From a virus (taxonomy: Duplodnaviria > Heunggongvirae > Uroviricota > Caudoviricetes): 64,000 bases of DNA. Positions 1 through 64,000 of this stretch are shown here, one piece after another. Location of the stretch: the IMG/VR virus record IMGVR_UViG_3300044614_000224, positions 14,839-78,838 of that record. The stretch is one strand, 5' to 3'. A program made the position numbers and the translations under genes. The notes under the pieces were generated by a model. It was not told where the DNA came from. It was given only the letters and a program-made list of their open reading frames with translations, and did no database searches. Position 1 is the stretch's first letter, and every line of letters begins with the position of its first letter.

Positions 1-3000
1 TTATCTTTCTTAGCCTCTTTAGCTAACATTAGATCTCTAAACTCTTCAGCTAATTGTTCTTTGATTTCTTGGTCTGTAGCTTCTGAGTATTTGATTTCTC
101 TAGCTGTAAACTTATCTGTATAGCTTCCTTTTCTATTTCTAAATTCAGTTGCAATAGCTGCTCTTTCCTCTGGTGTAGTGAACATCTTCCATACAGCCTC
201 AACCACCTCATGATACACTGTACCCACCTCAGCATTCTGAGATATATAGATTGCACCATCCTTAAGCATACCCCAAGCCTTTCTACCATTAGTAGCTTGA
301 ATAAGATTCTTAACTCTATATACAGGAACGTTTGGTAAAGCTTTAGCTAAAAACTTCTCCACCTTATTCCAGTCTTCTGATTGGAACTTCTTTAGTTGAT
401 CTTCAACCTTAAGTCTATATTCACTACCTCTCTTAGTTGGTCCTGCATTCTTTCTAGCATTAATTCTAGCTTGTAAGCTAGCAGATACATTTGGTGTAGA
501 AACAGTTGTTGTTTTTGGTTGATCAAATAGTGGAGATTGTATATCAACTGTAGATAGTTCATCCTCTTTAACAGTATACACTTTCCCTTTATCACTTACT
601 ACTTGTTTAATATTAAATGTGTCATCTATTAAAACATTATATCTAGAAGTTTTAACTCTGTAAAGGGTTCCTTCTTTAGTTATAGATTCTGTCAAGAAAC
701 TAGGAGATGATGGTTCTTTACCATCAAATTCAAAAATGATTCTTGGAGAATTTTCATATATCCCTGTTCCTATTTTATTACCTAAAGATTTATTGATTTG
801 ATCTATGGCACTATCAAATGTAGCTTTAGCATCTGTAGAAACAGGAGCAGCAACTGGTTGAGCTACAGGAGCTGCTTCCACAACAGGAGCAGCAGGAGCT
901 ATTTGTTCCTTAACCTTCTTAGATATAATATTTCTTAATACGTTCTCAGCAATATTTGTTGCTTCTTCATCAGAAGTTTCCTCTGTAATACCACTATTTG
1001 CAACACCCAATAGCTTACCCACTGTAACCTCTAGTGTTACATCAGGTACACTCATAGATATACCCTTCTTACCATCAGACTCATTAAATGCAGTGGGGCT
1101 GATGATGAAAGATACTTCTCCTAAATTAGGGATTGATATTGTGTTTTCTGTTTTTCCATCTAACACAAACTGTACAGGGGCTGCAGGAGCAGCTGTTGGT
1201 GTAACAGTTGGTTTAGGTACTGCAACAGGTTTTGCAGCAGGCACCTCATTAGAGGTGTTACCATTCTTATCATATACAGTGAAGTATATACCCTTTCTAT
1301 TAACATCTTCACCATTTTGCATAGGTCTGATGCTTGTTGAAAGAGGAAGTAGATCATTAGATCTTTGGCTTCCATCAGGGTTAACATTAGATAGCAAGTA
1401 GGTTTGATAGTTCTTCCAATCTCTTGTTAATATGTTATCTCCCTCAATACCTATGATTTCAGTGTATGGCTTATTCCATTGTTTGGTTTGACCACCAGTG
1501 ATAAGTGTAGAGTTAACGTTGTTGTACATTTCCTGTAACATACCAACGATAGCTTCTCTATTTTGCTTAAGGTCAGAAGGTTTGATAGAAAACTTAGTTT
1601 CTTCTTTACCAACTAATAGTTGCATGTCCTCAAAGAATATGCTACTAAGTTTAGCTGGCTTTCTGTTACCATTAACATCTTGAGGAGTTCCCCAGTATAC
1701 AACTGATTTTAACCAATTGTATAAAGCTCTAGACTCACCAGACTTAAGGTTTTTATCTTTAATAAGATTGTTTGCCAATCTCTCAATAACATCAAATATA
1801 AGTTCAGCTTCTTTCTTGGTATTCTTTCTGTTATTCAATCTAACTAATCCATTAGCTGTGTATAACAAAGGAACACCCTTAGCACCTTCAAATGTAGAAG
1901 AACCATATACAACAGCACCATCTGTTGTAGGAATACCAATAACTCTTTTGGTATTTAAATCATCTACTGATATTAAACCAGAATCAACTACAGATATAAG
2001 AGCTGAAGGAATAGTATCAGGAATACCAAACGATGCTCCTATCTTATACAAATCCATTGAAGGGTTCTTCAATGTACTTTCTCTCCAAGCTTTATATTCT
2101 TTAGTGTATTGTTCTTTTGTATCATCGTCTGTGGTATCTCTAAACATAGAGTCACCATTTGCCCACATAAGTTCTTTAGGGAACACTTGATATACAGCGT
2201 TCTCTAATGTAGGGTTTTCTAATCTCTCACCATTAACACCAACTAAGAACTTCTCATTAGTGATAGGATCAGTTCCCATCATAACTAAAGCAATGGTTTC
2301 TTCTGGTTTAATGTTAGCAGCATTAGTTCCTTGAGTCTTTAACCATTCTGTTAATCCAGGTAAGCCAGCTTTAGCTTCATTGCCTGATGTTACAATAACA
2401 CCACGGAAGTTTTCATTGTTAGGGAGATCATAAAAATTAGCACCAAACTTATTAGCACGTACGTGATGTGGAGCTAGAGGTTCCTCTTGAGAGAATCCTT
2501 CAACAGCGGGTTTAGTACTATCAACAACTTCTTGATCTGTCTTTTTAGGACTAGGTTCAAATGAACCAGAATCAAAGTCTTCTGTTGGAAGACTATCTAC
2601 ATCTTGAGTTTCTGCTAACTCTTTTTCAAGGTTTGCAGATTCAATAGCTTCTTGTTCTTTAGCACTTTGCTTTAAATATTCTTCAGACTGAGCTTTAAAT
2701 TCTTTCTCAATTTCATCTACTAACTCACTGTTATTCAATGAGTTAATGTATTCTAATTTATTTTCTGTAGGTTTAGCTACATCATTATATTTACTCTTAG
2801 ACAACACATTATCAATAGCCTTGTCTAATATATCTTCTATTGTAGTGGTATCTTCTGAAGCACCAAGTAATTGGTAGTTCTTGAAGTCTGAAGGAGTTAA
2901 GAAAGCTCTCTCACCATTAGGAAGTCTCACTTCAAACTCACCTCTTAATGTCTTAGAAAGGACAGTTAACTTAGGAGCAAATTGTAATTTACCACCTACG

Positions 3001-5423
3001 TTAGCTAGAGGGTTAGCTAAAGAATATTCTTTACCCACCTCAATCTCTTTGCTTACAACCTTTCCTTTATCACCAGTCTCAAACTGCTTAATCTTAACTG
3101 TATCACCTTTAGCTACACTTTCATCAACACCCTCTTTATACTTCTCTGGGTTGTTCTCAATGTTATTGAATTCATCAATAAACTTATTTCTACGTAATGC
3201 TAACTCAATAACATCTTGTAGAGAAGTCTTTAATTCAATCTTATTAGAATTAGTTTCACTTAATCCATTGATTGTCTTTAGTGCTTCCTTAACTGATTCT
3301 ACAGTTGGTTTACCATTGAGGTTGATTTCAGCTACAATAGTTGTTGCATCAATATTGTTACTAGATAGTTTGGCAGTTAGTGCAGGAATTCTAGTGTTGT
3401 AGTCAAATATCTTAGCTGCAGTGTATACCATCTTGTCCACTGTAGCATCATCATACTTCCTTTGTAAGTTACCATCTGCATCTAGTTCAGGAGTACCATC
3501 TTCTTTAGTCTTAGCTAAGCCAGCATACTTAGTTCTAAATTTATCATAGTTGTCAGTTACACTCTTAGCCATAGCTTGAATGTTATTTGCTCTAGCTATG
3601 AATGCTTCTTGAGTGTCATTCTCATTTGCTGTACCTGCAGACTTAAGTTCCATAAAGCCAGCATCTGTTGCTGCCTTTTGTCTGATAGCTTCTAGTTCTG
3701 TTTCAAATATAGCTTCTCCACCATATTTAATTCTTGGTAGAAGATAGTTCAACATGTAATCAGTTTCAAGGTCTTTACTCTGTAGAATATCACCTTGTCT
3801 TAATGTTCTTTCTCTATCTTCATTGATAGTCATACCTCTGTTTACAGAATCAATTAAATCTGTAGCCTTAGCTGAGTTTAATGCTTTTATAGCTTCATCT
3901 GTAAATTTACCTTTCTCTCCACCATATCCAGTGAAACCTCTTTCTCCAATCTTACCAGTTTCAAACATTGTAGGAATTGTAACACCACTTTCTGTTCTCT
4001 TAGTACCCACTACACCTGAAGTCATTAATGCTCCAGATAAACCACCTAATAGAATGTTCTCTAATCCTTCCTCACTTGATACAGCTTTTCCTGTACCATA
4101 ACCTATTACACCTTCTCCACCTGGCATCAATAAACCACCAAGAGAGTTCCAGAAACTTGTTTGGTCACCACTTCTGTATTTCTTATTAAAGAAGTTTTGT
4201 GTTCCTTCTTGAATAGCGTATTGTGCACCTTCTTCAAATGCTTCTGCTGTATTGAAGAATAACGATCCTACATTACCAGCCTTATATAAGAACTTACCAA
4301 AACCTTTCTCTGGAAGAGTAGATTTCCATAAGTTATCTTTAAATATAACATTGTTCAATATCTTCTTCTCACCAGAATATGTAGAACCAAATATCTTTGG
4401 TAACTGTACATATTCAGTTCCTGTAAGTAAAGCTACATTTAAACCAAAGCTCCAGTTACCAACACTTTCTGCTGCATCTTGAATATCTTGTAGGTCTTGA
4501 CCAGTTGGAACTTGACCATTGTTTTCTTTCTTAAATTTCTCAATTAGATTTTCTCTAAGTGACTTAGCATTCTGATAGCTTTCCATACCAGCTTCTCCAG
4601 ATACACCTAAGTAAGAAGATAGTAATCTAGTGGCTGTAGAAGCTTGTGCTCCTGCTTCCACTGTACCTAATGCTTCTAATCCTTGACCAAGTTTACTTGC
4701 AACAGATCTTGGATTCTTTAATGCTTGGATAACACCAGCCATACCTCTACCTTCAGCTAATCCAGCTTCTGTAGCTTCTAATGCTTGTAGCCCTCTACCA
4801 GCAGCTACCAATCCTTTTGATAGTTGTAATGCTTCTAATGCAGCTGTTGCTCCATAAGCAGTTACAGCAGCACCAGCTGAATATCCTAAGTTCTTAACAA
4901 TCTTATCCCAAAAGAAGTTACCTGTAAATACAGACTTTAATGCAAGAGGATCTTTTCTTTCTGCCTCTGTATAATAGTGAGGGAATCTGTTCTCCATTTC
5001 TTGAGAAACATTATCCATCTTCTTAAAGAACTCATTATCATATAGAGATGAAAACTTTCTGTCAACCACTGCAGAACCTATTCCATATAATAGACCAACA
5101 GAGTTATTAACAATAGTTGATGCTGTAGTACCAGCAAGTTTAGCTATACCATTACCAGCTTTATCTAACGCAGATTGACCATAAGCATAATCTTCCTCTG
5201 TCTTATTTGGATTATACAATCCAAACTTCCTATTGTCATACAGTTCTTTTGTAGTAACTGTAGGAGCAATCTGTTCAGGCAATGGAGGTAGATAGTCTGC
5301 TCTTCTTTGACCAGATTCAATAAATGCAGTCATAGGACCAGATGCTTGGGGAGACCCAAGTTCCATAATCTTATTGGTAGGCAGTACGTTATCTTGCGTA
5401 GAATATAAATCAGTTCCTGGCAT
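1..5423 (-). CDS. giant virion-associated protein, >1800 aa, 3' end cut by the window edge
   Basis: ATG at 5423-5421 (revcomp), 1 nt after the stop of the upstream gene. My manual translation of the minus strand runs without stops to position 3. It is absent from the ORF track only because no stop lies inside the window. It contains Ala/Pro-rich linkers (AAPVAQPVAAPV, PAAKPVAVPKPTV). All plus-strand ORFs in 1-5400 are low-complexity antisense artefacts. Confidence 0.6.
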   Translation of the reverse strand, partial: MPGTDLYSTQDNVLPTNKIMELGSPQASGPMTAFIESGQRRADYLPPLPEQIAPTVTTKELYDNRKFGLYNPNKTEEDYAYGQSALDKAGNGIAKLAGTTASTIVNNSVGLLYGIGSAVVDRKFSSLYDNEFFKKMDNVSQEMENRFPHYYTEAERKDPLALKSVFTGNFFWDKIVKNLGYSAGAAVTAYGATAALEALQLSKGLVAAGRGLQALEATEAGLAEGRGMAGVIQALKNPRSVASKLGQGLEALGTVEAGAQASTATRLLSSYLGVSGEAGMESYQNAKSLRENLIEKFKKENNGQVPTGQDLQDIQDAAESVGNWSFGLNVALLTGTEYVQLPKIFGSTYSGEKKILNNVIFKDNLWKSTLPEKGFGKFLYKAGNVGSLFFNTAEAFEEGAQYAIQEGTQNFFNKKYRSGDQTSFWNSLGGLLMPGGEGVIGYGTGKAVSSEEGLENILLGGLSGALMTSGVVGTKRTESGVTIPTMFETGKIGERGFTGYGGEKGKFTDEAIKALNSAKATDLIDSVNRGMTINEDRERTLRQGDILQSKDLETDYMLNYLLPRIKYGGEAIFETELEAIRQKAATDAGFMELKSAGTANENDTQEAFIARANNIQAMAKSVTDNYDKFRTKYAGLAKTKEDGTPELDADGNLQRKYDDATVDKMVYTAAKIFDYNTRIPALTAKLSSNNIDATTIVAEINLNGKPTVESVKEALKTINGLSETNSNKIELKTSLQDVIELALRRNKFIDEFNNIENNPEKYKEGVDESVAKGDTVKIKQFETGDKGKVVSKEIEVGKEYSLANPLANVGGKLQFAPKLTVLSKTLRGEFEVRLPNGERAFLTPSDFKNYQLLGASEDTTTIEDILDKAIDNVLSKSKYNDVAKPTENKLEYINSLNNSELVDEIEKEFKAQSEEYLKQSAKEQEAIESANLEKELAETQDVDSLPTEDFDSGSFEPSPKKTDQEVVDSTKPAVEGFSQEEPLAPHHVRANKFGANFYDLPNNENFRGVIVTSGNEAKAGLPGLTEWLKTQGTNAANIKPEETIALVMMGTDPITNEKFLVGVNGERLENPTLENAVYQVFPKELMWANGDSMFRDTTDDDTKEQYTKEYKAWRESTLKNPSMDLYKIGASFGIPDTIPSALISVVDSGLISVDDLNTKRVIGIPTTDGAVVYGSSTFEGAKGVPLLYTANGLVRLNNRKNTKKEAELIFDVIERLANNLIKDKNLKSGESRALYNWLKSVVYWGTPQDVNGNRKPAKLSSIFFEDMQLLVGKEETKFSIKPSDLKQNREAIVGMLQEMYNNVNSTLITGGQTKQWNKPYTEIIGIEGDNILTRDWKNYQTYLLSNVNPDGSQRSNDLLPLSTSIRPMQNGEDVNRKGIYFTVYDKNGNTSNEVPAAKPVAVPKPTVTPTAAPAAPVQFVLDGKTENTISIPNLGEVSFIISPTAFNESDGKKGISMSVPDVTLEVTVGKLLGVANSGITEETSDEEATNIAENVLRNIISKKVKEQIAPAAPVVEAAPVAQPVAAPVSTDAKATFDSAIDQINKSLGNKIGTGIYENSPRIIFEFDGKEPSSPSFLTESITKEGTLYRVKTSRYNVLIDDTFNIKQVVSDKGKVYTVKEDELSTVDIQSPLFDQPKTTTVSTPNVSASLQARINARKNAGPTKRGSEYRLKVEDQLKKFQSEDWNKVEKFLAKALPNVPVYRVKNLIQATNGRKAWGMLKDGAIYISQNAEVGTVYHEVVEAVWKMFTTPEERAAIATEFRNRKGSYTDKFTAREIKYSEATDQEIKEQLAEEFRDLMLAKEAKKD

Positions 5424-5425
5424 TG

Positions 5426-7996
5426 TTATCTTCGTATTAATTGATCTGCATTAGGATTTACAGACTTAAATAAATTTATAAGTTTATCATCTGTTAAAGA
5501 TGGCAAATACTGTTGTTCAAATGCTGCTCTGCTAGTTGGCTCATATAATGGAACTCTAATAGAGTTACCATCTTTTGTTCTAAAATGGAACACAGGATAT
5601 AACTGACCATTTATGTAATCTAAGTCTGCCACTACAGGAATGTTTACAGTTCTTCTTCCATTAACATCAGAGCTTCCCATTTTACCAGTTTGATAATGGG
5701 CATGATTGTAATCTTTGAAAGCATTTGTAGTTTGTCCATTTCTAAGTAGTACGTCAGCTAGATCAGTATTTTGATTTAGATATTTATTTCCTAGCTGTGG
5801 ATTTTGAGCTACAAAGGATTTATCCACTGGCATTAATTCAACATCATCTGGATTAGTTTTATCTACCGCCTTTATAAAATATTCATCACCTCTTCTAACT
5901 GTTTGGAAATCAACATTTTCTAAAGGTTTTTTAGTAAGATATGCAATGAAATTTTTAGGTACATAACCGAGAGCACCAGTTTTTTGTTGAAGATCTGCTT
6001 GAGCAATGTTTGACAAACTTTCTACAAACTTCTCTTTCTCACCTGGTTTAACAAACACTACACCAGCTTGTTCAGTTGCAAAAGCTCCAGTTAGAGGAGC
6101 TAGCTTTTCAGCGGTCTTTAATGTAATTTGTTTATCGATTTTAAACTGTTGAGATTTAACTTTATCAAAATCAGAAACATACGCATTTAATACTTTGTCT
6201 CCTCCAGGTAATCCTAAATATCTATTCTTTAATTTCTCTTGTAACAGTTGTTCTTTAGGAGTTAATTTTTCTACAATTTTAATTGTAGATACAGGAGTGT
6301 CACCAGCAACATCTGTTGTAGCTTGTTCTTTAGAAAGATAATTATACACTTCATTTGCACTGAATGTAACTTTCTGTCCATTCTTATCTGTAAGTGTAAT
6401 AGGTCTTCTATTTCCTATAATACCTTTTATGTATTGATCATATGTGGTACCTGTAACTTCTTTTGTAGCTTGACTGCGAAATTCATCATGGATTGCTTTT
6501 TGCTTAGCTAACATATTTTCATTGTCAATATAAGCTTCCATTAGTTGGGCTACCGCTGAATTGGGAGGTGAATATTTACCAGCTTGATAATCTCTAACTT
6601 TTTTAAGCATATCTGATGGTAAAACTTTAGTTTTTATATCACTAGATATAGCTGCTAAATTATTTAAAATACCATTATTTTGATCTTCCAATTTAACATT
6701 GCTAGCAACATAGTTATCATATGCTGTATTATTATCAGTGGTTTGGTCACCACTTCTTATAAAGTAAGGAGTTCCTCCAGTTGTTTTTTCATCTTCATAT
6801 TTACGATTAGCTAAATCAAGAGTTCCTTGATCTACAGCAAGTTTTGCTTGAGCTATTATCCAATCACGAGAATCTTTAAGTTGTTCACGATTAAAGTTTT
6901 GAAGCTTCCAATAATCCTCTCTTACAGGGTTGCTAAGTATTTCATCTTTCACACTAGCCCAAGCATACCCATTAGCAAACTGATCTATGTAGTTCTTTGT
7001 ATATATCTTACCTCTAGCAGCATTAGGATTATCTTTAATAGACTGTATAGTGGACAGATAGTTTTCATCTAGTGTTCCTCTTATACCTTTAGCTGGATCA
7101 CCTAACACTTCTTCAAAATGTTTTCTACTTGCTAGTAACCTAGTTTGACCATCTGCTGTAGATGCAGTTAATAAATCTTTATTAATTCTTTTGATTTGTG
7201 CTTGAGCGTATTCTTTTGATCTCTGATAATCCTTATTAGCGTAATTCATTAATTGCTCAGGAGTAGTAGATTTCAATTGGTATTTACCATCAATGTATAA
7301 CTGATGGTAATCTTCTGAATCTAATGCAGCACCAATAGCTGTACGAAGTTGTCCTTCATCTACAGTTTCAATACCCTGTCTTTTTAAAGCAGATAATATC
7401 TTAGTTGTATCTGGAAGACCAGTCTTTGGATCAATTGCATAAGCTGTGTCAATACTTTGAGCATTAGGGTGTACAAGCTTGATTGCTTCAAATATCTTTT
7501 TATTCACATCCTTGTAAGGACTATATTGTCCTCTGAACACTTGCCCAGCTTCTTTCTTACCAAGCCATCCTTTTACTTGCTCATCAAAGTCATCAATGTT
7601 AGATGCTGCAGTTTTACCTTCCTTTCTAGCTGCCTCAATAATTTCAGCTTGTCTTCTATACCAAGCAGTAGATGATACAGCATTCTGAACATTATAATCT
7701 TTACTAATTTGTGTAGCCATACCTCCTACAGAAGTAACAAGTTGCTGATTAGAGAAATCCCCAGCAGCAACATTTTTAAGGTTACCACCTAAAGTATTAA
7801 GTTTAGATTGCAAATATTCCTTATCTGAGTCATGCATAACGTCAAGTCCAGCGATATTATCTATGTATCCCTGGATTTTTTGAACACCCTCATCATATTT
7901 CTGCTGCTTATACGTACCCACCTTCACCATTGCATCAATGGGAAGTTGTTGTACGTAAGGGTTAAATTTCGTTATTTGGTCGGTAAATGATGCCAT
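5426..7996 (-). CDS. large hypothetical virion protein (856 aa)
   Basis: Long uninterrupted ORF, tightly packed with its neighbours, in the block of large proteins at the distal end of the late operon. Confidence 0.6.
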   Translation of the reverse strand: MASFTDQITKFNPYVQQLPIDAMVKVGTYKQQKYDEGVQKIQGYIDNIAGLDVMHDSDKEYLQSKLNTLGGNLKNVAAGDFSNQQLVTSVGGMATQISKDYNVQNAVSSTAWYRRQAEIIEAARKEGKTAASNIDDFDEQVKGWLGKKEAGQVFRGQYSPYKDVNKKIFEAIKLVHPNAQSIDTAYAIDPKTGLPDTTKILSALKRQGIETVDEGQLRTAIGAALDSEDYHQLYIDGKYQLKSTTPEQLMNYANKDYQRSKEYAQAQIKRINKDLLTASTADGQTRLLASRKHFEEVLGDPAKGIRGTLDENYLSTIQSIKDNPNAARGKIYTKNYIDQFANGYAWASVKDEILSNPVREDYWKLQNFNREQLKDSRDWIIAQAKLAVDQGTLDLANRKYEDEKTTGGTPYFIRSGDQTTDNNTAYDNYVASNVKLEDQNNGILNNLAAISSDIKTKVLPSDMLKKVRDYQAGKYSPPNSAVAQLMEAYIDNENMLAKQKAIHDEFRSQATKEVTGTTYDQYIKGIIGNRRPITLTDKNGQKVTFSANEVYNYLSKEQATTDVAGDTPVSTIKIVEKLTPKEQLLQEKLKNRYLGLPGGDKVLNAYVSDFDKVKSQQFKIDKQITLKTAEKLAPLTGAFATEQAGVVFVKPGEKEKFVESLSNIAQADLQQKTGALGYVPKNFIAYLTKKPLENVDFQTVRRGDEYFIKAVDKTNPDDVELMPVDKSFVAQNPQLGNKYLNQNTDLADVLLRNGQTTNAFKDYNHAHYQTGKMGSSDVNGRRTVNIPVVADLDYINGQLYPVFHFRTKDGNSIRVPLYEPTSRAAFEQQYLPSLTDDKLINLFKSVNPNADQLIRR

Positions 7997-8082
7997 GATA
8001 ATATGATTAGCAAATGTAATTTAAATTATTATATATACCAAGAGTTCTAACGATTTTTGTTAATCTGGTATAATTGAATTAG

Positions 8083-11000
8083 TTAGAGATTTTTAATAGC
8101 TTTGACAATATTGCCATTCTTTGCCTTCTGCTTGTATCCAGTGATTGTCTTTCCAGATGCATCATAAATAGGAAGAAGGTCTGCACTAGCACTAGCAGTA
8201 GTAGTAGTTGCTGCTGCTGGTTGTTTATTAGCTATGTTTGGAATAGCAAACTGAGCTAGAGGATTCATATTGATAGCTCTTCCTAAACGGTCATATCTGA
8301 AGTTGTAAAGGTTCTCATATATACCTGCTTCTCTATTCTCTCTTTGATTTTGAAGATACTTATCACCAATAGACTTATAAGCTTCAGCAGCTTGCTCCTT
8401 AGTTTTAGATTTAGCAGTTGCTTGTCTCACTTGTTGAGTGTCGCTAATAGCTGCATTCTTAAGGTCATACTCATTTAATAATTGTCTGTTTGCTTCATAC
8501 ACTCTTGCTCTCTCTTCTTTATTTAATTGAGATTCCTTTCCTAACACCTCAGAATTAGCAGCATACTTTTGAGCAGCTAATAAAGACTGAGCAGCAGGAT
8601 TGTATCCTACAGTTCTAAGAAGAGCATTGTAATCTGCCTGATTTGCATTAAGTGCACTTTGTAATGATACATCAATTGGTGAACTTAATCTAGGTTGTAG
8701 AGTTTGAGCAAACACTGGTTCTAACTGATTGTTAGCCAATGCGTACATCTCTCCAGCCAACTGTGTAGGATCTAAAGGAATCTGATTTGTAGGTCTTAAA
8801 TAAGGTAGTAGTTCAGAAACTAATGTAGAACCATTGTCTTCAAGATTTTCATTTATAAAGTCACCAACAGTACCGAATACACCTCTTCCATTTTTTACAT
8901 CTGCTGTAAGTTCAGGAGCTGGTAATCTACTTCCAGTTGGTTGGAAATTAGGAGAACCAGTATTAGGAATACCTAAAGCAGTGGGAGCATTAAGTGCTGT
9001 CACTGTAGGAACTCCTGCACCAGCGGTATAGTTAACAGCTGGAACATTTTGATATGCATTAGCAGGTGGGTTATAATCAAACCCTTGTCTTAATGGAAAG
9101 TTAGCAGTTGGCTGAACTTGAGGTACAATGCTTTTTATTAATTTTTGTACAGGACTGTTATTTGGATATGCACTTGGAATAGGTTGTAATCTTTGATTAT
9201 TAACATTTACCTGAGGAACAATGCTCTTCACATTAAAACCATATTGAGCTTCTTGTACATCAGAATTAACCTTTCCTTTCTTAGTTTTAACCTTTCCTTT
9301 CATAACATCTTTATTAAATTTATCTACATCCTCATATCCAAACTCAGGGGCTGTAGCATGTATAGACTGTTGTAAGTCACCAAGCTTTTGTTTCTTGTCA
9401 GCAATATCTTTTAGTTTCATGTTAGCACCAATGATATTTGCTTGTAAAGAGTCTAACTCTAGTTTGTCAAATGGTGTTAGCATTTCTAGATCATCTAGTT
9501 TATCAACTGACTTATCTATTAATTTAGTTTGTTTAACCTCTGTCTTAGTTAGGTCAGTGGCATAGCTTTTAAACTTTCTGCCCTTAGCCTTTTTATCAAA
9601 CTCTTCTAAGGCATAATTAGGTATCTTCATGTTACCAAACACCACTAGATTATCTTCCCCTGTACCACCATCTTTTAGTTTAACCATAGGCTCACCTCTT
9701 TCTACTTCTACAGGATTATCACCAAATGTAATACCAATACCTGTATTACCTTTACCATCACTTTCTTCGTGAGATTGTCCTCTAGGCATCACTGTAACAC
9801 CACCATCTGGTAGATATGGGTTTTGAGACATAGGTTCCATGTATCCACCCCAATGGGTTTGTAGCTCACCACCCATCTGGAAGTCAGGTCTTTCTGTAGA
9901 CATAGCTCTTTCACTAGGAGGAGTGTATTCTTTTAAATGACCACCAGCTCTTAACATATCTGCATCATGAGGAGGCTTAAGAAGATCTTTCAACTTATGC
10001 TCACCAAATGTAGTGATAACTTGTGGCATCCAATCATTGCTTACCCATCCACCATCTTCCATGAATCCACTATAGTTAGATTGGATTGATTGAGCACCTT
10101 GTTGTAATGCTGAACCCATTATATTGTTCTGTGATTCTTCTTGAAGTTTTGCTGTTTCTTTTGCACTCTTGCCACCAATAGCACCACCAATTAATCCACC
10201 AACTGCAGATCCAATAACTGTACCTACACCAGGGATAACACTTCCTGCAATACCACCGAGTGTAGAACCAATCTTACCAGCTCCACCAGCTTGATTAAAC
10301 TTACCACCACCAACAAGACTACCTAAACCACCACCTAGTTGACCTGCAATACCTGCACCAATTTGAGCTTTCTTTAACTTACCACCTTTCTTGTATTGTT
10401 TGATATTACTATCATTTAATGGTTCGTATTCAAGATCTGTATAGATTGCATTTGGATCAAATGTATTTTGAATTTCAGTTGGATTACCTCCAATACCACC
10501 ACCGTTCTGCATTATTAAAGGAGTAGTTCCTTCACCATAAGGGTTACCTAATTGACCAGGTTGAACAGCCATATCCTCAGGTCTAACGTATCTACGTTTA
10601 CTCTCTTCTCCTCTTAAACCAGCAGCCTTACCAACTACACCAGTTAATGCAGCTGATTGTTTTGCAATTTGTTTTTGTTGTTTTTCATCCTTAAGCATGT
10701 TAATACCTTGCATGATATTGCCAGCATTGTTCAATACACCAGAACCAAGCTTACTACCTAGTGATGGACCACCGCCCATCATAGATGGAGAAGGTGTCAT
10801 AGCTGTAGCCTGATTGATTGATTTTTGTTGAAACTGTTGGTTACCTAACATGTTTCCAATATTATTCATATTAGCAGCAGGTGCAGTACGAGGTGTACGC
10901 ATAGTTTGTGCAGGAACTCTACCACCTCCTTGCATTTGCATTAATTGTGGAAGTACATCAGCACCTACCTTTTCAAAATCTACACTATCCATTCCTGTAG

Positions 11001-11358
11001 TGCCTGCATCAAAAGCATAAGGACTCTGTTGTGCACCACCCATAGGAGGTTGAACATTCTGCACTCTCATTGGAGCAGCATTACCTGTAACACTAGAATC
11101 TGCTTCATCAGCAAAATCACCATATTTAAAAGCAGCATTTTGGTAAGTATCACCACCTATATATGCACCCACTTGAGCCTGTGGAGGATTAGCAAAGTCA
11201 GTTAGTTGTGTTAACTGTTTAGCAACCATAGACTTACCCATAGCAGCTTTCTTCAAAGCTTTACCATGCTTAGCCATGAATGCTTCTTCTGTTGGGTACT
11301 TCTTGTAGAATTCCTTTTCAGATTTAACTTTTGCGATCTTAAGGATTTGATCTTTCAT
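8083..11358 (-). CDS. Gly/Met/Gln-rich large virion protein (1091 aa), possibly an internal/ejection or tape-measure-like protein
   Basis: Long ORF with extended Gly-rich tracts (GGLGSLVGGG, GGLIGGAIGG), a Met/Gln-rich N-terminal region, and one DGGWVSNDW motif shared with the next gene. Confidence 0.55.
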   Translation of the reverse strand: MKDQILKIAKVKSEKEFYKKYPTEEAFMAKHGKALKKAAMGKSMVAKQLTQLTDFANPPQAQVGAYIGGDTYQNAAFKYGDFADEADSSVTGNAAPMRVQNVQPPMGGAQQSPYAFDAGTTGMDSVDFEKVGADVLPQLMQMQGGGRVPAQTMRTPRTAPAANMNNIGNMLGNQQFQQKSINQATAMTPSPSMMGGGPSLGSKLGSGVLNNAGNIMQGINMLKDEKQQKQIAKQSAALTGVVGKAAGLRGEESKRRYVRPEDMAVQPGQLGNPYGEGTTPLIMQNGGGIGGNPTEIQNTFDPNAIYTDLEYEPLNDSNIKQYKKGGKLKKAQIGAGIAGQLGGGLGSLVGGGKFNQAGGAGKIGSTLGGIAGSVIPGVGTVIGSAVGGLIGGAIGGKSAKETAKLQEESQNNIMGSALQQGAQSIQSNYSGFMEDGGWVSNDWMPQVITTFGEHKLKDLLKPPHDADMLRAGGHLKEYTPPSERAMSTERPDFQMGGELQTHWGGYMEPMSQNPYLPDGGVTVMPRGQSHEESDGKGNTGIGITFGDNPVEVERGEPMVKLKDGGTGEDNLVVFGNMKIPNYALEEFDKKAKGRKFKSYATDLTKTEVKQTKLIDKSVDKLDDLEMLTPFDKLELDSLQANIIGANMKLKDIADKKQKLGDLQQSIHATAPEFGYEDVDKFNKDVMKGKVKTKKGKVNSDVQEAQYGFNVKSIVPQVNVNNQRLQPIPSAYPNNSPVQKLIKSIVPQVQPTANFPLRQGFDYNPPANAYQNVPAVNYTAGAGVPTVTALNAPTALGIPNTGSPNFQPTGSRLPAPELTADVKNGRGVFGTVGDFINENLEDNGSTLVSELLPYLRPTNQIPLDPTQLAGEMYALANNQLEPVFAQTLQPRLSSPIDVSLQSALNANQADYNALLRTVGYNPAAQSLLAAQKYAANSEVLGKESQLNKEERARVYEANRQLLNEYDLKNAAISDTQQVRQATAKSKTKEQAAEAYKSIGDKYLQNQRENREAGIYENLYNFRYDRLGRAINMNPLAQFAIPNIANKQPAAATTTTASASADLLPIYDASGKTITGYKQKAKNGNIVKAIKNL

Positions 11359-11376
11359 ATTGAACGTTTGTGTGTT

Positions 11377-13377
11377 TTATTTATATTTGGTTAACCAACC
11401 ACCGTTTTCTTTTTCAGGAACTACATCTTGGAAATCATCAGCATAACTAACACCCTTACCAATTTTTAATGCTTTGTTACTAGACTTATCTAATTTTGAT
11501 AATCTACCTTTTTTAAATGGTACAAGATCTAATACAGCTTCACCAAAATCAATACCTGCATTTTTCCATTGACCATCGATAGCATATCTTAAGGATGTAG
11601 TAGCATCTGCTATAGAGTTAAGAGCACCAATTCCTCTATTAACTGCAAATCCAATAGGGTTTCCTGCAAAGGGAATAGTTGCTAAATCTGCTGCAGATAA
11701 TGTAGCTTTTATGTTTTTTACAGTATTTGATGGTTCATATCTTTTTTCTGGAATCTGACTAATTTCTTTTAGTGTAGGTTTTTTTAATTGCCCACCACCT
11801 TGATATTTACTCAACCAACCACCCTCTTGCATCATTGGGTATTCTGTAACCTTATTACCATCAAATTTATAATCTTGATCAGGATACATCATCTGTGTAT
11901 CACCTGTATCAGATATACCAAGAACAGGATAGTCAACTCCCTGCATTGTTATTTCATTAGAACCTATCTCTGTAATCTCACCTGGATGAGCCCATTGCCC
12001 CATATCATCTTTTATAACAGAACCATTCTGACTAATAGTCTTAGGTTTGAAATCTAAACCTTCTTGGTAGAACTTCATCTCTTTACCATTCTGTGCAGAA
12101 GCTTTTGTCTTCTTAGCATACTTACCATTGCTAGGAGCACTACCAGCTACACGTGCGTACGTGAATCCTACAGCACCTGGTAAGCTACCACCCATAGCCA
12201 TGTTATCTTTGTTTGCAGTGGCTAAAGCTCTACGAATTTTATCTGGGTCTGTTTCAGGAGTTCCATCTAAACGAAGAACTTTACGCTCTTTTAGTTTTGG
12301 TGTACTATATATAATTCTTTTACTACCACCAGTTGTATTACCTGAACCTAAGAAGTCTTCTTCACTAACCTCTATTCCATTTACTATATACTTCTTACTT
12401 CCTGTAGGAGTAGTTTGTGTAGGTTTAATCTCTTCAAGTTTTTTATACTCTACAGGTTGTACTGGTTTTTTGTATATATTATACCAACCTCCCATTGAAT
12501 TACCTTCATTAATTCCAATACCACCAATTGGCATTATTTTTTGCTTTACTTTTGGAGCAGGAAAATTTTCATTTGGGTTCATATTGATATCAAATCTACC
12601 ACTAATATCTATAGGTTGATTTCTTAAGAAATCATATGCGTCTCTGCTTAACTCTTTTTTATCTACACCTTTTTTAATATAAACTGGTGTATTTTTTTTA
12701 CTAACAGCATTTCTACCTATTGCTTTCTTAGATTTACTATACAAACTTAAACTATCTTGATATGCCTTAAGTTTTGGATCTTTAGGATCATTTGTTATAA
12801 TTGGTAAACGACCACCTGATTGCATATCTCCCCATGTCTTTAATGGTGTAGGAATAGGCTTTCCTTTTTCTACATATGGATGTCTAATCTCTTGTTCCCA
12901 TTTCTCAGCTTCTTGCCATGTTTTAAATGGACCACCAAGATGTTCACCTGTCTTTCTATATTCAGCAACAGGATCTTTTAAATCCTTACCACCTTTAAAT
13001 GTAGGTATTAAATAAGCTGGTTCTCCTTTTTCTCCACCTATAGACGTAGCTAATTCAGTGCTAGGCTCAGCATAAGGAATTCTATAACGTGAAGGTAATT
13101 TGTAACTAATAGGTTGTAAGAAACCACCACTCTGAAACTGTCCACCCCATGCAGGAGAATAGTTTCTACCTGTTGTATCATTACCCATTCCTACAAAACC
13201 AGGACCTACAGATACATCCACCTCATTAGGATTAGGTTTCTTACCGTAGTTATCTAACCAGCCACCATCCTTCATTGTGTTATCTTTCCCACACATATGG
13301 CAAACATACATATCTTTCTTACTAGAGCTTACCTTGCTCCAAGAATGTCCACATGTACAGTTAATATTGTTAGCCAT
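11377..13377 (-). CDS. virion protein with an N-terminal zinc-ribbon and repeated GGWL motifs (666 aa)
   Basis: N-terminal C-x-C...C-x2-C (CTCGHSW...CHMCGKD). Three copies of a [DE]xGGWLxxY motif (KDGGWLDNYG, QEGGWLSKYQ, ENGGWLTKYK). Gly-rich. Confidence 0.55.
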   Translation of the reverse strand: MANNINCTCGHSWSKVSSSKKDMYVCHMCGKDNTMKDGGWLDNYGKKPNPNEVDVSVGPGFVGMGNDTTGRNYSPAWGGQFQSGGFLQPISYKLPSRYRIPYAEPSTELATSIGGEKGEPAYLIPTFKGGKDLKDPVAEYRKTGEHLGGPFKTWQEAEKWEQEIRHPYVEKGKPIPTPLKTWGDMQSGGRLPIITNDPKDPKLKAYQDSLSLYSKSKKAIGRNAVSKKNTPVYIKKGVDKKELSRDAYDFLRNQPIDISGRFDINMNPNENFPAPKVKQKIMPIGGIGINEGNSMGGWYNIYKKPVQPVEYKKLEEIKPTQTTPTGSKKYIVNGIEVSEEDFLGSGNTTGGSKRIIYSTPKLKERKVLRLDGTPETDPDKIRRALATANKDNMAMGGSLPGAVGFTYARVAGSAPSNGKYAKKTKASAQNGKEMKFYQEGLDFKPKTISQNGSVIKDDMGQWAHPGEITEIGSNEITMQGVDYPVLGISDTGDTQMMYPDQDYKFDGNKVTEYPMMQEGGWLSKYQGGGQLKKPTLKEISQIPEKRYEPSNTVKNIKATLSAADLATIPFAGNPIGFAVNRGIGALNSIADATTSLRYAIDGQWKNAGIDFGEAVLDLVPFKKGRLSKLDKSSNKALKIGKGVSYADDFQDVVPEKENGGWLTKYK

Positions 13378-14243
13378 TATTTGTAAGAAATTTGAGATGG
13401 TGTAATAATGAATTGACTTATCAAATGAGCATCTGATCTATTATCTAGGACGTGTCTCACTTTTAAATCCTTCGCACGTAGAGGTTCTTTCTTAAATGAT
13501 CTCTTTCCATAATCCATATTTGGTTGATTTACAACCTTATCTATAGACAATGAGTCACAACCTGTTACAAACAAAGGTACGGATTTATCTTTAACTAATG
13601 ACCAGAACGTATTGTATTGATAAAAATTATCTGATTTAGTAAACATAATCGTCTTACTCTCAGCGTTATACATAGGATACTTCAAGTATTCCTTTAAGTT
13701 GTTTATTGGTTTAGGAACCAACTCTAATACACCAGAAGACTGTTGTCCATTGTATAGGATAGCTTTGTTGAAATAAACTGTGTTTGTTTCTATCTTAGCG
13801 TTATCATTGAACACACCATCTGGTATAGGGAGGTATCTATATGCCTTTGTGTAATCTTTTACATTCTGTAAGATCTCATCATAATACTGATAGGCAAATG
13901 GATATTCTATAATATAAGGTTCTATGCTTCCATAGAACGTATTGTAAATTGTTGTGTTAGTTAAATGTCTCCATAAAGATGGGGTGTTTGTAGGTACAAA
14001 CTCAATAGCTGCCACATCTGCAATACATAGTTCTTCTATAGACATTTGTAATCTTGTCTTACATTTTCCTATAGATTCAATAATAATAACAGTGACATCA
14101 TCACTAACCGAATATGTGACTCCAGAAATAACTTGGCTCTTAGGAATATTAGTTCCTAAGATGTTTCCGTAGTTATCAGAAATCTCAAACGGTCCAGTTC
14201 TAATACCAGCCTTTGTTAATCTTATTGTTATTACTTTAGACAT
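13377..14243 (-). CDS. hypothetical tail/baseplate protein (288 aa)
   Basis: ORF with a 1-nt overlap with its neighbours on the same strand. Confidence 0.5.
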   Translation of the reverse strand: MSKVITIRLTKAGIRTGPFEISDNYGNILGTNIPKSQVISGVTYSVSDDVTVIIIESIGKCKTRLQMSIEELCIADVAAIEFVPTNTPSLWRHLTNTTIYNTFYGSIEPYIIEYPFAYQYYDEILQNVKDYTKAYRYLPIPDGVFNDNAKIETNTVYFNKAILYNGQQSSGVLELVPKPINNLKEYLKYPMYNAESKTIMFTKSDNFYQYNTFWSLVKDKSVPLFVTGCDSLSIDKVVNQPNMDYGKRSFKKEPLRAKDLKVRHVLDNRSDAHLISQFIITPSQISYK

Positions 14244-14254
14244 ATCTTAATTAA

Positions 14255-17200
14255 TTACGAAGGACATTCTTCTACAGCTGTTCCAGCTAATTCACACTCT
14301 GGTGCTGGTGGAGCAGTGGTTGTGGTGGTTGTTGTAGTACTACTAGTTGATGTACTAGTAGTTGTTGTGGTAGTTGGAGGTACTGTTGTAGTGGTAGTCG
14401 TTGTTGGACTTACAGTTGTAGTAGTAGTAGTTGTTGTAGGTTCTGCTGTTGTAGTTGATGTAGTTGTAGTACTGCTACTACTAGTTGTTGTTGTTGTTGT
14501 ACTTGTGCTACTAGATGTTGTAGTGGTAGTAGTTGGTGAGCAATCTTCAATTGCTGTACCTTCTATTGTACAATCTACACAAAGATCAACTGCTGTACCT
14601 ATTATTCTACAATCTATTGTTGTTGATGTTGTTGTAGTGGTTGTGCAGTTAGGAATCTGAGAGAAAGCAATAGCTTCTAAGTCACATCCACCATTCAATC
14701 CAGAATAGAAGAAGTTATTCTCAGCTATGTAGAAGTTAGGAATGTAGCTATGGAAGCTAATCCAACTCTTAGTGTTCATACTAAACGAAAGAGTCCATGA
14801 CTTATTACAGAAGTATTCTGAATCATAAACACTTACCACTGTTCTTATTACGCTATTACCTAGGGTTTTTTCTATATAGAATTCTCTAGTAGTAGCATCG
14901 TATTTAATGTTTTTACTATTAGGGATGTAATCTAGTTTAGATATAATCACCCTGTCATACTTACTATCAAACACTCCATGTAAACCAATACCATCATAAT
15001 GGTTATCTGTGTTTACATCTGGATAGTAACGTAAGATTTCAAATGCTAAATGGTCTGTAAAGAACTTATTAAGTCCTGAACCAAATGCAGATAAGTCGGT
15101 AGCCTGTAAACCCTCAATCAAGAACACCTGCCCTCTCTTAGCATCCACTGTAATCTGTCCTTGAGGAATCTTTAACAAGAACTTATTTTGAGATCCTACA
15201 TATCCAAGATCTGTTTCTGCAAAGTCAATTGGAGGAGCACTCTTAAATAATGTGTCATTACCTAAATAAGCAGCTTGTGGGTTGCTAGTTTGAATTGTAA
15301 GCATTGTATTGTATAACAACGACTTGTTCTCAAATCTAGCTAATACAGCTTTATTCTGAATACCATCTAGTGATACAAGACCACCAAAGTTTTGAGGGAA
15401 ATCAAAGAATGATGTAGGTCTATAGATTAACCAGCTATTTACCTTGTTGTCAGCAAATACATCCTGAGGATTTGAGTATACAGCTCTGAATGGATATTTG
15501 GTATAACAAAGCTGTTCAGCCCAATCTGCAGGCAGGTGGGTGAATACATTCTCTTTGTTTTGCTTTGAAAAGGTTACATTGTAATAATATGTATTATCAA
15601 ATACAATAGGAACTACAGACTCTTGTAACCAGTTATCAGGAATACCTGAACTTACGTGTGGGTAGAAGTCACCTTCTAGATTATTAAATGCTTGACGTAA
15701 ATCTACATTATATGAACTTTCACAATAGAAAGAAGGAATACCGTAAGCAAACATATACATCTTACCATCGTAGAATGTTCTGTTAGGATTTACTATAGGA
15801 GGGTTTGTTGCTGAGTTAGGTTCAGGATCTTGGTTATTAGGACAATCAAAGTTGTGTGCTTTATAAGAAATCATGTTCTTCAACACTGGACCAGCACCTG
15901 CATTTAAAGAATAGTCTTGTAACACAGATCTAGATGAGTGCCAGTATTGTGGATAAGCTATATTACCAATCTCATCATAAAATACATCACTATCATCAAG
16001 ACCATTTACCCTGTTATCAATAAAGAACGGAAGCTTGGTCTTAAATGCAAATCTGTTAATAAATGTATCTCCACCAAATACAGTGGCTGATTTAGGTGTA
16101 GAGAACATTAGATTGTTAATATCAATGCTTTCTTGGAAACCTGTATCAATTGTATCGTAAGAATATATTTGACCCCACTGATTAACAAAGATGTTCTTTA
16201 ATGATCCATAATAAGAAACCACATTGATTGCTTCATTCTTACTAGGTACAGAACAGTTATTTTTCTGTGATATAGTGAATCTTGATGTATCAGAGATACC
16301 GCTTACACCACCAACTAAAAGACTAGGAGTCTGATTAGGGAACGGTAAAGGTACCACTGATGAACCATCTCTAGTTTCAATAGTCTTTAAATATATAGAT
16401 GATTCTCTATTAAAGTTGTTGAAATCATGAACATCACTTACAGACTGTACTCCAGGGAATACATATTGAGCATTATCTAATTGTCTTTGCTTGATACCTA
16501 GATTGTTATCAATTGCTCCACTATAGTCATAACTACCTATTGAGTTAAATGAATACCCGTAGTTTCTTCTAGTGATTCCATTTATGTAGATAGTTAGATA
16601 TGCTTGATATGCAGCAAACATTGCTGATGCATTAAACGTTGGTGTGATAGCAGCAATATCTTCACTAGATTTAAGAGCATCACGTTGAGCTTCTGCTGTG
16701 AGAAGCTTATACGTAGCATTTTTCTTAACCTCTACAAAATGAGCTATACCACCACCAAACATAACATTCTCAAGCTTAAGAACAGTTCCTAAGAAAGGTT
16801 GTCCAAAAGATGTTTCAGGTGAGTTAAATACCATTCTGTATTTAGACTCATCTGTAGCAAATGCATCTAGTTTCTCTGGGTAACAAAGTGAGTTCTTTGT
16901 TGCATCTGTTGTAATACTGTAGCTAGTTGTTCCAGATAAGTATACAGGAAGTACCACTGAGTTCACTTGTTGTAAACCATTACCTGTCACTGTAATTTGT
17001 TTAAATACAGTGGTTAACGGATCTTGGTATTGGAATACAGTGGTTGATGCACTTGTAAGATTGTATGTATTATATGCAACTATAGTGATTGTAGCTGTTC
17101 CGCTTACAACTAGAATAGTACTAAGAGAACATATCTTTTTTGTAGTTCCAGTTACTAATGTTTCTGTCTTTGTTGTATTTGAAAAACAATCAGTGTATTG

Positions 17201-19081
17201 TATAACACATGTTGCAGTAGCTATTACATTATAAGTGATACACTGATCAAGATATGCATTGTTATTACTAAGAAGAAACTCATCCTTATTAAGATCATTA
17301 TATGGATAGTTAGGAAAGAAGTATTCTGTTTCTTCTCTCTTATACTTACCTACGTTTCTAAGAATACCTTTACCTACAATAGATCTGTTTGTACTTCTAT
17401 CTCCTCTTACAATCTTAAATCCTACAACGCTTTCTTTCTGTGCCTGCGTAAGATTAGATGCATACACTAAGTATGCAACTTGTTGAATGTCAATCTGTAC
17501 ACCCATTGGGAATATAGCATCATTCTGCATCACTGGTGCAAACCCTGCCCCTAGCGTGTATGTAGGACTTTCATATATAGGACTTACAAGAACATCAGGA
17601 AACTTATGATGTCTAATAGGCTGACCAGCAAGATCTCCCCATACATCTATGTTACATGGATAAGTATCAGTTGATTCCCAGTAAGCAAACTCACCGTATT
17701 GGTAAGGTCCTTTATATGATTGACTTGTTGAGTATCCAGGAGAAAACCCTGTTACAGAACCTGTATTATAAATCTTCCAATACGGTGCACTTGACCCCTC
17801 TCCAATAAAGTCAGGGTTAGTGCTTGGTACATCTGGTTGAGAACCTTCGTTAGCGGTAATCATTCTACCAGGAATATGGAAACCATCTGTTTGTTTACCA
17901 TTACTCAATAAGAAAACTATCTCAAATGCATACACCTCATCTCTTAGATAACCTCTAAGGTTTGTAGCGTTTAATTCATCAGCATAAGTTTCTGCACTAG
18001 GGATTCTATAAGTTTCCCATTTAAGATCAATTTGACTAGCAATTGATTGATAGTTAATTCTATCTATAGAGGTAAGGTTATCCCAGATAAGAATATCTTG
18101 GGCAGTGGTTAAGTCTTGAGCCACCTCATAATATGGATACTTCTCAAATATTTCATTAATAGTGAGACGAATCTGTGTAACATTCTGTCCTGTATAAGTT
18201 ACAGTTCTAGTAGCATCTTCAATAAAATATGTACCAACAAGCTCAACAGAAGCTATTGCATTTATTGTTTTTACTACAGCAAGATTGAAATACTGGAATT
18301 GCCCAGTGGTATCTAAGTTACTAATACTAACTACAATAGACTTACCTACTTGGTAAGAGAACTCTGGTGTAGTAATTTTGTTATTAGCAATAGGTGTAGG
18401 ATTGGTAACAGAGTAGAAAGATGTGTATGGGTTACCAGCAGCATCACAATACTGAATAGCAAACTGATATGTACCAGCAGTGAGATCACCACCAGTTACA
18501 ACATCAGTTATATCTAATGCAGGAATGTTAAAATTAGGCTGAACGTTTAATTGGTTACAATCAAGCTCAGTGGTATAAATAGGATCACATAAGTCAGCAT
18601 TAGGAGCTAACTTATATGGAATGTTATTTAAATCTATATATCTTCTAGGATTAAGACCATCTGTCCAATACACTTCTGTAGTGCAATTGGTGATCTTATG
18701 AACAGCTTTTAGAATAGGATATTTTATATCAAAGCCTAAACATTTAGCACTTACGTATACACGATATACACAATCATTGTTATCCATATATCCAATCTGA
18801 CTATCTCCTGTTTCAGGATTGGTTAAGAAGAATATATGTTTATTTTGTTCACCAATGAAATGAGTTCCTATTAAATGATAACCTGTAGGAAAGTTTAGAC
18901 ATAACTCATTACCTGGCTCATTCTGATAGTTAACAGAATCTGAGTCAAAGTTCTCAACACTAGCATTCAATGCATACGTAAGCTTACCTTTCTCAACCTG
19001 ATTTACAGATTGATCCATGTTTAAGCCAGATATAGCACTGTTGTACTCCTGCTTAATATTAGTTGTTTCTTCTCCAGCCAT
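14255..19081 (-). CDS. tail fibre / receptor-binding-like protein (1608 aa) with a C-terminal poly-Thr/Ser mucin-like tract
   Basis: ATG at 19081-19079. Its size and position next to other T-rich small proteins support a fibre-like role. The C-terminus has CxxC segments flanking long T/S runs (TTTTTTSSSTSTTTTTT...). Confidence 0.5.
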   Translation of the reverse strand: MAGEETTNIKQEYNSAISGLNMDQSVNQVEKGKLTYALNASVENFDSDSVNYQNEPGNELCLNFPTGYHLIGTHFIGEQNKHIFFLTNPETGDSQIGYMDNNDCVYRVYVSAKCLGFDIKYPILKAVHKITNCTTEVYWTDGLNPRRYIDLNNIPYKLAPNADLCDPIYTTELDCNQLNVQPNFNIPALDITDVVTGGDLTAGTYQFAIQYCDAAGNPYTSFYSVTNPTPIANNKITTPEFSYQVGKSIVVSISNLDTTGQFQYFNLAVVKTINAIASVELVGTYFIEDATRTVTYTGQNVTQIRLTINEIFEKYPYYEVAQDLTTAQDILIWDNLTSIDRINYQSIASQIDLKWETYRIPSAETYADELNATNLRGYLRDEVYAFEIVFLLSNGKQTDGFHIPGRMITANEGSQPDVPSTNPDFIGEGSSAPYWKIYNTGSVTGFSPGYSTSQSYKGPYQYGEFAYWESTDTYPCNIDVWGDLAGQPIRHHKFPDVLVSPIYESPTYTLGAGFAPVMQNDAIFPMGVQIDIQQVAYLVYASNLTQAQKESVVGFKIVRGDRSTNRSIVGKGILRNVGKYKREETEYFFPNYPYNDLNKDEFLLSNNNAYLDQCITYNVIATATCVIQYTDCFSNTTKTETLVTGTTKKICSLSTILVVSGTATITIVAYNTYNLTSASTTVFQYQDPLTTVFKQITVTGNGLQQVNSVVLPVYLSGTTSYSITTDATKNSLCYPEKLDAFATDESKYRMVFNSPETSFGQPFLGTVLKLENVMFGGGIAHFVEVKKNATYKLLTAEAQRDALKSSEDIAAITPTFNASAMFAAYQAYLTIYINGITRRNYGYSFNSIGSYDYSGAIDNNLGIKQRQLDNAQYVFPGVQSVSDVHDFNNFNRESSIYLKTIETRDGSSVVPLPFPNQTPSLLVGGVSGISDTSRFTISQKNNCSVPSKNEAINVVSYYGSLKNIFVNQWGQIYSYDTIDTGFQESIDINNLMFSTPKSATVFGGDTFINRFAFKTKLPFFIDNRVNGLDDSDVFYDEIGNIAYPQYWHSSRSVLQDYSLNAGAGPVLKNMISYKAHNFDCPNNQDPEPNSATNPPIVNPNRTFYDGKMYMFAYGIPSFYCESSYNVDLRQAFNNLEGDFYPHVSSGIPDNWLQESVVPIVFDNTYYYNVTFSKQNKENVFTHLPADWAEQLCYTKYPFRAVYSNPQDVFADNKVNSWLIYRPTSFFDFPQNFGGLVSLDGIQNKAVLARFENKSLLYNTMLTIQTSNPQAAYLGNDTLFKSAPPIDFAETDLGYVGSQNKFLLKIPQGQITVDAKRGQVFLIEGLQATDLSAFGSGLNKFFTDHLAFEILRYYPDVNTDNHYDGIGLHGVFDSKYDRVIISKLDYIPNSKNIKYDATTREFYIEKTLGNSVIRTVVSVYDSEYFCNKSWTLSFSMNTKSWISFHSYIPNFYIAENNFFYSGLNGGCDLEAIAFSQIPNCTTTTTTSTTIDCRIIGTAVDLCVDCTIEGTAIEDCSPTTTTTTSSSTSTTTTTTSSSSTTTTSTTTAEPTTTTTTTTVSPTTTTTTTVPPTTTTTTSTSTSSTTTTTTTTAPPAPECELAGTAVEECPS

Positions 19082-19982
19082 ATCTGTAACTTCTATTTGG
19101 TAGTTCGTATCTGTTAAATCTGTTTAAGTCTTGGATGATTCTTCTTTGCTTAGCCCAAGAATCTTGTTTCTTCACCTCAATGTCAGCCATGATAAATGCT
19201 TCATCAGCCATCTGTTTATAGTTCATCATCTTCCTCTCTAGCTGATTATATGTTTCATCGTTAGTTTGGTTAGTGAGTGTTTCCATCATTTTGTATTTGA
19301 TGAAAGCCTCAACAAACTCTCTAACACGATAGTTATCTGGAATCAATTGATTACCTATTCCATCATAAGCTGTAGAATAGAATATCAAATGAACTACACC
19401 ATTTCTAAAGTTGGTTACAAACTTGTTATCTCTAATGTCAAATGAATCTGCAGCAGAGCTACCAAAGTTTGCACAGTCTAATGTACAATGAGCTTGTACA
19501 GAGATGTTACCTGGTTTTAATAAGTATTGTCTGTGATACTCTACAGCCACTTGTTGGTTAGTCTTATATACAGCTTGAATAAGCTCAGGCATACATGAAG
19601 GACAACCTGTTGTACATTCTAGATTGGTACAAGGAGCTCCTCCAGAAATAACAGGACTAACCTGTATTGTTGTTTGTGAAGCTGCTTGAGAATAGAATGA
19701 ATTAGCTGTTTGATAAGGATAGCCAGGGATTGATGTACACAACCAAGCTTCTCTTACAGCAAAGAAGTTATCAGGAAGTCTAGCTTCAAAGTCCTCAATA
19801 TATAGAAGCTGTTCGCTAATAACATAAGAAGACCTTCCTAGTTTCCTAAGACATTTATCCAGGTATGTAGGGAATAACAAATCATCTACAGCACCTGTAT
19901 CGAAGTAGCTTTTAAACTCTTCTTTCACAGTCGAATAGACAGGCTCAGGGGAGATGAAGTTATACTTGTAGTAATATGACAT
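19059..19982 (-). CDS. hypothetical structural protein, Cys-containing (307 aa)
   Basis: ORF; its end overlaps the start of the 1608-aa gene. Confidence 0.45.
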   Translation of the reverse strand: MSYYYKYNFISPEPVYSTVKEEFKSYFDTGAVDDLLFPTYLDKCLRKLGRSSYVISEQLLYIEDFEARLPDNFFAVREAWLCTSIPGYPYQTANSFYSQAASQTTIQVSPVISGGAPCTNLECTTGCPSCMPELIQAVYKTNQQVAVEYHRQYLLKPGNISVQAHCTLDCANFGSSAADSFDIRDNKFVTNFRNGVVHLIFYSTAYDGIGNQLIPDNYRVREFVEAFIKYKMMETLTNQTNDETYNQLERKMMNYKQMADEAFIMADIEVKKQDSWAKQRRIIQDLNRFNRYELPNRSYRYGWRRNN

Positions 19983-19987
19983 TTATT

Positions 19988-20464
19988 TTATTTTTTCCAT
20001 TCACGATAAATATGTTGATATTGATCGTTGGTTTTTATGTAGTGAGATAACAATCTAGATGTTGTACGAGATGGTTTGAAATACCAGAGTTTCATGTTCT
20101 TGAATCTGGCTGATTCTCTAAACCACATCCACCCAAAGAAATATCCTTCAGTGTGGTAATTAAAATTGTAGATTATTTTACCCTTCTCTTTAGATCTTTT
20201 CCAATCAACTGGTAGGTTAACATATTCCTTACCATCGATTAGTTTCATCTTCTTCCTCTTCTTCTTATTGATTGAGAAGTCACCAAATCCAAAAGGAAGT
20301 TTAGCTTTCTCTCCAGTTTCTAGAATATAGTTCTTGAAGCTCTCATTATACAAATAGATGATGTTTCTCCATTGGTCAAATGAGATTTTTACGGAAGGGT
20401 TCTTTTTACAGAAATTATTGTAGTTTTCTTTACTGGAGCTTCTCCAATCAACTTTTATTCGCAT
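19988..20464 (-). CDS. hypothetical basic protein (158 aa)
   Basis: ORF, Lys/Arg-rich. Confidence 0.4.
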   Translation of the reverse strand: MRIKVDWRSSSKENYNNFCKKNPSVKISFDQWRNIIYLYNESFKNYILETGEKAKLPFGFGDFSINKKKRKKMKLIDGKEYVNLPVDWKRSKEKGKIIYNFNYHTEGYFFGWMWFRESARFKNMKLWYFKPSRTTSRLLSHYIKTNDQYQHIYREWKK

Positions 20465-21192
20465 TAGTTTGCATTGGTTGTGTTTGGTGCTTGACCATCC
20501 ACCCCATCTGATGTTTGATCTGTTTTCAATCTGAAATAGGTTGATAACAGCTTTTGAGATGTCAGTTCTAGCACTTGCTTTTCTAAATAACCAGGGCAGC
20601 CATATTCTTTATCTAGAGGATTCATACAATAATCTTCTAAATTAATATTATCACCACACTGACAGTCAGCAAACATGATCTCATTAGGAACATCTTCTTC
20701 AAAGAAAGCAGCAATTCTAACAGCTTGTAATAAAGGATTATTTACATATAAATATCCTCCATTAGCAATCCAGTAGTATTGTTCATTCTTGATGATTGGA
20801 AGTTTTAAGAGATTTAAATATCTATTGATAGTAACCTCTTTTAACTTTTTGCCTTGCCCACTCATAGCGTTTATTGAATAAACACCTTGAATGAGGTATT
20901 GATAATTACCCTCGCAGATACGAGGAAGTTTATATTTTGTTCTAGCTACAGTACAAGGATCCACATAATCACAACATTCAGAAATAGGAACTTCTACCAA
21001 TTCCAAACAAGGAATGGTAGTAAACAAAGTATCAGTAGCCCAAAGCTTTCTGAGATTTGTCTCACGTTTTACTAATAAAAGTGTGTTGTTCTTAATCTCA
21101 GATGCAACCACTCTATCAGTGATTAAGTTATCTGTTGATAACAATTTGTGCATTGAACGCACATCTGAAACTAATTTCCTTAAAGTTGCCAT
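20464..21192 (-). CDS. hypothetical Cys-rich protein (242 aa)
   Basis: ORF; 1-nt overlaps with both neighbours. Confidence 0.45.
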   Translation of the reverse strand: MATLRKLVSDVRSMHKLLSTDNLITDRVVASEIKNNTLLLVKRETNLRKLWATDTLFTTIPCLELVEVPISECCDYVDPCTVARTKYKLPRICEGNYQYLIQGVYSINAMSGQGKKLKEVTINRYLNLLKLPIIKNEQYYWIANGGYLYVNNPLLQAVRIAAFFEEDVPNEIMFADCQCGDNINLEDYCMNPLDKEYGCPGYLEKQVLELTSQKLLSTYFRLKTDQTSDGVDGQAPNTTNAN

Positions 21193-22442
21193 TATAAATA
21201 CTGTTTGAATATATTTGTCATTCCCTCAGCTTGATCGATTAGGAATGCTGTCACTTCACCTTTAGACATTGTGTGACCATTCTTATCATCCCAAAGGCTC
21301 TTAGCATTTGAGAAAGCTGGAATTTGGTAAAATTTAATACCGTTAAAATCATGACTCACTTCATGGTGTTTATCTCCTGTGAATATATAGAAGTTATGGT
21401 GGAATGACCATTGGTCTCTATATTCTATTGGAAACAGTGCTGCAAGTTTAGCTGGCTTAATCGCATCCCCATGATTGAACATTAATGCTGAATTGCCATA
21501 ACTTACATACTTTCTGTATTTAGGAGAGCTATCAATTGTAAGTCTGTCTATATTTCTAAAATACGTTTGTAACCAGTTAACCATATGCCATCCTACAAAC
21601 TCATCGTGATTACCAGCTACATACACCACATTAACATGTTTAGCGTATTGTAATAACATTGTAATCATTAACACCTCATGGTCACATATATATTCAAATG
21701 AAGTGTGATATGTATGTGTATTCTGTTGAGGAGTTCCTTTTGTAGTTGCATTGGTGTATTCACTATTAAACTCATCTGAGCCAATAATGTATGTTATTTC
21801 TTCTAGGTTGTTTGAAAGTTGAGCTTGTGCAGCTATCACTTCCACCTTATACATAATCTTAGCTAGTCTATCTAGTACATTGTTATTACCATCTACATCC
21901 CATTTGTTTAAATGAGAGTCTTGTTTGTTGATAACTAACATACCGTTTGGTCTCTCTGGGTCAAACTTAGGACTCATAACTTCCTGACTAACAGGCTGAT
22001 ATGAAGCTAAAAAGTCCACAAAGCTATCTTGAAAAACTTGCTCTGCAGACTTCTTTGCTAACCAGGCTTTAACCTGCCAATGGGGATTTCCACCATTCCC
22101 CCAGAAGTTCTGTACATATTTAGTTATTTCCCATTTATCTGTGTCTATGTGACACTTCTCAATTAGTTCATCTAAGCTCTTAACCTCTTCGCTAAAGTTA
22201 GCTACCACCTCACCAACACCTTTACTAATGTCCTCTGTAAACTTAACTATTACATTCTCTAGTTCAGAAATGTAATTTCCAACCTCAGCATCTTCCTCAC
22301 TCTTCTCTTGATTTCTTAATTCTTTTAATAACTCGTCAACCTCAAACTCTGTAATTCCAAGCTTATCAGCATAGAATTGTTTACTCTTTTTCCAATGTAG
22401 AATCTCTTCTAGCTGTTGTAGCAATGATTGGTTTTCAGACAT
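21192..22442 (-). CDS. calcineurin-like metallophosphoesterase with a ~140-aa N-terminal extension (416 aa)
   Basis: ATG at 22442-22440. Motifs appear in the expected order: D-S-H (KQDSHLN), GSDEFN, GNHDE (VAGNHDEF), NHGD and KHHE (GDKHHE). Confidence 0.6.
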   Translation of the reverse strand: MSENQSLLQQLEEILHWKKSKQFYADKLGITEFEVDELLKELRNQEKSEEDAEVGNYISELENVIVKFTEDISKGVGEVVANFSEEVKSLDELIEKCHIDTDKWEITKYVQNFWGNGGNPHWQVKAWLAKKSAEQVFQDSFVDFLASYQPVSQEVMSPKFDPERPNGMLVINKQDSHLNKWDVDGNNNVLDRLAKIMYKVEVIAAQAQLSNNLEEITYIIGSDEFNSEYTNATTKGTPQQNTHTYHTSFEYICDHEVLMITMLLQYAKHVNVVYVAGNHDEFVGWHMVNWLQTYFRNIDRLTIDSSPKYRKYVSYGNSALMFNHGDAIKPAKLAALFPIEYRDQWSFHHNFYIFTGDKHHEVSHDFNGIKFYQIPAFSNAKSLWDDKNGHTMSKGEVTAFLIDQAEGMTNIFKQYL

Positions 22443-22550
22443 ATATGGTTTAATTTAGTTAAAATTAGTGTAAAGGTACGAACTAATTTTGACATTTACA
22501 AAATTTTATTAACCAATTTAATTATATAGATTAATCAATTTGATTAGAGT

Positions 22551-22620
22551 TAAAACAAAAACCCCCAGCCTAGAAAGGCCAGGGGATACCTTGTAAAACC
22601 AACAAAACAAGGTTTTTGTT
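22551..22620 (-). terminator. tandem stem-loops with a U-run on the minus strand, downstream of gene 22627-23160
   Basis: Minus-strand RNA reads ...cccctggcc-tttcta-ggctggggg tttttgtttt, which is a GC stem plus T-run. A second 7-bp stem (aacaaaa/ttttgtt) lies at 22601-22620. Confidence 0.4.
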
Positions 22621-22626
22621 ATTATG

Positions 22627-23160
22627 TTAAGGACACGCTGTTGTAGCAACAATAAATCCACCGTTATCTACTTGATAGCTATCTGAACCAGCACCTTGAG
22701 AGTACCATTGGTTACCTCCCACTACAGGAGTTACTCCACATTCACCAGCTACCCATAACCTTGTAGGGGCTAGAGCATTATCAGTATCAAATAAAGTTAA
22801 GCTTCCTAAATGAGCACATGCAGTGGTATTAGAAGGATATAAATTTAATTGCTGACAAGGAGCAGCTGTAGTGGTTGTAGTTGTTGTAGATGTACTAGTA
22901 CTAGTAGTTGTGGATGAACTAGTAGTTGTAGTTGTTGTACATGGCACTATAGATATATCTGTATAGTTTGTACATGTTCCTGTAGACATAACACGAACGA
23001 TTGTTGTGCTAGTTGGAACCACTGTAGATGTATATCCAGCCAATAGGCTAGATTTTGCCACACCTGTCTCAAATGGTGTAGAATAAGAATCTACATTTGA
23101 ATATAGACTAAATGATCCTGTTGAAGAACCAGCTGTCGTTAATGTAATTAATACCGTCAT
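22627..23160 (-). CDS. small Thr/Ser-rich Cys-containing virion protein (177 aa)
   Basis: ORF with a central TTTTTTSSSTTTSTSTSTTTTTTT tract between Cys-containing segments. Confidence 0.5.
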   Translation of the reverse strand: MTVLITLTTAGSSTGSFSLYSNVDSYSTPFETGVAKSSLLAGYTSTVVPTSTTIVRVMSTGTCTNYTDISIVPCTTTTTTSSSTTTSTSTSTTTTTTTAAPCQQLNLYPSNTTACAHLGSLTLFDTDNALAPTRLWVAGECGVTPVVGGNQWYSQGAGSDSYQVDNGGFIVATTACP

Positions 23161-23172
23161 ATTATAGGTTTA

Positions 23173-23583
23173 TTAAGGAATTGTAGTTGTAGTGGTTGTT
23201 GTTGAAGATGTACTAGTTGTTGTTGATGTAGAACTAGATGTTGTAGTAGTTGTTGTAGGAGGAATTGTTGTTGATGTAGTAGTTGTTGTAATTGGACAAG
23301 AGTTTACCAATGTACAGAACATCACCTTTAAAGATGGATTCTGATTGATTACAGTGATAAGAGTTTGTACTAATTCTACAGGATCAATTGCATTATCTAG
23401 TTTCTGTAAAGCTAATGTCAATATATCCCCTGTATCAATTCCTGAATTAGGAAGACCTGGGCCATTATATTGAACGGCTGATGTAGGAACAGGATAACCA
23501 GCGAATGCTCCATTATTACAATTCTGTGGATAATAGGCATTCACTGTATTCTCAAAGCAAGGTGTACCAGGTACGCAAGCCAT
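23173..23583 (-). CDS. small Thr/Ser-rich virion protein (136 aa)
   Basis: ORF ending in a TTTTSTTIPPTTTTTTSSSTSTTTSTSSTTTTTTTIP tract. Confidence 0.5.
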   Translation of the reverse strand: MACVPGTPCFENTVNAYYPQNCNNGAFAGYPVPTSAVQYNGPGLPNSGIDTGDILTLALQKLDNAIDPVELVQTLITVINQNPSLKVMFCTLVNSCPITTTTTSTTIPPTTTTTTSSSTSTTTSTSSTTTTTTTIP

Positions 23584-23602
23584 TATAGTTTAATTTAATC
23601 GA

Positions 23603-24706
23603 TTAAGGAATGTACATGATATAATAGCAAGCACGTACAGGTTGGATGTTAGCATGACCTAATCCACCACCTGTATTGCTAATTGATGCAGTTATACCTG
23701 TAGTAGCACTTGCTGTGTATTGAGGTCCTGTTAGTGCTGGATCACTATTTGATAATTGTGTAGCCACACATTGTGTTCCACCAGAGTCATCTGTAGTTCT
23801 GTTACCTCTAAAGATAGAGCTACCAGGAGCATGTACGTGACCAGGGTCAGTAATTACAATAGGATGTGAGTGTGCAGGAATTTGTGTACTGTTTAACGTT
23901 ACAGTGTTAGCACCACCACCATCTCCAAGAGCATAGTTAGGATTACCAACATTAACAGGATTAACAGCAGGATCTAGAGCCCCACCACCTACACCAACAA
24001 TAGCACCTACAGGAACACGTCCTCTTTTATCAGGAGTTCCGTTTAAGCCATTACATAGATAGATTTTCTCCCAATCAGTTCCAGTAATACCAGCACCTGT
24101 ACTATCAAACTTACCTGTAAGACTACCGTAGTATTCTACAACAGAATAAGGAACCATACGGTTATAATACTTAGTGTTAGTTCCAACACTGGCTAAATAT
24201 GCAGCAATTAGAGAGTTTAGATCAGCAAGTTTTACGTAGTTTGTATTTACATTTAAACCTAATGCTGTTAAGTCTGCTGCTACTGTACAAAGTTTTGTAA
24301 TAACAGCTTGTAAAATAGCATGTGTGTCAGAAGAAGCAGTTACACCTGTAAGACAACCTATTGAGTAATCTGCATTCAATACAGCAATATCAGCAGCAAC
24401 TGCAGTCACTTGAGTTTGTAAACTACAAACAGATTTAACTAGTGCTGTAAATAATTGAGTAGAATTAGGAGAAGTGATTCCTGTTAGGAATCCATTAATA
24501 AGAGCACATTTATCACCAGAAGCAATGGTTATAACATCACCTGTACCAACTAATAATGGAACAAGTTTGTCTGTAATCATTTCTTCTACATGAGTTAATG
24601 TATCTCCTGTAGTAATATTTAGAGCAGAAATAGTTGGACCTGTATATCTAACACATTGATCAGATACAATCTCAACACATCCATTGAAGCAGTTTGTACA
24701 AGACAT
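23603..24706 (-). CDS. hypothetical tail protein, Gly/Thr-rich (367 aa)
   Basis: ORF. Confidence 0.5.
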   Translation of the reverse strand: MSCTNCFNGCVEIVSDQCVRYTGPTISALNITTGDTLTHVEEMITDKLVPLLVGTGDVITIASGDKCALINGFLTGITSPNSTQLFTALVKSVCSLQTQVTAVAADIAVLNADYSIGCLTGVTASSDTHAILQAVITKLCTVAADLTALGLNVNTNYVKLADLNSLIAAYLASVGTNTKYYNRMVPYSVVEYYGSLTGKFDSTGAGITGTDWEKIYLCNGLNGTPDKRGRVPVGAIVGVGGGALDPAVNPVNVGNPNYALGDGGGANTVTLNSTQIPAHSHPIVITDPGHVHAPGSSIFRGNRTTDDSGGTQCVATQLSNSDPALTGPQYTASATTGITASISNTGGGLGHANIQPVRACYYIMYIP

Positions 24707-24714
24707 TTTATAAA

Positions 24715-24981
24715 TTATTTATGAATTAAGAGTTTTACTTTACTTGCTATCATCTTCACAGTAAAGTGACTAGCGTAGTCAGAGTTACAGAACTTGTAAG
24801 TCAAGATCCTTTTATAATTTAGTAAGTCACCAATTACAACCCCTGGCACAGGATAGTTTAAAGAGAATACGATATTGTTATATTGATTGTTTGCTAAACT
24901 TGTTAACTTGCAATCAATATCAGCTAATAGTACAGGAATAGTTGTACAATCAATACAGTTTGTAAGCCTTGGTGATAACAT
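24715..24981 (-). CDS. hypothetical protein (88 aa)
   Basis: ORF; it overlaps a 47-aa Cys-rich ORF that lies upstream of it in the minus-strand direction. Confidence 0.35.
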   Translation of the reverse strand: MLSPRLTNCIDCTTIPVLLADIDCKLTSLANNQYNNIVFSLNYPVPGVVIGDLLNYKRILTYKFCNSDYASHFTVKMIASKVKLLIHK

Positions 24982-25093
24982 TTTTTATTTTTTGAGTTGC
25001 TTGCTTCAGCTTGTAGTTACATGCTGAACATAAGCCGTTAATTAATTGACATCCACATCCTACTTTGATGCCACAGTCTCTACAGTTTGCCAT
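24950..25093 (-). CDS. possible small Cys-rich (zinc-binding) peptide, 47 aa, below the ORF-track cutoff
   Basis: ATG at 25093-25091. Translation MANCRDCGIKVGCGCQLINGLCSACNYK...; it sits in the gap between annotated ORFs. Confidence 0.25.
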   Translation of the reverse strand: MANCRDCGIKVGCGCQLINGLCSACNYKLKQATQKIKNVITKAYKLY

Positions 25094-25094
25094 T

Positions 25095-25652
25095 TTATTG
25101 GAAATTAATTATGTAGTTATTTCCTGAACAACCACAATTGGTTTTAATAAAGTTATTAAGCATTCTATCTGCTTGTACATACAGTTTGTTAGAAGTATCT
25201 ACAGCACAGTTGTTAGCTGCAGCAATAGAACCCTGAATCATGTAGTATACACTATTTAAGTCAACCTTAGCTTGTGTCTTGATAGCAAGATCACATTCCA
25301 TCATATCAAGCTTCATGAAAGCATTGTCAAACTTCTCTTGTAATTGTTCAACACGAATGATGGTTTTGGTAACAAAGTTCAGATATGCAGGAGCAACAGA
25401 GTATGTTAATGTATAGATTCCATCAGGTAGAGGAATCAATGGAGCTCCTACAACACTAAGTCCTAATGATGCTGAATTAAGTATATTAAAGTCATTAACA
25501 TTGAATGGTACAAATACAGGTGCAAATCCAGGCATTGTTACTTCAAGAGTTGGAGAAGTAACAACAGGAGGATCTGTATCATAAGTTGATGCATCAGCTA
25601 CACCTAATGTTAATGTATTATAAGTTGGTACTACCAGTATATCTAAGGTCAT
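25095..25652 (-). CDS. hypothetical structural protein (185 aa)
   Basis: ORF. Confidence 0.5.
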   Translation of the reverse strand: MTLDILVVPTYNTLTLGVADASTYDTDPPVVTSPTLEVTMPGFAPVFVPFNVNDFNILNSASLGLSVVGAPLIPLPDGIYTLTYSVAPAYLNFVTKTIIRVEQLQEKFDNAFMKLDMMECDLAIKTQAKVDLNSVYYMIQGSIAAANNCAVDTSNKLYVQADRMLNNFIKTNCGCSGNNYIINFQ

Positions 25653-25735
25653 GTCTTTAAAATAAATATGCCAGAGGATTTGAGAAATATCCTCTCACCC
25701 TCTGGCATAGGTTATATGATTCTACTTGTATTCTA

Positions 25736-26875
25736 TTAAGGAATCAAAGTAGTTGTTGTTGAAGTACTAGGCCAAACAGTAGTTGTAGTAGAAGTTGTAC
25801 TTGTGATAGGACCGCTATCATCAGTTACAGCACCTAAAGCAGCAACTAAGATTGCCTCGATTGTAGCAGTTGCACCACTAGGAATAGCAATGATAACAGT
25901 GCTATCTTCAATGATGTAATCACCCCACTTGTAAGCAGATTTGTCATACTCATTGAACTTAATGTAATAAGTGTCATAAGTAGTACCATCAGTTACCCAA
26001 GACTCAAAGTTCTCGTTGTAACCAACCATTCTGTACAAATGCTTAAGGTAACCAGCTTGGTAGCTATAGAAGTTTTTCTCTAATTGCTTGATCTCATCTG
26101 AAGTACCAGATACATAAGAAGCACGTTGAGTAACTACAGCCTCAGCAACGATGTTACAATTGTCAGCAACAATGAAGTCAGCAGTTGTAGCTGGTCCACT
26201 GTATACGAAAGTACGGAAGTACATACGATCGTATTCCCAAGGGAATGCAGCAACATCACATGGTTGACCATACTTAGTTAATGGTTTACCAGAGATAACT
26301 AGTTTAGCACTAGCATTGTTACCAACTCTTTGGAATTGATAGAAGGTATCAAAGCTAATATTGTCAGGGTTGTTACCTGGAGCCTCTTGTCTGAACTTTA
26401 AGATAGCTTGATCGATGAAAGCAGGAACATCAACATCTGCACATGGATCGCCACCACACTCTAAACAAGGAGCAACAACTGTAATAGAACGGGTGAAACC
26501 GTTGAAATACAATGTGTCAATGTAAGAAGAATGAGCACGTAATGTGAATGTTACAACATCACCTGGTTTAACGTTAAAGTTACTAATTTCAGTTACTTGG
26601 TTAGCAGCAACTGGATTACCAACAACTTTATACCACTCACTAACTTGGGCAGAAGCAATCTTGTCAGAACGCTTAGAACCTTGTAAATAAGTGTTTGTTC
26701 TACCTTGAGCTAAATAGAAATACGGTTTAGCAGCAATGTTACCTGCATTAGCTACAGTGTAATCGCTTCTAAAAATACCAAACTGACCTGCGGTCAAGTT
26801 TTGCGTAGAACCAGAGCTAGGTAGAGTGTTTCCTACTGGAACTACGAAGAGCGTAGTTAATGAAAAATCAGCCAT
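25736..26875 (-). CDS. structural protein with a C-terminal Thr/Ser tract (379 aa)
   Basis: ORF; C-terminus reads ITSTTSTTTTVWPSTSTTTTLIP. Confidence 0.5.
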   Translation of the reverse strand: MADFSLTTLFVVPVGNTLPSSGSTQNLTAGQFGIFRSDYTVANAGNIAAKPYFYLAQGRTNTYLQGSKRSDKIASAQVSEWYKVVGNPVAANQVTEISNFNVKPGDVVTFTLRAHSSYIDTLYFNGFTRSITVVAPCLECGGDPCADVDVPAFIDQAILKFRQEAPGNNPDNISFDTFYQFQRVGNNASAKLVISGKPLTKYGQPCDVAAFPWEYDRMYFRTFVYSGPATTADFIVADNCNIVAEAVVTQRASYVSGTSDEIKQLEKNFYSYQAGYLKHLYRMVGYNENFESWVTDGTTYDTYYIKFNEYDKSAYKWGDYIIEDSTVIIAIPSGATATIEAILVAALGAVTDDSGPITSTTSTTTTVWPSTSTTTTLIP

Positions 26876-26904
26876 TTTTTGTTTTATTTAAATTGTGAAA
26901 ATAA

Positions 26905-27636
26905 CTATTCGTTTGTCTGAATCCTAAACTGAGCACTTTGAACTGCAGATTGATTCTCTGTATACATCGCTAGGTTTTGAACTGTTAAGTCTAACAACTC
27001 ATCTTCCAGGTATGTTTCTAGTTCACAGTCTTGATCGAAAGAGTCCTGTCCGTCTAACATAACATATCCAGTTTTATTAATATACTTAGGATATCTCATG
27101 TATGATATGTATATCTTCTTAGGTGTAAATGTACCGTCAGTAAATATAGAAATCTCATCAGAAGTTAGGAGGTTGAACGTTTCTTGATATTCAAACGATG
27201 GTTTGTAATGGGTATTGTTTAAGCAGAATTGCAAATCGCTATGCTTAGCCAAGTCTCTATTAATCCATATTTGTCTATCCTTACATCTACCCTTATCTGC
27301 AAGTACATAACTATCTACATAGAACATGTACTTTGGATCGAGTTGATCTAGTCCAGCCGACCATTGATTTAATTCAGCATTCTTGATTGTTAAGTCAAGA
27401 GGTTGTTTATTGTAATCTACAACCAGATTTTGTAAGTCTTCATAACGCTTTTTGAAAGCATCGAGACCTAGACCAGAAATTGTGTTTTGACCGTCAACCT
27501 TCTGTTTAATCAACTTGATCTGAGCTTCATTCAAAGCTAAAATCTTATCTTCTAAGTTAATTTGTTGATGTTCGTTAGTTGATAGTTTATTTAGTTTCTG
27601 GTCAATTTTATATAATAAACTATCTACGGGTATCAT
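26905..27636 (-). CDS. hypothetical structural protein (243 aa)
   Basis: ORF; ATGA-type overlap with the upstream gene. Confidence 0.5.
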   Translation of the reverse strand: MIPVDSLLYKIDQKLNKLSTNEHQQINLEDKILALNEAQIKLIKQKVDGQNTISGLGLDAFKKRYEDLQNLVVDYNKQPLDLTIKNAELNQWSAGLDQLDPKYMFYVDSYVLADKGRCKDRQIWINRDLAKHSDLQFCLNNTHYKPSFEYQETFNLLTSDEISIFTDGTFTPKKIYISYMRYPKYINKTGYVMLDGQDSFDQDCELETYLEDELLDLTVQNLAMYTENQSAVQSAQFRIQTNE

Positions 27637-28601
27637 ACAGAAGCTATTTTCTTAGTTTTTAATTTTCCTTCCAAGGTTAATAATTCGTCTTGGTTATCTT
27701 CATCAGCAAGGAATTTAACTAAATCATCTTCATCCTTAGCAATCTCAAATTCACCTTCGTACACCTTACCATTAGGTTTTAAACGATATACTGAGTGAGC
27801 GATAGCTTGCTTAACCAAGTCTTTAATATGGAGTAAGTTTTCCTTCATATCTGCAAATCTGCTGAACACCTCTACAGGGTTTAAACCAGCATGTTTACCA
27901 TTCTTGAATTCTGTTTGTTTTAATAGGTTATCTACCTGATTGTATACAGATTCTTCTTTAGTGTCTTCTGTAACAGGTAATCCTAACAATCTTGCCACTT
28001 TACGCTTCTTCTCTGGAGTCATTGCATCAAACTTGACAATAGCCTTGTTGATCAATTGTTTCTTCTTGAATATCACTGCATTCTCAATTTCATCATCAGC
28101 AACGTAAAATTGTGTATCTGCAGGAACTTCACCACGCTCCCAAGCCTGATAGCTAGAGGCAATTGTTGGATGAACTCTCAACCAAGCAAATGCTAATTCC
28201 TGAAAAGGATTAGAGAAATCAAAGTAGTTATCACCATCCATTAACTTAACAGCTTGTACATGTAATGTATCATCTGTAGATGTAGACAATCCATAGTTCC
28301 AGAAACTAGAACGAGGACTTAAATCAACATCACCTAACGCAGATTCAAGTTTTTTCTTAAGTGCTGTAACTCTTTCAACTTCCATTTCTCTTTCAAGACT
28401 GTCACCCATTCTACGAATGTATGCAGCATTTGGATCTAATCCAGTTCTGTACTGACCATCAAGTTCCTTGTAAGGATACTTAAATACACCTGTTCCAGGG
28501 ATCCTGGTTAAACCTTTTTGTGCAAGACCACCTTGCATGGTTTGCAACTGAGAGTTGTTGTAATCTTTCTTTAGTGTAGAGATTTTTCCTATCTTACCCA
28601 T
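27633..28601 (-). CDS. hypothetical head-associated protein (322 aa)
   Basis: ORF immediately downstream of the capsid candidate. Confidence 0.5.
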   Translation of the reverse strand: MGKIGKISTLKKDYNNSQLQTMQGGLAQKGLTRIPGTGVFKYPYKELDGQYRTGLDPNAAYIRRMGDSLEREMEVERVTALKKKLESALGDVDLSPRSSFWNYGLSTSTDDTLHVQAVKLMDGDNYFDFSNPFQELAFAWLRVHPTIASSYQAWERGEVPADTQFYVADDEIENAVIFKKKQLINKAIVKFDAMTPEKKRKVARLLGLPVTEDTKEESVYNQVDNLLKQTEFKNGKHAGLNPVEVFSRFADMKENLLHIKDLVKQAIAHSVYRLKPNGKVYEGEFEIAKDEDDLVKFLADEDNQDELLTLEGKLKTKKIASV

Positions 28602-28659
28602 ATGTAGTTGTTTTTGTTTGGTTTATTTTTGCAGATGGGTTCTCAGCGAAGAGAGTGCC

Positions 28660-28727
28660 ATACAGACATATAATCTGTATCCATCCATCTGTGTGAGAAG
28701 ACTCCCCCACTTGGAGCAGTGGGGGGG
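28660..28727 (-). promoter_or_regulatory. two stable hairpins in the 160-bp gap downstream of the capsid gene
   Basis: One 9-bp GC-rich stem (ctcccccac / gtggggggg, loop ttggagca) at about 28702-28727. One 7-bp stem (atacaga / tctgtat) at about 28660-28680. No U-run follows on the minus strand. Confidence 0.4.
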
Positions 28728-28761
28728 AATTCTTCTCGGTAGGTTATGCCTAATCGTTAGA

Positions 28762-30315
28762 TTAGAATTGTGGTATTTCTTCGATTAATACTGTACGTGA
28801 TAAATCTTCAATGAATACATCACAACGGTCTTTCATCCAAATCTCATAACCAGGGAATTTGTTCGCAGAACTCATACCTTGAGACTTAGCAAAACCTAAA
28901 TGGTGACGAGTTCCATCGATATAACCCCAAGTCATTGAAGGAGCACCCTTCATACGTACTTCACGGATGTTGTTTACCATTGAACCATCGCTCATAGGAG
29001 ATACATCAAACACCATGAATACAGGAGTAGATTTTTTGTTCTGACCGAATTCTAAGTTAGTTTGAGGAAGGTCTAATTCTTTTAAGTGAATTAGTTCAAC
29101 ACGACCTGTTTCACGTGTAACCATTGCATCGAATGCAAAGTTGTAAGTGATGTGTTGACCTTCTCCTTGCATGTAGCGATTACCAGAATCAGCCATGAAA
29201 GTTAAACCAGAATTAAGTGCATCATTTTTAAGAGCTTGTTGGAACACATCGAAACCAGCTTCGTTAGTGTACATTTTAACTCTACGATCCTTAACATCAA
29301 CACGTCTGTAGAATAAGTCACCAAACACTGAACGAATCAAGTTTGCAGTGAACTCACCACGGTTGTATTGTACTAAGTTACCGTTATTACGCATTCTGTG
29401 GTATACACCAGCAGATGTACGCTTTAATTCTTGCTTAGAACCATTAGTCTTCACGGTACCAGGCTTAGCCCAGATCATACGCTTAACTTTTAATTCTAAC
29501 ATAGACTTACGCATCCAGAACTCAATAAATGGTTCCCATTTAACATCGTTACGAGTTAAAGGTAATTGGTTACGACGTTGAGGAGCATATACTAAGATGT
29601 CAAGAGGCTTACCAGAAGCATCACGCATCATTTTATCATCAGCCCATTCAGTGATCTTGTGCTCATAACCATATGCAGAACCTAAAGATTCAAACATAGT
29701 GATTTGCTCACCTAAACGAGGAAGACCTAATAAGTCTTGATCGAATTCACCGATAGCAGCATCAACTAATTCTAGTTCGATACCAGTTTGTAAGAAAGTA
29801 GCACTTACGTAATCTACTTGAGGGTTGTCAGTCACAAGAGTGAAAGAGTACAAGAAACCAGCGTTCCAAGGAATAGGATCTTTGATAACGTAGAAACGAG
29901 GACCATACTGACGAGTACCTACAGAAACAATAGCGTTCTTAGAGAACTCATTTGTGTCAATTACAAGAGAAAACTCTTGACCATCGATACCTGGCTTATC
30001 TAGAGCTAGAGTGCTATCAGGGATGTCAATGATTTTAGGGAATTTGTAAGGAACTTGTACTTGCCACTTCCAAGCATCACTGTTATTATCGATATAGTAA
30101 GGAGTAGACTTGTTAATCATGTCTAGGAAGTCATTACTGTAAAGAGAACTCTGAGTGTACAAACTGATAATCTTCTTATCATAATCTGCTGGCTCAGTTG
30201 AGTGAAAGCTTTCCAAGTGGTTAGAATCTGTCAACTTACCTACTGCACGCTTGTCCATAGAAGCAACACGAGCATACGTAAAGCCAGTTAAACCTGGAAT
30301 TGTTTGAATTGCCAT
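28762..30315 (-). CDS. major capsid protein candidate (517 aa)
   Basis: ATG at 30315-30313. Size, and position immediately after an acidic scaffold-like gene and downstream of portal and terminase. No motif-level confirmation is possible by eye. Confidence 0.45.
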   Translation of the reverse strand: MAIQTIPGLTGFTYARVASMDKRAVGKLTDSNHLESFHSTEPADYDKKIISLYTQSSLYSNDFLDMINKSTPYYIDNNSDAWKWQVQVPYKFPKIIDIPDSTLALDKPGIDGQEFSLVIDTNEFSKNAIVSVGTRQYGPRFYVIKDPIPWNAGFLYSFTLVTDNPQVDYVSATFLQTGIELELVDAAIGEFDQDLLGLPRLGEQITMFESLGSAYGYEHKITEWADDKMMRDASGKPLDILVYAPQRRNQLPLTRNDVKWEPFIEFWMRKSMLELKVKRMIWAKPGTVKTNGSKQELKRTSAGVYHRMRNNGNLVQYNRGEFTANLIRSVFGDLFYRRVDVKDRRVKMYTNEAGFDVFQQALKNDALNSGLTFMADSGNRYMQGEGQHITYNFAFDAMVTRETGRVELIHLKELDLPQTNLEFGQNKKSTPVFMVFDVSPMSDGSMVNNIREVRMKGAPSMTWGYIDGTRHHLGFAKSQGMSSANKFPGYEIWMKDRCDVFIEDLSRTVLIEEIPQF

Positions 30316-30349
30316 TTTGTTATTTTTTTAATTAATGTTTATAAATTGT

Positions 30350-31609
30350 TTATTGAAACCATGAAGTTGTAGGCTTGGGCTTATTTCCTGTTTTTGTAGA
30401 ACTTTTGCTAACTTGTCTAGCAACTTCACCAAACAATTCATTTGACTTCTTGGTGATACCAGTCTTTTGTATTGTAGATAATGTAGGATCCTTTTCTAAA
30501 ATCTTTAATAAAAGTCCAAGCTTAACCTTTGTTGCATGGTTTTCTGGACGTTTAAGTTCTAGAATAGTTTTGTCAAAATCTGTGAGAGTCTCACCAGATG
30601 CTGTCTTATACTTATCTACTAACAGGAAATCTTGTAGTTCACCAGCCAATTTAGGGTTCAGAGGAATACCGTCAAACTCTTTTGATTTTAGTTTTTCTTG
30701 TAATACAGACTGAACGTTCTGAACATATTGTTGTTTAACAGCAGCTTGCTGTTGTAATCTTTTCTCATTCTCTTGCTCCATTTGTTGAAGCTTTGCAGCT
30801 TCCTTCTTAACCAACACTTTGTGGTGTTTTGTAGCAACAGTTTCCAAATCACCGTAATTCTTAAGTCTTTCAACTTCTGTTGTAACATCCTCAGGATCAA
30901 ATCCTTGATCAGCTAGGGCCTGTTTAATTACTGCAACTTGGTTAGTTTCGTCTGCTAAATCCATCTCAGCGAAACTCTTTATATTATTATAAGTACCGAA
31001 ATACTCTTTTGGATCTACTCCTTTTACAAATATGGCATCAAATGCTTGTTGATAGTCTTCTCCAAATTGACCAATGAAGTTGTTTACCACCTCAATAGCT
31101 CCTTTCTTTTTCTCAGCTTGGAAACGCTCAAGGAATTCTTCTGGAGTGGAGATTGCAACTTCTTCTTCATCTTCATCTTGGGTAAATACACCAAGTTTGA
31201 AAAGGTCTTTAGAAAGAGATGTGAATGGACTAGCTGGTTCATCACCCTCTGTTTCTTCATCATCTTCTGTATCTGCAGGAGCTTTTGCTTTAGGAGCTGG
31301 AGCAGGAGAATCTTCATCCTCTTCCTCTTCATCATCTCCACCTAGTAAAAAGTCCTGTAAAGACTTTGTCTTATCTTCTTTATCTTCCTCATCATTCTCT
31401 TCTGGAGCAGCAGCAGGAGCTGTTGTCTTCTTTGCAGGTTTAGCTGCAGGAGCAGGTTCATCTTTAATATCTTGAATATCATCAGGATTGGTAGTAGAAG
31501 TCTCAGGAGCAAATAAGTCACTTAAAAGCTCTTGGTTTCCCATGCCCATTTCCATAGTATCTTGAATACTAAAGTTTCCCATTGATGGGTTGTCTAGATT
31601 TTCAGCCAT
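30350..31609 (-). CDS. acidic scaffold-like protein (419 aa)
   Basis: Long D/E runs (DDEEEEDEDSPAPAPKAKAPADTEDDEETEGDEP) and a predicted coiled-coil Q/K-rich C-terminus, located between portal and capsid. Confidence 0.45.
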   Translation of the reverse strand: MAENLDNPSMGNFSIQDTMEMGMGNQELLSDLFAPETSTTNPDDIQDIKDEPAPAAKPAKKTTAPAAAPEENDEEDKEDKTKSLQDFLLGGDDEEEEDEDSPAPAPKAKAPADTEDDEETEGDEPASPFTSLSKDLFKLGVFTQDEDEEEVAISTPEEFLERFQAEKKKGAIEVVNNFIGQFGEDYQQAFDAIFVKGVDPKEYFGTYNNIKSFAEMDLADETNQVAVIKQALADQGFDPEDVTTEVERLKNYGDLETVATKHHKVLVKKEAAKLQQMEQENEKRLQQQAAVKQQYVQNVQSVLQEKLKSKEFDGIPLNPKLAGELQDFLLVDKYKTASGETLTDFDKTILELKRPENHATKVKLGLLLKILEKDPTLSTIQKTGITKKSNELFGEVARQVSKSSTKTGNKPKPTTSWFQ

Positions 31610-31641
31610 ATGTAGTTTGTTTTATTATTGGTTTTCAGGTG

Positions 31642-31672
31642 TAAAAGTATATTATTATAAATTAATACCAAA
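31642..31672 (-). promoter_or_regulatory. Bacteroidetes-type promoter candidate upstream of the scaffold/capsid genes
   Basis: Minus strand reads TTTG-(19 nt)-TACTTTTA. This matches the -33 TTTG / -7 TAnnTTTG consensus at 7 of 8 positions, about 30 nt upstream of the ATG at 31609. Confidence 0.4.
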
Positions 31673-31730
31673 GAGGTAGTGCATTATACGAACCATTATT
31701 CACGATAATATAGCATTAATGTAATTCACT

Positions 31731-32261
31731 CTAATCAAGATTGTTTGTAATTGTGTCATTTATTAACCTAAAACTCTTAATTGGAGCCAGATCAGTGAGT
31801 GTAACTTGTTGAATTTCAACACCCCACTTCCTTGCTTCAACCCTCACCTTCTTAGTTAATGTGTTATCAAGTTCTGCATCTGTACATTCTTCCAGGGACA
31901 TAGACATGATTACATTTTTTATGACACTTTGTGACATATCAGCTATTGCATCTTGGGCATCAAACACTTCTAACAGGAATGTTTTCACATCTGATATCTT
32001 GTATTTGATTACACCCTTGACAACAATGTTCTGTCTATCACTAGTATACAAAGATTGTGCTGGAAGACTTAGTGTTGTAATAACGACATGTTGGTCAATC
32101 ACCTCATCTACAAATGGTATCTTTGGGTGGAACCCAGGTTTTAACACCTTTTTAAATTTACCAAATCTTAGAAGGACTGCTTCCTCGTAATCCCTGATAA
32201 TAATACCAGGGAGTACGTCTGAGCCAAATTGTAACACAACATCAATCAGCCTATCTAACAT
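31731..32261 (-). CDS. SPFH/band-7 (stomatin/prohibitin-like) domain protein (176 aa)
   Basis: The segment ADMSQSVIKNVIMSMSLEECTDAELDNTLTKKVRVEARKWGVEIQQVTLTDLAP aligns by eye to the SPFH core of stomatin (...LRNVLGTKNL...WGIKVERVEIKDV). Confidence 0.45.
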   Translation of the reverse strand: MLDRLIDVVLQFGSDVLPGIIIRDYEEAVLLRFGKFKKVLKPGFHPKIPFVDEVIDQHVVITTLSLPAQSLYTSDRQNIVVKGVIKYKISDVKTFLLEVFDAQDAIADMSQSVIKNVIMSMSLEECTDAELDNTLTKKVRVEARKWGVEIQQVTLTDLAPIKSFRLINDTITNNLD

Positions 32262-32263
32262 AA

Positions 32264-34849
32264 TTACTTAGTTTTCTTATTCGCTCTACCCTTAGCATTC
32301 TCTTTAGCAACAGCTAAATCATTTGCCATATTCTCTCTAGCTATTTGATTCTTCTCTTTATCAATTTTTAGTTTTTGAGCAGCTAATGCATTCTTAGATT
32401 GAATATCACTTATTTTTGCTTGGTAATCCTTAGCAGCTTTTGATTGTTCAAATGCTAACTTGCTGATTTCCAATACATCAGGAGTTCCAGATGTGTCTAA
32501 ATCAGATAGAGGACCTGATTTTGCTTCAGCAGCAATAAGTGCAATTTCTTTCTTATTGATTCTATCAAGTTCCTTCTGATAGTCATCATGAGCCAATTGT
32601 TTCTCTTGAGCTTCTTGAGCTTGTTGGATTTGAGCCATAGCTTGTTGTTGCTGTTGCTCCATTTGTTGCTGTTGCATATCCAACTGTTGTTGTTGCATAG
32701 CATCTTGTTTGTCCTTGAGACTCTTAAACACCTTCTTCATCTTACGTACAGAATCAGTGCTGTAAAGTTCAATGATGTCATGTAGTGAACCACCATTTTG
32801 TATAACAGCTTGAGACAATCCACGTAATTCATTAAACATCTTCTGATCTTCAGGACGATTGGTTAAGAACACCTTAAGGTCACGGAATCTGAGATCAGTT
32901 CCATTCACCTGTACGAAAGCAGACTCTCCATCAGATGTAATGTATGATAGGGTGGATTGTGGTTTCTTAGATTCCACATATAAAGCAGCATCAATAATAG
33001 CCTGGTACAACTGACCAAGAACATACTCATGAGCTACGAATAAAGGTTCTGTTTGAGAATAAGACTGTGTGATAGCTGTGTTTGTACCTGTAGCACTCTC
33101 ACTAGCTGATACAGATCCCATTCTTTGTTTAGACATACCTACAAGTTCCCAACACTCTTGCTTAAGTTGCATAGCTAATGTGTAACGAGATTGAATCTCC
33201 TGCGTACGTGTAAGGTCAATATCTCTGAACTGGTTAAAGCTAGAAGGACTCTTTAAGTTTTCAGGAGAGTCATCAATAAATACAACCCCTCTGTTACGAG
33301 CTTCTAGTTCCCACATATCTAAAGCATCTTGAGCATCACCATCCTTAGGAACAGGAATATGTCTGATGGATGTTAAATACACCTTACCAACTTCCTTCTC
33401 AAGAAGTGTGTAAAGCTGGTTCATACATACATTATATAACACCTGGAACGGTTTCATTAAGTCTACTAAGCTCTTAGCTTCTGTATTCTTCACCTCATGA
33501 ACCAATCCAATGATAGGACAATAGCTTAATAATTTGTAAGGTTTGATGTGGTAGATGTCTGGACCAATCTTAATACCCTGATACCATTGGTTAATCCAAC
33601 CCCATTCTAGAGAAATCTCTGTGGGAATAGTCTTGCTCTTATAGTTTTCATCAACAAGCATAGATTGCTCATTGCCCATTTCATCTGTATAGATTAACTT
33701 ACCAATCTTCTTTTTAGAGATCCAATAAGCTCTAACCACCACATACTTATAACCAAATGAGCTCACATTAGATGTAAGTCCCAAGAAGTCTTTAAGTCCA
33801 TCATCGTTCTCTTTCATCTCTGATTCAATGATCATTCTTGTTTGTAGAACAAGAGGATCGTATGTATCATATTGTACTGAATCAATACCAGGTGTCGCAT
33901 CTGGATTACCAAGATTTGATTCACGTACGTTGATCAAACCATAGTCTTGTAAAGAACTACGTAAGTGATCTATTTCATCTTTAGTTAAATCAGGAATAGC
34001 CTCGATGATTTCAGATAGTTCCATCACCTGTACAATACCAGCAGCATAAGCTCCTTGTGCTCTACCTGTAGGATCTGAAACATACTTTCTATCTGGAGTG
34101 GTTAAGAACCAAGTGTTCTTAGGGTTAGCCACCTCAATATTAAATCCAAGCTTTGAGTTATCCTCATATATATGATAGAACTCTCTAGCTGAAATTAACA
34201 TATCTCTGAAGGCATCTTCTGATTTCTCTTTAAGATTAAACTCAGCCTTCTGACATGTAAGAATGTGGTTAGCCCATTTCTCAGCAATAGATGTGTAGCT
34301 ATCTAGCTCATCTTTCACTTGCTCCATTGTCATTTGCTGAAGTTCTTCTTCTTCTAATTCAGCTCCTTGTAAATCAGCCTTAGCTAAAATCTTTTGTTTA
34401 GCCTGATTGATAACGTATTCCTGTAGAATACCAGTTTTGAATTCTAGTTCTTCAGATTGACTATCATCATCAAATGCCTTCACACGGAAAGCATCTGGTC
34501 TCTTAGAGATCTCACCAACTAACTCATTAAGAGGAGTGGTGATGATAGAATACATCTTCACATATGAAGGAAGATTTAAATTAGCCTCAAGAGTTTGTGT
34601 AAAACTACTTACAACAGGCTCTTGATAGAAGTCCTCCATACGCAAAATACCCTTGACAAGATCATAGTTCTTGACAAAAGTGTCTCTGTTCTTCACATAC
34701 TCAGCGTATGATTTGTTGGCAAAATAGTCCATTGTGTTTTTAATCCAACTCTCATCTTGCTTCTCCTTCTCAGTTTTAAACTGATCAGGAAATATATTTA
34801 AATATGCATACCTAATTGTAGCATCTTTTGTATACCGTATAATTGCCAT
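32264..34849 (-). CDS. portal protein (861 aa)
   Basis: Large ORF directly downstream of terminase with a TAATG start/stop overlap. Gln-rich C-terminal tail. Canonical position after the large terminase. Confidence 0.6.
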   Translation of the reverse strand: MAIIRYTKDATIRYAYLNIFPDQFKTEKEKQDESWIKNTMDYFANKSYAEYVKNRDTFVKNYDLVKGILRMEDFYQEPVVSSFTQTLEANLNLPSYVKMYSIITTPLNELVGEISKRPDAFRVKAFDDDSQSEELEFKTGILQEYVINQAKQKILAKADLQGAELEEEELQQMTMEQVKDELDSYTSIAEKWANHILTCQKAEFNLKEKSEDAFRDMLISAREFYHIYEDNSKLGFNIEVANPKNTWFLTTPDRKYVSDPTGRAQGAYAAGIVQVMELSEIIEAIPDLTKDEIDHLRSSLQDYGLINVRESNLGNPDATPGIDSVQYDTYDPLVLQTRMIIESEMKENDDGLKDFLGLTSNVSSFGYKYVVVRAYWISKKKIGKLIYTDEMGNEQSMLVDENYKSKTIPTEISLEWGWINQWYQGIKIGPDIYHIKPYKLLSYCPIIGLVHEVKNTEAKSLVDLMKPFQVLYNVCMNQLYTLLEKEVGKVYLTSIRHIPVPKDGDAQDALDMWELEARNRGVVFIDDSPENLKSPSSFNQFRDIDLTRTQEIQSRYTLAMQLKQECWELVGMSKQRMGSVSASESATGTNTAITQSYSQTEPLFVAHEYVLGQLYQAIIDAALYVESKKPQSTLSYITSDGESAFVQVNGTDLRFRDLKVFLTNRPEDQKMFNELRGLSQAVIQNGGSLHDIIELYSTDSVRKMKKVFKSLKDKQDAMQQQQLDMQQQQMEQQQQQAMAQIQQAQEAQEKQLAHDDYQKELDRINKKEIALIAAEAKSGPLSDLDTSGTPDVLEISKLAFEQSKAAKDYQAKISDIQSKNALAAQKLKIDKEKNQIARENMANDLAVAKENAKGRANKKTK

Positions 34850-36876
34850 TATGTAAAAAGTTTACGTTTTCTATTATTAAATATTCCTCTTGATGTAGAA
34901 AATAAAGGGTTCTTTGGTGTTCCTGCGTACATTGCTTTCACTCTATCATCACTAGATCCACCAATCTTTCCAAATATAGGATCCATCTTAAGTGCTTGAG
35001 CGATAGCTAGTTCTGCAGCAATGATACGGTCAAAGTTACCTGAGTCATTGTACTGAATAACTTCTTCAAGCAACACAGGATCAAATATCTTACTCACACC
35101 TAACACTTCTCTTACAGTCTCACCAGCTTCATTCGTCTCCTTATATATCGTTCCTTCCAAATACTTCTTCAAGCAGTTGTGAAGATAGTCAATTATCTTC
35201 TGACTTGAACGATGAATTCCATACTCACGTTTAACCGTTGTGTTTGGAACAATCTCCATAAGCCATTGAGGTTGCTTTTCTAAATAGTGAGCATCTCCTT
35301 TAGCTTTCATATATTCTATAAACGATATATCATCATTCTCACAAAGCGTTCTAGCATTGTAATATTTGATGAGTAGACGAGCTTGTTCTTCCCAAGTTTC
35401 CTTCTTCTCAGGTCTAGCACAATACGAAGCTACGAACATATCTTGATATTTCTCACCTGTTAGGTCATGCATTCTTTTATAAATATACACAGATCCTAAT
35501 GAGCTTGAATATGCAGATTGTCCTTGTCTATAAGGATCGACCCCAGCTACATATAATCCATATGGAGGATTATCAATAGGGAATTCATATATAACAACAG
35601 GAGCATCTTTCTGATCACTATTCTTAAGAGGGAAGTTAGATATAGGGAGCTTATCTGTAAACTCGTGACTTATCTTCTCTCCATCATTAAATAATATAAT
35701 AGGTGTACCTGTTCTTTCTTGTTGTAATAGTTTGCTCTTCTGCCTTTTAGCAGCCTCAATGTCAAAGATGTTTGTATCTTCATTGAGGAATATGTCATCC
35801 ACTTCCTGTGGGTAGTACATCTTTTCTTTTAGATAGGCAACTCTATCACCAGCTTTCTTAAGTCTTTCTAAGTTTTGCACAGTGATTTGGTCAGCCTTTT
35901 CTTGGTCACTTACTAACATCTCAATCTTATGCAAATCAGATGTGTAAGGTTCATTTAGGAAAGCTCCGAGTGTGCTCTTATCCTTAGCCTCCATTCTATA
36001 CTTGTTAGATATAAAGAGTCCATGTATGCGAGCTGTGTCTTTCTCATTATTATATGTAAGGAAATTGAAGTTGTCTACATCGAACATCAAGCTCTTTGCA
36101 TCCATAAACTTCTTCATGTCACCACCTGTACCTGTAAGGATTGGAGAACATCCCCAACCAAATGGTGTAGTGAAACCTGGAATTGCAGCTTGCAATCCAC
36201 GTAAGAAACTTCCTTTACCTATCTCATCAATGATAAGCTTTCTAGGTTTTGTACCTGCGATAGCTTCCTCATTATTACCTTCATCAAGGTTACGAATTAG
36301 AATGGAAGAAAAAGGGATACGTTCTCCACCCTTGGTTTTTATACCTAGTGTAACCTGGTTTTTCCAGTTATCCTCAATTCTCTGCCATCTCCAATATTCT
36401 GGAATGAAGTTTAGCCCCTTATCAATCTTATCTGTGATAAGCTTAATATCTGGAGCGTTCAAACCAGCAATAATGTTTTGTGAGTTTTCATCAAATGTTG
36501 CACCCCATGCAATATAAGATGCCTCAATAACGGACTTAGCAAAACGTCTAATACCTAGAATGACTAAGCCTTTTCTTTCTTTCTGTGCTCTGTCAATTTC
36601 GTTTGTTACCAGCCATTCGTTATCACGTAATAAAGGATTAGCATATTTCTGTGCAATCCTTCCATACTCATCAATAATATCCACCTCTGTATGCCATATG
36701 TTTAGGTGCCAATATAAAAAGGGGTTGATATATACACCCCCCATCATACAACCATTTAAACATAGGTCTTTGTGAAAATCATAGAATGCCTTATATTCTT
36801 CAGATGCTCTGTCTGGCAGACGCTTCTGATTAATAAACCAGTCTTTGTAATCTATACTCTGTACGTGTACACTCAT
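34849..36876 (-). CDS. terL: terminase large subunit
   Basis: Deviant Walker A (GIRRFAKS), Walker B (KLIIDEIG), and an RNaseH-like nuclease domain (YVAGVDPYRQG). The ORF track starts at GTG 36912; the ATG at 36876-36874 (MSVHVQ...), 1 nt after the upstream stop, is the more likely start. Confidence 0.85.
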   Translation of the reverse strand: MSVHVQSIDYKDWFINQKRLPDRASEEYKAFYDFHKDLCLNGCMMGGVYINPFLYWHLNIWHTEVDIIDEYGRIAQKYANPLLRDNEWLVTNEIDRAQKERKGLVILGIRRFAKSVIEASYIAWGATFDENSQNIIAGLNAPDIKLITDKIDKGLNFIPEYWRWQRIEDNWKNQVTLGIKTKGGERIPFSSILIRNLDEGNNEEAIAGTKPRKLIIDEIGKGSFLRGLQAAIPGFTTPFGWGCSPILTGTGGDMKKFMDAKSLMFDVDNFNFLTYNNEKDTARIHGLFISNKYRMEAKDKSTLGAFLNEPYTSDLHKIEMLVSDQEKADQITVQNLERLKKAGDRVAYLKEKMYYPQEVDDIFLNEDTNIFDIEAAKRQKSKLLQQERTGTPIILFNDGEKISHEFTDKLPISNFPLKNSDQKDAPVVIYEFPIDNPPYGLYVAGVDPYRQGQSAYSSSLGSVYIYKRMHDLTGEKYQDMFVASYCARPEKKETWEEQARLLIKYYNARTLCENDDISFIEYMKAKGDAHYLEKQPQWLMEIVPNTTVKREYGIHRSSQKIIDYLHNCLKKYLEGTIYKETNEAGETVREVLGVSKIFDPVLLEEVIQYNDSGNFDRIIAAELAIAQALKMDPIFGKIGGSSDDRVKAMYAGTPKNPLFSTSRGIFNNRKRKLFT

Positions 36877-36877
36877 T

Positions 36878-37213
36878 CTATCTTCTGTTCTTAAGAAACT
36901 CTTCTGCAGCACCAGATAATTCCCCTTTACCTCTCACTTCCACCTTAGCCTCTTCAACACTTCTTAGCTTGTCTACCACCTCAATTAGAGCTAGGTAGTT
37001 CTTCATTGTCTCTTGTACAAACTTACCTTGTGCCTCGATAGATGCAATTACCATTGGTAACATGCCTCCCTTAGCTGTAGGTTTCCACTCAATCCTATCT
37101 TTTAATTCATGTAGTGGGTTTGCATCTACGTAAGCTTTCCATGATGTGAGTTGTGACTCAGCCCATTCAAGCTCTGTATTTATATATGTAGTTTTCTTAA
37201 TAGTTGTCGCCAT
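36878..37213 (-). CDS. small protein upstream of terL, possible small terminase subunit (111 aa)
   Basis: Position only; ATG at 37213-37211. Confidence 0.3.
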   Translation of the reverse strand: MATTIKKTTYINTELEWAESQLTSWKAYVDANPLHELKDRIEWKPTAKGGMLPMVIASIEAQGKFVQETMKNYLALIEVVDKLRSVEEAKVEVRGKGELSGAAEEFLKNRR

Positions 37214-37487
37214 AATCTTCGTCTTCTTCTTTTAAAATATTGTCCAGATCCATCCCTTCCTTGATAATCTTATCAATCTCAGACTCATCTGTATGAGGGA
37301 CATCCATTTCAAGCTTTGTCTTGTACTTATCCATTACAAAAGCTAGCTCTTTGTCTGTCATTCCCCATATATCTCCATATTCATCAAGAGCTGTAGCGAT
37401 GTGTCTTCCCATGTTATACTCTGGGAATTCCTTATGTAGTTCTTGAAGCGTATGAATTATACTATTATAATAATTCTTCTTACTCAC
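37197..37487 (-). CDS. hypothetical acidic protein (96 aa)
   Basis: ORF. Confidence 0.4.
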   Translation of the reverse strand: MSKKNYYNSIIHTLQELHKEFPEYNMGRHIATALDEYGDIWGMTDKELAFVMDKYKTKLEMDVPHTDESEIDKIIKEGMDLDNILKEEDEDYGDNY

Positions 37488-37492
37488 TGTAT

Positions 37493-37741
37493 TTATAATA
37501 ATTGGTTTAGGTCCTCATCGGACAGTTTTATGTTTATTTGTGATTCGTCTGGGTCTAAATCTGTATCTTCCTCAGGAGACATATATGATGAGTTGAAGGC
37601 AATTCCTATTCTGTCCTGTTCCACACCATTAACACCAAGGATGTCAATGTAATCCACACCAGAATTGTATATTTCTGTTAGGTGGTCTAGTAAAACTGAT
37701 AAAGGAATCTTTCTTAATATGACATCATGGTTATTCTCCAT
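37493..37741 (-). CDS. hypothetical acidic protein (82 aa)
   Basis: ORF. Confidence 0.4.
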   Translation of the reverse strand: MENNHDVILRKIPLSVLLDHLTEIYNSGVDYIDILGVNGVEQDRIGIAFNSSYMSPEEDTDLDPDESQINIKLSDEDLNQLL

Positions 37742-38024
37742 CGATAGCTTGTTTTATTTCATCATATTCATCATCTGTCATCATCTCTTTCCACTTACCA
37801 ATAGGGCAAGCACATGACAGACATTTCGTTTTAGCAGATAGTGTACATCCACAATCTATGCAATGTACATCTGGTCTAATAGACTTATGTTTTGTAGATA
37901 TGTTCTCACAATCATTACAGATAGCCATTCTTTCCTCACTAACCTTAGTAATTAGGGCCTTCATTTCAGCTGGAGGAAACAGCTTGTTTCTCCATCCTTC
38001 ATAAACCTTGGATAAATCAATCAT
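37731..38024 (-). CDS. Cys-rich zinc-finger protein (97 aa)
   Basis: CNDCEN...HCIDCGC...CLSCAC gives eight or more Cys in CxxC-type spacing. Confidence 0.45.
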   Translation of the reverse strand: MIDLSKVYEGWRNKLFPPAEMKALITKVSEERMAICNDCENISTKHKSIRPDVHCIDCGCTLSAKTKCLSCACPIGKWKEMMTDDEYDEIKQAIDGE

Positions 38025-38367
38025 ATCTGAGCTTTGGTTTTAGTTGATTGATTGCTATGTGTGTATTAGCTAGTGTCACTGTAGCAGCATTTCTTCTCTG
38101 CTCTGTAATTGTGTCATCAGCTAGTATTTTTTCCATTGCCCCCACCTTAGCATGTAAGGCTTCTAGCTTCTTAATGGCCTTTTTGTTGTTAAAGAGGAAC
38201 TTACCAAATCCAGATATCTCTACGCTGTGGTTGGTTTCAAGGGCCTCGTTGGCTGATTGGAACTGATGGTTGACAACAGCCTCAATTGTCTTCTCACTCG
38301 TAAGCATCTTAACAGCTAGCGTCCTAATCAAATAGTCCTTAACGGACATGCTTATTGGCTTATCCAT
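38017..38367 (-). CDS. HU/IHF-like DNA-binding protein (116 aa)
   Basis: VEISGFGKFLF resembles the HU signature V.L.GFG.F.V; HU-like N-terminal helices. ATG at 38367-38365. Confidence 0.4.
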   Translation of the reverse strand: MDKPISMSVKDYLIRTLAVKMLTSEKTIEAVVNHQFQSANEALETNHSVEISGFGKFLFNNKKAIKKLEALHAKVGAMEKILADDTITEQRRNAATVTLANTHIAINQLKPKLRYD

Positions 38368-38722
38368 GGCTAAGGGTTATTTGTAAGATTATATCGTTCT
38401 CGAAGTTTAGGATGATGAGGGGATTAACCTTCACCTTTGTCCCATCTTTTACAAACACACCTAGCTTCTTAAGCTTGGAGATGATGTTGTTTATTGTAGG
38501 AGCTGTACTGTCGTATTTCTCACAGAACTCTGTTCTTATATTAGCGTAGCTAATGTTCCCCTTTATAGCTGTAAATGCCACGAGCTGTATCTCTCTCTGT
38601 GTAAGCTTCAACCCATTCAATGCTGACAATAGAGAATAGTACTTCTCAGCTGTAGCAAACTGATCCTCTACAGGCTTTTTAAGCTTCTGAACTATTGTCT
38701 TCTTGGTTGTTGGTTGTTCCAT
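38360..38722 (-). CDS. hypothetical protein (120 aa)
   Basis: ORF; first gene of the minus-strand block after the switch region. Confidence 0.45.
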   Translation of the reverse strand: MEQPTTKKTIVQKLKKPVEDQFATAEKYYSLLSALNGLKLTQREIQLVAFTAIKGNISYANIRTEFCEKYDSTAPTINNIISKLKKLGVFVKDGTKVKVNPLIILNFENDIILQITLSHG

Positions 38723-38801
38723 ATATAATTAGGGCAAAGGTAATTGATTTACAATCATCTACAAATAACTTAAATAGTTATTTATAACACCTAATGCTAT
38801 A

Positions 38802-39092
38802 TTATGCATCATTTTCTTGGTTATCTATCCAGAACAGAACACTAATGTTTACGAAAAAGAAACCTATACGTAATTCTCTCTCTACACTCTTATCATCTAG
38901 GATGAATTCTGTATACGATAAGCCTATAAGGAAATAAGGACTTCTAAACAGGTTAATCTCTAATGCAAAATCTATTTCGTTATACCTGGAGAAACCATGT
39001 ACTAAGGAAGTGACAATCAGTAGTGTGGCTATTATATATATCATGTTGTTTGTTTTTAACCCACCCTCCACCCCAAAGGTAATGGGAGGCAA
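38802..39092 (-). CDS. small membrane protein (96 aa)
   Basis: Hydrophobic N-terminal helix (MIYIIATLLIVTSLVHGF). Confidence 0.4.
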   Translation of the reverse strand: MPPITFGVEGGLKTNNMIYIIATLLIVTSLVHGFSRYNEIDFALEINLFRSPYFLIGLSYTEFILDDKSVERELRIGFFFVNISVLFWIDNQENDA

Positions 39093-39149
39093 TTCATATT
39101 AACAAATTTATTTTCAAATTGTGGATAACTTATTATATGCCTACAAATA

Positions 39150-39262
39150 TAATGTGTCATAAAAGGGACATATTATATGTATATGGGTATAATATGACAC
39201 ATTGTGTAAAGCAATAGCTTTACAATATGTAAAATAAGTAAAGCTATAGCTTGCCAAATCAG
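39150..39262. repeat. cluster of inverted repeats / palindromes in a non-coding gap
   Basis: atgtgtcata ... tatgacacat is a 10-bp inverted repeat with a ~30-nt spacer. atagctttac / gtaaagctat is a 10-bp inverted repeat. aagctatagctt is a 12-bp palindrome. Confidence 0.4.
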
Positions 39263-39292
39263 GAAGTAAAACACAGCCAAACCTGGAAGTGT

Positions 39293-39511
39293 CTAAATGA
39301 ATTCCACATCATCCCCCTTACCATTCATGGGATTGTCATACACCCTAATATCATCAGAGTAGAAATGTTTAATAACCCCTCCAGGTAGCCTAACTAACCA
39401 CACCGTATTCACATTAAGCCCATAGTCCATAATGAACATAGCCTCCCCTTCCCCATGTGCTTTACACCAAACAGGAATAGTTGGATTGAGCTGCAACATC
39501 ATGCCATACAT
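39293..39511 (-). CDS. hypothetical small protein (72 aa)
   Basis: ORF adjacent to the switch region. Confidence 0.35.
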   Translation of the reverse strand: MYGMMLQLNPTIPVWCKAHGEGEAMFIMDYGLNVNTVWLVRLPGGVIKHFYSDDIRVYDNPMNGKGDDVEFI

Positions 39512-39719
39512 ATATTACATTTTTATTTAATACAAATATACAACAATATGGTGAGACAAAAAAATTTTTCTAAACCTAGGGGGCTATTGTATGTATGGGG
39601 GAAGAGGGTACTTCTATTTGAAACCCCTCCACATCTTGCAGTGGTTGGGGTACTCCCCCAGTCATTGCAATTCATAATCAAAAAGTGCTTGCGACACATT
39701 AAACACTGCAACAAACACT

Positions 39720-40118
39720 ATGAGTACTAACACTCTTGAAATCAAAGGTAGACAAGTTTTGACAATCAAAGCTCTTGCTAGCGGAAAGAACTTACCTTAC
39801 GGTAAAGACACAAAGCTTGCAGGCAAGTCTTACAATCAGTACACTTACAATGGCACTGTGTTTATTGTTAACACAGAAGATGATTTTGTTAGTTGGAAAG
39901 AAAGCGGTAAATTGTACAGTGCTACCTTTACAGAAGGTTTTGTTGATAAAGAAGTAGACGGTGCAATGACAAAGGTTGCTACACTACAATTAGTAGGCTG
40001 TACTAACATTGACCAAGAGATTTCTATGGCTACCACAGAAGCTACATTGGGTAAAATCTACAAAGACGTAGAAGCCACTGCAGTTAATGAAAGCATTATG
40101 GATGCAATCACTGCATAA
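39720..40118 (+). CDS. first plus-strand (early) gene, hypothetical (132 aa)
   Basis: ATG at 39720; ORF. Confidence 0.55.
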   Translation: MSTNTLEIKGRQVLTIKALASGKNLPYGKDTKLAGKSYNQYTYNGTVFIVNTEDDFVSWKESGKLYSATFTEGFVDKEVDGAMTKVATLQLVGCTNIDQEISMATTEATLGKIYKDVEATAVNESIMDAITA

Positions 40119-40727
40119 TGATACTGAAAGAGAGCTCTTAATTGGGCTCTCTTTCTTCTTCATATATGTGGGTGGGCAGTGAAAGTGCTTTGGGTGGGAC
40201 AATTAATCCTCATAACTCATTGATTTACAATATATTCTGTGAGTATACACAGACAGCTGTGTAACCTCTCATGGATAAATACACCTTTTTTGATAACAAG
40301 CATATGTAAAACATAATACAATACATATAGCATTAAATACAAATAACATGTATAGAGCAGTATTTCTTATGAAAGATAAATCTATTATCACTATGATGTT
40401 TGAAAACTATCCTAATGATGATATGATTGTTGATTCTGGTTTTAATTGGGATGATATATCATCTTATAGAGTCTATTTTGGTAGATAATGGCTCTTTTCT
40501 TTTAATGTACCATTTCAGCTTCCCAAGGGCTGACAGATGTAATCAGTGGGAGTCATGACCCAACCATCTACCTACTGAGAGTTTAATAAACTCAGGTCTT
40601 AAAAAAGGATGTATTACATTTGAGTACAGAGGGATTTTGCATCCTATTATAACATGGCTGTATAACTGTCTACTGACTTACAGTTAAATGATATGCTCAG
40701 GGCTGAAGCATGTTTAGGATGTGTTTT

Positions 40728-40800
40728 AGTCAGGTGGCAATTTGGTAATGCAAGGGAGATTTATCTCTCTATAATGCAGGTTCAAATCCTGTCCTGACTA
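40728..40800 (+). tRNA. tRNA-like element with canonical acceptor and T arms but a non-canonical anticodon arm
   Basis: 7-bp acceptor stem agtcagg/cctgact spaced 73 nt apart. T-arm gcagg-TTCAAAT-cctgt. D-loop contains GG. The anticodon region folds as gagat/atctc with a loop of 2-4, 6 or 8 nt rather than 7. Confidence 0.35.
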
Positions 40801-40995
40801 CTCTTATTATCAAGCATTTATATATGCTTGCAGGAAGAGTGCCCTCAATCCTGGGTCAGGCGATCTATCGAAGCTAGGTTGTCTGACCAAACAAAAGGGG
40901 CTTGTTGCACATGAAACACATTAGAATATATATGCTGAGGCAACATTAGGCTATATATTCGCTTTTTACACACACATACACCAAAAAACACATAT

Positions 40996-41268
40996 ATGAA
41001 ACTAGAACTTATTAAAGACGACAACAACAAACTTAGTGGTTACAAAATCATTAGAGAAACAGAAGATGAACTCGAAGCTATTGAGATGGTTAGAGATATG
41101 TACTTCTGGGGACATTTAGGTAAGCTTAAATACGGTGGACGTAGTTCTGCTCCTGAAACTGATGATACTTCTGAGCTTAGATTTGTTACAGAAGAGTATG
41201 CAGAACAGGAGAAGACTAAATTATACAAGTATTTAGAAGGATTAAGACAGCAAAGAAACGAGCAATAG
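40996..41268 (+). CDS. hypothetical early protein (90 aa)
   Basis: ORF. Confidence 0.5.
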   Translation: MKLELIKDDNNKLSGYKIIRETEDELEAIEMVRDMYFWGHLGKLKYGGRSSAPETDDTSELRFVTEEYAEQEKTKLYKYLEGLRQQRNEQ

Positions 41269-41274
41269 TATAAC

Positions 41275-41328
41275 ACATATCCTTTTGGATTAGCCTTGTA
41301 CGTACGAAAGGTAAAGGATATGTTTTTT
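41275..41328 (+). terminator. rho-independent terminator
   Basis: 11-bp perfect stem acatatccttt / aaaggatatgt enclosing an inner hairpin, followed by TTTTTT. Confidence 0.5.
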
Positions 41329-41366
41329 CATAACACACACATTATCAACCATTTAAACACAATCAA

Positions 41367-41666
41367 ATGAAACTTTTATTCGCAACATTATGTGTAATTG
41401 CCTCAATATCAGGCAGTTATCTAGCATTGTTTGGAAACACGTTAACACACACATTAGTGGGTACAATACTCATCTTATGTGGAACTATTTTTGTTCTTCT
41501 CCTTATTATTAAGGATTATAGAGAGGAAATAGATTTTTGGAAGAGCATGAAAGGCTTTATATTTGTTATTACATTAGTATCATTCACCGCTTGTAGTGGT
41601 CCAAACAAGTTAAAGTGTCCTAAGGACACATCTTGGGAGACATCACGCAGAAATAACCTCAGATAA
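41367..41666 (+). CDS. small membrane protein (99 aa)
   Basis: Three predicted transmembrane segments (LLFATLCVIASISGSYLALFG..., GTILILCGTIFVLLLII, IFVITLVSF). Confidence 0.5.
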   Translation: MKLLFATLCVIASISGSYLALFGNTLTHTLVGTILILCGTIFVLLLIIKDYREEIDFWKSMKGFIFVITLVSFTACSGPNKLKCPKDTSWETSRRNNLR

Positions 41667-41668
41667 AA

Positions 41669-41809
41669 CATGAAAACAGTACAATTAACACCAAAGGAGT
41701 TTTATGTATTCAAGCAGGTAGTTAAGTTTAACTACGTGATTGAGCTTATTAAGAAACAAACAGTCTTTATTAGGGCTGATGCAAAACAATTAGAAAGTCT
41801 AGGCTATTA
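41669..41809 (+). CDS. possible 46-aa ORF below the track cutoff
   Basis: ATG MKTVQLTPKEFYVFKQVVKFNYVIELIKKQTVFIRADAKQLESLGY; it fills an otherwise non-coding gap. Confidence 0.25.
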
Positions 41810-41844
41810 AACCTAGGCTTTCTTTCACATTAAACTATTATATT

Positions 41845-42384
41845 ATGTTTATAGATTGCAAGCTCGTACTTAAATCATATGTACCTGAGAAATTAGAGAA
41901 GGGCATGTGGTTCGTAAGAGTTAAAACAGAAGTGATATATGGAGATAAACAAGAATATCTCTGTGTAACTCAATTAGATATAGTTCCTAGGGATATGGAA
42001 ACATATCTCACATTTAATGGCTATCCTGTTAAGCCATATCTTGTATATCCAATGATTAATCCTGATGATACAGAGGTGATAGCAGCCTATCCTGAACAGA
42101 TAGGTTGGTGGGATGAGGGAGAACATGTGGATGAACTAAGGGATATAACAGTGAAAGACATCAATAATATATTGGAGTGGGACAATTCAATGGTACAAAT
42201 AGAGGTGCTTGATGATGAGGAGGATGAAGAAGATGGTACACCAATTCCATTATTATATGATAACAAGGTGACTCTCAGAGATGTACATACAATAGATCAT
42301 AATGAAGATTGGGATGATGATGAAGATCATCTAGATGATGGAGATGATGATGTATGGGATCCTGAGGACCACAATACAGAATAA
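41845..42384 (+). CDS. highly acidic early protein, candidate DNA-mimic / anti-restriction protein (179 aa)
   Basis: The C-terminal half is dominated by D/E (DDEEDEEDG, DWDDDEDHLDDGDDDVWDPEDH). It is the first sizeable gene of the early unit after a terminator. Confidence 0.5.
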   Translation: MFIDCKLVLKSYVPEKLEKGMWFVRVKTEVIYGDKQEYLCVTQLDIVPRDMETYLTFNGYPVKPYLVYPMINPDDTEVIAAYPEQIGWWDEGEHVDELRDITVKDINNILEWDNSMVQIEVLDDEEDEEDGTPIPLLYDNKVTLRDVHTIDHNEDWDDDEDHLDDGDDDVWDPEDHNTE

Positions 42385-42408
42385 TATTTATTAACCAACA
42401 CACACGAA

Positions 42409-42582
42409 CATGCAAGAATTACTAAACTTATTATCACAGGTGGTTAAAAACCAAGAACAGCCACCTAAGATTGAAATCAAATTTAAAACAACAGAACCAG
42501 ACACCAGACCACAATTTGAAGAATGGTGTCAGGAATACAATGTTGGAATGCTTTGGGATCGCTCTGCGGTCCATCTTGGTTA
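42409..42582 (+). CDS. possible 57-aa ORF below the track cutoff
   Basis: ATG MQELLNLLSQVVKNQEQPPKIEIKFKTTEPDTRPQFEEWCQEYNVGMLWDRSAVHLG; more protein-like than the overlapping 63-aa track ORF at 42471-42662. Confidence 0.3.
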
Positions 42583-42598
42583 GTGTTATGTGGTGGAT

Positions 42599-42637
42599 AA
42601 GAGAGCTCTCAATTAAGTTTGGGAGCTCTTTTTATTT
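42599..42637 (+). terminator. rho-independent terminator
   Basis: Stem agagctc(tc) / (gg)gagctct of 7-10 bp with loop aattaagttt, followed by TTTTTATTTATT. Confidence 0.45.
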
Positions 42638-42673
42638 ATTGTCAATTATTTACTCATTATAAAAAACAAACAA

Positions 42674-42988
42674 GTGAAAAACCGTAAGAATTACACACAG
42701 ACAGAACTTCAGTTCATTGAAACAGCTTCTCAATCAAGAGGTACAGCTAAAAGAATAGCTAGAAGAGTAGCTAAAGAGTTAAAACGCTCAGAGATTGGTG
42801 TTTACATCCAAGTTATGAAGTATCGTAGAATGCAAAAGGCTGCAAATGGTACAACAACAACAGCTGTTGCTGCTCCAATTGTTGCACAGCCAGCAAAACC
42901 AGCTGTTAAAACAACAAAGAATTTTGTACTCAACTTCACACCAAAGAAAACAGAGGTGTTCCAAGATCACGTTAGACTTTATTTCTAG
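42674..42988 (+). CDS. hypothetical basic protein (104 aa)
   Basis: ORF. Confidence 0.5.
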   Translation: MKNRKNYTQTELQFIETASQSRGTAKRIARRVAKELKRSEIGVYIQVMKYRRMQKAANGTTTTAVAAPIVAQPAKPAVKTTKNFVLNFTPKKTEVFQDHVRLYF

Positions 42989-43006
42989 TCACCAAAAACC
43001 AATACA

Positions 43007-43211
43007 TATGCCAAACGCTACATTAGTCTATTCATCAAGACTACATCCAAGAAATCACATTACAGTGTATTATGCAAGTAGTACAAACTGGAATGCTACA
43101 AAGCTTATTGATGCTATTATAGCTGCATCAAAACAACGTAGAGTTGTTCCCAAGAACAATACATTTGTATTTATGGGTAAGGTTGTACGCAAAAAAAATG
43201 TTGGGCAGTAA
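43007..43211 (+). CDS. hypothetical protein (67 aa); the N-terminal part of track ORF 42846-43211 is a frame-overlap artefact
   Basis: ATG MPNATLVYSS... begins after the stop of the preceding gene. The upstream poly-Q portion of the track ORF overlaps 42674-42988 out of frame. Confidence 0.35.
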
Positions 43212-43222
43212 GTAAAACAATG

Positions 43223-43260
43223 AGCCCTGTGTACTATCTTTGTACATGGGGCTTATTTTT
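43223..43260 (+). terminator. strong rho-independent terminator
   Basis: 12-bp stem agccctgtgtac / gtacatggggct (two G-U pairs), loop tatcttt, then TATTTTT. Confidence 0.55.
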
Positions 43261-43278
43261 AACATTAAATAAACTAAT

Positions 43279-43590
43279 ATGAGCGTAGAATGCGTATGTA
43301 TCAATGATGGTGGTAGACCAAAAGAAATACCAGCAAACAAATGGGTTAAGAAGGGTAACACATACACAGTGATATTCACTGTAACTGTATTACCACAGAA
43401 GGAATTAGGTGTACAGCTAGCTGAAATAGAGCTAACAGACAGAGAATTACCATATGAATACTTTTTAGCCAATAGATTTGCATTTACAGAGGAGAATTTA
43501 AAGAAACTAATTGAATTAATTAAAGACTGTTCTGATATAACGTTCTCAATGGATGAACTATTGAAACAAACAGAATTAGTTGAAGCATAA
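43279..43590 (+). CDS. hypothetical protein (103 aa)
   Basis: ORF. Confidence 0.5.
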   Translation: MSVECVCINDGGRPKEIPANKWVKKGNTYTVIFTVTVLPQKELGVQLAEIELTDRELPYEYFLANRFAFTEENLKKLIELIKDCSDITFSMDELLKQTELVEA

Positions 43591-43601
43591 ACATTAGTCT
43601 T

Positions 43602-43823
43602 ATGAAATGGGAAATAATAGATGATGCACCAAAGGTTGGTGACATTAGATTCAAAACCAAGTTTGCATGGCTACCAACACGTGTTCTAAGCAAGTTAACT
43701 AACACAGATTATATAATATGGTTTGAGTTGTACATTGAAGAACAAAAGTATATAACAAAATACAACGGTTGGGCTGGTGAAGATCAATGGTGGGAAACTG
43801 TAGCTAAAACAATACATATATGA
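43602..43823 (+). CDS. hypothetical protein (73 aa)
   Basis: ORF; ATGA overlap with the next gene. Confidence 0.45.
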   Translation: MKWEIIDDAPKVGDIRFKTKFAWLPTRVLSKLTNTDYIIWFELYIEEQKYITKYNGWAGEDQWWETVAKTIHI

Positions 43824-44026
43824 AAACAGCAGTAGATTGGTTAGTAGACCATTTATATTTGGTTATACCTAAAGAAGAAACAAACTTTATTGAAGGCTTA
43901 AGGATAGAAGCACTTGAAAAAGAAAAACAGCAGATAATAGATGCTTGTTGGTATGGACACGATATAAAACATGAATATTTTAATCCAATACATTACATTG
44001 ATAAAACATACCCTCAAAACAAATAA
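43820..44026 (+). CDS. hypothetical protein (68 aa)
   Basis: ORF. Confidence 0.45.
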   Translation: MKTAVDWLVDHLYLVIPKEETNFIEGLRIEALEKEKQQIIDACWYGHDIKHEYFNPIHYIDKTYPQNK

Positions 44027-44028
44027 CC

Positions 44029-44217
44029 ATGGAAGCTAAAATACTAATACACATTACAGACAAAAAGGTGGCACTTGATGTTGAAGGAGAAAACACATCA
44101 TTAATAGCAGGTCTTGCCACTGTATTACTGTCAGAAGAGGGTGGTCAGTTTAGAGAACTATTAATATCAGCATTTGAATTAGCAGACAGTGAAGTTGAAA
44201 AACTAAAAAAGCAATAG
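44029..44217 (+). CDS. hypothetical protein (62 aa)
   Basis: ORF. Confidence 0.4.
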   Translation: MEAKILIHITDKKVALDVEGENTSLIAGLATVLLSEEGGQFRELLISAFELADSEVEKLKKQ

Positions 44218-44219
44218 CC

Positions 44220-44408
44220 ATGGATCCACTATATGACTATTTGTTCCATTATAACCATTACCAAGGTTTATGGCATGCAATACCAAGAGCAAAATATTTA
44301 GACTATTGGACTAATGAGAATGTAGAAGGTGTACTAAAAGCAAAAGAGGTACATGTTCTAATTGATTTGATTAGTCGTGGTCAAGAGTTTATTGACACTA
44401 TTAACTAA
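44220..44408 (+). CDS. hypothetical protein (62 aa)
   Basis: ORF. Confidence 0.4.
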   Translation: MDPLYDYLFHYNHYQGLWHAIPRAKYLDYWTNENVEGVLKAKEVHVLIDLISRGQEFIDTIN

Positions 44409-44415
44409 TTTAGTT

Positions 44416-44622
44416 ATGACAGTTATAGGTAAAATAATACAGAAACGATCCATAATGAATCAGAATGATTTCGATACATGGATATTAGAGAATTTAAATA
44501 TATTATTTGAAGAAGAGAAACAAATGTTAACAGATGCTATGATGTACGCTTTTGATGAAGATGGACACACAGGCACATGGAAACATGATGTAATTAACAA
44601 ATATTATGACAAAATCAAATGA
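44416..44622 (+). CDS. hypothetical protein; start trimmed to the ATG after the previous stop
   Basis: In frame with track ORF 44377-44622; MTVIGKIIQ... begins at 44416. Confidence 0.4.
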   Translation: MTVIGKIIQKRSIMNQNDFDTWILENLNILFEEEKQMLTDAMMYAFDEDGHTGTWKHDVINKYYDKIK

Positions 44623-44803
44623 AAACAGTAATAATAACAATCATAGTGTGGGAGATACTAAGAAGACTAGTAGGAAGATTAATCCTGTGGTACATGAACG
44701 GAAGATGAAAATAGCTTTCTTCACTCTTGGTATTATAGCATACATAGGATTGTTTGTAATGGGTGTATTTCAGAAGATTGTAGAACTATTTAAAAGAGAT
44801 TAA
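44606..44803 (+). CDS. small membrane protein (65 aa)
   Basis: Hydrophobic segment IAFFTLGIIAYIGLFVMGVF. Confidence 0.4.
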   Translation: MTKSNENSNNNNHSVGDTKKTSRKINPVVHERKMKIAFFTLGIIAYIGLFVMGVFQKIVELFKRD

Positions 44804-44804
44804 C

Positions 44805-45008
44805 ATGAAAACAAAGAAAGAGGAAGAAAAAATATACATGGTAATATTTAAAGGAGAAGAACTATGGGTAATGGGCACAAAACAAGATGTTATTAATGAC
44901 TTTGATGAGAATTCTGATACATATATGAGCAACTACAAAGATATTGATATTTATGAGGTGCCTAAACCCATTTCATTTGGATTTGTTACACCTTCAATAG
45001 TATTTTAA
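44805..45008 (+). CDS. hypothetical protein (67 aa)
   Basis: ORF. Confidence 0.4.
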   Translation: MKTKKEEEKIYMVIFKGEELWVMGTKQDVINDFDENSDTYMSNYKDIDIYEVPKPISFGFVTPSIVF

Positions 45009-45010
45009 TT

Positions 45011-46963
45011 ATGAATATACTCATCTATGATATAGAAACCATGCAGGAGCTGTTTCTAATAGGTATATACAATCCTGATACACAGCAGTGGTATGAATTC
45101 CAGGTGAGTAGAAATCTTAACCAATTAGATGCATTCACTAGGTTTACAGAGGAACATGCTGATTACTATTGGGTTGGATATAACAATCTACGCTTCGATA
45201 GTCAGGTGGTTGAGTGGGTGTTACGTAATCATGGTGACTGGTATGATTTAAGTGCATTAGAAGTGTGTGCTAAAATAGCACAGAAAGCTGCTGATGTGAT
45301 ACATGATGCTAACTATGATGTATTTCCTGAGTATAGAGAAGAATGGCTCACCCTCAAACAAATAGACCTATTCAGAGTGAATCACTATGATAATAAGAAT
45401 CGTAGAGTTAGCTTGAAGAGGTTAGAGTTTGAGATGGATCTTCCAAACATTGAAGAGATGCCTATTCATCATACTAAAACTGATATGACTGATGAGGAAA
45501 TACAGCTCACTATTGACTATTGTCGTAATGATATATATGCTACATATGAATTCTATTTGGTAACCATTGGTCAGACAGACCATCCTTTGTACAAGGGTAA
45601 TAACCAAATAGAGCTCAGACAGGATATATACAATGAGTTTGGTATTCCTTGTTTAAACTATTCTGACAGTAAGATAGGTGATGAGATGATTAAGAAGTAT
45701 TACTGTCAAGAGAAGAATATGTCCTACAGTGATTTACCAAAGAAAGGATATTTCAGAAAGCAAGTGAGAGCCAAAGATTGTATTGCTCACTATGTGGATT
45801 TCCAGACACCAGAGCTAAAAGACTTTCTGAAGCATGTAAAGAAGCAGATATTCACACTCACTGATGAATTTAAAGAGTCATTAGAATTCTATGGCAACAC
45901 TTATACATTTGCCAAGGGTGGGCTACACACAGAAAACAAGCCCAAGATATTTGAGGCTGATGAAGATAACATCATAGTTGATTGGGACGTTAGTTCATAC
46001 TATCCAGCTATTATCATTAACAATGGTAAATATCCACAGCATTTGGGTAAAGAGTTTCTTAGAGGATACAAACAGATGTTTGAGAAACGATTGGAACTCA
46101 AGCCATTAGCTAAGAAGGATAAGAAGATTAAAGGTATTGTTGGTGCATTGAAGCTTGCTGTAAACTCTGTGTATGGTAAGAGTTCTGATATGCAATCATG
46201 GATCTATGATAGACAACTAACTATGTTCACCACTATTACAGGTGAGTTGAGCTTACTTATGCTTATTGAGGCATATGAATTAGCTGGCATACGTGTAATA
46301 TCTGCTAATACAGATGGAGTGACAATACTTGTAAAAAATGCAAGTTTTGATACTATGACTGCTATCAACAAGTGGTGGATGGACGTAACTCAGTATGAAT
46401 TAGAGCGTACTGATTATGCAAAGATTATATTCTCTACAGTAAATGACTATTTAGCAATTAAAACCGATGGAGAAATTAAGAAGAAGGGTGACTTCCTCAC
46501 TGATTTTGAGCTACACAAAAATAAGTCAGCTAGGATTGTACCTATTGCTCTCGAGCATTATTTTGTTAATGATGTGCCTGTGGCTGATACCATTCATAAT
46601 TGTACAAATATATATGACTTTTGTCTCAGACAAAAAGCAAGTAAAGACTTCCATTATGAAGGAATAGCCAATGGTAAGAAAACAGTGTACAATAAGCTAA
46701 TCAGGTATTATGTGTCTAATAAGGGTGAGAAGCTGTTAAAGGTGAAGAACCCTGAATGTCAGTCTAATGCTGCAGATGTATCTCAAGTGGAAGCAGGTGA
46801 TTGGGTGATGCATGTATGTAATCATCTACCACTAGATCATCCTCTGGATAACATCAATTATGCTTATTACATAGAACGTGCTGAACGTATTATCAGCAAA
46901 ATACAATTAGAAGGTAAAAAGAGAAAGGTGACAATCAATCCTAATCAATTAAGTTTATTCTAA
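45011..46963 (+). CDS. family-B DNA polymerase with 3'-5' proofreading exonuclease (650 aa)
   Basis: Exo I (IYDIET), Exo II (YNNLRFDSQ), Exo III (YCRNDIYATYEFY), motif A (DVSSYYPAII), motif B (KLAVNSVYGKSS) and motif C (SANTDGV) all appear in the correct order. Confidence 0.85.
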   Translation: MNILIYDIETMQELFLIGIYNPDTQQWYEFQVSRNLNQLDAFTRFTEEHADYYWVGYNNLRFDSQVVEWVLRNHGDWYDLSALEVCAKIAQKAADVIHDANYDVFPEYREEWLTLKQIDLFRVNHYDNKNRRVSLKRLEFEMDLPNIEEMPIHHTKTDMTDEEIQLTIDYCRNDIYATYEFYLVTIGQTDHPLYKGNNQIELRQDIYNEFGIPCLNYSDSKIGDEMIKKYYCQEKNMSYSDLPKKGYFRKQVRAKDCIAHYVDFQTPELKDFLKHVKKQIFTLTDEFKESLEFYGNTYTFAKGGLHTENKPKIFEADEDNIIVDWDVSSYYPAIIINNGKYPQHLGKEFLRGYKQMFEKRLELKPLAKKDKKIKGIVGALKLAVNSVYGKSSDMQSWIYDRQLTMFTTITGELSLLMLIEAYELAGIRVISANTDGVTILVKNASFDTMTAINKWWMDVTQYELERTDYAKIIFSTVNDYLAIKTDGEIKKKGDFLTDFELHKNKSARIVPIALEHYFVNDVPVADTIHNCTNIYDFCLRQKASKDFHYEGIANGKKTVYNKLIRYYVSNKGEKLLKVKNPECQSNAADVSQVEAGDWVMHVCNHLPLDHPLDNINYAYYIERAERIISKIQLEGKKRKVTINPNQLSLF

Positions 46964-47140
46964 TGGGCAAATCACAATTTAAAATTGCAGCAGACCTTGT
47001 AATATCTGATATGCAAGAGAATGGATATAACAAAATTGCGGACTCACCTTACTATTGGGCATATGTTCGCTTTTTTAGAGAAATTAATAGCAACTTTGAT
47101 GAAGAAAAGTTTGTTAATTACATAGTAAAGAGAATCTAAT
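46964..47140 (+). CDS. possible 58-aa ORF below the cutoff
   Basis: ATG overlapping the polymerase stop (TAATGG), ending in an ATG overlap with gene 47139; MGKSQFKIAADLVISDMQENGYNKIADSPYYWAYVRFFREINSNFDEEKFVNYIVKRI. Confidence 0.3.
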
Positions 47141-47393
47141 GGCAAAGGTTAACAGAGAAAATATTTCAGAGCATTTGCTTGATTATCAATTAGATATAAT
47201 TGGTAAGTCAATACAAGAAGCACATATGACAAGAGAATGGTACAACAAATGGACCATGACACAAGAGCAACACGATCAGTTCAAAGCTTATGCATTACCA
47301 CTAATCAAAAAAGTGTTTAAATGTAATAAGTCAAGAGCTGAGAGTACATTTGATTTTTTTGATTTACAATTTGGATTACGTATTAAAAATTAA
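47139..47393 (+). CDS. hypothetical protein (84 aa)
   Basis: ORF. Confidence 0.45.
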   Translation: MAKVNRENISEHLLDYQLDIIGKSIQEAHMTREWYNKWTMTQEQHDQFKAYALPLIKKVFKCNKSRAESTFDFFDLQFGLRIKN

Positions 47394-47435
47394 AACTATG
47401 GAAAAGCAATTATTCGTTATCGATGGTTACAAGAT

Positions 47436-48050
47436 TTGGGCTTATACAATGGAAGAAGCTCAAAAACATTACGAAATGATAAAAAACTTTTAATTATGGG
47501 AGCAAGTTGGTTTCAACAAGTAGGATATGGTAAAACATTACAAGATGCATACAACAGTGCTTGTGAAGAAGCAGAAGATGAGTATGGACATCAGGAAGGA
47601 TATAATGGTACAATCAGCACCACACATGGTGTTAGAGACATTACAGAGGAGTATAAGAGAAGTAAACTAGACTTAGAACCATTTGTACGTTCTAAAGTGG
47701 AAATATTAAACAAAAGAGACTGTTGTTCGATTTGCTTACAAGAGCCTGTTGGAAATAAGAACAAAGTTAAATCTCAAGTTGCTGATATAGTAACAAAAGG
47801 TACAAAGAAATGGGTTTTAAAATATACAGTATCTTTACAAAGAAATGATTCACCTCTTGGTTCATATGATACAAAAGGTGAAGCTGTTGCCAAAGCTAGA
47901 GCATATACAGAATCAACACAGCAAGCTACTGAAGTTTATATGGAAAAAACACTTGAGAAAGTTACACCTATTGTAGCTAGAATTACATACAAGAAAGCAC
48001 CAACAGAAAAACCAGGTAAATGGATGTTCTTTGGTTGGGCTGCAGAATAA
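47436..48050 (+). CDS. hypothetical protein (204 aa)
   Basis: ORF. Confidence 0.5.
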   Translation: MGLYNGRSSKTLRNDKKLLIMGASWFQQVGYGKTLQDAYNSACEEAEDEYGHQEGYNGTISTTHGVRDITEEYKRSKLDLEPFVRSKVEILNKRDCCSICLQEPVGNKNKVKSQVADIVTKGTKKWVLKYTVSLQRNDSPLGSYDTKGEAVAKARAYTESTQQATEVYMEKTLEKVTPIVARITYKKAPTEKPGKWMFFGWAAE

Positions 48051-48285
48051 AACTAAACATATGCCAGATATAACAATGTGCAAAGGTGGTCATTGTATGC
48101 TAAGACTTAGCTGCCACAGATATACAGCAAAAGCTGATGAATTAGCTCAATCGTTTTTTAGTGAACCTCCATATAAGATAAGCATGATGTTAGATGATGT
48201 TGAGAAATCATTAGGTGTCGTAACATTAAGTTGTGCTTATTTTTGGAACAATGCAGAAGAAAGAGATGAAAAACCTAAAGATTAA
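48031..48285 (+). CDS. hypothetical Cys/His-containing protein (84 aa)
   Basis: ORF containing CKGGHCMLRLSCHRY. Confidence 0.4.
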   Translation: MVGLQNKTKHMPDITMCKGGHCMLRLSCHRYTAKADELAQSFFSEPPYKISMMLDDVEKSLGVVTLSCAYFWNNAEERDEKPKD

Positions 48286-48466
48286 CGAAGATTTCGAAAG
48301 GGAATCTCTTAAAGATTTAGTATATTTGCAAGAGGAGAGCCATGAGCTTGATAAACAAATCCAAGAGGAGATAAATAAGTTTAGAAAGCCTGCAGCTATA
48401 TTTATTGTGGATACAGATAAAATCTTAGAGAGAGATGAAGTTAGACATAACGTACTTCCATTTTGA
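48266..48466 (+). CDS. hypothetical protein (about 66 aa); start trimmed to the internal ATG
   Basis: In frame with track ORF 48233-48466; MKNLKINEDF... Confidence 0.35.
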   Translation: MKNLKINEDFERESLKDLVYLQEESHELDKQIQEEINKFRKPAAIFIVDTDKILERDEVRHNVLPF

Positions 48467-49058
48467 GGAACTACTCAAGAAAGGATACAACCTAGATGTT
48501 GTATTTCTATTAAAGCTTATAGAGGAGAATTATGATGTTCGTGCATTGAGAGATGATAACATTAAGATAGAAGCTCTTTATCAAACGTTAGTTAGGAAAG
48601 GATTGATTACAGAAAAGGGACTAACGCTCACAGGTAAAGAGCTTCTAAAATTTATTAACATCAAAGAACCAACTGTCAGGATACAAAAGAAGGTGGACAT
48701 CACATCAGAGTTTGAAGAGTGGTGGAAAGCTTTTCCAGGTACAGATTCATTTACACACAAAGGGAAGAAGTTCTCAGGTGGTAGAACATTGAAGAGAACC
48801 AAGGAAGACTGTCAGTTGAAATTTGATAAGATATTAGAGGAAGGAGAATATACAGCAAAAGACCTAATAGATTCGTTGAATCTAGATGTGTTACAAAAGA
48901 AAGAGAATTCTGTAAAGACAGGAACTAATAGGTTAACATACATGCAGAATAGTCTCACTTATTTAAACCAGCGTTCTTTTGAACCCTTTATAGACCTATT
49001 AAAAGAAGGCTATAATGTGGAAGATAAAGCACCTACAAATGGAGGAACTGATATATGA
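48435..49058 (+). CDS. hypothetical protein (207 aa)
   Basis: ORF. Confidence 0.5.
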   Translation: MKLDITYFHFEELLKKGYNLDVVFLLKLIEENYDVRALRDDNIKIEALYQTLVRKGLITEKGLTLTGKELLKFINIKEPTVRIQKKVDITSEFEEWWKAFPGTDSFTHKGKKFSGGRTLKRTKEDCQLKFDKILEEGEYTAKDLIDSLNLDVLQKKENSVKTGTNRLTYMQNSLTYLNQRSFEPFIDLLKEGYNVEDKAPTNGGTDI

Positions 49059-49264
49059 CACCCAAAGAAAAGGCAGAAGAATTAGTATATAAGTATTATA
49101 CATTTGGTATTAATAATATAGCTTCTCCTTCTTATAGTTTACATGAATGTAAGCAACTTGCATTAATAGCAGTGGATGAGATATTAGACACCATAAAGTG
49201 GTGCATTGGTGATAGCCAAGTTGAATATTGGCAAGATGTTAAAAAAGAAATAGAACTACTATGA
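49055..49264 (+). CDS. hypothetical protein (69 aa)
   Basis: ORF; ATGA overlaps on both sides. Confidence 0.4.
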   Translation: MTPKEKAEELVYKYYTFGINNIASPSYSLHECKQLALIAVDEILDTIKWCIGDSQVEYWQDVKKEIELL

Positions 49265-50325
49265 GTTTTGAAGACTTAAAAAAACAGGTACAGGCAGGCT
49301 TAGAGGGTAGGAATGGTGGTATACCTATGGGTTTTGATAGACTTAATAGATATATTGGTATTAGAAAGTCCATATATACGCTTATAGGTGGTCTCACGGG
49401 TTCTGGTAAGACTAGCTTTATTGATGATGCATATGTGCTTAATCCATTTGATTGGTATATAAGCAAAGCAAATAAGACAAACATCAAGCTAAGGATTATA
49501 TACAGATCCATGGAGAGAAGTAGAACCTATAAGATGGCTAAATGGGTAGGTAGAAGAATATTCATCGATCATGGTGTAACTATCACAGTTAACAAACTGT
49601 TGGGCTGGAATGATAAAATGACCAAGGATGAACATGATCTATTTCTAATGTATGAAGACTATATAGGAGAGATGAGCGAAGTGATTACAATCATTGATGG
49701 TCCAGAGAATGCTGTAGGTATAGCCAAAGAGTTAAAGGCACATGCTTTACAGAATGGAACCATTGAGCAGGTGGATGAATACAATAAGAAGTATTTCCCC
49801 ACAAATGAGAATGAAATCACTATGGTTGTTATCGATCATATAGGCTTATTAAAAACTACACAAGCCCAGCCTACAAAGAAAGATGCTATTGATAAGATGA
49901 GTGATGAGCTCAGATATGCTAGAGACTTCTATGGATATAGTCCTGTTGTTGTTAGTCAGTTCAATAGATCTATTTCTAACATGGCAAGATTAAAGAGTGG
50001 TGATGTAGAACCACAACTAGAAGACTTTGCAGAGAGTTCAAGCACGCAGAATGATGCTGATGTTGTACTAGGATTGTTTGACCCAATGAGATATAAAGTG
50101 GCTGATCCATCAGGCTATGAATTAGATAAGCTGAAGGATAACTTTGGTGCCAAGTATTTTAGATCTCTCAGGCTAATTAAGAATAGCTATGGTGAAGATG
50201 ATGTTAGAATAGGCTTAGGCTTCTTAGGAAGCATTGGTATGTTCAAAGAACTGCCTAGAGTGAAAGACATTACAGAGGCGGATTACACAGCAGTGGTGAA
50301 TAAATCATTTTTCCTAAACAAATAA
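49261..50325 (+). CDS. DnaB-family (RecA-fold) replicative helicase, C-terminal domain only (354 aa)
   Basis: Walker A (GGLTGSGKTSF), Walker B (MVVIDHIGLL), H3-like SQFNRS. No N-terminal DnaB domain. Confidence 0.55.
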   Translation: MSFEDLKKQVQAGLEGRNGGIPMGFDRLNRYIGIRKSIYTLIGGLTGSGKTSFIDDAYVLNPFDWYISKANKTNIKLRIIYRSMERSRTYKMAKWVGRRIFIDHGVTITVNKLLGWNDKMTKDEHDLFLMYEDYIGEMSEVITIIDGPENAVGIAKELKAHALQNGTIEQVDEYNKKYFPTNENEITMVVIDHIGLLKTTQAQPTKKDAIDKMSDELRYARDFYGYSPVVVSQFNRSISNMARLKSGDVEPQLEDFAESSSTQNDADVVLGLFDPMRYKVADPSGYELDKLKDNFGAKYFRSLRLIKNSYGEDDVRIGLGFLGSIGMFKELPRVKDITEADYTAVVNKSFFLNK

Positions 50326-50327
50326 AC

Positions 50328-50528
50328 ATGAGTATAAAAACAAACGTATATAACACGCTACCAAGTAAAAAAGATCATTGGTGGCAGATTGTAGTATTGC
50401 CTACAGTTAGTATTATGAACAACATACAAAAATATGATCCATACGTGGCTGTCAATTTTGAATGGTTATTTTGGTCATTTACTACAATATTAAGCTATGG
50501 CAAAAAAGGAAATCTCTCTACGAGATAA
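50328..50528 (+). CDS. small hypothetical protein (66 aa); overlaps the start of the next gene
   Basis: ORF track only. Confidence 0.3.
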   Translation: MSIKTNVYNTLPSKKDHWWQIVVLPTVSIMNNIQKYDPYVAVNFEWLFWSFTTILSYGKKGNLSTR

Positions 50529-51585
50529 GAGGCAACAGGAGTTTGCTGAGGTGTTCCTAAAACATGGAGAGTTTGGTATTCTAAACTTATGTCCTAGATT
50601 TGGGAAGATCTATACAACTATCAATATATTAGAGAAACTAGACAAAGATATCAACATCCTGATAGCCTATCCAGATCTTAAGATTAAGGAGGCTTGGGAA
50701 GCTGATTTCAAGACTAGAAAATACAAGAATCCTCATATAACGTACACTACGCACCTATCTATTAAAAAGCACACAGGAGGTGTATTTGACCTAGTAATAC
50801 TAGATGAGATACATTTGTTGTCAGAAGCACAAATAGAGGCTGTAAAAGAGCTAAAATGCATAAGTGTGCTTGGTCTTACAGGAACATTAGCTAGTAGTAC
50901 AGAAAGGACCCTCAATGAGGAGCTTGGACTGAATGTATTAGCTACCTATCCAATAGAACAAGCTATTGCAGAAGGAGTTATTACAGACTATGAAATCACT
51001 GTGATAAAGGTTCCTTTGGATGATAAGCGTATTAACGATTATAAAGGGAAGAAGCGTACAGAGAAGAAACAATTTGATAGCTATGCCTGGGTGATTGACC
51101 AGCTAGAAAGACAAGGAAAAGCAACAATGTTCCTACGTCTAGCTAGAATGAGAATCATACAGAACAGTGTGGCTAAAATGGAGAAGACAAGAGAAATCTT
51201 AGCTAAATATAAGCAAGATAGGATCTTGGTATTTTGTGGTGTTACTAAAATAGCAGACACACTTGGTATTCCTTCCTATCACAGTAAATCTACAGAGAAA
51301 GAAATCTTTACAGATTTTGCTGCAGGTAAAGGGAATCATTTGGCTGTTGTTAAGATAGGTAACACAGGTGTAACTTACAAACCACTTAACAAGGTGATTA
51401 TCAATTACTTCGATAGTAATGCAGAAAACCTTGCTCAGAAGATTAATAGATGTATGGCTATGGAATATAACACTCCAGACAAGAAAGCCCATATATACAT
51501 CATATCTTCTAATGAAGAAGTGGAATTAAAATGGCTCAAGAAGGCTCTTGAGTTCTTTGACAAATCAAAAATTAAATACTTATGA
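50497..51585 (+). CDS. SF2 DExH-box helicase (362 aa)
   Basis: Motif I-like CPRFGKIYT, motif II LVILDEIHLL (DEIH), motif III-like GLTGTLASS. Confidence 0.5.
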   Translation: MAKKEISLRDKRQQEFAEVFLKHGEFGILNLCPRFGKIYTTINILEKLDKDINILIAYPDLKIKEAWEADFKTRKYKNPHITYTTHLSIKKHTGGVFDLVILDEIHLLSEAQIEAVKELKCISVLGLTGTLASSTERTLNEELGLNVLATYPIEQAIAEGVITDYEITVIKVPLDDKRINDYKGKKRTEKKQFDSYAWVIDQLERQGKATMFLRLARMRIIQNSVAKMEKTREILAKYKQDRILVFCGVTKIADTLGIPSYHSKSTEKEIFTDFAAGKGNHLAVVKIGNTGVTYKPLNKVIINYFDSNAENLAQKINRCMAMEYNTPDKKAHIYIISSNEEVELKWLKKALEFFDKSKIKYL

Positions 51586-51794
51586 TGTTAGAATTATTAG
51601 AAGAAATCACTCCAGGTAGTGGTACAATGTATGTAGTTAGAAATGATGGTTCAGCTGTTAAATGGTTTGCCCACAAAGCTGATGCAGATAAATATTATGA
51701 AGAGATTATTGCTAATCCAAACCTACTAAAACCTCAAAAAAATATTTTGAAATCTCAGGAAATTACCTTATCTTTGGAGGAAACAAATAACTAA
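51582..51794 (+). CDS. hypothetical protein (70 aa)
   Basis: ORF. Confidence 0.4.
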   Translation: MMLELLEEITPGSGTMYVVRNDGSAVKWFAHKADADKYYEEIIANPNLLKPQKNILKSQEITLSLEETNN

Positions 51795-51803
51795 ATATTA
51801 AAC

Positions 51804-52475
51804 ATGGCAAGCAAATTAATTGGTATTGTTGGTCCAACTGGTACAGGTAAATCAACATCTATCAAACACTTAGATCCAAAGGAAACGTACATCATCAATG
51901 TTGCTAAAAAGGAACTACCTTTTAAAGGAGCAGAGAAGCTGTACAATTCAGAAAACAAGAATTACAAAGAGGTAGATGATGCAATTGAAATCACTCGATT
52001 GTTAAAGACTATCTCTGAGAAAGCACCTCACATCAAGAACATCATCATTGAAGACTCTAATTACATTATGGGATTCAATATGATAGCAAAAGCTACAGAA
52101 ACTGGCTTTACTAAGTTTACACTTATGGCTAGAGATATGGTAGAGCTATTTAGAGAAGCAAGAAGATTGCGTGATGATTTAAAAGTGTTCTATTTCACAC
52201 ACCCAGAAACTATTGAAGATGGTGGTGAGATTATAGGATACAAAATCAAAACTGCAGGTAAATTGATTGATAATCAGATTGTCCTTGAAGGTTTACTAAC
52301 TGTGTGTCTATATACACATGTAGAAGATAGCAAGGATGGTTCTGCTAATTATCAGTTCTTAACAAATCGCTTTAGAAAGTATCCAGCTAAGAGCCCAGAT
52401 GGTATGTTTGCAGATATTAAAATCCCAAACAACTTACAGCTTGTAGTAGACACAATTGACGAATATTATAAATAA
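51804..52475 (+). CDS. P-loop ATPase, possibly a Sak4-like recombination ATPase (223 aa)
   Basis: Walker A (IVGPTGTGKSTS), Walker B-like (NIIIEDS). Its size and position directly upstream of an SSB-like gene fit the Sak4+SSB arrangement. Confidence 0.5.
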   Translation: MASKLIGIVGPTGTGKSTSIKHLDPKETYIINVAKKELPFKGAEKLYNSENKNYKEVDDAIEITRLLKTISEKAPHIKNIIIEDSNYIMGFNMIAKATETGFTKFTLMARDMVELFREARRLRDDLKVFYFTHPETIEDGGEIIGYKIKTAGKLIDNQIVLEGLLTVCLYTHVEDSKDGSANYQFLTNRFRKYPAKSPDGMFADIKIPNNLQLVVDTIDEYYK

Positions 52476-52494
52476 CAATTAAAACTAGAAAAAC

Positions 52495-53367
52495 ATGTCA
52501 GGAATCGGTGGAAACAAAAGACAGCAATCAAGTGGAGAATCTAACTTCTCGAAGAAGGTAGGTTTATTTGAAGCTAATGTGATTGCAATTAACCCAACAA
52601 TTGAAGAGTTCAAGGACAAATTAGGTATTGAACTTAAAGAAGACAGCAAAGCAGCTGATTACTTAGGAATGAGTCAAGATGGTAACAAAACACTACGTGT
52701 GGACATCTGGCTTGAAGAAGTTAAGAGTAAGGATAAGTTTAAAGCTGTATTCTTCCTTGAGAACAAAGAAAGAGAAAACAAAGATGGTAGCAAGAAACAA
52801 TATATCAACTCTGTTGGTAGCTGTTCTTGGGCTGATGATGAAAACAATCTTCCTAAATGGTTTACAGAACGTGAAGTTCGTGTAGCTAATGTAGGTGAAG
52901 AAGATCTTTATAATTTCATGCGTACATGGTTAGGTAATTTAGATTATCGTGATGCTGAAACCACTCTACAATTAGACTGGAGCAAGCTTATGAAAGGTAA
53001 TGTTAAAGACCTAAGAGACCAAATCAATGGTGAATGGTGTACAAATGTCGTTGCTTTAGCTACAGTGAAGACTGTTGAGAAAGATGGTGATATTAAGGAA
53101 TATCAAGGTATATATAACAAGGGATTCCTACCTGCTTATACATTGAAACAATTTAGACTGGTAGATTTCAGTAGCTCTGCAATCCTTAAAGGATTACGTG
53201 AGAAGAAGTCTAAAGATCTAAAACCTCATGAGCGTTTTGTATTAAACGTTACAGGTGAGTATGGATGTAAAGAGTTCTATACATTCAAAGACTTAGCAGA
53301 GTATAACGCAGATGATAATCTTGTAGCCTCGGATAGAGTGCTAGAAGAAGATGATAGCGACTTTTAA
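52495..53367 (+). CDS. candidate single-stranded DNA-binding protein with an acidic C-terminal tail ending in Phe (290 aa)
   Basis: The C-terminus ...VLEEDDSDF resembles the acidic tail of T7 gp2.5 and bacterial SSBs ending in Phe. Genomic context is between an ATPase and the primase. Confidence 0.35.
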   Translation: MSGIGGNKRQQSSGESNFSKKVGLFEANVIAINPTIEEFKDKLGIELKEDSKAADYLGMSQDGNKTLRVDIWLEEVKSKDKFKAVFFLENKERENKDGSKKQYINSVGSCSWADDENNLPKWFTEREVRVANVGEEDLYNFMRTWLGNLDYRDAETTLQLDWSKLMKGNVKDLRDQINGEWCTNVVALATVKTVEKDGDIKEYQGIYNKGFLPAYTLKQFRLVDFSSSAILKGLREKKSKDLKPHERFVLNVTGEYGCKEFYTFKDLAEYNADDNLVASDRVLEEDDSDF

Positions 53368-53368
53368 T

Positions 53369-53422
53369 TTTGTCCCCTCCCCTCTATAAAAGCCCCTCAT
53401 CTGTAAAAAGGTGGGGGGTTTT
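53369..53422 (+). terminator. C-rich / G-rich hairpin between the SSB-like and primase genes, possible weak terminator
   Basis: cccctcccctc ... ggtggggggtttt; imperfect stem followed by a T-run. Confidence 0.25.
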
Positions 53423-53434
53423 AACTTTATATAT

Positions 53435-54433
53435 ATGATAAACGGAAAAAGAAAAACAAAGCTTACACCAGAGTCCGTACTAGACAAGATAACTGATTAT
53501 GATATATTTAGGTTCTATATGCCTGATAAGACATGGAAGCTCAACAGAGTGACCTTCTCTCCATTTAGAAATGAGAACAATCCTTCCTTTGTAATAGGGA
53601 ATAAAAGGGGCTTTATATCATTTATTGACTTTGCTGATACCAGTAAAAGAGGTGATTGTTTTGAGTTTGTTAAGCTCCTTCACAATCTATCTAGTATGAA
53701 TGATGTGTTAAAGCTTATAGACAGAGATTTTGGACTAGGAATAGTTACCAAGGGTACAGAGGAATACAAGAGAATTACAGCACAGTATAAACAACCTGAA
53801 GCTGTTAAGAGGTATTCTCTCATCCAGGTGGTAACAAAGAAGTTTACACAAGAGGAGTTAGCCTATTGGAATCAATATCATATAGATATAGAGGATCTAA
53901 AGAGTAATAACGTCTATTCTGTTAAGAAGGTGTATTTGAACAAGAGTTTGTTCTATACCAACGATCAGGAAATGAGGTTTGGTTATTTCTATGATGGACA
54001 TTGGAAGATTTATACACCGTTTGGAGATAAGAAGACTAAATGGTTACCTAATAATGTTCCTATCACCGCTATGGATGGTAAAGAGGACATAGCTAATTGC
54101 AAGGTGGCATTCATCAATAAGAGTAAGAAAGATTATATGGTTATGAAGAAGATATTTCCATGTAGCTGTGCTGTACAGAATGAAGGTGTTGGTTGTTTCT
54201 CTCCAGAGAACTTAGAATATCTTAAAGCTAATTCTGACAGACAAATCCTCAGCTTTGATAGCGATGTTACAGGTGTAACTAACTCACAACAGATTACCAA
54301 GCTATTTGATTTTGATTATGCTAATGTTCCTCGTAAGTATCTAACAGAAGGTATAAAGGACTGGGCTGATCTAGCAAAGGCTCATGGTATGGAAGCAATA
54401 GAATCTTATTTAAAACAAAAACACATTTTATGA
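53435..54433 (+). CDS. DnaG-like primase with a degenerate, zinc-ligand-free zinc-binding domain plus TOPRIM (about 332 aa)
   Basis: SPFRNENNPSF...FISFIDFADTSKRGD aligns to the DnaG zinc-binding domain CPFHNEKTPSF...FYHCFGCG with all four ligands replaced. TOPRIM-like NEG and FDSDVTG. The track ORF starts at GTG 53411; the ATG at 53435 is the likely start. Confidence 0.45.
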   Translation: MINGKRKTKLTPESVLDKITDYDIFRFYMPDKTWKLNRVTFSPFRNENNPSFVIGNKRGFISFIDFADTSKRGDCFEFVKLLHNLSSMNDVLKLIDRDFGLGIVTKGTEEYKRITAQYKQPEAVKRYSLIQVVTKKFTQEELAYWNQYHIDIEDLKSNNVYSVKKVYLNKSLFYTNDQEMRFGYFYDGHWKIYTPFGDKKTKWLPNNVPITAMDGKEDIANCKVAFINKSKKDYMVMKKIFPCSCAVQNEGVGCFSPENLEYLKANSDRQILSFDSDVTGVTNSQQITKLFDFDYANVPRKYLTEGIKDWADLAKAHGMEAIESYLKQKHIL

Positions 54434-54592
54434 CACTGCATGATTTAAAAGAAGCTATTAGAAACGAAATAGAATTTCTTGAGACAATGGAAGGAGATGA
54501 AATAGAGTGTATTGGTATTGAGAACCTAGAAGGTATATTATCACAATATTTTAACAAAGAAATCAAACTAACAGAAGAGTATGAAGACTGAG
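54431..54592 (+). CDS. possible 54-aa acidic ORF below the cutoff
   Basis: ATG overlapping the primase stop (ATGA); MTLHDLKEAIRNEIEFLETMEGDEIECIGIENLEGILSQYFNKEIKLTEEYED. Confidence 0.3.
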
Positions 54593-55351
54593 AACTACAA
54601 CACAACAAAAGAATTGATTCTTGCAGCAGATATTCCTGCACAGACAAGAACTTACAAACCAGTTAGCCACGGTCAATTGATTGATCTTACAATGGATGGT
54701 ATTCAGAAGGCTGGATTTGTATTAGATAAAGAAACATACACAGCTAGTACAAATGGTCAGATTGCTAATGGTAGATTTACTATCAAGAACGTAATGGATA
54801 GTGAGATGCAATTAGAGATTGGCTGGCAGAATAGCTACAACAAGCAACTTACATTAAAGTTTGCCCTAGGTACACGCATTATGATTTGTCAGAATGGTTG
54901 TGTATCAGGTGATTATGGTGCATTTAAGAAAAAACACGTTGGTGAAATACAATCATTTACACCAAATGCTATTAGTGAATACATCAAGGCTGCAGGAGAA
55001 AGCTTTAGAACTATTCAGTTCCAGAGAGATCAAATGAAGCAAGTGGAAGTTACTAAGCGTACAAAAGCTGAATTGATTGGTAGAATGATGATTGAAGAGC
55101 AGTTTATTACATCTACACAATTAAACATCATTACCAGAGAATTAACCAGCCCTACACATGATTATGGTGCACCTGATAGCTTATGGGAGTTGTACAACTA
55201 CACAACATTTGCTATGAAGGAAACACATCCTGCAAACTGGATGAGTAGTCACATTAAAGCACATTCATTCTTTGTAGATGCTTCAGGACTTCATACACCA
55301 AAAGCTGAGGTGCCTGCTATTATACAATTAGAACAATTAGAATTATTTTAA
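54581..55351 (+). CDS. hypothetical protein (256 aa)
   Basis: ORF. Confidence 0.5.
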   Translation: MKTENYNTTKELILAADIPAQTRTYKPVSHGQLIDLTMDGIQKAGFVLDKETYTASTNGQIANGRFTIKNVMDSEMQLEIGWQNSYNKQLTLKFALGTRIMICQNGCVSGDYGAFKKKHVGEIQSFTPNAISEYIKAAGESFRTIQFQRDQMKQVEVTKRTKAELIGRMMIEEQFITSTQLNIITRELTSPTHDYGAPDSLWELYNYTTFAMKETHPANWMSSHIKAHSFFVDASGLHTPKAEVPAIIQLEQLELF

Positions 55352-55352
55352 C

Positions 55353-56069
55353 ATGAATTGGAATAAGTTTGAATCACAATTTCACCCATCATGGCATAGA
55401 CTTATGCAACCCTTTATTGAAAGTGAAGCTTGTGACAACATCTATAAATTCCTAAAATCAGAGAGTCAGAGGGGCAAGAAGATTGCTCCTCTTTCTCCTA
55501 ATGTTTATAGATGCTTTTTAGAGACTTCACTAGATGACCTAAAGATGGTTATGGTGGGTATGTGTCCCTACCACACATTAAAGAATGGTAGTCCTATAGC
55601 AGAAGGTTTACTAATGGGCTGTTCTACAACAGGTATATTACAACCTTCTCTAGCAAAGTTCTATGATGGAATAGAAAAAGAGTTGTATCAGGGATTAAAC
55701 CTCACTATACTAAAGAATCCAGATGTTACCTATTTGGCTAAACAAGGAGTTCTTATGTATAACGCAGCTTTAACCACTGAAATCAACAAAGCAGGTTCAC
55801 ATATCGACATCTGGGAACCTTTTACTAAGTATCTATTTGAAGAGGTGCTATCCTATACAGGAGTGCCTATTCTGTTCTTAGGGAAAGATGCTTCCAAGTA
55901 TGAAAGATATGTACCACCGTTTAGTTGGTCTTTCACTGTAAGTCATCCAGCCAGTGCTTCTTACAAGCAAACTGATTGGGATACAGAAGGTGTATTCACC
56001 AAGCTAAACAAGATACTAAAAGAAAACAATAATACAGAAATCGATTGGCTAGAAAAAGTGCCATTCTAA
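55353..56069 (+). CDS. family-1 uracil-DNA glycosylase homologue with non-canonical active-site residues (238 aa)
   Basis: Aligns along its whole length to E. coli/human UNG: SWHRLM, KQGVLMYNAALT, VSHPASASY, IDWLEKVP. The GQDPYH motif reads GMCPYH, so the catalytic Asp is Cys. HPSPLS reads HPASAS, so the intercalating Leu is Ala. Confidence 0.75.
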   Translation: MNWNKFESQFHPSWHRLMQPFIESEACDNIYKFLKSESQRGKKIAPLSPNVYRCFLETSLDDLKMVMVGMCPYHTLKNGSPIAEGLLMGCSTTGILQPSLAKFYDGIEKELYQGLNLTILKNPDVTYLAKQGVLMYNAALTTEINKAGSHIDIWEPFTKYLFEEVLSYTGVPILFLGKDASKYERYVPPFSWSFTVSHPASASYKQTDWDTEGVFTKLNKILKENNNTEIDWLEKVPF

Positions 56070-56079
56070 AACTAAAATT

Positions 56080-56379
56080 ATGGAAGAATTACAAGTGTAT
56101 GTACAAAACAATAGAGATGGAGAGTTAGATTATGATTATGATCTTATAATGGGAGGTGCTGTAGACACATTGAAATACTCAAATCATCCAGATTGGCAGG
56201 TTGGAGGAGAAACAGCATTAAAGTTAACAGACGATGGTAATGGTATAAAGTTCAAATTTCCTGATAAGAAGGTAATAGAACTAGAATATAATGAAGCACG
56301 TGAAATGCTTGTTATGTTAATGATGCACATGGATGAAAAAATAGAAATCAGAAAATCAGAACTTATTAAAACTATTTAA
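56080..56379 (+). CDS. hypothetical protein (99 aa)
   Basis: ORF. Confidence 0.45.
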   Translation: MEELQVYVQNNRDGELDYDYDLIMGGAVDTLKYSNHPDWQVGGETALKLTDDGNGIKFKFPDKKVIELEYNEAREMLVMLMMHMDEKIEIRKSELIKTI

Positions 56380-56381
56380 TT

Positions 56382-56747
56382 ATGTACAAAGTTAGATTTG
56401 GAGAAACAATTGAAAAGGGAGACCTCATTGCTGTTGCTAATGGTAATGATTTCTCATTGGGTATTTATTATGGAAGAGGAATAGGAGGAACTGTTCAGTA
56501 TTACATGCCTAATAGCGTTAGATATGCTATGGAACGTTTTAATGTAAGAATGGCAGAATTAACTGCTGAAGGACAACCTACAGAACCTCTTAAGTTAAAT
56601 AACTTTTGGAAATGTTATGTTAACACACCAAGAGACACACGAATTATGAAATTAAACAGAGAAAACATTACAAGTCCAAAAGACATAGAAGAAGTTATGA
56701 TAGCAAAAGAAGCACTAAAAAACTTTAACATCGACGTAAAATACTAA
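56382..56747 (+). CDS. hypothetical protein (121 aa)
   Basis: ORF. Confidence 0.45.
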   Translation: MYKVRFGETIEKGDLIAVANGNDFSLGIYYGRGIGGTVQYYMPNSVRYAMERFNVRMAELTAEGQPTEPLKLNNFWKCYVNTPRDTRIMKLNRENITSPKDIEEVMIAKEALKNFNIDVKY

Positions 56748-56749
56748 TC

Positions 56750-59065
56750 ATGATACTAGAAAAACAGACAGAAGCAACTATCCTACAAGAAGGAGAATCA
56801 CAAGAATCAATTGGAATGTCATTAGACCTGGACTCAGCTCAGGTGCTAATGCAAATGTTAAGTAAGAATTTATATTCAGATGCAATAGGTTCCACTATTC
56901 GTGAGTGTGCCTCTAATGCATTAGACAGTCACAGAAGAGCAGGTATTGATAAACCAATCATCGTTAGCCTCAATAGGAATAACCATGATAACTATGAATT
57001 CTCTGTAGAGGATTTTGGTATTGGTCTAGATGCAGATGATGTAGTTAATATCATCAGCAAATATGGTAAGAGTACAAAGCGTAATAGTAATACAGAATTA
57101 GGCATGATGGGTCTTGGTTTTAAGGCCCCACTAGCATACACATCTACCTTCTATTTTACTGCAAGGAAAAATGGAATGGAAAGAAAATACATGATGTATG
57201 AGGGAGAAGAAGTGAATTCAATCGATTTACTTCATGAGACTCCCACAGATCAGCCAAACGGTGTTAAGATAACAATACCAGTTAACTATTACGATAGACA
57301 TGATTTTGTACGTAAGATTAAAGAGCAACTAGCTTATTTTGAGAACGTGTATTTCAATGTACTAGATGGTGAGGTGAGCAATGATTTCACTATCCATAGA
57401 TCAGAACACTATCAAGCTTCTAGCTTATCCAGAGATAGTTGGTTACACATTTGTTTAGATAATGTGTATTATCCATTGGATTTCACTAGATTAGGTATTG
57501 ATAGAATAAGCATTCCTGTAGGTTTAAGATTTAGTCTTACAGATGGTTTATTCCCTACACCAAACAGAGAATCCATTAGATATACCAAGGAAGCAAAAGA
57601 TATCATCCTAGCTAAGATTAGTAAGATGGTTGATCATTTTATTACCAAATACAATGAAACTGTTGCTGATACTGATGATTTCATGGCTGTATTGAGATAC
57701 CATGCTACAAACAGAAGATATGTAGATGTTCCTGGTAAGAATACTAACTTTGATCTCACTGATGTAGTTAAACATGGTACTGTTCTAATCGCTTCTCCTA
57801 AGGTAAGCAGCCTAAAGAAGCTTGACTTACAAAAACTTGTCAGAAACAAGGAATACATCCTTGGTGAGTATGATAAGAAGTTTGAGCTTTACAATGGTAG
57901 AATGTCTCAGGTGAAGAGCTATTGGAGAAGTGGTGTTGATGTTATAAACAGAAACGATGAACCACACTATTTCTATTCTGAGAAGATTAGTGGTGCTATG
58001 AAGGATTATATTAAGAGTATAGCTCCAAAGAGCAGACATGCATATTTCATTAGAAAGGTGAAGACATTTAAACTGGGTAGTCTTACAAAGATGAATGATT
58101 ATGATACTTATATGAAACTTCTTAGCTTAGATGACTATCCAAGAGATCAATGGAGAGAGCTTATTGCAGAGTTTCAAGCTGTGTTAGCTTCTCTTACAAA
58201 GACATTCATCAACCTTGATGAGATAGTAATACCACAAGCTTTCCTAGATTCTAGGAAGAAGCAAAAGGGAATCACTGTTTCTGTTGGTGGAACAAAAGTG
58301 AGACGTATTAAGTTGGAAGGTGAGGTGATTGGTAGATATGCTGTAGAGCTAGAGAGATATGTAGATGGTAAGAATTCTAAACTGGTTAGCAAGATTTATA
58401 GTCTCGCTGAAATGCATAAGTATAACAAGCTTGTTATTTATGGTTCCCAGGCAGATATCTCTACTATGGACAAACTATATGCATCAGTTAATAAGAATAA
58501 GGTGGAGCTAGCTGTATTCTCTGAGAGAGAACTTAAGACACTATCTACTATTAACGTACACAATCTAATCCCTTTAAGCAAGTTTATGGAAGGTAAAAAC
58601 AAACCATTCAAGAGAATTGTAACAGCCTATCTAATCCAAAAGTTACACAACAACTTCAGTAGATCGTTTATTAGAAAAGAGAAAATTGGTCTCATCTCTA
58701 CAGATTTGTATGAAAAGATGAAAAGACTAAATGATTACAAGATTGAACATCACTGTGGTGGTAATGACACAATCTATAATTCTATGCTAGAGGTAGCCCA
58801 AACACACAACTTATTTGATATGGAGATATATCATGAGTATGTAGAAGTGAAGAACCTTCTAGAAAGATTACCATTCATCGAAGCTATGTCTGATAAAATA
58901 CAGAGCTATGATAATGATAACTCTCCAATAATCAGTGCATTCCGTGATCTATTCAAGTATCATGGACATAGAATTGACTGGAAACACTACAATATTCGTA
59001 TCAATGAAGAGGTTGTAGAGGAGTTAACAGAGAATTCTGTTGAAGAGTTAGTAGAGAATATTTAA
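56750..59065 (+). CDS. Hsp90/HtpG-like GHKL (Bergerat-fold) ATPase with a long uncharacterised C-terminal region (771 aa)
   Basis: N-box ExxxNAxD (RECASNALD), preceded by an Hsp90-like helix (QVLMQMLSKNLYSDAIGSTIRE, compare [20 protein letters not shown]). G1 box VEDFGIGL. GxSxK (YGKSTK). G2 box GMMGLGFKA. Confidence 0.7.
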   Translation: MILEKQTEATILQEGESQESIGMSLDLDSAQVLMQMLSKNLYSDAIGSTIRECASNALDSHRRAGIDKPIIVSLNRNNHDNYEFSVEDFGIGLDADDVVNIISKYGKSTKRNSNTELGMMGLGFKAPLAYTSTFYFTARKNGMERKYMMYEGEEVNSIDLLHETPTDQPNGVKITIPVNYYDRHDFVRKIKEQLAYFENVYFNVLDGEVSNDFTIHRSEHYQASSLSRDSWLHICLDNVYYPLDFTRLGIDRISIPVGLRFSLTDGLFPTPNRESIRYTKEAKDIILAKISKMVDHFITKYNETVADTDDFMAVLRYHATNRRYVDVPGKNTNFDLTDVVKHGTVLIASPKVSSLKKLDLQKLVRNKEYILGEYDKKFELYNGRMSQVKSYWRSGVDVINRNDEPHYFYSEKISGAMKDYIKSIAPKSRHAYFIRKVKTFKLGSLTKMNDYDTYMKLLSLDDYPRDQWRELIAEFQAVLASLTKTFINLDEIVIPQAFLDSRKKQKGITVSVGGTKVRRIKLEGEVIGRYAVELERYVDGKNSKLVSKIYSLAEMHKYNKLVIYGSQADISTMDKLYASVNKNKVELAVFSERELKTLSTINVHNLIPLSKFMEGKNKPFKRIVTAYLIQKLHNNFSRSFIRKEKIGLISTDLYEKMKRLNDYKIEHHCGGNDTIYNSMLEVAQTHNLFDMEIYHEYVEVKNLLERLPFIEAMSDKIQSYDNDNSPIISAFRDLFKYHGHRIDWKHYNIRINEEVVEELTENSVEELVENI

Positions 59066-59207
59066 ACAAAATGCAATTTATTGCACATATATTTCCAATT
59101 GTTTAACGTTTAATACATATTAGGCACAAAAGATTAAACAATTAGAAATATATGTGTAATATGTTGCACTTTTAACTAGATTTATTTTAAAACAAAAACA
59201 AAACAAA

Positions 59208-60776
59208 ATGGGACTATTCAGTTTAAGCTGGTTCAAGAGCCAGAAACAAAAGCAGTTAGATGAATTACAACATGAGATTGAAGTTAAAAAATTAGAGAAG
59301 ACACTAGAAAGACTAGATGAAAAAGAGAAACCTTCTACTTACACAATAGGGATTAGTAATCCATGGGTACCTACTACAGCAAGTGTTGTTAAACCTTATT
59401 CTAACATTAAAATTGTGAATGATGTGCTTACAGTGGTACTTAACGATGGTTCTATCATCACTAAGTCTAAAGCTACAGCAGAAGACTTCAACAATGCTAG
59501 AGAGTGTAAGACAGAAGCTTGTTTATTGGCTCTTGTAGGTTCTCCAGATATACTAAAAGAGAAGCAGGAAGCACAGGCTAAATATGAGAAAGCTAAGGCT
59601 ATTCAGAAAGGTGCTGAGTATCTAGCTAAGTTTGATGATTTTGAGATGAAAGACGGTAGTCTTTATATCAAGGGAATCAACAGAAGCATCCCACCTTTGA
59701 TGGTAGATGAGTTCTTAAAGATTATTGGTAATTACAGTTACAACTCTATGGACAATGTAACAGATAGAGAAATAGATGAGGTGAATGAACTTATACAAGA
59801 AGACGAAGAGTATCAATCTCTTAAGCGTTTCTTTATGTGGTGTTGCTTAAATCCTAGAGCTGAGGTGGCTGACAAGCTATATAACTTCTTGAAGAAGAAT
59901 AGCTTCCGCATCACCAAGCAGGGATTCTTTGTAGCATTACGTAACGTTGTAACATTACATGGATCTACAGAACTGGTACAATTCATCAGCAATGCTTACA
60001 ACAAGACTAAAGCTGTATGGAAGAAGAACCCATCTGACTATTTAGTGTTCTTAAAGGACGGTGAATACAGAATGGTTGCTAAGTCTATATTTGAAGAACT
60101 AGAGCCATGCACATATTGTGATGAGAATGGAAATGTTCCTTGTGAGGATGATGACTATGATGATAGCTGTGAATGTCCAGAATGTTATGGTTCTGGTACA
60201 GTGTACAAACACTGTGAAGAGCAATATGGTGAATTGATTGGTAACTTAACAGAACTATATCTTGATTTGCCTAATAGAGCAGAGAATAGATTTACAGATG
60301 CTCACACAAAGACATTTGACATCAGAATTGGTAGACCAGTGAACATGCCTATGGAGCAGTGTAGATGGAATACTGATGATTGTGGTGCTGAAGGCTTACA
60401 CTTCACATCTGATGAGATTCATTATGTAGGTTGTGGTGATACATCTGTGCTTGTACTTATCAATCCAATGAAGGTTGTAGGTATTGGTGAGTCTAAAGGT
60501 AGATGCTATGAGTATTTACCAATCATGACTGTTCCTCGTGAAGAAGCAACAGAAATCTTACATGATCTAGACTTTGATACAATGGAGCTTGATGAGAGCT
60601 ATGCAATTCGCGAATTGGAAAATTTAGGTACAAAAGCTAGAGAAGGTTTTATTGCAGAGGCTAAGAAGTATGAGTTCAATCTCCCTGCTTTATCTGCTGT
60701 AGAAGTACTTAAGATTGTTAAGAGTCTTGATGAAATAAGACAAGAAATCTCTAAGAGAATCGTAAATATTGATTAA
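59208..60776 (+). CDS. coiled-coil plus Cys-rich zinc-ribbon protein (522 aa)
   Basis: N-terminal heptad-like region, then CTYCDENGNVPC...CECPEC...HC. Preceded by a 140-bp AT-rich gap containing a palindrome. Confidence 0.55.
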   Translation: MGLFSLSWFKSQKQKQLDELQHEIEVKKLEKTLERLDEKEKPSTYTIGISNPWVPTTASVVKPYSNIKIVNDVLTVVLNDGSIITKSKATAEDFNNARECKTEACLLALVGSPDILKEKQEAQAKYEKAKAIQKGAEYLAKFDDFEMKDGSLYIKGINRSIPPLMVDEFLKIIGNYSYNSMDNVTDREIDEVNELIQEDEEYQSLKRFFMWCCLNPRAEVADKLYNFLKKNSFRITKQGFFVALRNVVTLHGSTELVQFISNAYNKTKAVWKKNPSDYLVFLKDGEYRMVAKSIFEELEPCTYCDENGNVPCEDDDYDDSCECPECYGSGTVYKHCEEQYGELIGNLTELYLDLPNRAENRFTDAHTKTFDIRIGRPVNMPMEQCRWNTDDCGAEGLHFTSDEIHYVGCGDTSVLVLINPMKVVGIGESKGRCYEYLPIMTVPREEATEILHDLDFDTMELDESYAIRELENLGTKAREGFIAEAKKYEFNLPALSAVEVLKIVKSLDEIRQEISKRIVNID

Positions 60777-60784
60777 CTTTGTAG

Positions 60785-60808
60785 GACCAGGGGCTAAAAT
60801 CCCTGGTC
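60785..60808 (+). terminator. GC-rich hairpin between gene 59208-60776 and the HNH gene
   Basis: 8-bp stem gaccaggg / ccctggtc, loop gctaaaat, then ttatatt (weak U tract). Confidence 0.3.
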
Positions 60809-60821
60809 TTATATTAAGCTT

Positions 60822-61223
60822 ATGAAAAAGAACGCAACAAAGAGAAGAGCGAAGATACCTAGAGCTAAAAGTCCAAAGATGAGAAACGCTGGTACTATGA
60901 CAGAATCAGCTTTCTGGAGCTTCATTAGAAGTGCTTTGAGACAGAAGTCTAGATGGTGGAAACCTATTACAGAATGCAAGATGAAAGCTCGTAGGGCATA
61001 TAAAGGTCCCAGTAAGAGACAAAAGTTTGAATATCAATGCAATAGCTGTAAAGCATGGTTTCCAGAGAAACAAATTAACGTAGATCACATTAAGCCTGCA
61101 GGTAGTTTAAACTGTAAAGAGGACTTAGCAGGATTTGTAGAGCGTCTGTTCTGTGAACTAGATAATCTACAGGTGTTATGTGAATCATGTCATGATGTAA
61201 AAACTAAATTAGAGAAAAAATGA
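60822..61223 (+). CDS. HNH endonuclease, likely a homing endonuclease (133 aa)
   Basis: VDHIKP...DNLQVLCESCH gives the H-N-H motif with flanking Cys pairs (CNSC...CESC). Confidence 0.7.
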   Translation: MKKNATKRRAKIPRAKSPKMRNAGTMTESAFWSFIRSALRQKSRWWKPITECKMKARRAYKGPSKRQKFEYQCNSCKAWFPEKQINVDHIKPAGSLNCKEDLAGFVERLFCELDNLQVLCESCHDVKTKLEKK

Positions 61224-61489
61224 GTGACTTAGAGATAACAATCAATAAAGAACCGTCGTTCACAGAGATATGGCATGAGGGATATATTACGTATAACTCA
61301 GAGAAGCACTATTTCTGGTTAATCCACCCACAGAATGTAGATGATAAAGGAGACCCTTATGAACTAGAGGTTAGATGGTTCTTTCAGAGGGTACCAAGAG
61401 AAGTGAGGGCAATGCACCCTTACATTATAGAATCTTTTAAACAAACACTAAATGATACAAGGACCAAACAGAACAGAAGCAGCTTATAG
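61220..61489 (+). CDS. hypothetical protein (89 aa); overlaps the next ORF
   Basis: ORF with ATGA overlap to the HNH gene. Confidence 0.3.
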   Translation: MSDLEITINKEPSFTEIWHEGYITYNSEKHYFWLIHPQNVDDKGDPYELEVRWFFQRVPREVRAMHPYIIESFKQTLNDTRTKQNRSSL

Positions 61490-62495
61490 GGCTGTAGCAA
61501 TGGACAGTTCTTCAAGCTTGAAGGACTTCTCTGTGGACAGAAAGAAATACCACAAGAAGTATGTCCTAAATGAGAAGGTGGAGGATAAAGACACAGCAGC
61601 ATCAGTTATTGGTAGACTGGTAGAGACACAACTTATGGAACCAGAACTCTTTGATGAGAGGTTCTATATGTCAACTGTTATTAGTGCACCAACCAATCTT
61701 ATGCTAGAATTTGTAGAAGCATTGTATAGACATACAGCTGCAGCTACAAATGAAGATGGTGTAGTTACAAGAGAGATGGAAGACATCATGAAAGATGCAT
61801 ATGTAGATTCTGGATTCAAGATTAAGATTGATGCTGTTCTTGCTAAATTCATAGGATCTGATGCAGAAATCTATTACAAAGAAATCCGTGAGGTGAGAAG
61901 CAAGGGCCTCACCGTTGTTACCACACAGGATATAACTAATGCAGAGAAGATTGTAGAAGAGCTTAAGACTAATGATTTTACAGCACCAATTGTAAACCTA
62001 GTTAATAGTGCACGCTACAATGTATATAATCAGCTCCAGGTGGAAGGATATGTTGTATTTGGACACATGTTCAAGAGCATGATGGATAAGGTGATTGTTG
62101 ACCATACAGAGAAGACAATCCAGGTGTACGATCTTAAATGTACGTGGTCTGTAGAAAACTTCTATGAAGAGTATTATCTCTATCGTAGAGCTTATATACA
62201 GGGCTATTTATATTTCTATGCAGCAAAGCACATGTTTGATGAGCTAGTGGCTGTAGGATATGAGATATTACCTCCTAGATTTATTGTATGTGACAGTACA
62301 AACTATGCATGTCCATTAGTATTTACCATGGATGATAAGTCATTCCAAGATGCTGAACAAGGATTTGAACACAAGGGTAGAAAGTATCCTGGTGTTAAGA
62401 GTCTTATCACTGACCTTAAATGGGCTATCAAGAATGATAAGTGGAACATTTCAAGAGAGAATTATTTAAATAACGGGTTAGTAAAATTAGGTTAA
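61452..62495 (+). CDS. RecB/Cas4-like PD-(D/E)xK nuclease candidate (347 aa)
   Basis: KVIVD...VYDLK gives D...DxK; it is followed by a QxxxY motif (IQGYLY). The start may instead be the ATG at 61500 (MDSSSS). Confidence 0.4.
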   Translation: MIQGPNRTEAAYRAVAMDSSSSLKDFSVDRKKYHKKYVLNEKVEDKDTAASVIGRLVETQLMEPELFDERFYMSTVISAPTNLMLEFVEALYRHTAAATNEDGVVTREMEDIMKDAYVDSGFKIKIDAVLAKFIGSDAEIYYKEIREVRSKGLTVVTTQDITNAEKIVEELKTNDFTAPIVNLVNSARYNVYNQLQVEGYVVFGHMFKSMMDKVIVDHTEKTIQVYDLKCTWSVENFYEEYYLYRRAYIQGYLYFYAAKHMFDELVAVGYEILPPRFIVCDSTNYACPLVFTMDDKSFQDAEQGFEHKGRKYPGVKSLITDLKWAIKNDKWNISRENYLNNGLVKLG

Positions 62496-63046
62496 TGGAG
62501 ACAACAAAGACAATCACCACTATATTCATTGTACCAATATTTAGTATTGGTAAAGAAAAGCTAACAAATAATGGGTTTGTCAATGGTTTTATAAAAGATA
62601 GCAGAAGAGATGTACAATACAAGGATTCTGTCTATCTTTTATTTAAGCCTGAAGACCTAGATAAGTTTAAAGTGTTTCTAGACAGTGAGTATGAACGTAC
62701 AAAGCAAATCATTGATGATTATGATTATGAAGAGGGGTATGTTGTTGTAGTTTATCAAATCAATCCAAGGCTATTGCCTGATATAGAATTGGTAAAACAG
62801 GGCAAATATTCCCAAACTTCTAGCAAATTCCAGCAGATTTTTCCTAAAATTGTCAAAATAAAGAAAAATGGCTTCCAAAAAGATGAACTATCTCTTCAAT
62901 ATCGAGTGTTTAATAAGACAGAAGATTTGAAGCAGTTCTGGGAAGATAAGTTTGATGTAGTATTTGATGATGATATGGAAGTTTGGTCTGGTTTTTCAGA
63001 AGGATATGAAACTCTTGATCTAGATAAAATTAAAGAACATGTATAA
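62495..63046 (+). CDS. hypothetical protein (183 aa)
   Basis: ORF. Confidence 0.45.
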   Translation: METTKTITTIFIVPIFSIGKEKLTNNGFVNGFIKDSRRDVQYKDSVYLLFKPEDLDKFKVFLDSEYERTKQIIDDYDYEEGYVVVVYQINPRLLPDIELVKQGKYSQTSSKFQQIFPKIVKIKKNGFQKDELSLQYRVFNKTEDLKQFWEDKFDVVFDDDMEVWSGFSEGYETLDLDKIKEHV

Positions 63047-63251
63047 CAAAGAAGTGTTAGAAGAACTAGTAAAGAAGTTTGGTATAGAAAATACCATTCT
63101 GTTCTGTAAAATGGAAGCTCTCAAGAATTCTATTCTATACGAGGATTGTATTAAGAATGATCAAAATACAACAGATTGTGTAGAGTTTGATTTTGAGAGG
63201 GACTGGTGGCAGAACAAATATGAAGAACTAAATAAAACAAAAGCGTTATGA
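63039..63251 (+). CDS. hypothetical protein (70 aa)
   Basis: ORF. Confidence 0.4.
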   Translation: MYNKEVLEELVKKFGIENTILFCKMEALKNSILYEDCIKNDQNTTDCVEFDFERDWWQNKYEELNKTKAL

Positions 63252-63628
63252 CAGGATTAGAACTATTAGAAAAGTATGACAAAGCAGCTATTGTTATCAA
63301 GCAATACTATTTAAATGCTATGTTAGAGTCTCTAAAAGATGAGGAACTTCCAGAGAACTTCAAAGAATACGCTCGTCAAACAACTATTGATAATGATAAG
63401 ATAGGCAAGCTCATAGATGTACAGCCTAGAGGATTGTTTGATGTGTTTGATAACAATAAAGTGTACATAGAGATGTTAGTAGATTACAAAAAACTTGATG
63501 CAACATTTGCTTATACTGTTATAGATGATGATACAATGTATTCAAACCCATCTCATTATAATAATAGAAAAGAAGCTGAGAAAAAAGCTGTTGAACAAGC
63601 ATTTGAAATCTTAAACAATAAGTTATGA
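63248..63628 (+). CDS. hypothetical protein (126 aa)
   Basis: ORF. Confidence 0.45.
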   Translation: MTGLELLEKYDKAAIVIKQYYLNAMLESLKDEELPENFKEYARQTTIDNDKIGKLIDVQPRGLFDVFDNNKVYIEMLVDYKKLDATFAYTVIDDDTMYSNPSHYNNRKEAEKKAVEQAFEILNNKL

Positions 63629-63876
63629 CAGATAGTATAGTTGACCAAGTTGTCCGTAAGTATGGAATTAGAAGTGCTGTAGGCATTGATAAGTATGGCA
63701 CCACACTAGAAACTAACAATAAGGATAACTTTCTCAAGCACCTACAGGAAGAACTAATGGATGCAACGCTCTACATAGAGAAGCTCATGACCCTTGAAAA
63801 GGAAATAACTAAATTAGTTAGAGACCATTCTAATGATGCAGAACTTGGTTACAAAATAAGAAATTTAGTTAGATAG
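63625..63876 (+). CDS. hypothetical protein (83 aa)
   Basis: ORF. Confidence 0.4.
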   Translation: MTDSIVDQVVRKYGIRSAVGIDKYGTTLETNNKDNFLKHLQEELMDATLYIEKLMTLEKEITKLVRDHSNDAELGYKIRNLVR

Positions 63877-63904
63877 AATTTTTGAAATGTCTTGGTTTAT
63901 AAAA

Positions 63905-63937
63905 AGGGCGGTTGTACATTTGCAACCCCCTTTTTTT
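63905..63937 (+). terminator. rho-independent terminator
   Basis: Stem gggcggttg / caaccccc (one C-C mismatch), loop tacatttg, then TTTTTTT. Confidence 0.55.
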
Positions 63938-63960
63938 AACCAATTAAAACAAAACAAAAC

Positions 63961-64000
63961 ATGGATTTAGGATTAGATGCGTTAAGTAAAATAACGATTT
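63961..64000 (+). CDS. start of a further plus-strand gene, cut by the window end
   Basis: ATG MDLGLDALSKITI... directly after the terminator and an A-rich leader. Confidence 0.25.
   Translation, partial: MDLGLDALSKITI

Follow-up and report, generated by a model that had tools for sequence, protein, structure and literature searches.

A crAss-related phage homologue of family-1 uracil-DNA glycosylase with Cys at the catalytic Asp position and a putative C-terminal docking tail

Few DNA-repair enzymes are as conserved as UNG, whose catalytic Asp is regarded as invariant and as defining the family. What, then, could be the function of a UNG-like protein in which this residue is Cys? Such a protein, with the catalytic-loop sequence GMCPYH, is encoded by an uncultured, crAss-related phage within the 64-kb stretch of DNA analyzed here (the window; Table 1). 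The fold behind the annotation "uracil-DNA glycosylase" is kept, a role as a standard repair enzyme is unlikely, and the protein is probably a uracil reader, weakened or non-cutting, that is tethered to the replication fork.

Table 1. Features of the UNG-like gene and of neighboring genes, with positions in the window.
Feature	Positions	Strand	Basis
Phage DNA polymerase, divergent, weakly family-B-like	45011..46963	+	PHROG 1252, E 1e-145
Candidate phage SSB of 290 aa with acidic tail EEDDSDF, following the Sak4-like gene	52495..53367	+	C-terminus
DUF932 protein, immediately upstream (1-nt gap), ends EQLELF	54581..55351	+	Pfam DUF932, 30.7 bits
UNG-fold (family-1 UDG-like) protein	55353..56069	+	ORF, ATG to TAA, 238 aa
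Remodeled water-activating loop G69-M-C71-P-Y73-H74-T75 (UNG: G-Q-D-P-Y-H-G)	55557..55577	+	Alignments, clade counts
LKNGSPIAEG loop following the catalytic motif, with 4 residues more than in E. coli UNG	55578..55607	+	Alignment
Met88 at the uracil-stacking Phe position (E. coli F77, human F158)	55614..55616	+	Alignment
Asn137, uracil-recognition Asn (E. coli N123, human N204), kept	55761..55763	+	N in 141/151 representatives, 64/64 in clade
Minor-groove loop H198-P-A-S-A202-S-Y204	55944..55964	+	Leaving-group His kept, Ala at the Leu position, Tyr204 conserved
Tail L-E-K-V-P-F-COOH, putative docking motif	56049..56066	+	Family motif acidic-x-Pro-Phe at the extreme C-terminus

Homology, fold, and distribution

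A phmmer search of the 238-aa protein against PDB sequences returned 57 uracil-DNA glycosylase sequences, nearly all of them annotated plainly as such, with bacterial, human, herpesvirus, mimivirus, and poxvirus enzymes among them. The best match is 9pyv (E 6.4e-17), and E. coli 2eug is aligned with residues 13–237 (E 1.8e-14). In the phmmer alignments, GQDPYH is matched by GMCPYH and HPSPLS by HPASAS, neither motif being interrupted by a gap. An independent MAFFT alignment gave the same register, in which C71, H74, M88, N137, H198, and A202 correspond to D64, H67, F77, N123, H187, and L191 of the E. coli enzyme, respectively. The AlphaFold2 model has a pLDDT of 84.5 and a pTM of 0.85, and all of its top 50 PDB matches in Foldseek are UNG structures (TM 0.63–0.82); the top BFVD matches of the protein are viral UNGs. 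Among profiles, PHROG 12143, of "unknown function", matches residues 9–232 of 238 (E 6.9e-32). The NCBIfam ung equivalogs give 75–117 bits, below all of their cut-offs of 143–237 (best score 117.3 bits vs. a cut-off of 162; TIGR00628, 88.9 vs. 185.75), and Pfam UDG (PF03167) gives 20.3 bits, under its cut-off of 24.3. Collectively, the alignments and the predicted fold identify the protein as a genuine family-1 uracil-DNA glycosylase descendant, homologous over its full length, which bears out the whole-length UNG homology proposed in an earlier, sequence-only reading of this DNA.

The identical protein is present on 19 independent contigs from several sources. Homologues with intact ORFs number 1292, and the catalytic-loop motif is kept across 51–97% identity with synonymous codon changes. 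The Cys-bearing lineage is large, abundant, and purely metagenomic, with hundreds of 90%-identity clusters. No near-identical DNA was found in GenBank phages and no homologue of more than 32% identity in cultured phages, and phage family-1 UDGs without Asp were not described in any paper that the literature searches returned. IMG/VR searches seeded with other Cys clusters returned either nothing (P0200) or the query clade only (P0152).

The UDGs of cultured crAss-like phages, namely Steigviridae (cr111_1, DAC15, and Kehishuvirus tikkala) and Cellulophaga phage phi14:2, are homologous to the protein, with 28–32% identity. They are likewise phage replication or nucleotide-metabolism genes and have in common with it an HPA-type minor-groove loop without Leu. 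However, the Steigviridae enzymes keep the Asp (GQDPYP), have Pro at the +3 position, and lack the Pro-Phe tail, while the phi14:2 protein reads GKEPY and has lost the loop His.

Active-site residues and their covariation

The family-1 water-activating loop is defined by the motif GQDPYH with the catalytic Asp (PMC5538708). In the phage protein, the corresponding GMCPYH (residues 69–74, nt 55557–55574) retains Pro, Tyr, and His, with Met at the position of Gln and Cys71 (codon TGT, 55563–55565) at that of the catalytic Asp (human D145). The replacement of Asp by Cys noted in the sequence-only reading is thus real, as phmmer, MAFFT, and the fold model show no shift in register, and homologue alignment places it clade-wide: 118 of 120 close homologues have GMCPYH/Cys, and 57 of the 64 IMG/VR clade members have Cys71, encoded by both TGT and TGC. 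The other loop residues are at least as constant among these 64 (His74 in 62, Pro72 and Tyr73 in all). Cys is not a general crAss trait, given the Asp of the cultured crAss-like Steigviridae. More widely, Asp is retained in only 57 of about 150 diverse representatives (146–151), whereas Pro-Tyr, Asn137, and His198 are nearly invariant. Asp-bearing phage relatives read G-Q-D-P-Y-P where the Cys clade reads G-[ML]-C-P-Y-H-T; as judged from the alignments, the change from Asp to Cys is part of this coordinated loop variant.

The residue at the +3 position, His74 (human His148), varies together with residue 71. Among the diverse representatives, with kinship ignored, His accompanies Cys in 22 of 25 and Ser in 10 of 23 but Asp in only 3 of 57, Asp being paired with Pro in 39 of 57; His74 is likewise kept where Ala replaces Asp. 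In further Cys-type proteins, Cys and His occur together in 81 of 85, the pair being combined with three kinds of minor-groove loop. L068 and L070 (CQDPYF and CQDPYA), the closest relatives that carry Asp, are without the +3 His. The Cys/Ser/Ala+His-type and Asp-type proteins are best separated at positions 71, 74, 75, and 70, followed by 138 and 136; since these lie in the loop and flank Asn137, the pattern points to active-site remodeling rather than decay. In human UNG, Asp145 activates the water "with possible assistance from His148" (PMC8730318). The +3 His is dispensable when Asp is present, since the loop of mimivirus UNG is GQDPYP (PMC5538708). The human mutants D145E and H268L, altered at the catalytic Asp and at the minor-groove-loop His, lose most activity (PMC8730318), so Cys could equally mean a nearly dead enzyme. 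A neighbor-joining tree of 136 representatives is star-like, and therefore the number of independent Cys origins is uncertain; Fitch parsimony gives up to 11 changes, a count that is not trustworthy.

The remaining active-site segments combine conserved and altered residues. The stacking motif is GLLMG vs. GLAFS in UNG, and Met occupies the stacking position in 58 of 64 clade members (whole family: F 73, M 39, L 33). The uracil-binding motif containing Asn137 is VLMYN (UNG: LLLN). In the clade, N137, H150, H198, and P199 are each found in 64/64. The Pro-rich loop (PPPPS in UNG) is LQPSL, with one Pro and the Ser (S99) kept, and the Gly-Ser loop is Gly177-Lys178, with Lys in place of the UNG Ser. 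Sequence conservation thus shows strict purifying selection on the fold and on Pro72-Tyr73, Asn137, and His198-Pro199 of the uracil pocket. A separate, pocket-degenerate subgroup of the family has lost the Asn and/or the His.

The sequence-only reading had also singled out Ala at the position of the intercalating Leu (human Leu272) in HPASAS (residues 198–203, nt 55944–55961). The substitution is genuine, but it does not set this protein apart: in the family, the loop His is kept in 122 of 151 representatives, and Ala occupies the Leu position in 93 of 151, including Asp-intact GQDPYP members. As the family norm, found also with Asp, it says little about activity. Active UNGs elsewhere lack the Leu as well, with Phe in B. 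subtilis, Arg in vaccinia virus, and Tyr in mimivirus (PMC5538708). The mimivirus enzyme combines this loss with the GQDPYP of the Asp-type phage relatives, so both are compatible with an annotated active-site architecture; its Asp and stacking Phe are retained, unlike those of the phage protein, and it is extended at the N-terminus by a long segment instead of having a C-terminal tail. Two residues after the Leu position, a conserved Tyr or Arg (Y204 here; Y 60 or R 42 in the family at this +6 position of the loop) may serve as a wedge.

Relative to E. coli Ung and human UNG, the protein therefore has the same full-length fold with Asp, Gln, the stacking Phe, and the Gly-Ser-loop Ser replaced by Cys, Met, Met, and Lys, a minor-groove loop without Leu, a 4-residue insertion after the catalytic loop, and an extra C-terminal Pro-Phe tail. 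The co-varying His74 and Thr75, the Phe-to-Met change, the Pro-Phe tail, and the widespread loss of Asp in the phage family were absent from the sequence-only reading.

C-terminal tail and genomic neighborhood

A PF-type ending is found in 94 of 120 close homologues and 57 of 64 clade members. Across the diverse representatives, 77 of 136, about half of the family, carry the Pro-Phe tail after linkers of 5–45 residues. Its frequency rises from 35% with a canonical active site to 68% in Asp-less proteins and 82% in those with a degenerate pocket, where members that have lost Asn and/or His keep the tail in 18 of 22. That the tail is commoner with degenerate active sites points to a core function independent of catalysis. 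The tip of E. coli SSB has the sequence MDFDDDIPF. LEKVPF has the corresponding elements, namely an acidic residue followed by hydrophobic-Pro-Phe at a free C-terminus, on a flexible linker. The acidic tip of SSB resembles the acidic-x-Pro-Phe tail of the UNG-like family by motif only (PMC7145534).

The gene is located in a replication module (polymerase, DnaB-like helicase, helicase, Sak4-like ATPase, primase, DUF932, the UNG-like gene, rIIA/rIIB, and exonuclease), and its neighborhood is conserved at the loci of relatives. The polymerase, for which assignment as PolA was rejected as NCBIfam and PDB matches point weakly to family B, ends in NQLSLF (46946–46960), a canonical β-clamp-binding motif according to the consensus QL[S/D]LF (PMC12309361). 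All 32 of its 32 relatives end in Q[LIMT]x[LM][FW] with 0 or 1 extra residue. The 290-aa candidate SSB gave no Pfam, PHROG, or PDB match; the C-termini of nearly all of its 70 relatives are acidic and finish in Y or F, e.g., DGDDY or DDSDF. The DUF932 gene adjoins the UNG-like gene in most, not all, clade loci, and many of its relatives have a QLxLF-like end. As an obligatory partner it was rejected, being absent from several Cys-clade loci. It was also rejected as a conserved upstream partner: the Steigviridae and phi14:2 loci have other neighbor genes, and those upstream of their UDGs are not homologous to DUF932.

Within the window, no second, canonical UDG was found, and no base-modification gene was seen in limited scans. 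An E. coli Dut probe, a weak test, revealed no dUTPase in these 64 kb of the genome of ~110 kb, and matches to ThyX/ThyA motifs lie on the non-coding strand and are spurious. Contigs belonging to the clade reach lengths of 105–125 kb. The UNG-like protein and its three neighbors matched no PADLOC defense family.

Proposed function and alternative explanations

The reading that we prefer, with a probability of roughly 0.45, predicts from sequence comparison and the fold model a replication-module protein that recognizes uracil, is tethered by its tail, and excises weakly with the help of His. Uracil, and not a 5-substituted base, would still be flipped out and recognized. Cleavage, if any, would depend on His198 to activate the leaving group and on His74 to position the water, and the outcome would be a slow, attenuated glycosylase. 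The acidic-x-Pro-Phe tail may dock the protein onto a fork partner in the fashion of the SSB tip. The very high turnover of free UNG would then give way to a raised local concentration or to prolonged residence on uracil. Glycosylases without the Asp exist: in families 2, 3, and 5 (MUG/TDG, SMUG1, and UDGb), motif 1 has no acidic residue, Asn or Ala being found instead, yet these enzymes are active and excise slowly via leaving-group activation. They provide a functional analogy only, as the phage protein clearly belongs to family 1 by whole-length homology.

The main rival to weak His-assisted excision, and a less likely one in our estimate, is binding alone. The protein would be a catalytically dead scaffold for uracil-DNA, or for DNA in general, recruited through the Pro-Phe tail as a structural component of the replisome; its uracil pocket might serve recognition only, e.g., by stalling at or marking template uracil without generating abasic sites in the single-stranded template. 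The loss of Asp in all but 57 of 146 representatives, the increase in tail frequency with active-site degeneration, the repeated tolerance of Cys-to-Ala changes, and the location in the replication module agree with such a scaffold, as do the strong impairment of human UNG by D145E (PMC8730318) and the description of herpesvirus and poxvirus UNGs as structural elements of the replisome (PMC5934625; bioRxiv 10.1101/2025.03.26.645540). Yet the clade shows little or no variation at His198, His74, Asn137, and His150. Laboratory uracil sensors derived from Asp/His double mutants still bind uracil, and conservation in the clade thus exceeds what binding alone needs. A need for a scaffold only would place no constraint on the leaving-group His or the +3 His, which do drift in the pocket-degenerate subgroup, whereas the retention of His74 specifically upon loss of Asp looks compensatory for chemistry.

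A viral UNG-fold protein built into the replisome (bioRxiv 10.1101/2025.03.26.645540) is represented by poxvirus D4/E4, a subunit of the polymerase processivity factor. Similarity of the phage protein to poxvirus UDGs is weak and confined to residues 131–234 (E about 0.002–0.02, phmmer). The essential replisome role of D4/E4 is independent of glycosylase catalysis. In vaccinia UNG, Leu is replaced by Arg (PMC5538708); it is replaced in the phage protein, too. Nevertheless, D4 keeps the catalytic Asp, is an active enzyme, and is tethered via A20 rather than, as far as known, by a Pro-Phe tail; its relationship to the phage protein is one of analogy, orthology not being demonstrated.

Most phage UNG-like representatives are without Asp, and the Cys lineage preserves the uracil pocket. 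The loss of Asp together with a docking-type tail suggests that UNG, a fast repair enzyme that acts freely, may repeatedly have been converted by phages to read uracil or excise it slowly while tethered to the fork, a conversion that would parallel the poxvirus and herpesvirus UNGs. If confirmed, routine "uracil-DNA glycosylase" annotations would be corrected, natural low-turnover, uracil-binding UNG scaffolds would become available for uracil sensing or base-editing tools, and there would be a handle on how the crAss-related replisome, with a polymerase having a β-clamp-binding motif, assembles on host factors.

The suggestion of the sequence-only reading that the protein binds its base without efficient excision, or uses different chemistry, is fair with respect to uracil. 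Extending it to a modified base is disfavored, and a glycosylase or reader for another base, e.g., 5-hydroxymethyluracil or a hypermodified thymine of the phage or a competitor, is improbable. The changes of Asp to Cys and Phe to Met would retune the pocket for such a base, and Met as the prevalent stacking residue, the 4-residue insertion behind the catalytic loop, and the differences between Cys-type and Asp-type proteins at positions 136 and 138 flanking Asn137 could be read in this way. However, neither Tyr73 (human Tyr147), by which UNG shuts out 5-substituted pyrimidines, nor Asn137, the reader of the uracil face, varies, and the limited scans for base-modification genes in the window and PADLOC gave no support.

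Covalent chemistry is a long shot, and is derived from the alignment. Cys71, as a thiolate paired with an imidazolium at His74, would attack C1' after uracil departure to form a thioglycosyl-enzyme intermediate, followed by retaining turnover or by a lasting DNA-protein crosslink protecting the abasic site at the fork. Such a crosslink, held in place by the Pro-Phe tail, would cap the abasic site in the single-stranded template and make the protein a UNG-based analogue of UdgX and HMCES. By alignment, and from the roles of Asp145 and His148 (PMC8730318), the Cys occupies a position that in UNG faces C1' and the catalytic water. It is also strongly associated with the +3 His, and the commonest non-acidic residues at position 71 are Cys and Ser, both potential nucleophiles. 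An essential thiol is nonetheless disfavored, because the clade contains at least four independent replacements of Cys71 by Ala, in which the other active-site residues and the tail are intact; Ala-His variants occur elsewhere too. To our knowledge, a nucleophile at position 71 has no precedent in the UNG family. In UdgX, the nucleophile is a His from a different loop, and HMCES/YedK proteins form a covalent adduct at abasic sites, with HMCES having a different fold. UdgX itself, which is family-4-like, is described as a uracil protein forming a covalent DNA adduct (PMC10776899).

Finally, an artefact in the form of misalignment, faulty sequencing, or a pseudogene in decay, which the Pfam and NCBIfam scores under the curated cut-offs might suggest, is refuted by the agreement of three independent alignments and the fold model on the register, by the 19 contigs with an identical protein, and by the 1292 intact homologues with a motif maintained through synonymous changes.

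Residues 71–90 form the least confident region of the model (pLDDT 62–68). As disulfide or metal partners for Cys71, Cys27, Cys54, and Cys90 were considered and rejected, as none covaries with residue 71; Cys90 is family-wide. Residue 84, in the LKNGSPIAEG loop, is a family-specific acidic residue, being Glu in this protein and Asp across the family, with Asp in 118 of 151 representatives irrespective of the residue at position 71.

Fold and active-site register

The UNG-like protein matched 57 uracil-DNA glycosylase sequences in a phmmer search of all PDB sequences. These cover bacterial, human, herpesvirus, mimivirus, and poxvirus enzymes, nearly all labelled plain uracil-DNA glycosylase; the top match was 9pyv (E 6.4e-17), and E. 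coli 2eug aligned to residues 13–237 (E 1.8e-14). In the phmmer alignments, GQDPYH is paired with GMCPYH and HPSPLS with HPASAS. MAFFT gave the same register, with Cys71, His74, Met88, Asn137, His198, and Ala202 corresponding to Asp64, His67, Phe77, Asn123, His187, and Leu191 of the E. coli Ung sequence, which agrees with the 2eug alignment. An AlphaFold2 model based on 30 close homologues (pLDDT 84.5, pTM 0.85) had UNG as all of its top 50 PDB matches in Foldseek (TM 0.63–0.82) and viral UNGs as its top BFVD matches. Thus, the sequence-only reading, which held that a UNG homologue carries Cys for Asp and HPASAS for HPSPLS, is borne out; its manual alignment was not shifted, and an artefact is excluded.

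Homology and predicted fold identify the protein as a derivative of family-1 UDG. Three defining features are missing from it, namely the Asp of the catalytic loop, the stacking Phe, and scores above the curated thresholds (Pfam UDG, 20.3 bits, cut-off 24.3; NCBIfam ung equivalogs, 75–117 bits, cut-offs 143–237), and it is therefore not filed as a UNG equivalog. PHROGs places it in family 12143, "unknown function", and public sources label such proteins plain "uracil-DNA glycosylase".

Whether Cys71 is clade-wide had been left to alignment, and it is. Among the best 120 of 1292 homologue matches (70–97% identity), 118 have GMCPYH and two GMAPYH. Of 64 IMG/VR relatives (46–79% identity; 62 clade members and two outliers with Asp, L068 and L070), 57 have Cys at residue 71, encoded by both TGT and TGC, five have Ala, and two have Asp. 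His74 is present in 62 of the 64, and Pro72, Tyr73, Asn137, His150, His198, and Pro199 are each present in all. These counts show strict selection on the uracil pocket and replacement of Asp by Cys across the clade, with His74 co-retained. Another database search, which started from Cys-bearing proteins outside the clade, yielded 85 new proteins, 81 of which have Cys with His three residues later (+3), on three minor-groove loops: HPASA[SA]Y, HP[SA]FAAR, and HPAYAAR. The UDGs of cultured crAss-like phages are different: GQDPYP and HPAY[YF]AR occur in those of Steigviridae (cr111_1, DAC15, tikkala), and Cellulophaga phi14:2 has GKEPY without the loop His.

Catalytic loop in the wider family

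A search of 1.84 billion representatives clustered at 50% identity, run without a profile, returned 5634 relatives at E ≤ 0.001, of which the best 150 (30–63% identical; two fragments 74%) were examined. In these best 150, residue 71 is Asp (57), Cys (25), Ser (23), Glu (18), Gly (6), Ala (4), Asn (4), or another residue, and the pocket is largely kept (Pro72 in 142, Tyr73 in 143, Asn137 in 141, His198 in 122, Pro199 in 133). Position 202, equivalent to Leu191, is Ala in 93, and Leu is never among the commonest residues listed; position 204, two residues on, is Tyr (60) or Arg (42). Since Ala here is common to Asp-bearing members, it is a family trait; the Leu-to-Ala substitution first read as a sign of lost function is genuine, but it carries no such evidence. 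Leu is also missing from the B. subtilis, vaccinia, and mimivirus UNGs (PMC5538708).

Within the same alignment, residues 71 and 74 are tightly coupled: His occupies +3 in 22 of 25 Cys proteins (Pro in none), 10 of 23 Ser proteins (Pro in two), and 3 of 57 Asp proteins (Pro in 39), counts that are not phylogenetically independent, given the star-like NJ tree of 136 representatives. The closest Asp-bearing relatives of the clade (CQDPYF, CQDPYA) are without His at +3. When Cys/Ser/Ala-plus-His proteins are set against Asp proteins (G-[LM]-[CS]-P-Y-H-T versus G-Q-D-P-Y-P-x), the best-separating positions are 71, 74, 75, and 70, followed by 138 and 136, which flank Asn137. The catalytic loop has thus undergone coordinated remodelling rather than random decay.

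Replication module and C-terminal peptides

No near-identical DNA was found among GenBank phages. The terminase shows 40% identity to its counterpart in Leptolyngbya phage Lbo-JY46 and 32% to that in Cellulophaga phi4:1, with weaker matches to crAss-like phages; the sole match of the major capsid protein among 50,697 GenBank phage records is again Lbo-JY46 (26% identity). These matches assign the window to an uncultured, poorly sampled branch within the extended crAss-like assemblage. The UNG-like gene lies inside a replication module. Nineteen contigs (JGI, ENA, NCBI) encode an identical protein, and the gene neighbourhood is retained in relatives to ~57% identity. In the relative L009, a LAGLIDADG endonuclease ORF appears to divide the rIIA-like gene in two (124 aa + 621 aa; region L009 11112–14413), and another LAGLIDADG ORF lies upstream of the helicase gene; in the relative L006, one lies between primase and DUF932 (L006 6621–7409). 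These ORFs are mobile endonuclease insertions.

Features of the window discussed in the text
Feature	Position (nt)	Strand	Remark
Major capsid protein	28762–30315	-
Terminase	34849–36912	-
179-aa ORF	41845–42384	+	no family match
DNA polymerase	45011–46963	+	replication module
Polymerase C-terminal motif	46946–46960	+	QLSLF
71-aa ORF	48251–48466	+
DnaB-like helicase	49261–50325	+	replication module
Helicase	50497–51585	+	replication module
Sak4-like ATPase	51804–52475	+	replication module
290-aa protein	52495–53367	+	replication module
Primase	53411–54433	+	replication module
DUF932 protein	54581–55351	+	replication module
UNG-like ORF	55353–56069	+	ATG to TAA, 238 residues
GMCPYH	55557–55574	+	residues 69–74; Cys71 codon TGT at 55563–55565
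Residue 84	55602–55604	+	Glu
HPASAS	55944–55961	+	residues 198–203; minor-groove loop
Two small ORFs	56080–56747	+	replication module
rIIA-like (HATPase)	56750–59065	+	replication module
rIIB-like	59208–60776	+	replication module
HNH	60822–61223	+	replication module
PD-(D/E)XK-type exonuclease	61452–62495	+	replication module

A feature new to this analysis is the C-terminus of the UNG-like protein, ...IDWLEKVPF-COOH. Across the family, acidic-x-Pro-Phe stands at the extreme C-terminus, 5–45 linker residues after the last conserved Trp, with Pro-Trp plus a few residues as an occasional variant. It occurs in 94 of the 120 close homologues (best 120 of 1292), 57 of the 64 in the clade set, and 77 of 136 complete representatives, and is absent from cultured Steigviridae UDGs and from a group of GQDPYP proteins ending at the conserved Trp. 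Its frequency climbs with active-site degeneration, from 35% (19/55) where Asp, Asn, and His are all present, through 68% (41/60) where only Asp is missing, to 82% (18/22) where Asn and/or His are also lost (chi-square p = 4.6e-5, not phylogeny-corrected). As a motif, the tail resembles the bacterial SSB acidic tip, also in its E. coli form, and Ung is one of the SSB-tip partners. Bacterial SSB brings in 17 or more partner proteins through this tip (PMC7145534).

Other proteins encoded nearby end in comparable peptides. The DNA polymerase (650 aa; PHROG 1252), which has no Pfam match and weak family-B similarity, ends ...NPNQLSLF-COOH, which fits the beta-clamp-binding consensus of bacteria, QL[S/D]LF, exactly (PMC12309361); the polymerases of all 32 relatives at the loci compared end Q[LIMT]x[LM][FW], followed by at most 1 extra residue. 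The motif suggests that this phage polymerase gains processivity from the host sliding clamp. The DUF932 protein, encoded 1 nt upstream of the UNG-like gene, ends ...EQLELF, and many of its relatives end in the clamp-binding-like QLELF, QLSIF, QLEMF, or QLNLF. Its gene adjoins the UNG-like gene in most, not all, clade loci; the genes upstream of Steigviridae UDGs are unrelated to it. The 290-aa protein, encoded directly after the Sak4-like ATPase and without a match in PDB, Pfam, NCBIfam, or PHROG, ends ...EEDDSDF. Of 70 relatives, nearly all finish in an acidic stretch whose last residue is Tyr or Phe (e.g., DGDDY, DDSDF). This tail looks T7 gp2.5-style, which marks the protein as a candidate SSB, cognate to Sak4. 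The 71-aa ORF product (...NVLPF; x-L-P-F in 21/21 relatives) is a second protein with a Pro-Phe C-terminus and could be a competitor or adaptor at the putative docking site of the UNG-like protein. Judged from these termini, the replisome appears to be wired through short C-terminal docking peptides, with the UNG-like protein among those so equipped. The 179-aa ORF product has a long, highly acidic C-terminus (...DDEDHLDDGDDDVWDPEDHNTE) and could act as a DNA mimic or as one more interaction protein of the tail type.

Candidate functions

The deviation in a textbook-invariant residue is real, widespread, and unexpected, and opens the way to well-defined experiments; the readings of its function that follow are candidates. 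Literature searches returned no publication on phage family-1 UDGs that lack Asp, on the [CS]-P-Y-H-T loop, or on the tail ending in Pro-Phe. The best explanation, at a probability of about 45%, is a slow, uracil-reading glycosylase tethered at the fork. Uracil would still be flipped out and read, because in UNG it is Tyr73 and Asn137 that keep thymine and cytosine out; His198 would stabilise the leaving uracil, and water positioning would pass to His74, giving a slow enzyme whose low turnover fork tethering would offset. By analogy, the UNG-like protein would work most like an Asp-less slow UDG, as in families 2, 3, and 5, or a replisome-integrated viral UNG. Poxvirus D4 and herpesvirus UNGs are so described (PMC5934625; bioRxiv 10.1101/2025.03.26.645540), and human His148, the counterpart of His74, may help Asp145 activate water (PMC8730318).

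The main rival, which we regard as less likely, is a binding-only scaffold or uracil sensor. D145E severely impairs human UNG (PMC8730318), and the tail is commoner where the active site is more degenerate. Moreover, a subgroup of family representatives (P0130, P0155, P0156, P0160, P0171, P0177, P0178, P0188, P0197, P0199, P0220, and others), 18 of 22 with the tail, has lost Asp together with Asn and/or the loop His; with pockets that are, by these residues, fully degenerate and UNG-like length retained, its members are almost certainly non-enzymatic UNG-fold proteins. The analogy for a binding-only protein is poxvirus D4, which has a role independent of catalysis. An altered substrate is improbable in view of the invariant Tyr73 and Asn137.

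Five clade members carry Ala71 (L026, L036, L042, L054, and L065; codons GCT, GCC, and GCG), and the nearest neighbours of each carry Cys (59–84% identity). All five retain PYHT, Met88, Asn137, His150, and His198, and three retain the tail. On at least four occasions, then, Cys gave way to Ala while the rest of the site persisted, and none of the other Cys positions co-varies with Cys71. This weighs against an obligatory Cys nucleophile, and the Ala variants leave covalent Cys chemistry at residue 71 very improbable. The thiol is probably not essential, and the pattern fits a need for a small, uncharged residue beside a functional His74.

Residue 84, which aligns with the His of the UNG AHGLAFS motif, is a nearly invariant Asp (118 of 151 phage UNG-like family members), irrespective of residue 71; this Asp could supply an acidic group near the active site.

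Follow-up and report, generated by a model that had tools for sequence, protein, structure and literature searches.

The stretch of DNA analysed here (the window, 64,000 nucleotides) carries on its plus strand a gene for a GHKL ATPase at 56750-59065, a partner gene at 59208-60776, a GC-rich hairpin, an HNH endonuclease gene and a further nuclease gene that ends at 62495. The first two genes are a divergent copy of the rIIA-rIIB pair of phage T4, a recognised and widespread module that guards phages against exclusion systems encoded by prophages and is among the best-known phage gene pairs, and what is new here is an expanded member. The ORF upstream of rIIA stops at 56747, three bases before the rIIA start codon, and the AT-rich gap of about 140 bp that the original prediction had placed in front of the ATPase gene in fact separates rIIA from rIIB (142 bp, 59066-59207). 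A Sak4-like annealing protein is encoded in the same replication arm (51804-52475), and the terminase encoded in the window has relatives in crAss-like and Cellulophaga phages. The locus had been taken for the end of the replication arm, but in relatives further genes follow on the same strand, as far as one that is RecA-like.

The rIIA homologue (771 aa) comprises a GHKL (Bergerat-fold) ATP-binding domain (residues ~42-195, 56873-57334), a second domain in which a long helix comes after several beta-strands (residues ~196-305, 57335-57664), and a long, lineage-variable C-terminal region of ~465 residues (57665-59065), mixed alpha/beta and then a helical bundle, which contains no known domain. 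The Bergerat-type N-terminus had been recognised from the motifs ECASNALD, DFGIGL, YGKSTK and GMMGLGF; all are present, and Pfam is in agreement, with matches at residues ~45-148 to HATPase_c_3 (E 1.8e-6) and HATPase_c (E 6.2e-6). The residues of the N box (E52/N56), the G1 box (D88-G90-G92) and the G2 box (G118-G121-G123) are invariant among 62 relatives and, judged by these motifs, the ATP site is intact; rIIA may dimerise in an ATP-driven manner. The protein matches PHROG 612, 'RIIA lysis inhibitor', over nearly its entire length (E 8e-57, residues 1-722 on profile positions 1-711 of 725), and this is the family of T4 rIIA itself (E 9e-250). In a direct BLASTP comparison with T4 rIIA (NP_049616; 725 aa, a comparable length) the similarity covers residues 1-325 only, with 23 % identity and an E-value of 1e-19, the C-terminus not being alignable by sequence. 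Within the aligned part the N-terminal GHKL ATPase is common to both proteins, the N, G1 and G2 motifs coincide, and a PxRE motif, conserved here as P271-x-R273-E274 in the second domain, is likewise shared. Such an ATPase had been considered unusual in a phage replication module, but similar sequences are found by tblastn in 2579 phage records, many of them annotated as rIIA.

The C-terminal region of rIIA is reported to be highly variable (PMC7824862). Here, residues 301-771 searched by themselves (57650-59065) give no PHROG match at E 1e-5, nor does the region contain a Pfam domain above cut-off, and therefore the rIIA-like overall architecture rests on predicted structure. The region is modelled with good confidence, and in Foldseek searches of BFVD the model aligns roughly at full length (~790-840 columns, E 1e-14 to 4e-27) with predicted rIIA structures of KVP40, Aeromonas, Streptomyces and other phages. 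The architecture predicted in this way, ~650-1000 aa with a long non-topoisomerase C-terminal region, matches that of other rIIAs.

With the GHL-type ATPases (Hsp90/HtpG/TRAP1, GyrB/ParE, topo VI-B, MutL and MORC) rIIA shares the Bergerat fold and all catalytic motifs, and probably also a second beta/alpha domain after the ATPase, which is possibly transducer-like. The original prediction had seen an N-terminus of the Hsp90/MORC type, and the fold is nearest to those of Hsp90, ParE, topo VI-B and MutL, the similarity to Hsp90 being best for the N-domain; such structural matches extend over at most about 290 residues, and the strongest matches are to rIIA. No TOPRIM, MutL C-terminal endonuclease, CW/coiled-coil MORC or Hsp90 C-terminal dimerisation domain was detected in rIIA. 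Assignment as an Hsp90/HtpG chaperone was considered and rejected, the NCBIfam HSP90 score being 29.2 bits against a cut-off of 455 and confined to residues 33-115. It could also be proposed that the pair is a divergent type II topoisomerase, or another DNA-topology enzyme of the replication module, made of a GHKL ATPase subunit and a DNA-cleaving partner. The ATPase domain does show weak matches to topo VI-B (PDB, E 1.4e-3; NCBIfam, E 6.9e-9, where the 35 bits fall far short of the cut-off of 274), the rIIA gene is located among replication genes, and rIIA of T4 adjoins topoisomerase gene 60. Nevertheless, Pfam, NCBIfam and PDB sequence searches revealed no TOPRIM, winged-helix or GyrA-like domain in either protein, as had been anticipated for the ATPase, and no complete type II topoisomerase was matched; the rIIA matches, over ~790-840 columns, are far stronger than the topoisomerase ones, and the partner is a homologue of rIIB rather than of topo VI-A or GyrA. 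A topoisomerase is thus extremely improbable.

The partner (522 aa) had been described as a coiled-coil/zinc-ribbon protein, a description that agrees with a predicted N-terminal helix and with conserved cysteine pairs, and the protein itself is a rIIB homologue. It matches PHROG 609, 11221 and 36818, all 'RIIB lysis inhibitor', at residues ~357-451 (E 1.7e-15, 3.2e-9 and 9.1e-7, respectively), and T4 rIIB (NP_049889) falls in PHROG 609 (E 6.6e-111). BLASTP aligns it in two colinear segments both with T4 rIIB (E 5e-5 and 1e-6) and with rIIB of the crAss-like phage cr116_1 (E 1e-7 and 1e-12), and an alignment of 57 rIIB sequences of the family matches T4 rIIB in hhalign with a probability of 95.9 % (E 6.5e-9). 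The first segment is a central block in which residues 102-247 align to T4 rIIB 106-217 (BLASTP E 5e-5 to T4, 1e-7 to cr116_1). The second is the conserved C-terminal core (T4 ~221-301; E 1e-6 and 1e-12), located here at residues ~359-443 (60282-60536), with the motif FTDxHTxTFDIRxG…GLHFT and invariant cysteines at 385, 392, 409 and 433.

Compared with the 312 residues of T4 rIIB, the protein is enlarged by an insertion of ~110 residues, which splits the rIIB core, and by a C-terminal helical extension of ~80 residues. The insertion (residues ~248-358, 59949-60281) is a conserved beta-rich segment with a putative zinc-finger hairpin; its flanks are contiguous in cr116_1 rIIB (155 then 161) and lie at 246 and 359 here, hhalign opens the same gap against T4 rIIB, and in the profile search most relatives match in two stretches around it. 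Within it are two CxxCxGxG-type motifs (CTYCDENG … CPECYGSG, 60108-60191), which resemble the DnaJ/Anti-TRAP-type zinc finger, although the similarity to Pfam Anti-TRAP is weak and below cut-off (E 0.0042). Of the 57 relatives, 86-91 % share the cysteines C301, C304, C323 and C326, and the motifs are putative zinc ligands. At the other end, no hhalign alignment was obtained to T4 rIIB residues 1-105; residues 6-38 form one long helix in the rIIB model, which is of low confidence (pLDDT 62). The T4 N-terminal region finds no counterpart in cr116_1 either, and consequently may not be a defining feature of the rIIB family. Having extra modules and no match to the first ~100 residues of T4 rIIB, the rIIB described here may also differ in its partners or targets.

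The joint conservation of the two genes that had been predicted is observed among relatives: rIIA is followed by rIIB in 77 of 80 related contigs, and in the remaining 3 the sequence ends soon after rIIA. The same order is found in KVP40, in Rhodococcus phage Trina and in crAss-like cr116_1, and also in T4, where the two genes are adjacent across the ends of the record; in RB43 they are fused into one protein. In contrast, the palindrome between the two genes is not a conserved part of the module. A palindromic operator-like site had been noted in the gap, and an imperfect hairpin of 105 nt (59068-59172) is indeed present, the longest inverted repeat of the window, with 44-nt arms (59068-59111 and 59129-59172) that are 84 % complementary and an RNA fold of -37.5 kcal/mol (z -8.0); no Rfam family was matched. 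This palindrome varies between strains: it lies in the opposite orientation in two relatives (L009 and L012), a different hairpin takes its place in two others (L008 and L010), and it is missing where no more than 6-20 bp part the genes, the spacing ranging from 6 to 355 bp among relatives. Such a strain-variable, orientation-flipping element could conceivably adjust how strongly rIIB is expressed compared with rIIA. Between the palindrome and rIIB lies an A-rich leader without a Shine-Dalgarno sequence (59173-59207, plus strand, …TTTATTTTAAAACAAAAACAAAACAAA-ATG), and A-rich leaders of a similar kind precede rIIB in nearly all relatives, a feature presumably linked to Bacteroidota-type translation initiation.

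Directly after the rIIB stop codon, the expected GC hairpin was found at 60782-60811 (plus strand), with 11-nt arms that are 91 % complementary and a minimum free energy of -21.6 kcal/mol. A simple terminator scan is silent on this stem-loop because it has no T run; it is nonetheless terminator-like, and at this place 50 of 53 distinct relatives likewise have a strong hairpin, although their stem sequences differ. We suggest that rIIA and rIIB are probably transcribed along with the replication genes and that the transcript would end at this hairpin, which closes the rIIA-rIIB unit.

Beyond the hairpin, the HNH endonuclease named in the original prediction is encoded at 60822-61223 (plus strand, 133 aa; PHROG 1985, E 4.7e-25; Pfam HNH, E 1.4e-4). 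Its gene is present in 67 of the 80 related loci and is more conserved (mostly 70-85 %) than rIIA (46-57 %); it is a neighbour of the rII unit and probably no part of it. The second nuclease (61452-62495, plus strand, 347 aa; present in 65 of the 80 loci) had been called RecB/Cas4-like. It is of the PD-(D/E)xK type, as that name implies, but RecE/exonuclease VIII-like, with no evidence of a Cas4-like protein: it matches PHROG 412 (E 9.5e-12), the cr116_1 'PD-(D/E)XK superfamily exonuclease' in BLASTP (E 3e-9) and NCBIfam PRK09709 (E 2.7e-6; positions 618-796 of 877, 25.8 bits against a cut-off of 1269), and has no Pfam match. It is probably a recombination exonuclease.

The proximity of these nucleases had led to the proposal of a MORC-type defence ATPase wired to them. 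In its fullest form this would be a conflict system of four genes, in which the MORC/Hsp90-like ATPase and the Cys-rich partner sense or remodel DNA and the HNH and RecB-like nucleases act as effectors against host DNA or competing phages. The four genes share a strand and mostly occur together, and nucleases lie within a few kb of rII in T4 (denB) and in KVP40 (a GIY-YIG homing endonuclease), as do an HNH gene and a PD-(D/E)XK exonuclease in cr116_1. However, the entire replication arm is syntenic in the phage family, and so the co-occurrence of the four genes carries little information. With a terminator-like hairpin standing between rIIB and the HNH gene in 50 of 53 relatives, the two nuclease genes appear to be separate replication/recombination genes; variable insertions are found between the two in relatives, and the HNH gene described here is unrelated to that of cr116_1. 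The resemblance of the exonuclease to RecE-type recombination nucleases, together with the Sak4-like annealing protein of the same arm, also speaks against an effector, as do the rIIA-rIIB loci of KVP40 and Trina, which have no such nuclease partners, tRNAs following rIIB in the latter. PADLOC returned just one marginal match, to TmtA (E 0.009, 11.5 bits), the other seven proteins being without any. We regard the four-gene system as very unlikely; placing the two-gene unit in a conflict, whether between phage and host or between phages, was in our judgement right.

A close parallel is offered by the crAss-like phages, in which the pair is annotated as rII, as in the uncultured Steigviridae phage cr116_1 ('protector from prophage-induced early lysis'). 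In both phages rIIA and then rIIB lie inside the replication module, with a uracil-DNA glycosylase, an HNH gene and a PD-(D/E)XK exonuclease close by, and the rIIB core, the glycosylase and the exonuclease are homologous (E 1e-12, 3e-17 and 3e-9, respectively). In contrast, rIIA of cr116_1 is split by an intron-type endonuclease gene, its rIIB is a short form of 320 aa that lacks the insertion, and its glycosylase gene follows rIIB, whereas here it precedes rIIA. Taken as a whole, it is highly probable that the locus holds rIIA and rIIB of an uncultured crAss-related phage of ~115 kb, with a likely counter-defence role, and that the HNH endonuclease and the RecE-like exonuclease are independent of them.

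The rII phenotype has been published for coliphages, and the pair described here is known from sequence. In T4, N4 and other coliphages the rII pair is dispensable unless the host carries lambda RexAB, and across five diverse coliphages RexAB sensitivity is the sole reproducible phenotype of rII mutants (PMC11879866). Divergent rII pairs act against RexAB (PMC11879866, PMC8594841, PMC10312443), and rIIA, described as a GHKL ATPase, has been assigned to a counter-defence system that is poorly understood (PMC7824862). By homology with these systems, we hypothesize that the pair is most likely an early counter-defence module against abortive infection of the Rex type. rIIB would be the dedicated partner of rIIA, with which it may interact physically, enlarged by an insertion with a putative DnaJ-type zinc finger; by analogy with the coliphages, the two would most likely neutralise an abortive-infection system encoded by a prophage or by the host; left unchecked, such a system would bring down the membrane potential and cut the infection short.

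A true rIIA-rIIB pair could instead serve mainly to adjust phage transcription, the timing of lysis or the energetics of the membrane to the physiology of the host. rIIB has been viewed as a specific transcription factor and negative regulator (PMC7824862), RIIB expressed alone is toxic to E. coli (PMC10312443), and rII knockdowns show no defect on Rex-less hosts (PMC11879866), which leaves room for another primary role. Moreover, the strict conservation of the pair across a large environmental phage family suggests a benefit that is general rather than host-specific. Against this stands RexAB sensitivity as the only reproducible mutant phenotype in the five coliphages (PMC11879866), and nothing in the rIIB described here matches the N-terminal region of T4 rIIB, which by its sequence looks like a helix-turn-helix. 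A main role outside counter-defence is, in our view, unlikely.

Within the counter-defence reading, a chaperone-like action could be imagined from three elements of rIIB, namely its helical N-terminus, the CxxCxGxG zinc finger of DnaJ type and the helical tail. In this environmentally abundant phage family the Hsp90-like rIIA and the enlarged rIIB would then form an ATP-driven, chaperone-like machine that seizes and inactivates a specific abortive-infection protein of the host or prophage, a proposal that we put forward as speculative and quite unlikely. If true, it would point to a client-binding mechanism for rII proteins generally, in which the zinc finger would be the part that binds the client.

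The ATPase gene at 56750-59065 (+ strand, 771 residues) and its 3' neighbor at 59208-60776 (+ strand, 522 residues) almost certainly encode rIIA and rIIB. The original prediction had read them, together with the nuclease genes that follow, as a possible ATPase-nuclease conflict or restriction system (56750-62495); both ORFs are present, the first with the quoted ATPase motifs, and the observation was largely correct, but the unusual conflict system is unsupported and the locus is a classic rII module. The top profile match of the ATPase is PHROG 612, "RIIA lysis inhibitor" (E 8e-57), over residues 1-722 and profile positions 1-711 of 725; six more rIIA PHROGs also match, and T4 rIIA itself falls in PHROG 612 (E 9e-250). 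A BLASTP alignment with T4 rIIA covers residues 1-325 (E 1e-19, 23 % identity) and pairs RECASNALD with RELITNMIDA in the N box, DFGIGL with DFGPGM in the G1 box, GMMGLGFK with GGFGLGSK in the G2 box and, further downstream, PNRE with PSRE. The catalytic residues are invariant among 62 relatives, and tblastn retrieved similar sequences, many annotated as rIIA, from 2579 phage records in GenBank, including 903 of Escherichia phages. By sequence alone, residues 301-771 gave zero profile matches, and PDB sequence searches returned weak GHKL matches for rIIA, none for rIIB, and no solved structure of either protein.

The AlphaFold2 model of rIIA, built from the alignment of the 62 relatives (mean pLDDT 78.7), is of good confidence. 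Foldseek ranked members of the Hsp90 family at the top (E about 1e-9), and the model places the ATPase nearest to Hsp90 and other GHL enzymes. Two-domain GHL ATPases align to the model over 186-292 residues, exceeding the ~150 residues of the GHKL domain, and residues ~196-305, modeled as a beta-sheet and a long helix, probably form a transducer-like second domain, which holds a conserved PxRE motif that T4 has too. When compared with predicted viral structures, the model matched the rIIA of KVP40 (E 4e-27) and those of Aeromonas, Streptomyces, Pseudomonas and other phages in alignments of about 790-840 columns; alignments longer or shorter than this were obtained with rIIAs of N4-like phages and with the second fragment of the split rIIA of the crAss-like phage cr116_1. 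RB43, whose rIIA and rIIB are fused into one protein, yields a match too, and the closest structural match is an uncharacterized protein of "Virus NIOZ-UU157" (44 % identity). A topoisomerase was considered and rejected: a TOPRIM domain and a GyrA-like partner are absent, and Pfam, NCBIfam and PDB sequence searches found nothing similar to TOPRIM or a DNA gate in rIIA. Membership in the type II topoisomerases, the MORC-type defense systems and the Hsp90 chaperones was likewise not borne out.

The partner protein represents an expanded form of rIIB. Its residues ~357-451 match three rIIB PHROGs (E 1.7e-15, 3.2e-9 and 9.1e-7), and T4 rIIB belongs to PHROG 609 (E 6.6e-111). BLASTP against T4 rIIB gave a colinear pair of blocks, residues 189-247 with T4 159-217 (E 5e-5) and 362-436 with T4 221-301 (E 1e-6), and the same pattern was obtained with cr116_1 rIIB (192-246 with 95-155, 359-513 with 161-313); likewise, hhalign of a 57-member family profile with T4 rIIB gave a probability of 95.9 % (E 6.5e-9; query 102-427, T4 106-288). 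Since the flanking blocks are contiguous in both references, residues ~248-358 are an insertion. This segment contains two CxxCxGxG motifs (CTYCDENG and CPECYGSG), whose cysteines are kept in 86-91 % of relatives, and a beta-rich part that is well conserved. The motif type is that of the DnaJ/Anti-TRAP zinc fingers, the match to Pfam Anti-TRAP being weak (E 0.0042), and the cysteine pairs are predicted to bind zinc as a putative DnaJ-type zinc finger. The N-terminal ~100 residues have no match to T4 rIIB, and the AlphaFold2 model of rIIB is poor (pLDDT 62, conserved core below 50). When 1.84 billion representative proteins were searched with a profile, 1947 rIIB relatives reached E ≤ 1e-3, of which 204 reached E ≤ 1e-30; most of them match in two stretches flanking the insertion, so the long form is common in metagenomes. 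At one related locus (L042, ~9300-10980) the rIIB frame is broken into an N-terminal ORF of ~190 residues and a C-terminal ORF of 310, which a frameshift or a sequencing error could explain, or else the gene may truly be split. In the profile of PHROG 609, named "RIIB lysis inhibitor", the first ~310 of 1055 positions match rIIA and the last ~300 match rIIB. This mixture, and with it the matching of rIIA proteins to an "RIIB" family, probably stems from rIIA-rIIB fusions, for example the 1049-residue RB43 protein (BFVD Q56C47).

Among 80 related IMG/VR loci (rIIA identity 46-96 %), rIIB lies directly 3' of rIIA in 77, and in the other three the available sequence stops shortly past rIIA. Taken alone this count is weak evidence, since synteny in this family extends over the entire arm. 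Stronger evidence for a two-gene unit is the recurrence of the same order in unrelated phages, namely T4 (where the genes are adjacent across the record ends), KVP40, Rhodococcus phage Trina and cr116_1, together with the fusion of both genes in RB43. In cr116_1 (MT774389.1, 19781-29239) rIIA is split by an intron-type endonuclease gene into a 125-residue N-terminal "rIIA-like protein" and a 565-residue remainder, and the neighborhood, rIIA, rIIB, uracil-DNA glycosylase (UDG), HNH and PD-(D/E)XK exonuclease, resembles the order UDG, rIIA, rIIB, HNH and exonuclease of the window.

The AT-rich gap that had been placed before the ATPase gene is in fact the interval between rIIA and rIIB (59066-59207), rIIA itself beginning three bases past the preceding stop codon. 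Within the gap lies an imperfect hairpin of 105 nt (59068-59172; 44-nt arms, 84 % complementary; MFE -37.5 kcal/mol, z -8.0), and no other inverted repeat of the window is as long. This palindrome, described as operator-like, is strain-variable and no conserved operator: relatives have between 6 and 355 bp separating rIIA from rIIB, and the hairpin is not conserved. Among the closest relatives (rIIA identity 92-96 %), loci L009 and L012 (both ~9320-9420) hold the palindrome inverted, with a reverse-complement alignment to the window nearly perfect over about 91 nt and a direct alignment whose central ~40 nt are full of mismatches, and two others, L008 and L010, have a different long hairpin in the same gap. 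The flanking genes in L009 and L012 are about 90-96 % identical to those of the window. The site is a hot spot of small-scale inversion or replacement, and the palindrome may possibly act in attenuation or RNA processing or be a mere recombination scar. As a known RNA family it was rejected, Rfam giving only sub-threshold, plant-miRNA-like hairpin matches, and as a multi-copy mobile element too, the exact 23-nt core being restricted among IMG/VR contigs to the same site in two relatives. In more distant relatives rIIA is followed by a GC hairpin, in some cases with small extra ORFs. Six of the loci (L027, L029, L036, L037, L042 and L076) carry in the gap a tiny ORF of 34-43 residues encoding a Cys-rich peptide with an acidic tail, e.g. 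MAKISDCCGAYSEYADDIDLCPACMEHCEFRDDEEEEE, followed by a GC hairpin, and four (L016-L018 and L024) an ORF of ~76-80 residues.

The GC hairpin, HNH gene and second nuclease gene described after the partner are all present. The stem-loop (60782-60811, MFE -21.6 kcal/mol) lies 3' of the rIIB stop, and 50 of 53 distinct relatives have a strong stem-loop just past this stop, their stem sequences differing greatly; it is apparently a conserved terminator or processing signal closing the rII unit ahead of the HNH gene. The loop in the more distant clades has a TATTTCGTATATTTG-like motif containing TAnnTTTG, and because this resembles the Bacteroidota -7 promoter box these elements may be a combined terminator and promoter. 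The HNH protein (60822-61223) is mostly 70-85 % identical where rIIA is only 46-57 % identical, and is thus more conserved than the rII genes; such conservation, unusual for a phage HNH, points to a fixed core function, not to a homing endonuclease. The HNH near rII in cr116_1 is unrelated to it, and variable inserts occur between HNH and exonuclease in relatives. The 347-residue nuclease (61452-62495) resembles, weakly, the nuclease domain of RecE/exonuclease VIII and the crAss "PD-(D/E)XK exonuclease"; a Cas4 or RecB identity was rejected, with no Pfam or PDB sequence match. Given this resemblance and a Sak4-like protein encoded upstream, it is best read as a putative recombination exonuclease. 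Membership in a defense system was also rejected, PADLOC being essentially negative, with none of eight proteins convincingly matched by its models. On the basis of the stem-loop, the HNH conservation, the variable inserts, the unrelated cr116_1 HNH, the exonuclease reading and the PADLOC result, both nucleases are treated as neighbors and not as partners of rII.

From ~39.5 kb to the window end every gene lies on the + strand, in an arm with DNA polymerase, two helicases, the Sak4-like annealing protein, primase, a DUF932 protein and UDG (55353-56069, +; NCBIfam E 8.5e-34), and the opposite arm carries the genes for terminase, portal and major head protein. Leptolyngbya phage Lbo-JY46 has the most similar terminase (40 %), followed by Cellulophaga phages phi4:1 and phi17:2 (32 %) and gut crAss-like phages (27-29 %), and close relatives of the window lie on metagenomic contigs of 110-120 kb; the window therefore derives from an uncultured phage, ~115 kb in size and related to crAss-like phages. 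Megablast of 50000-64000 found no closely similar sequenced phage in GenBank. An A-rich leader without a Shine-Dalgarno sequence precedes the rIIB start (AAAACAAAAACAAAACAAA-ATG; 59173-59207) in the window, as similar leaders do in nearly all relatives, and this, the 35 % GC and the crAss-like terminase point to a Bacteroidota host. A sigma-70 promoter scan was uninformative (39 sites, 39.9 expected). Between UDG and rIIA, two small ORFs of 99 and 121 residues occupy 56080-56747, the second abutting the rIIA start; this slot is variable, since the 121-residue ORF is detectable in 36 of 80 relatives and the 99-residue ORF in only 7 of 80.

T4 lacking rIIA or rIIB cannot grow on lambda RexAB hosts, and knockdown of the divergent rII pairs (<40 % identity) of T4, MM02, EdH4, SUSP1 and N4 is harmless without Rex and lowers plating on RexAB hosts (PMC11879866; PMC8594841). 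RIIB alone is toxic when expressed and is also sensed by a bacterial gasdermin/CARD defense system (PMC10312443). The window encodes both homologues in the conserved order with an intact ATPase site, and a counter-defense role in this phage is reasonably likely. We hypothesize that the pair would act early, with the replication genes, neutralizing Rex-type abortive infection of the host or of resident prophages, with rIIA as an ATP-driven dimerizing clamp, as in other GHL ATPases, and rIIB as its partner or adaptor, the zinc finger being a possible protein-binding element. As a whole this explanation is very likely right, a judgment that blends its parts and leans on the rII identity as the main claim.

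The locus is of an already known kind, annotated in crAss-like records (for cr116_1, e.g., as "protector from prophage-induced early lysis"), and is nothing unusual in a large virulent phage. Its rIIB is an expanded variant, and the family lacks rII annotation in the databases examined, as the public records of close relatives name these genes, if at all, "hypothetical protein" or by a generic ATPase domain. The main value of the analysis lies in correction, a supposed ATPase-nuclease conflict system being a classic rII module. The rII pair is a fixed component of the replication arm in a large family of environmental phages, ~110-120 kb in size, that are related to crAss-like phages. This locus alone makes the rII mechanism no more testable; since that mechanism is still unsolved after 70 years, divergent rII variants could help to define the conserved core.
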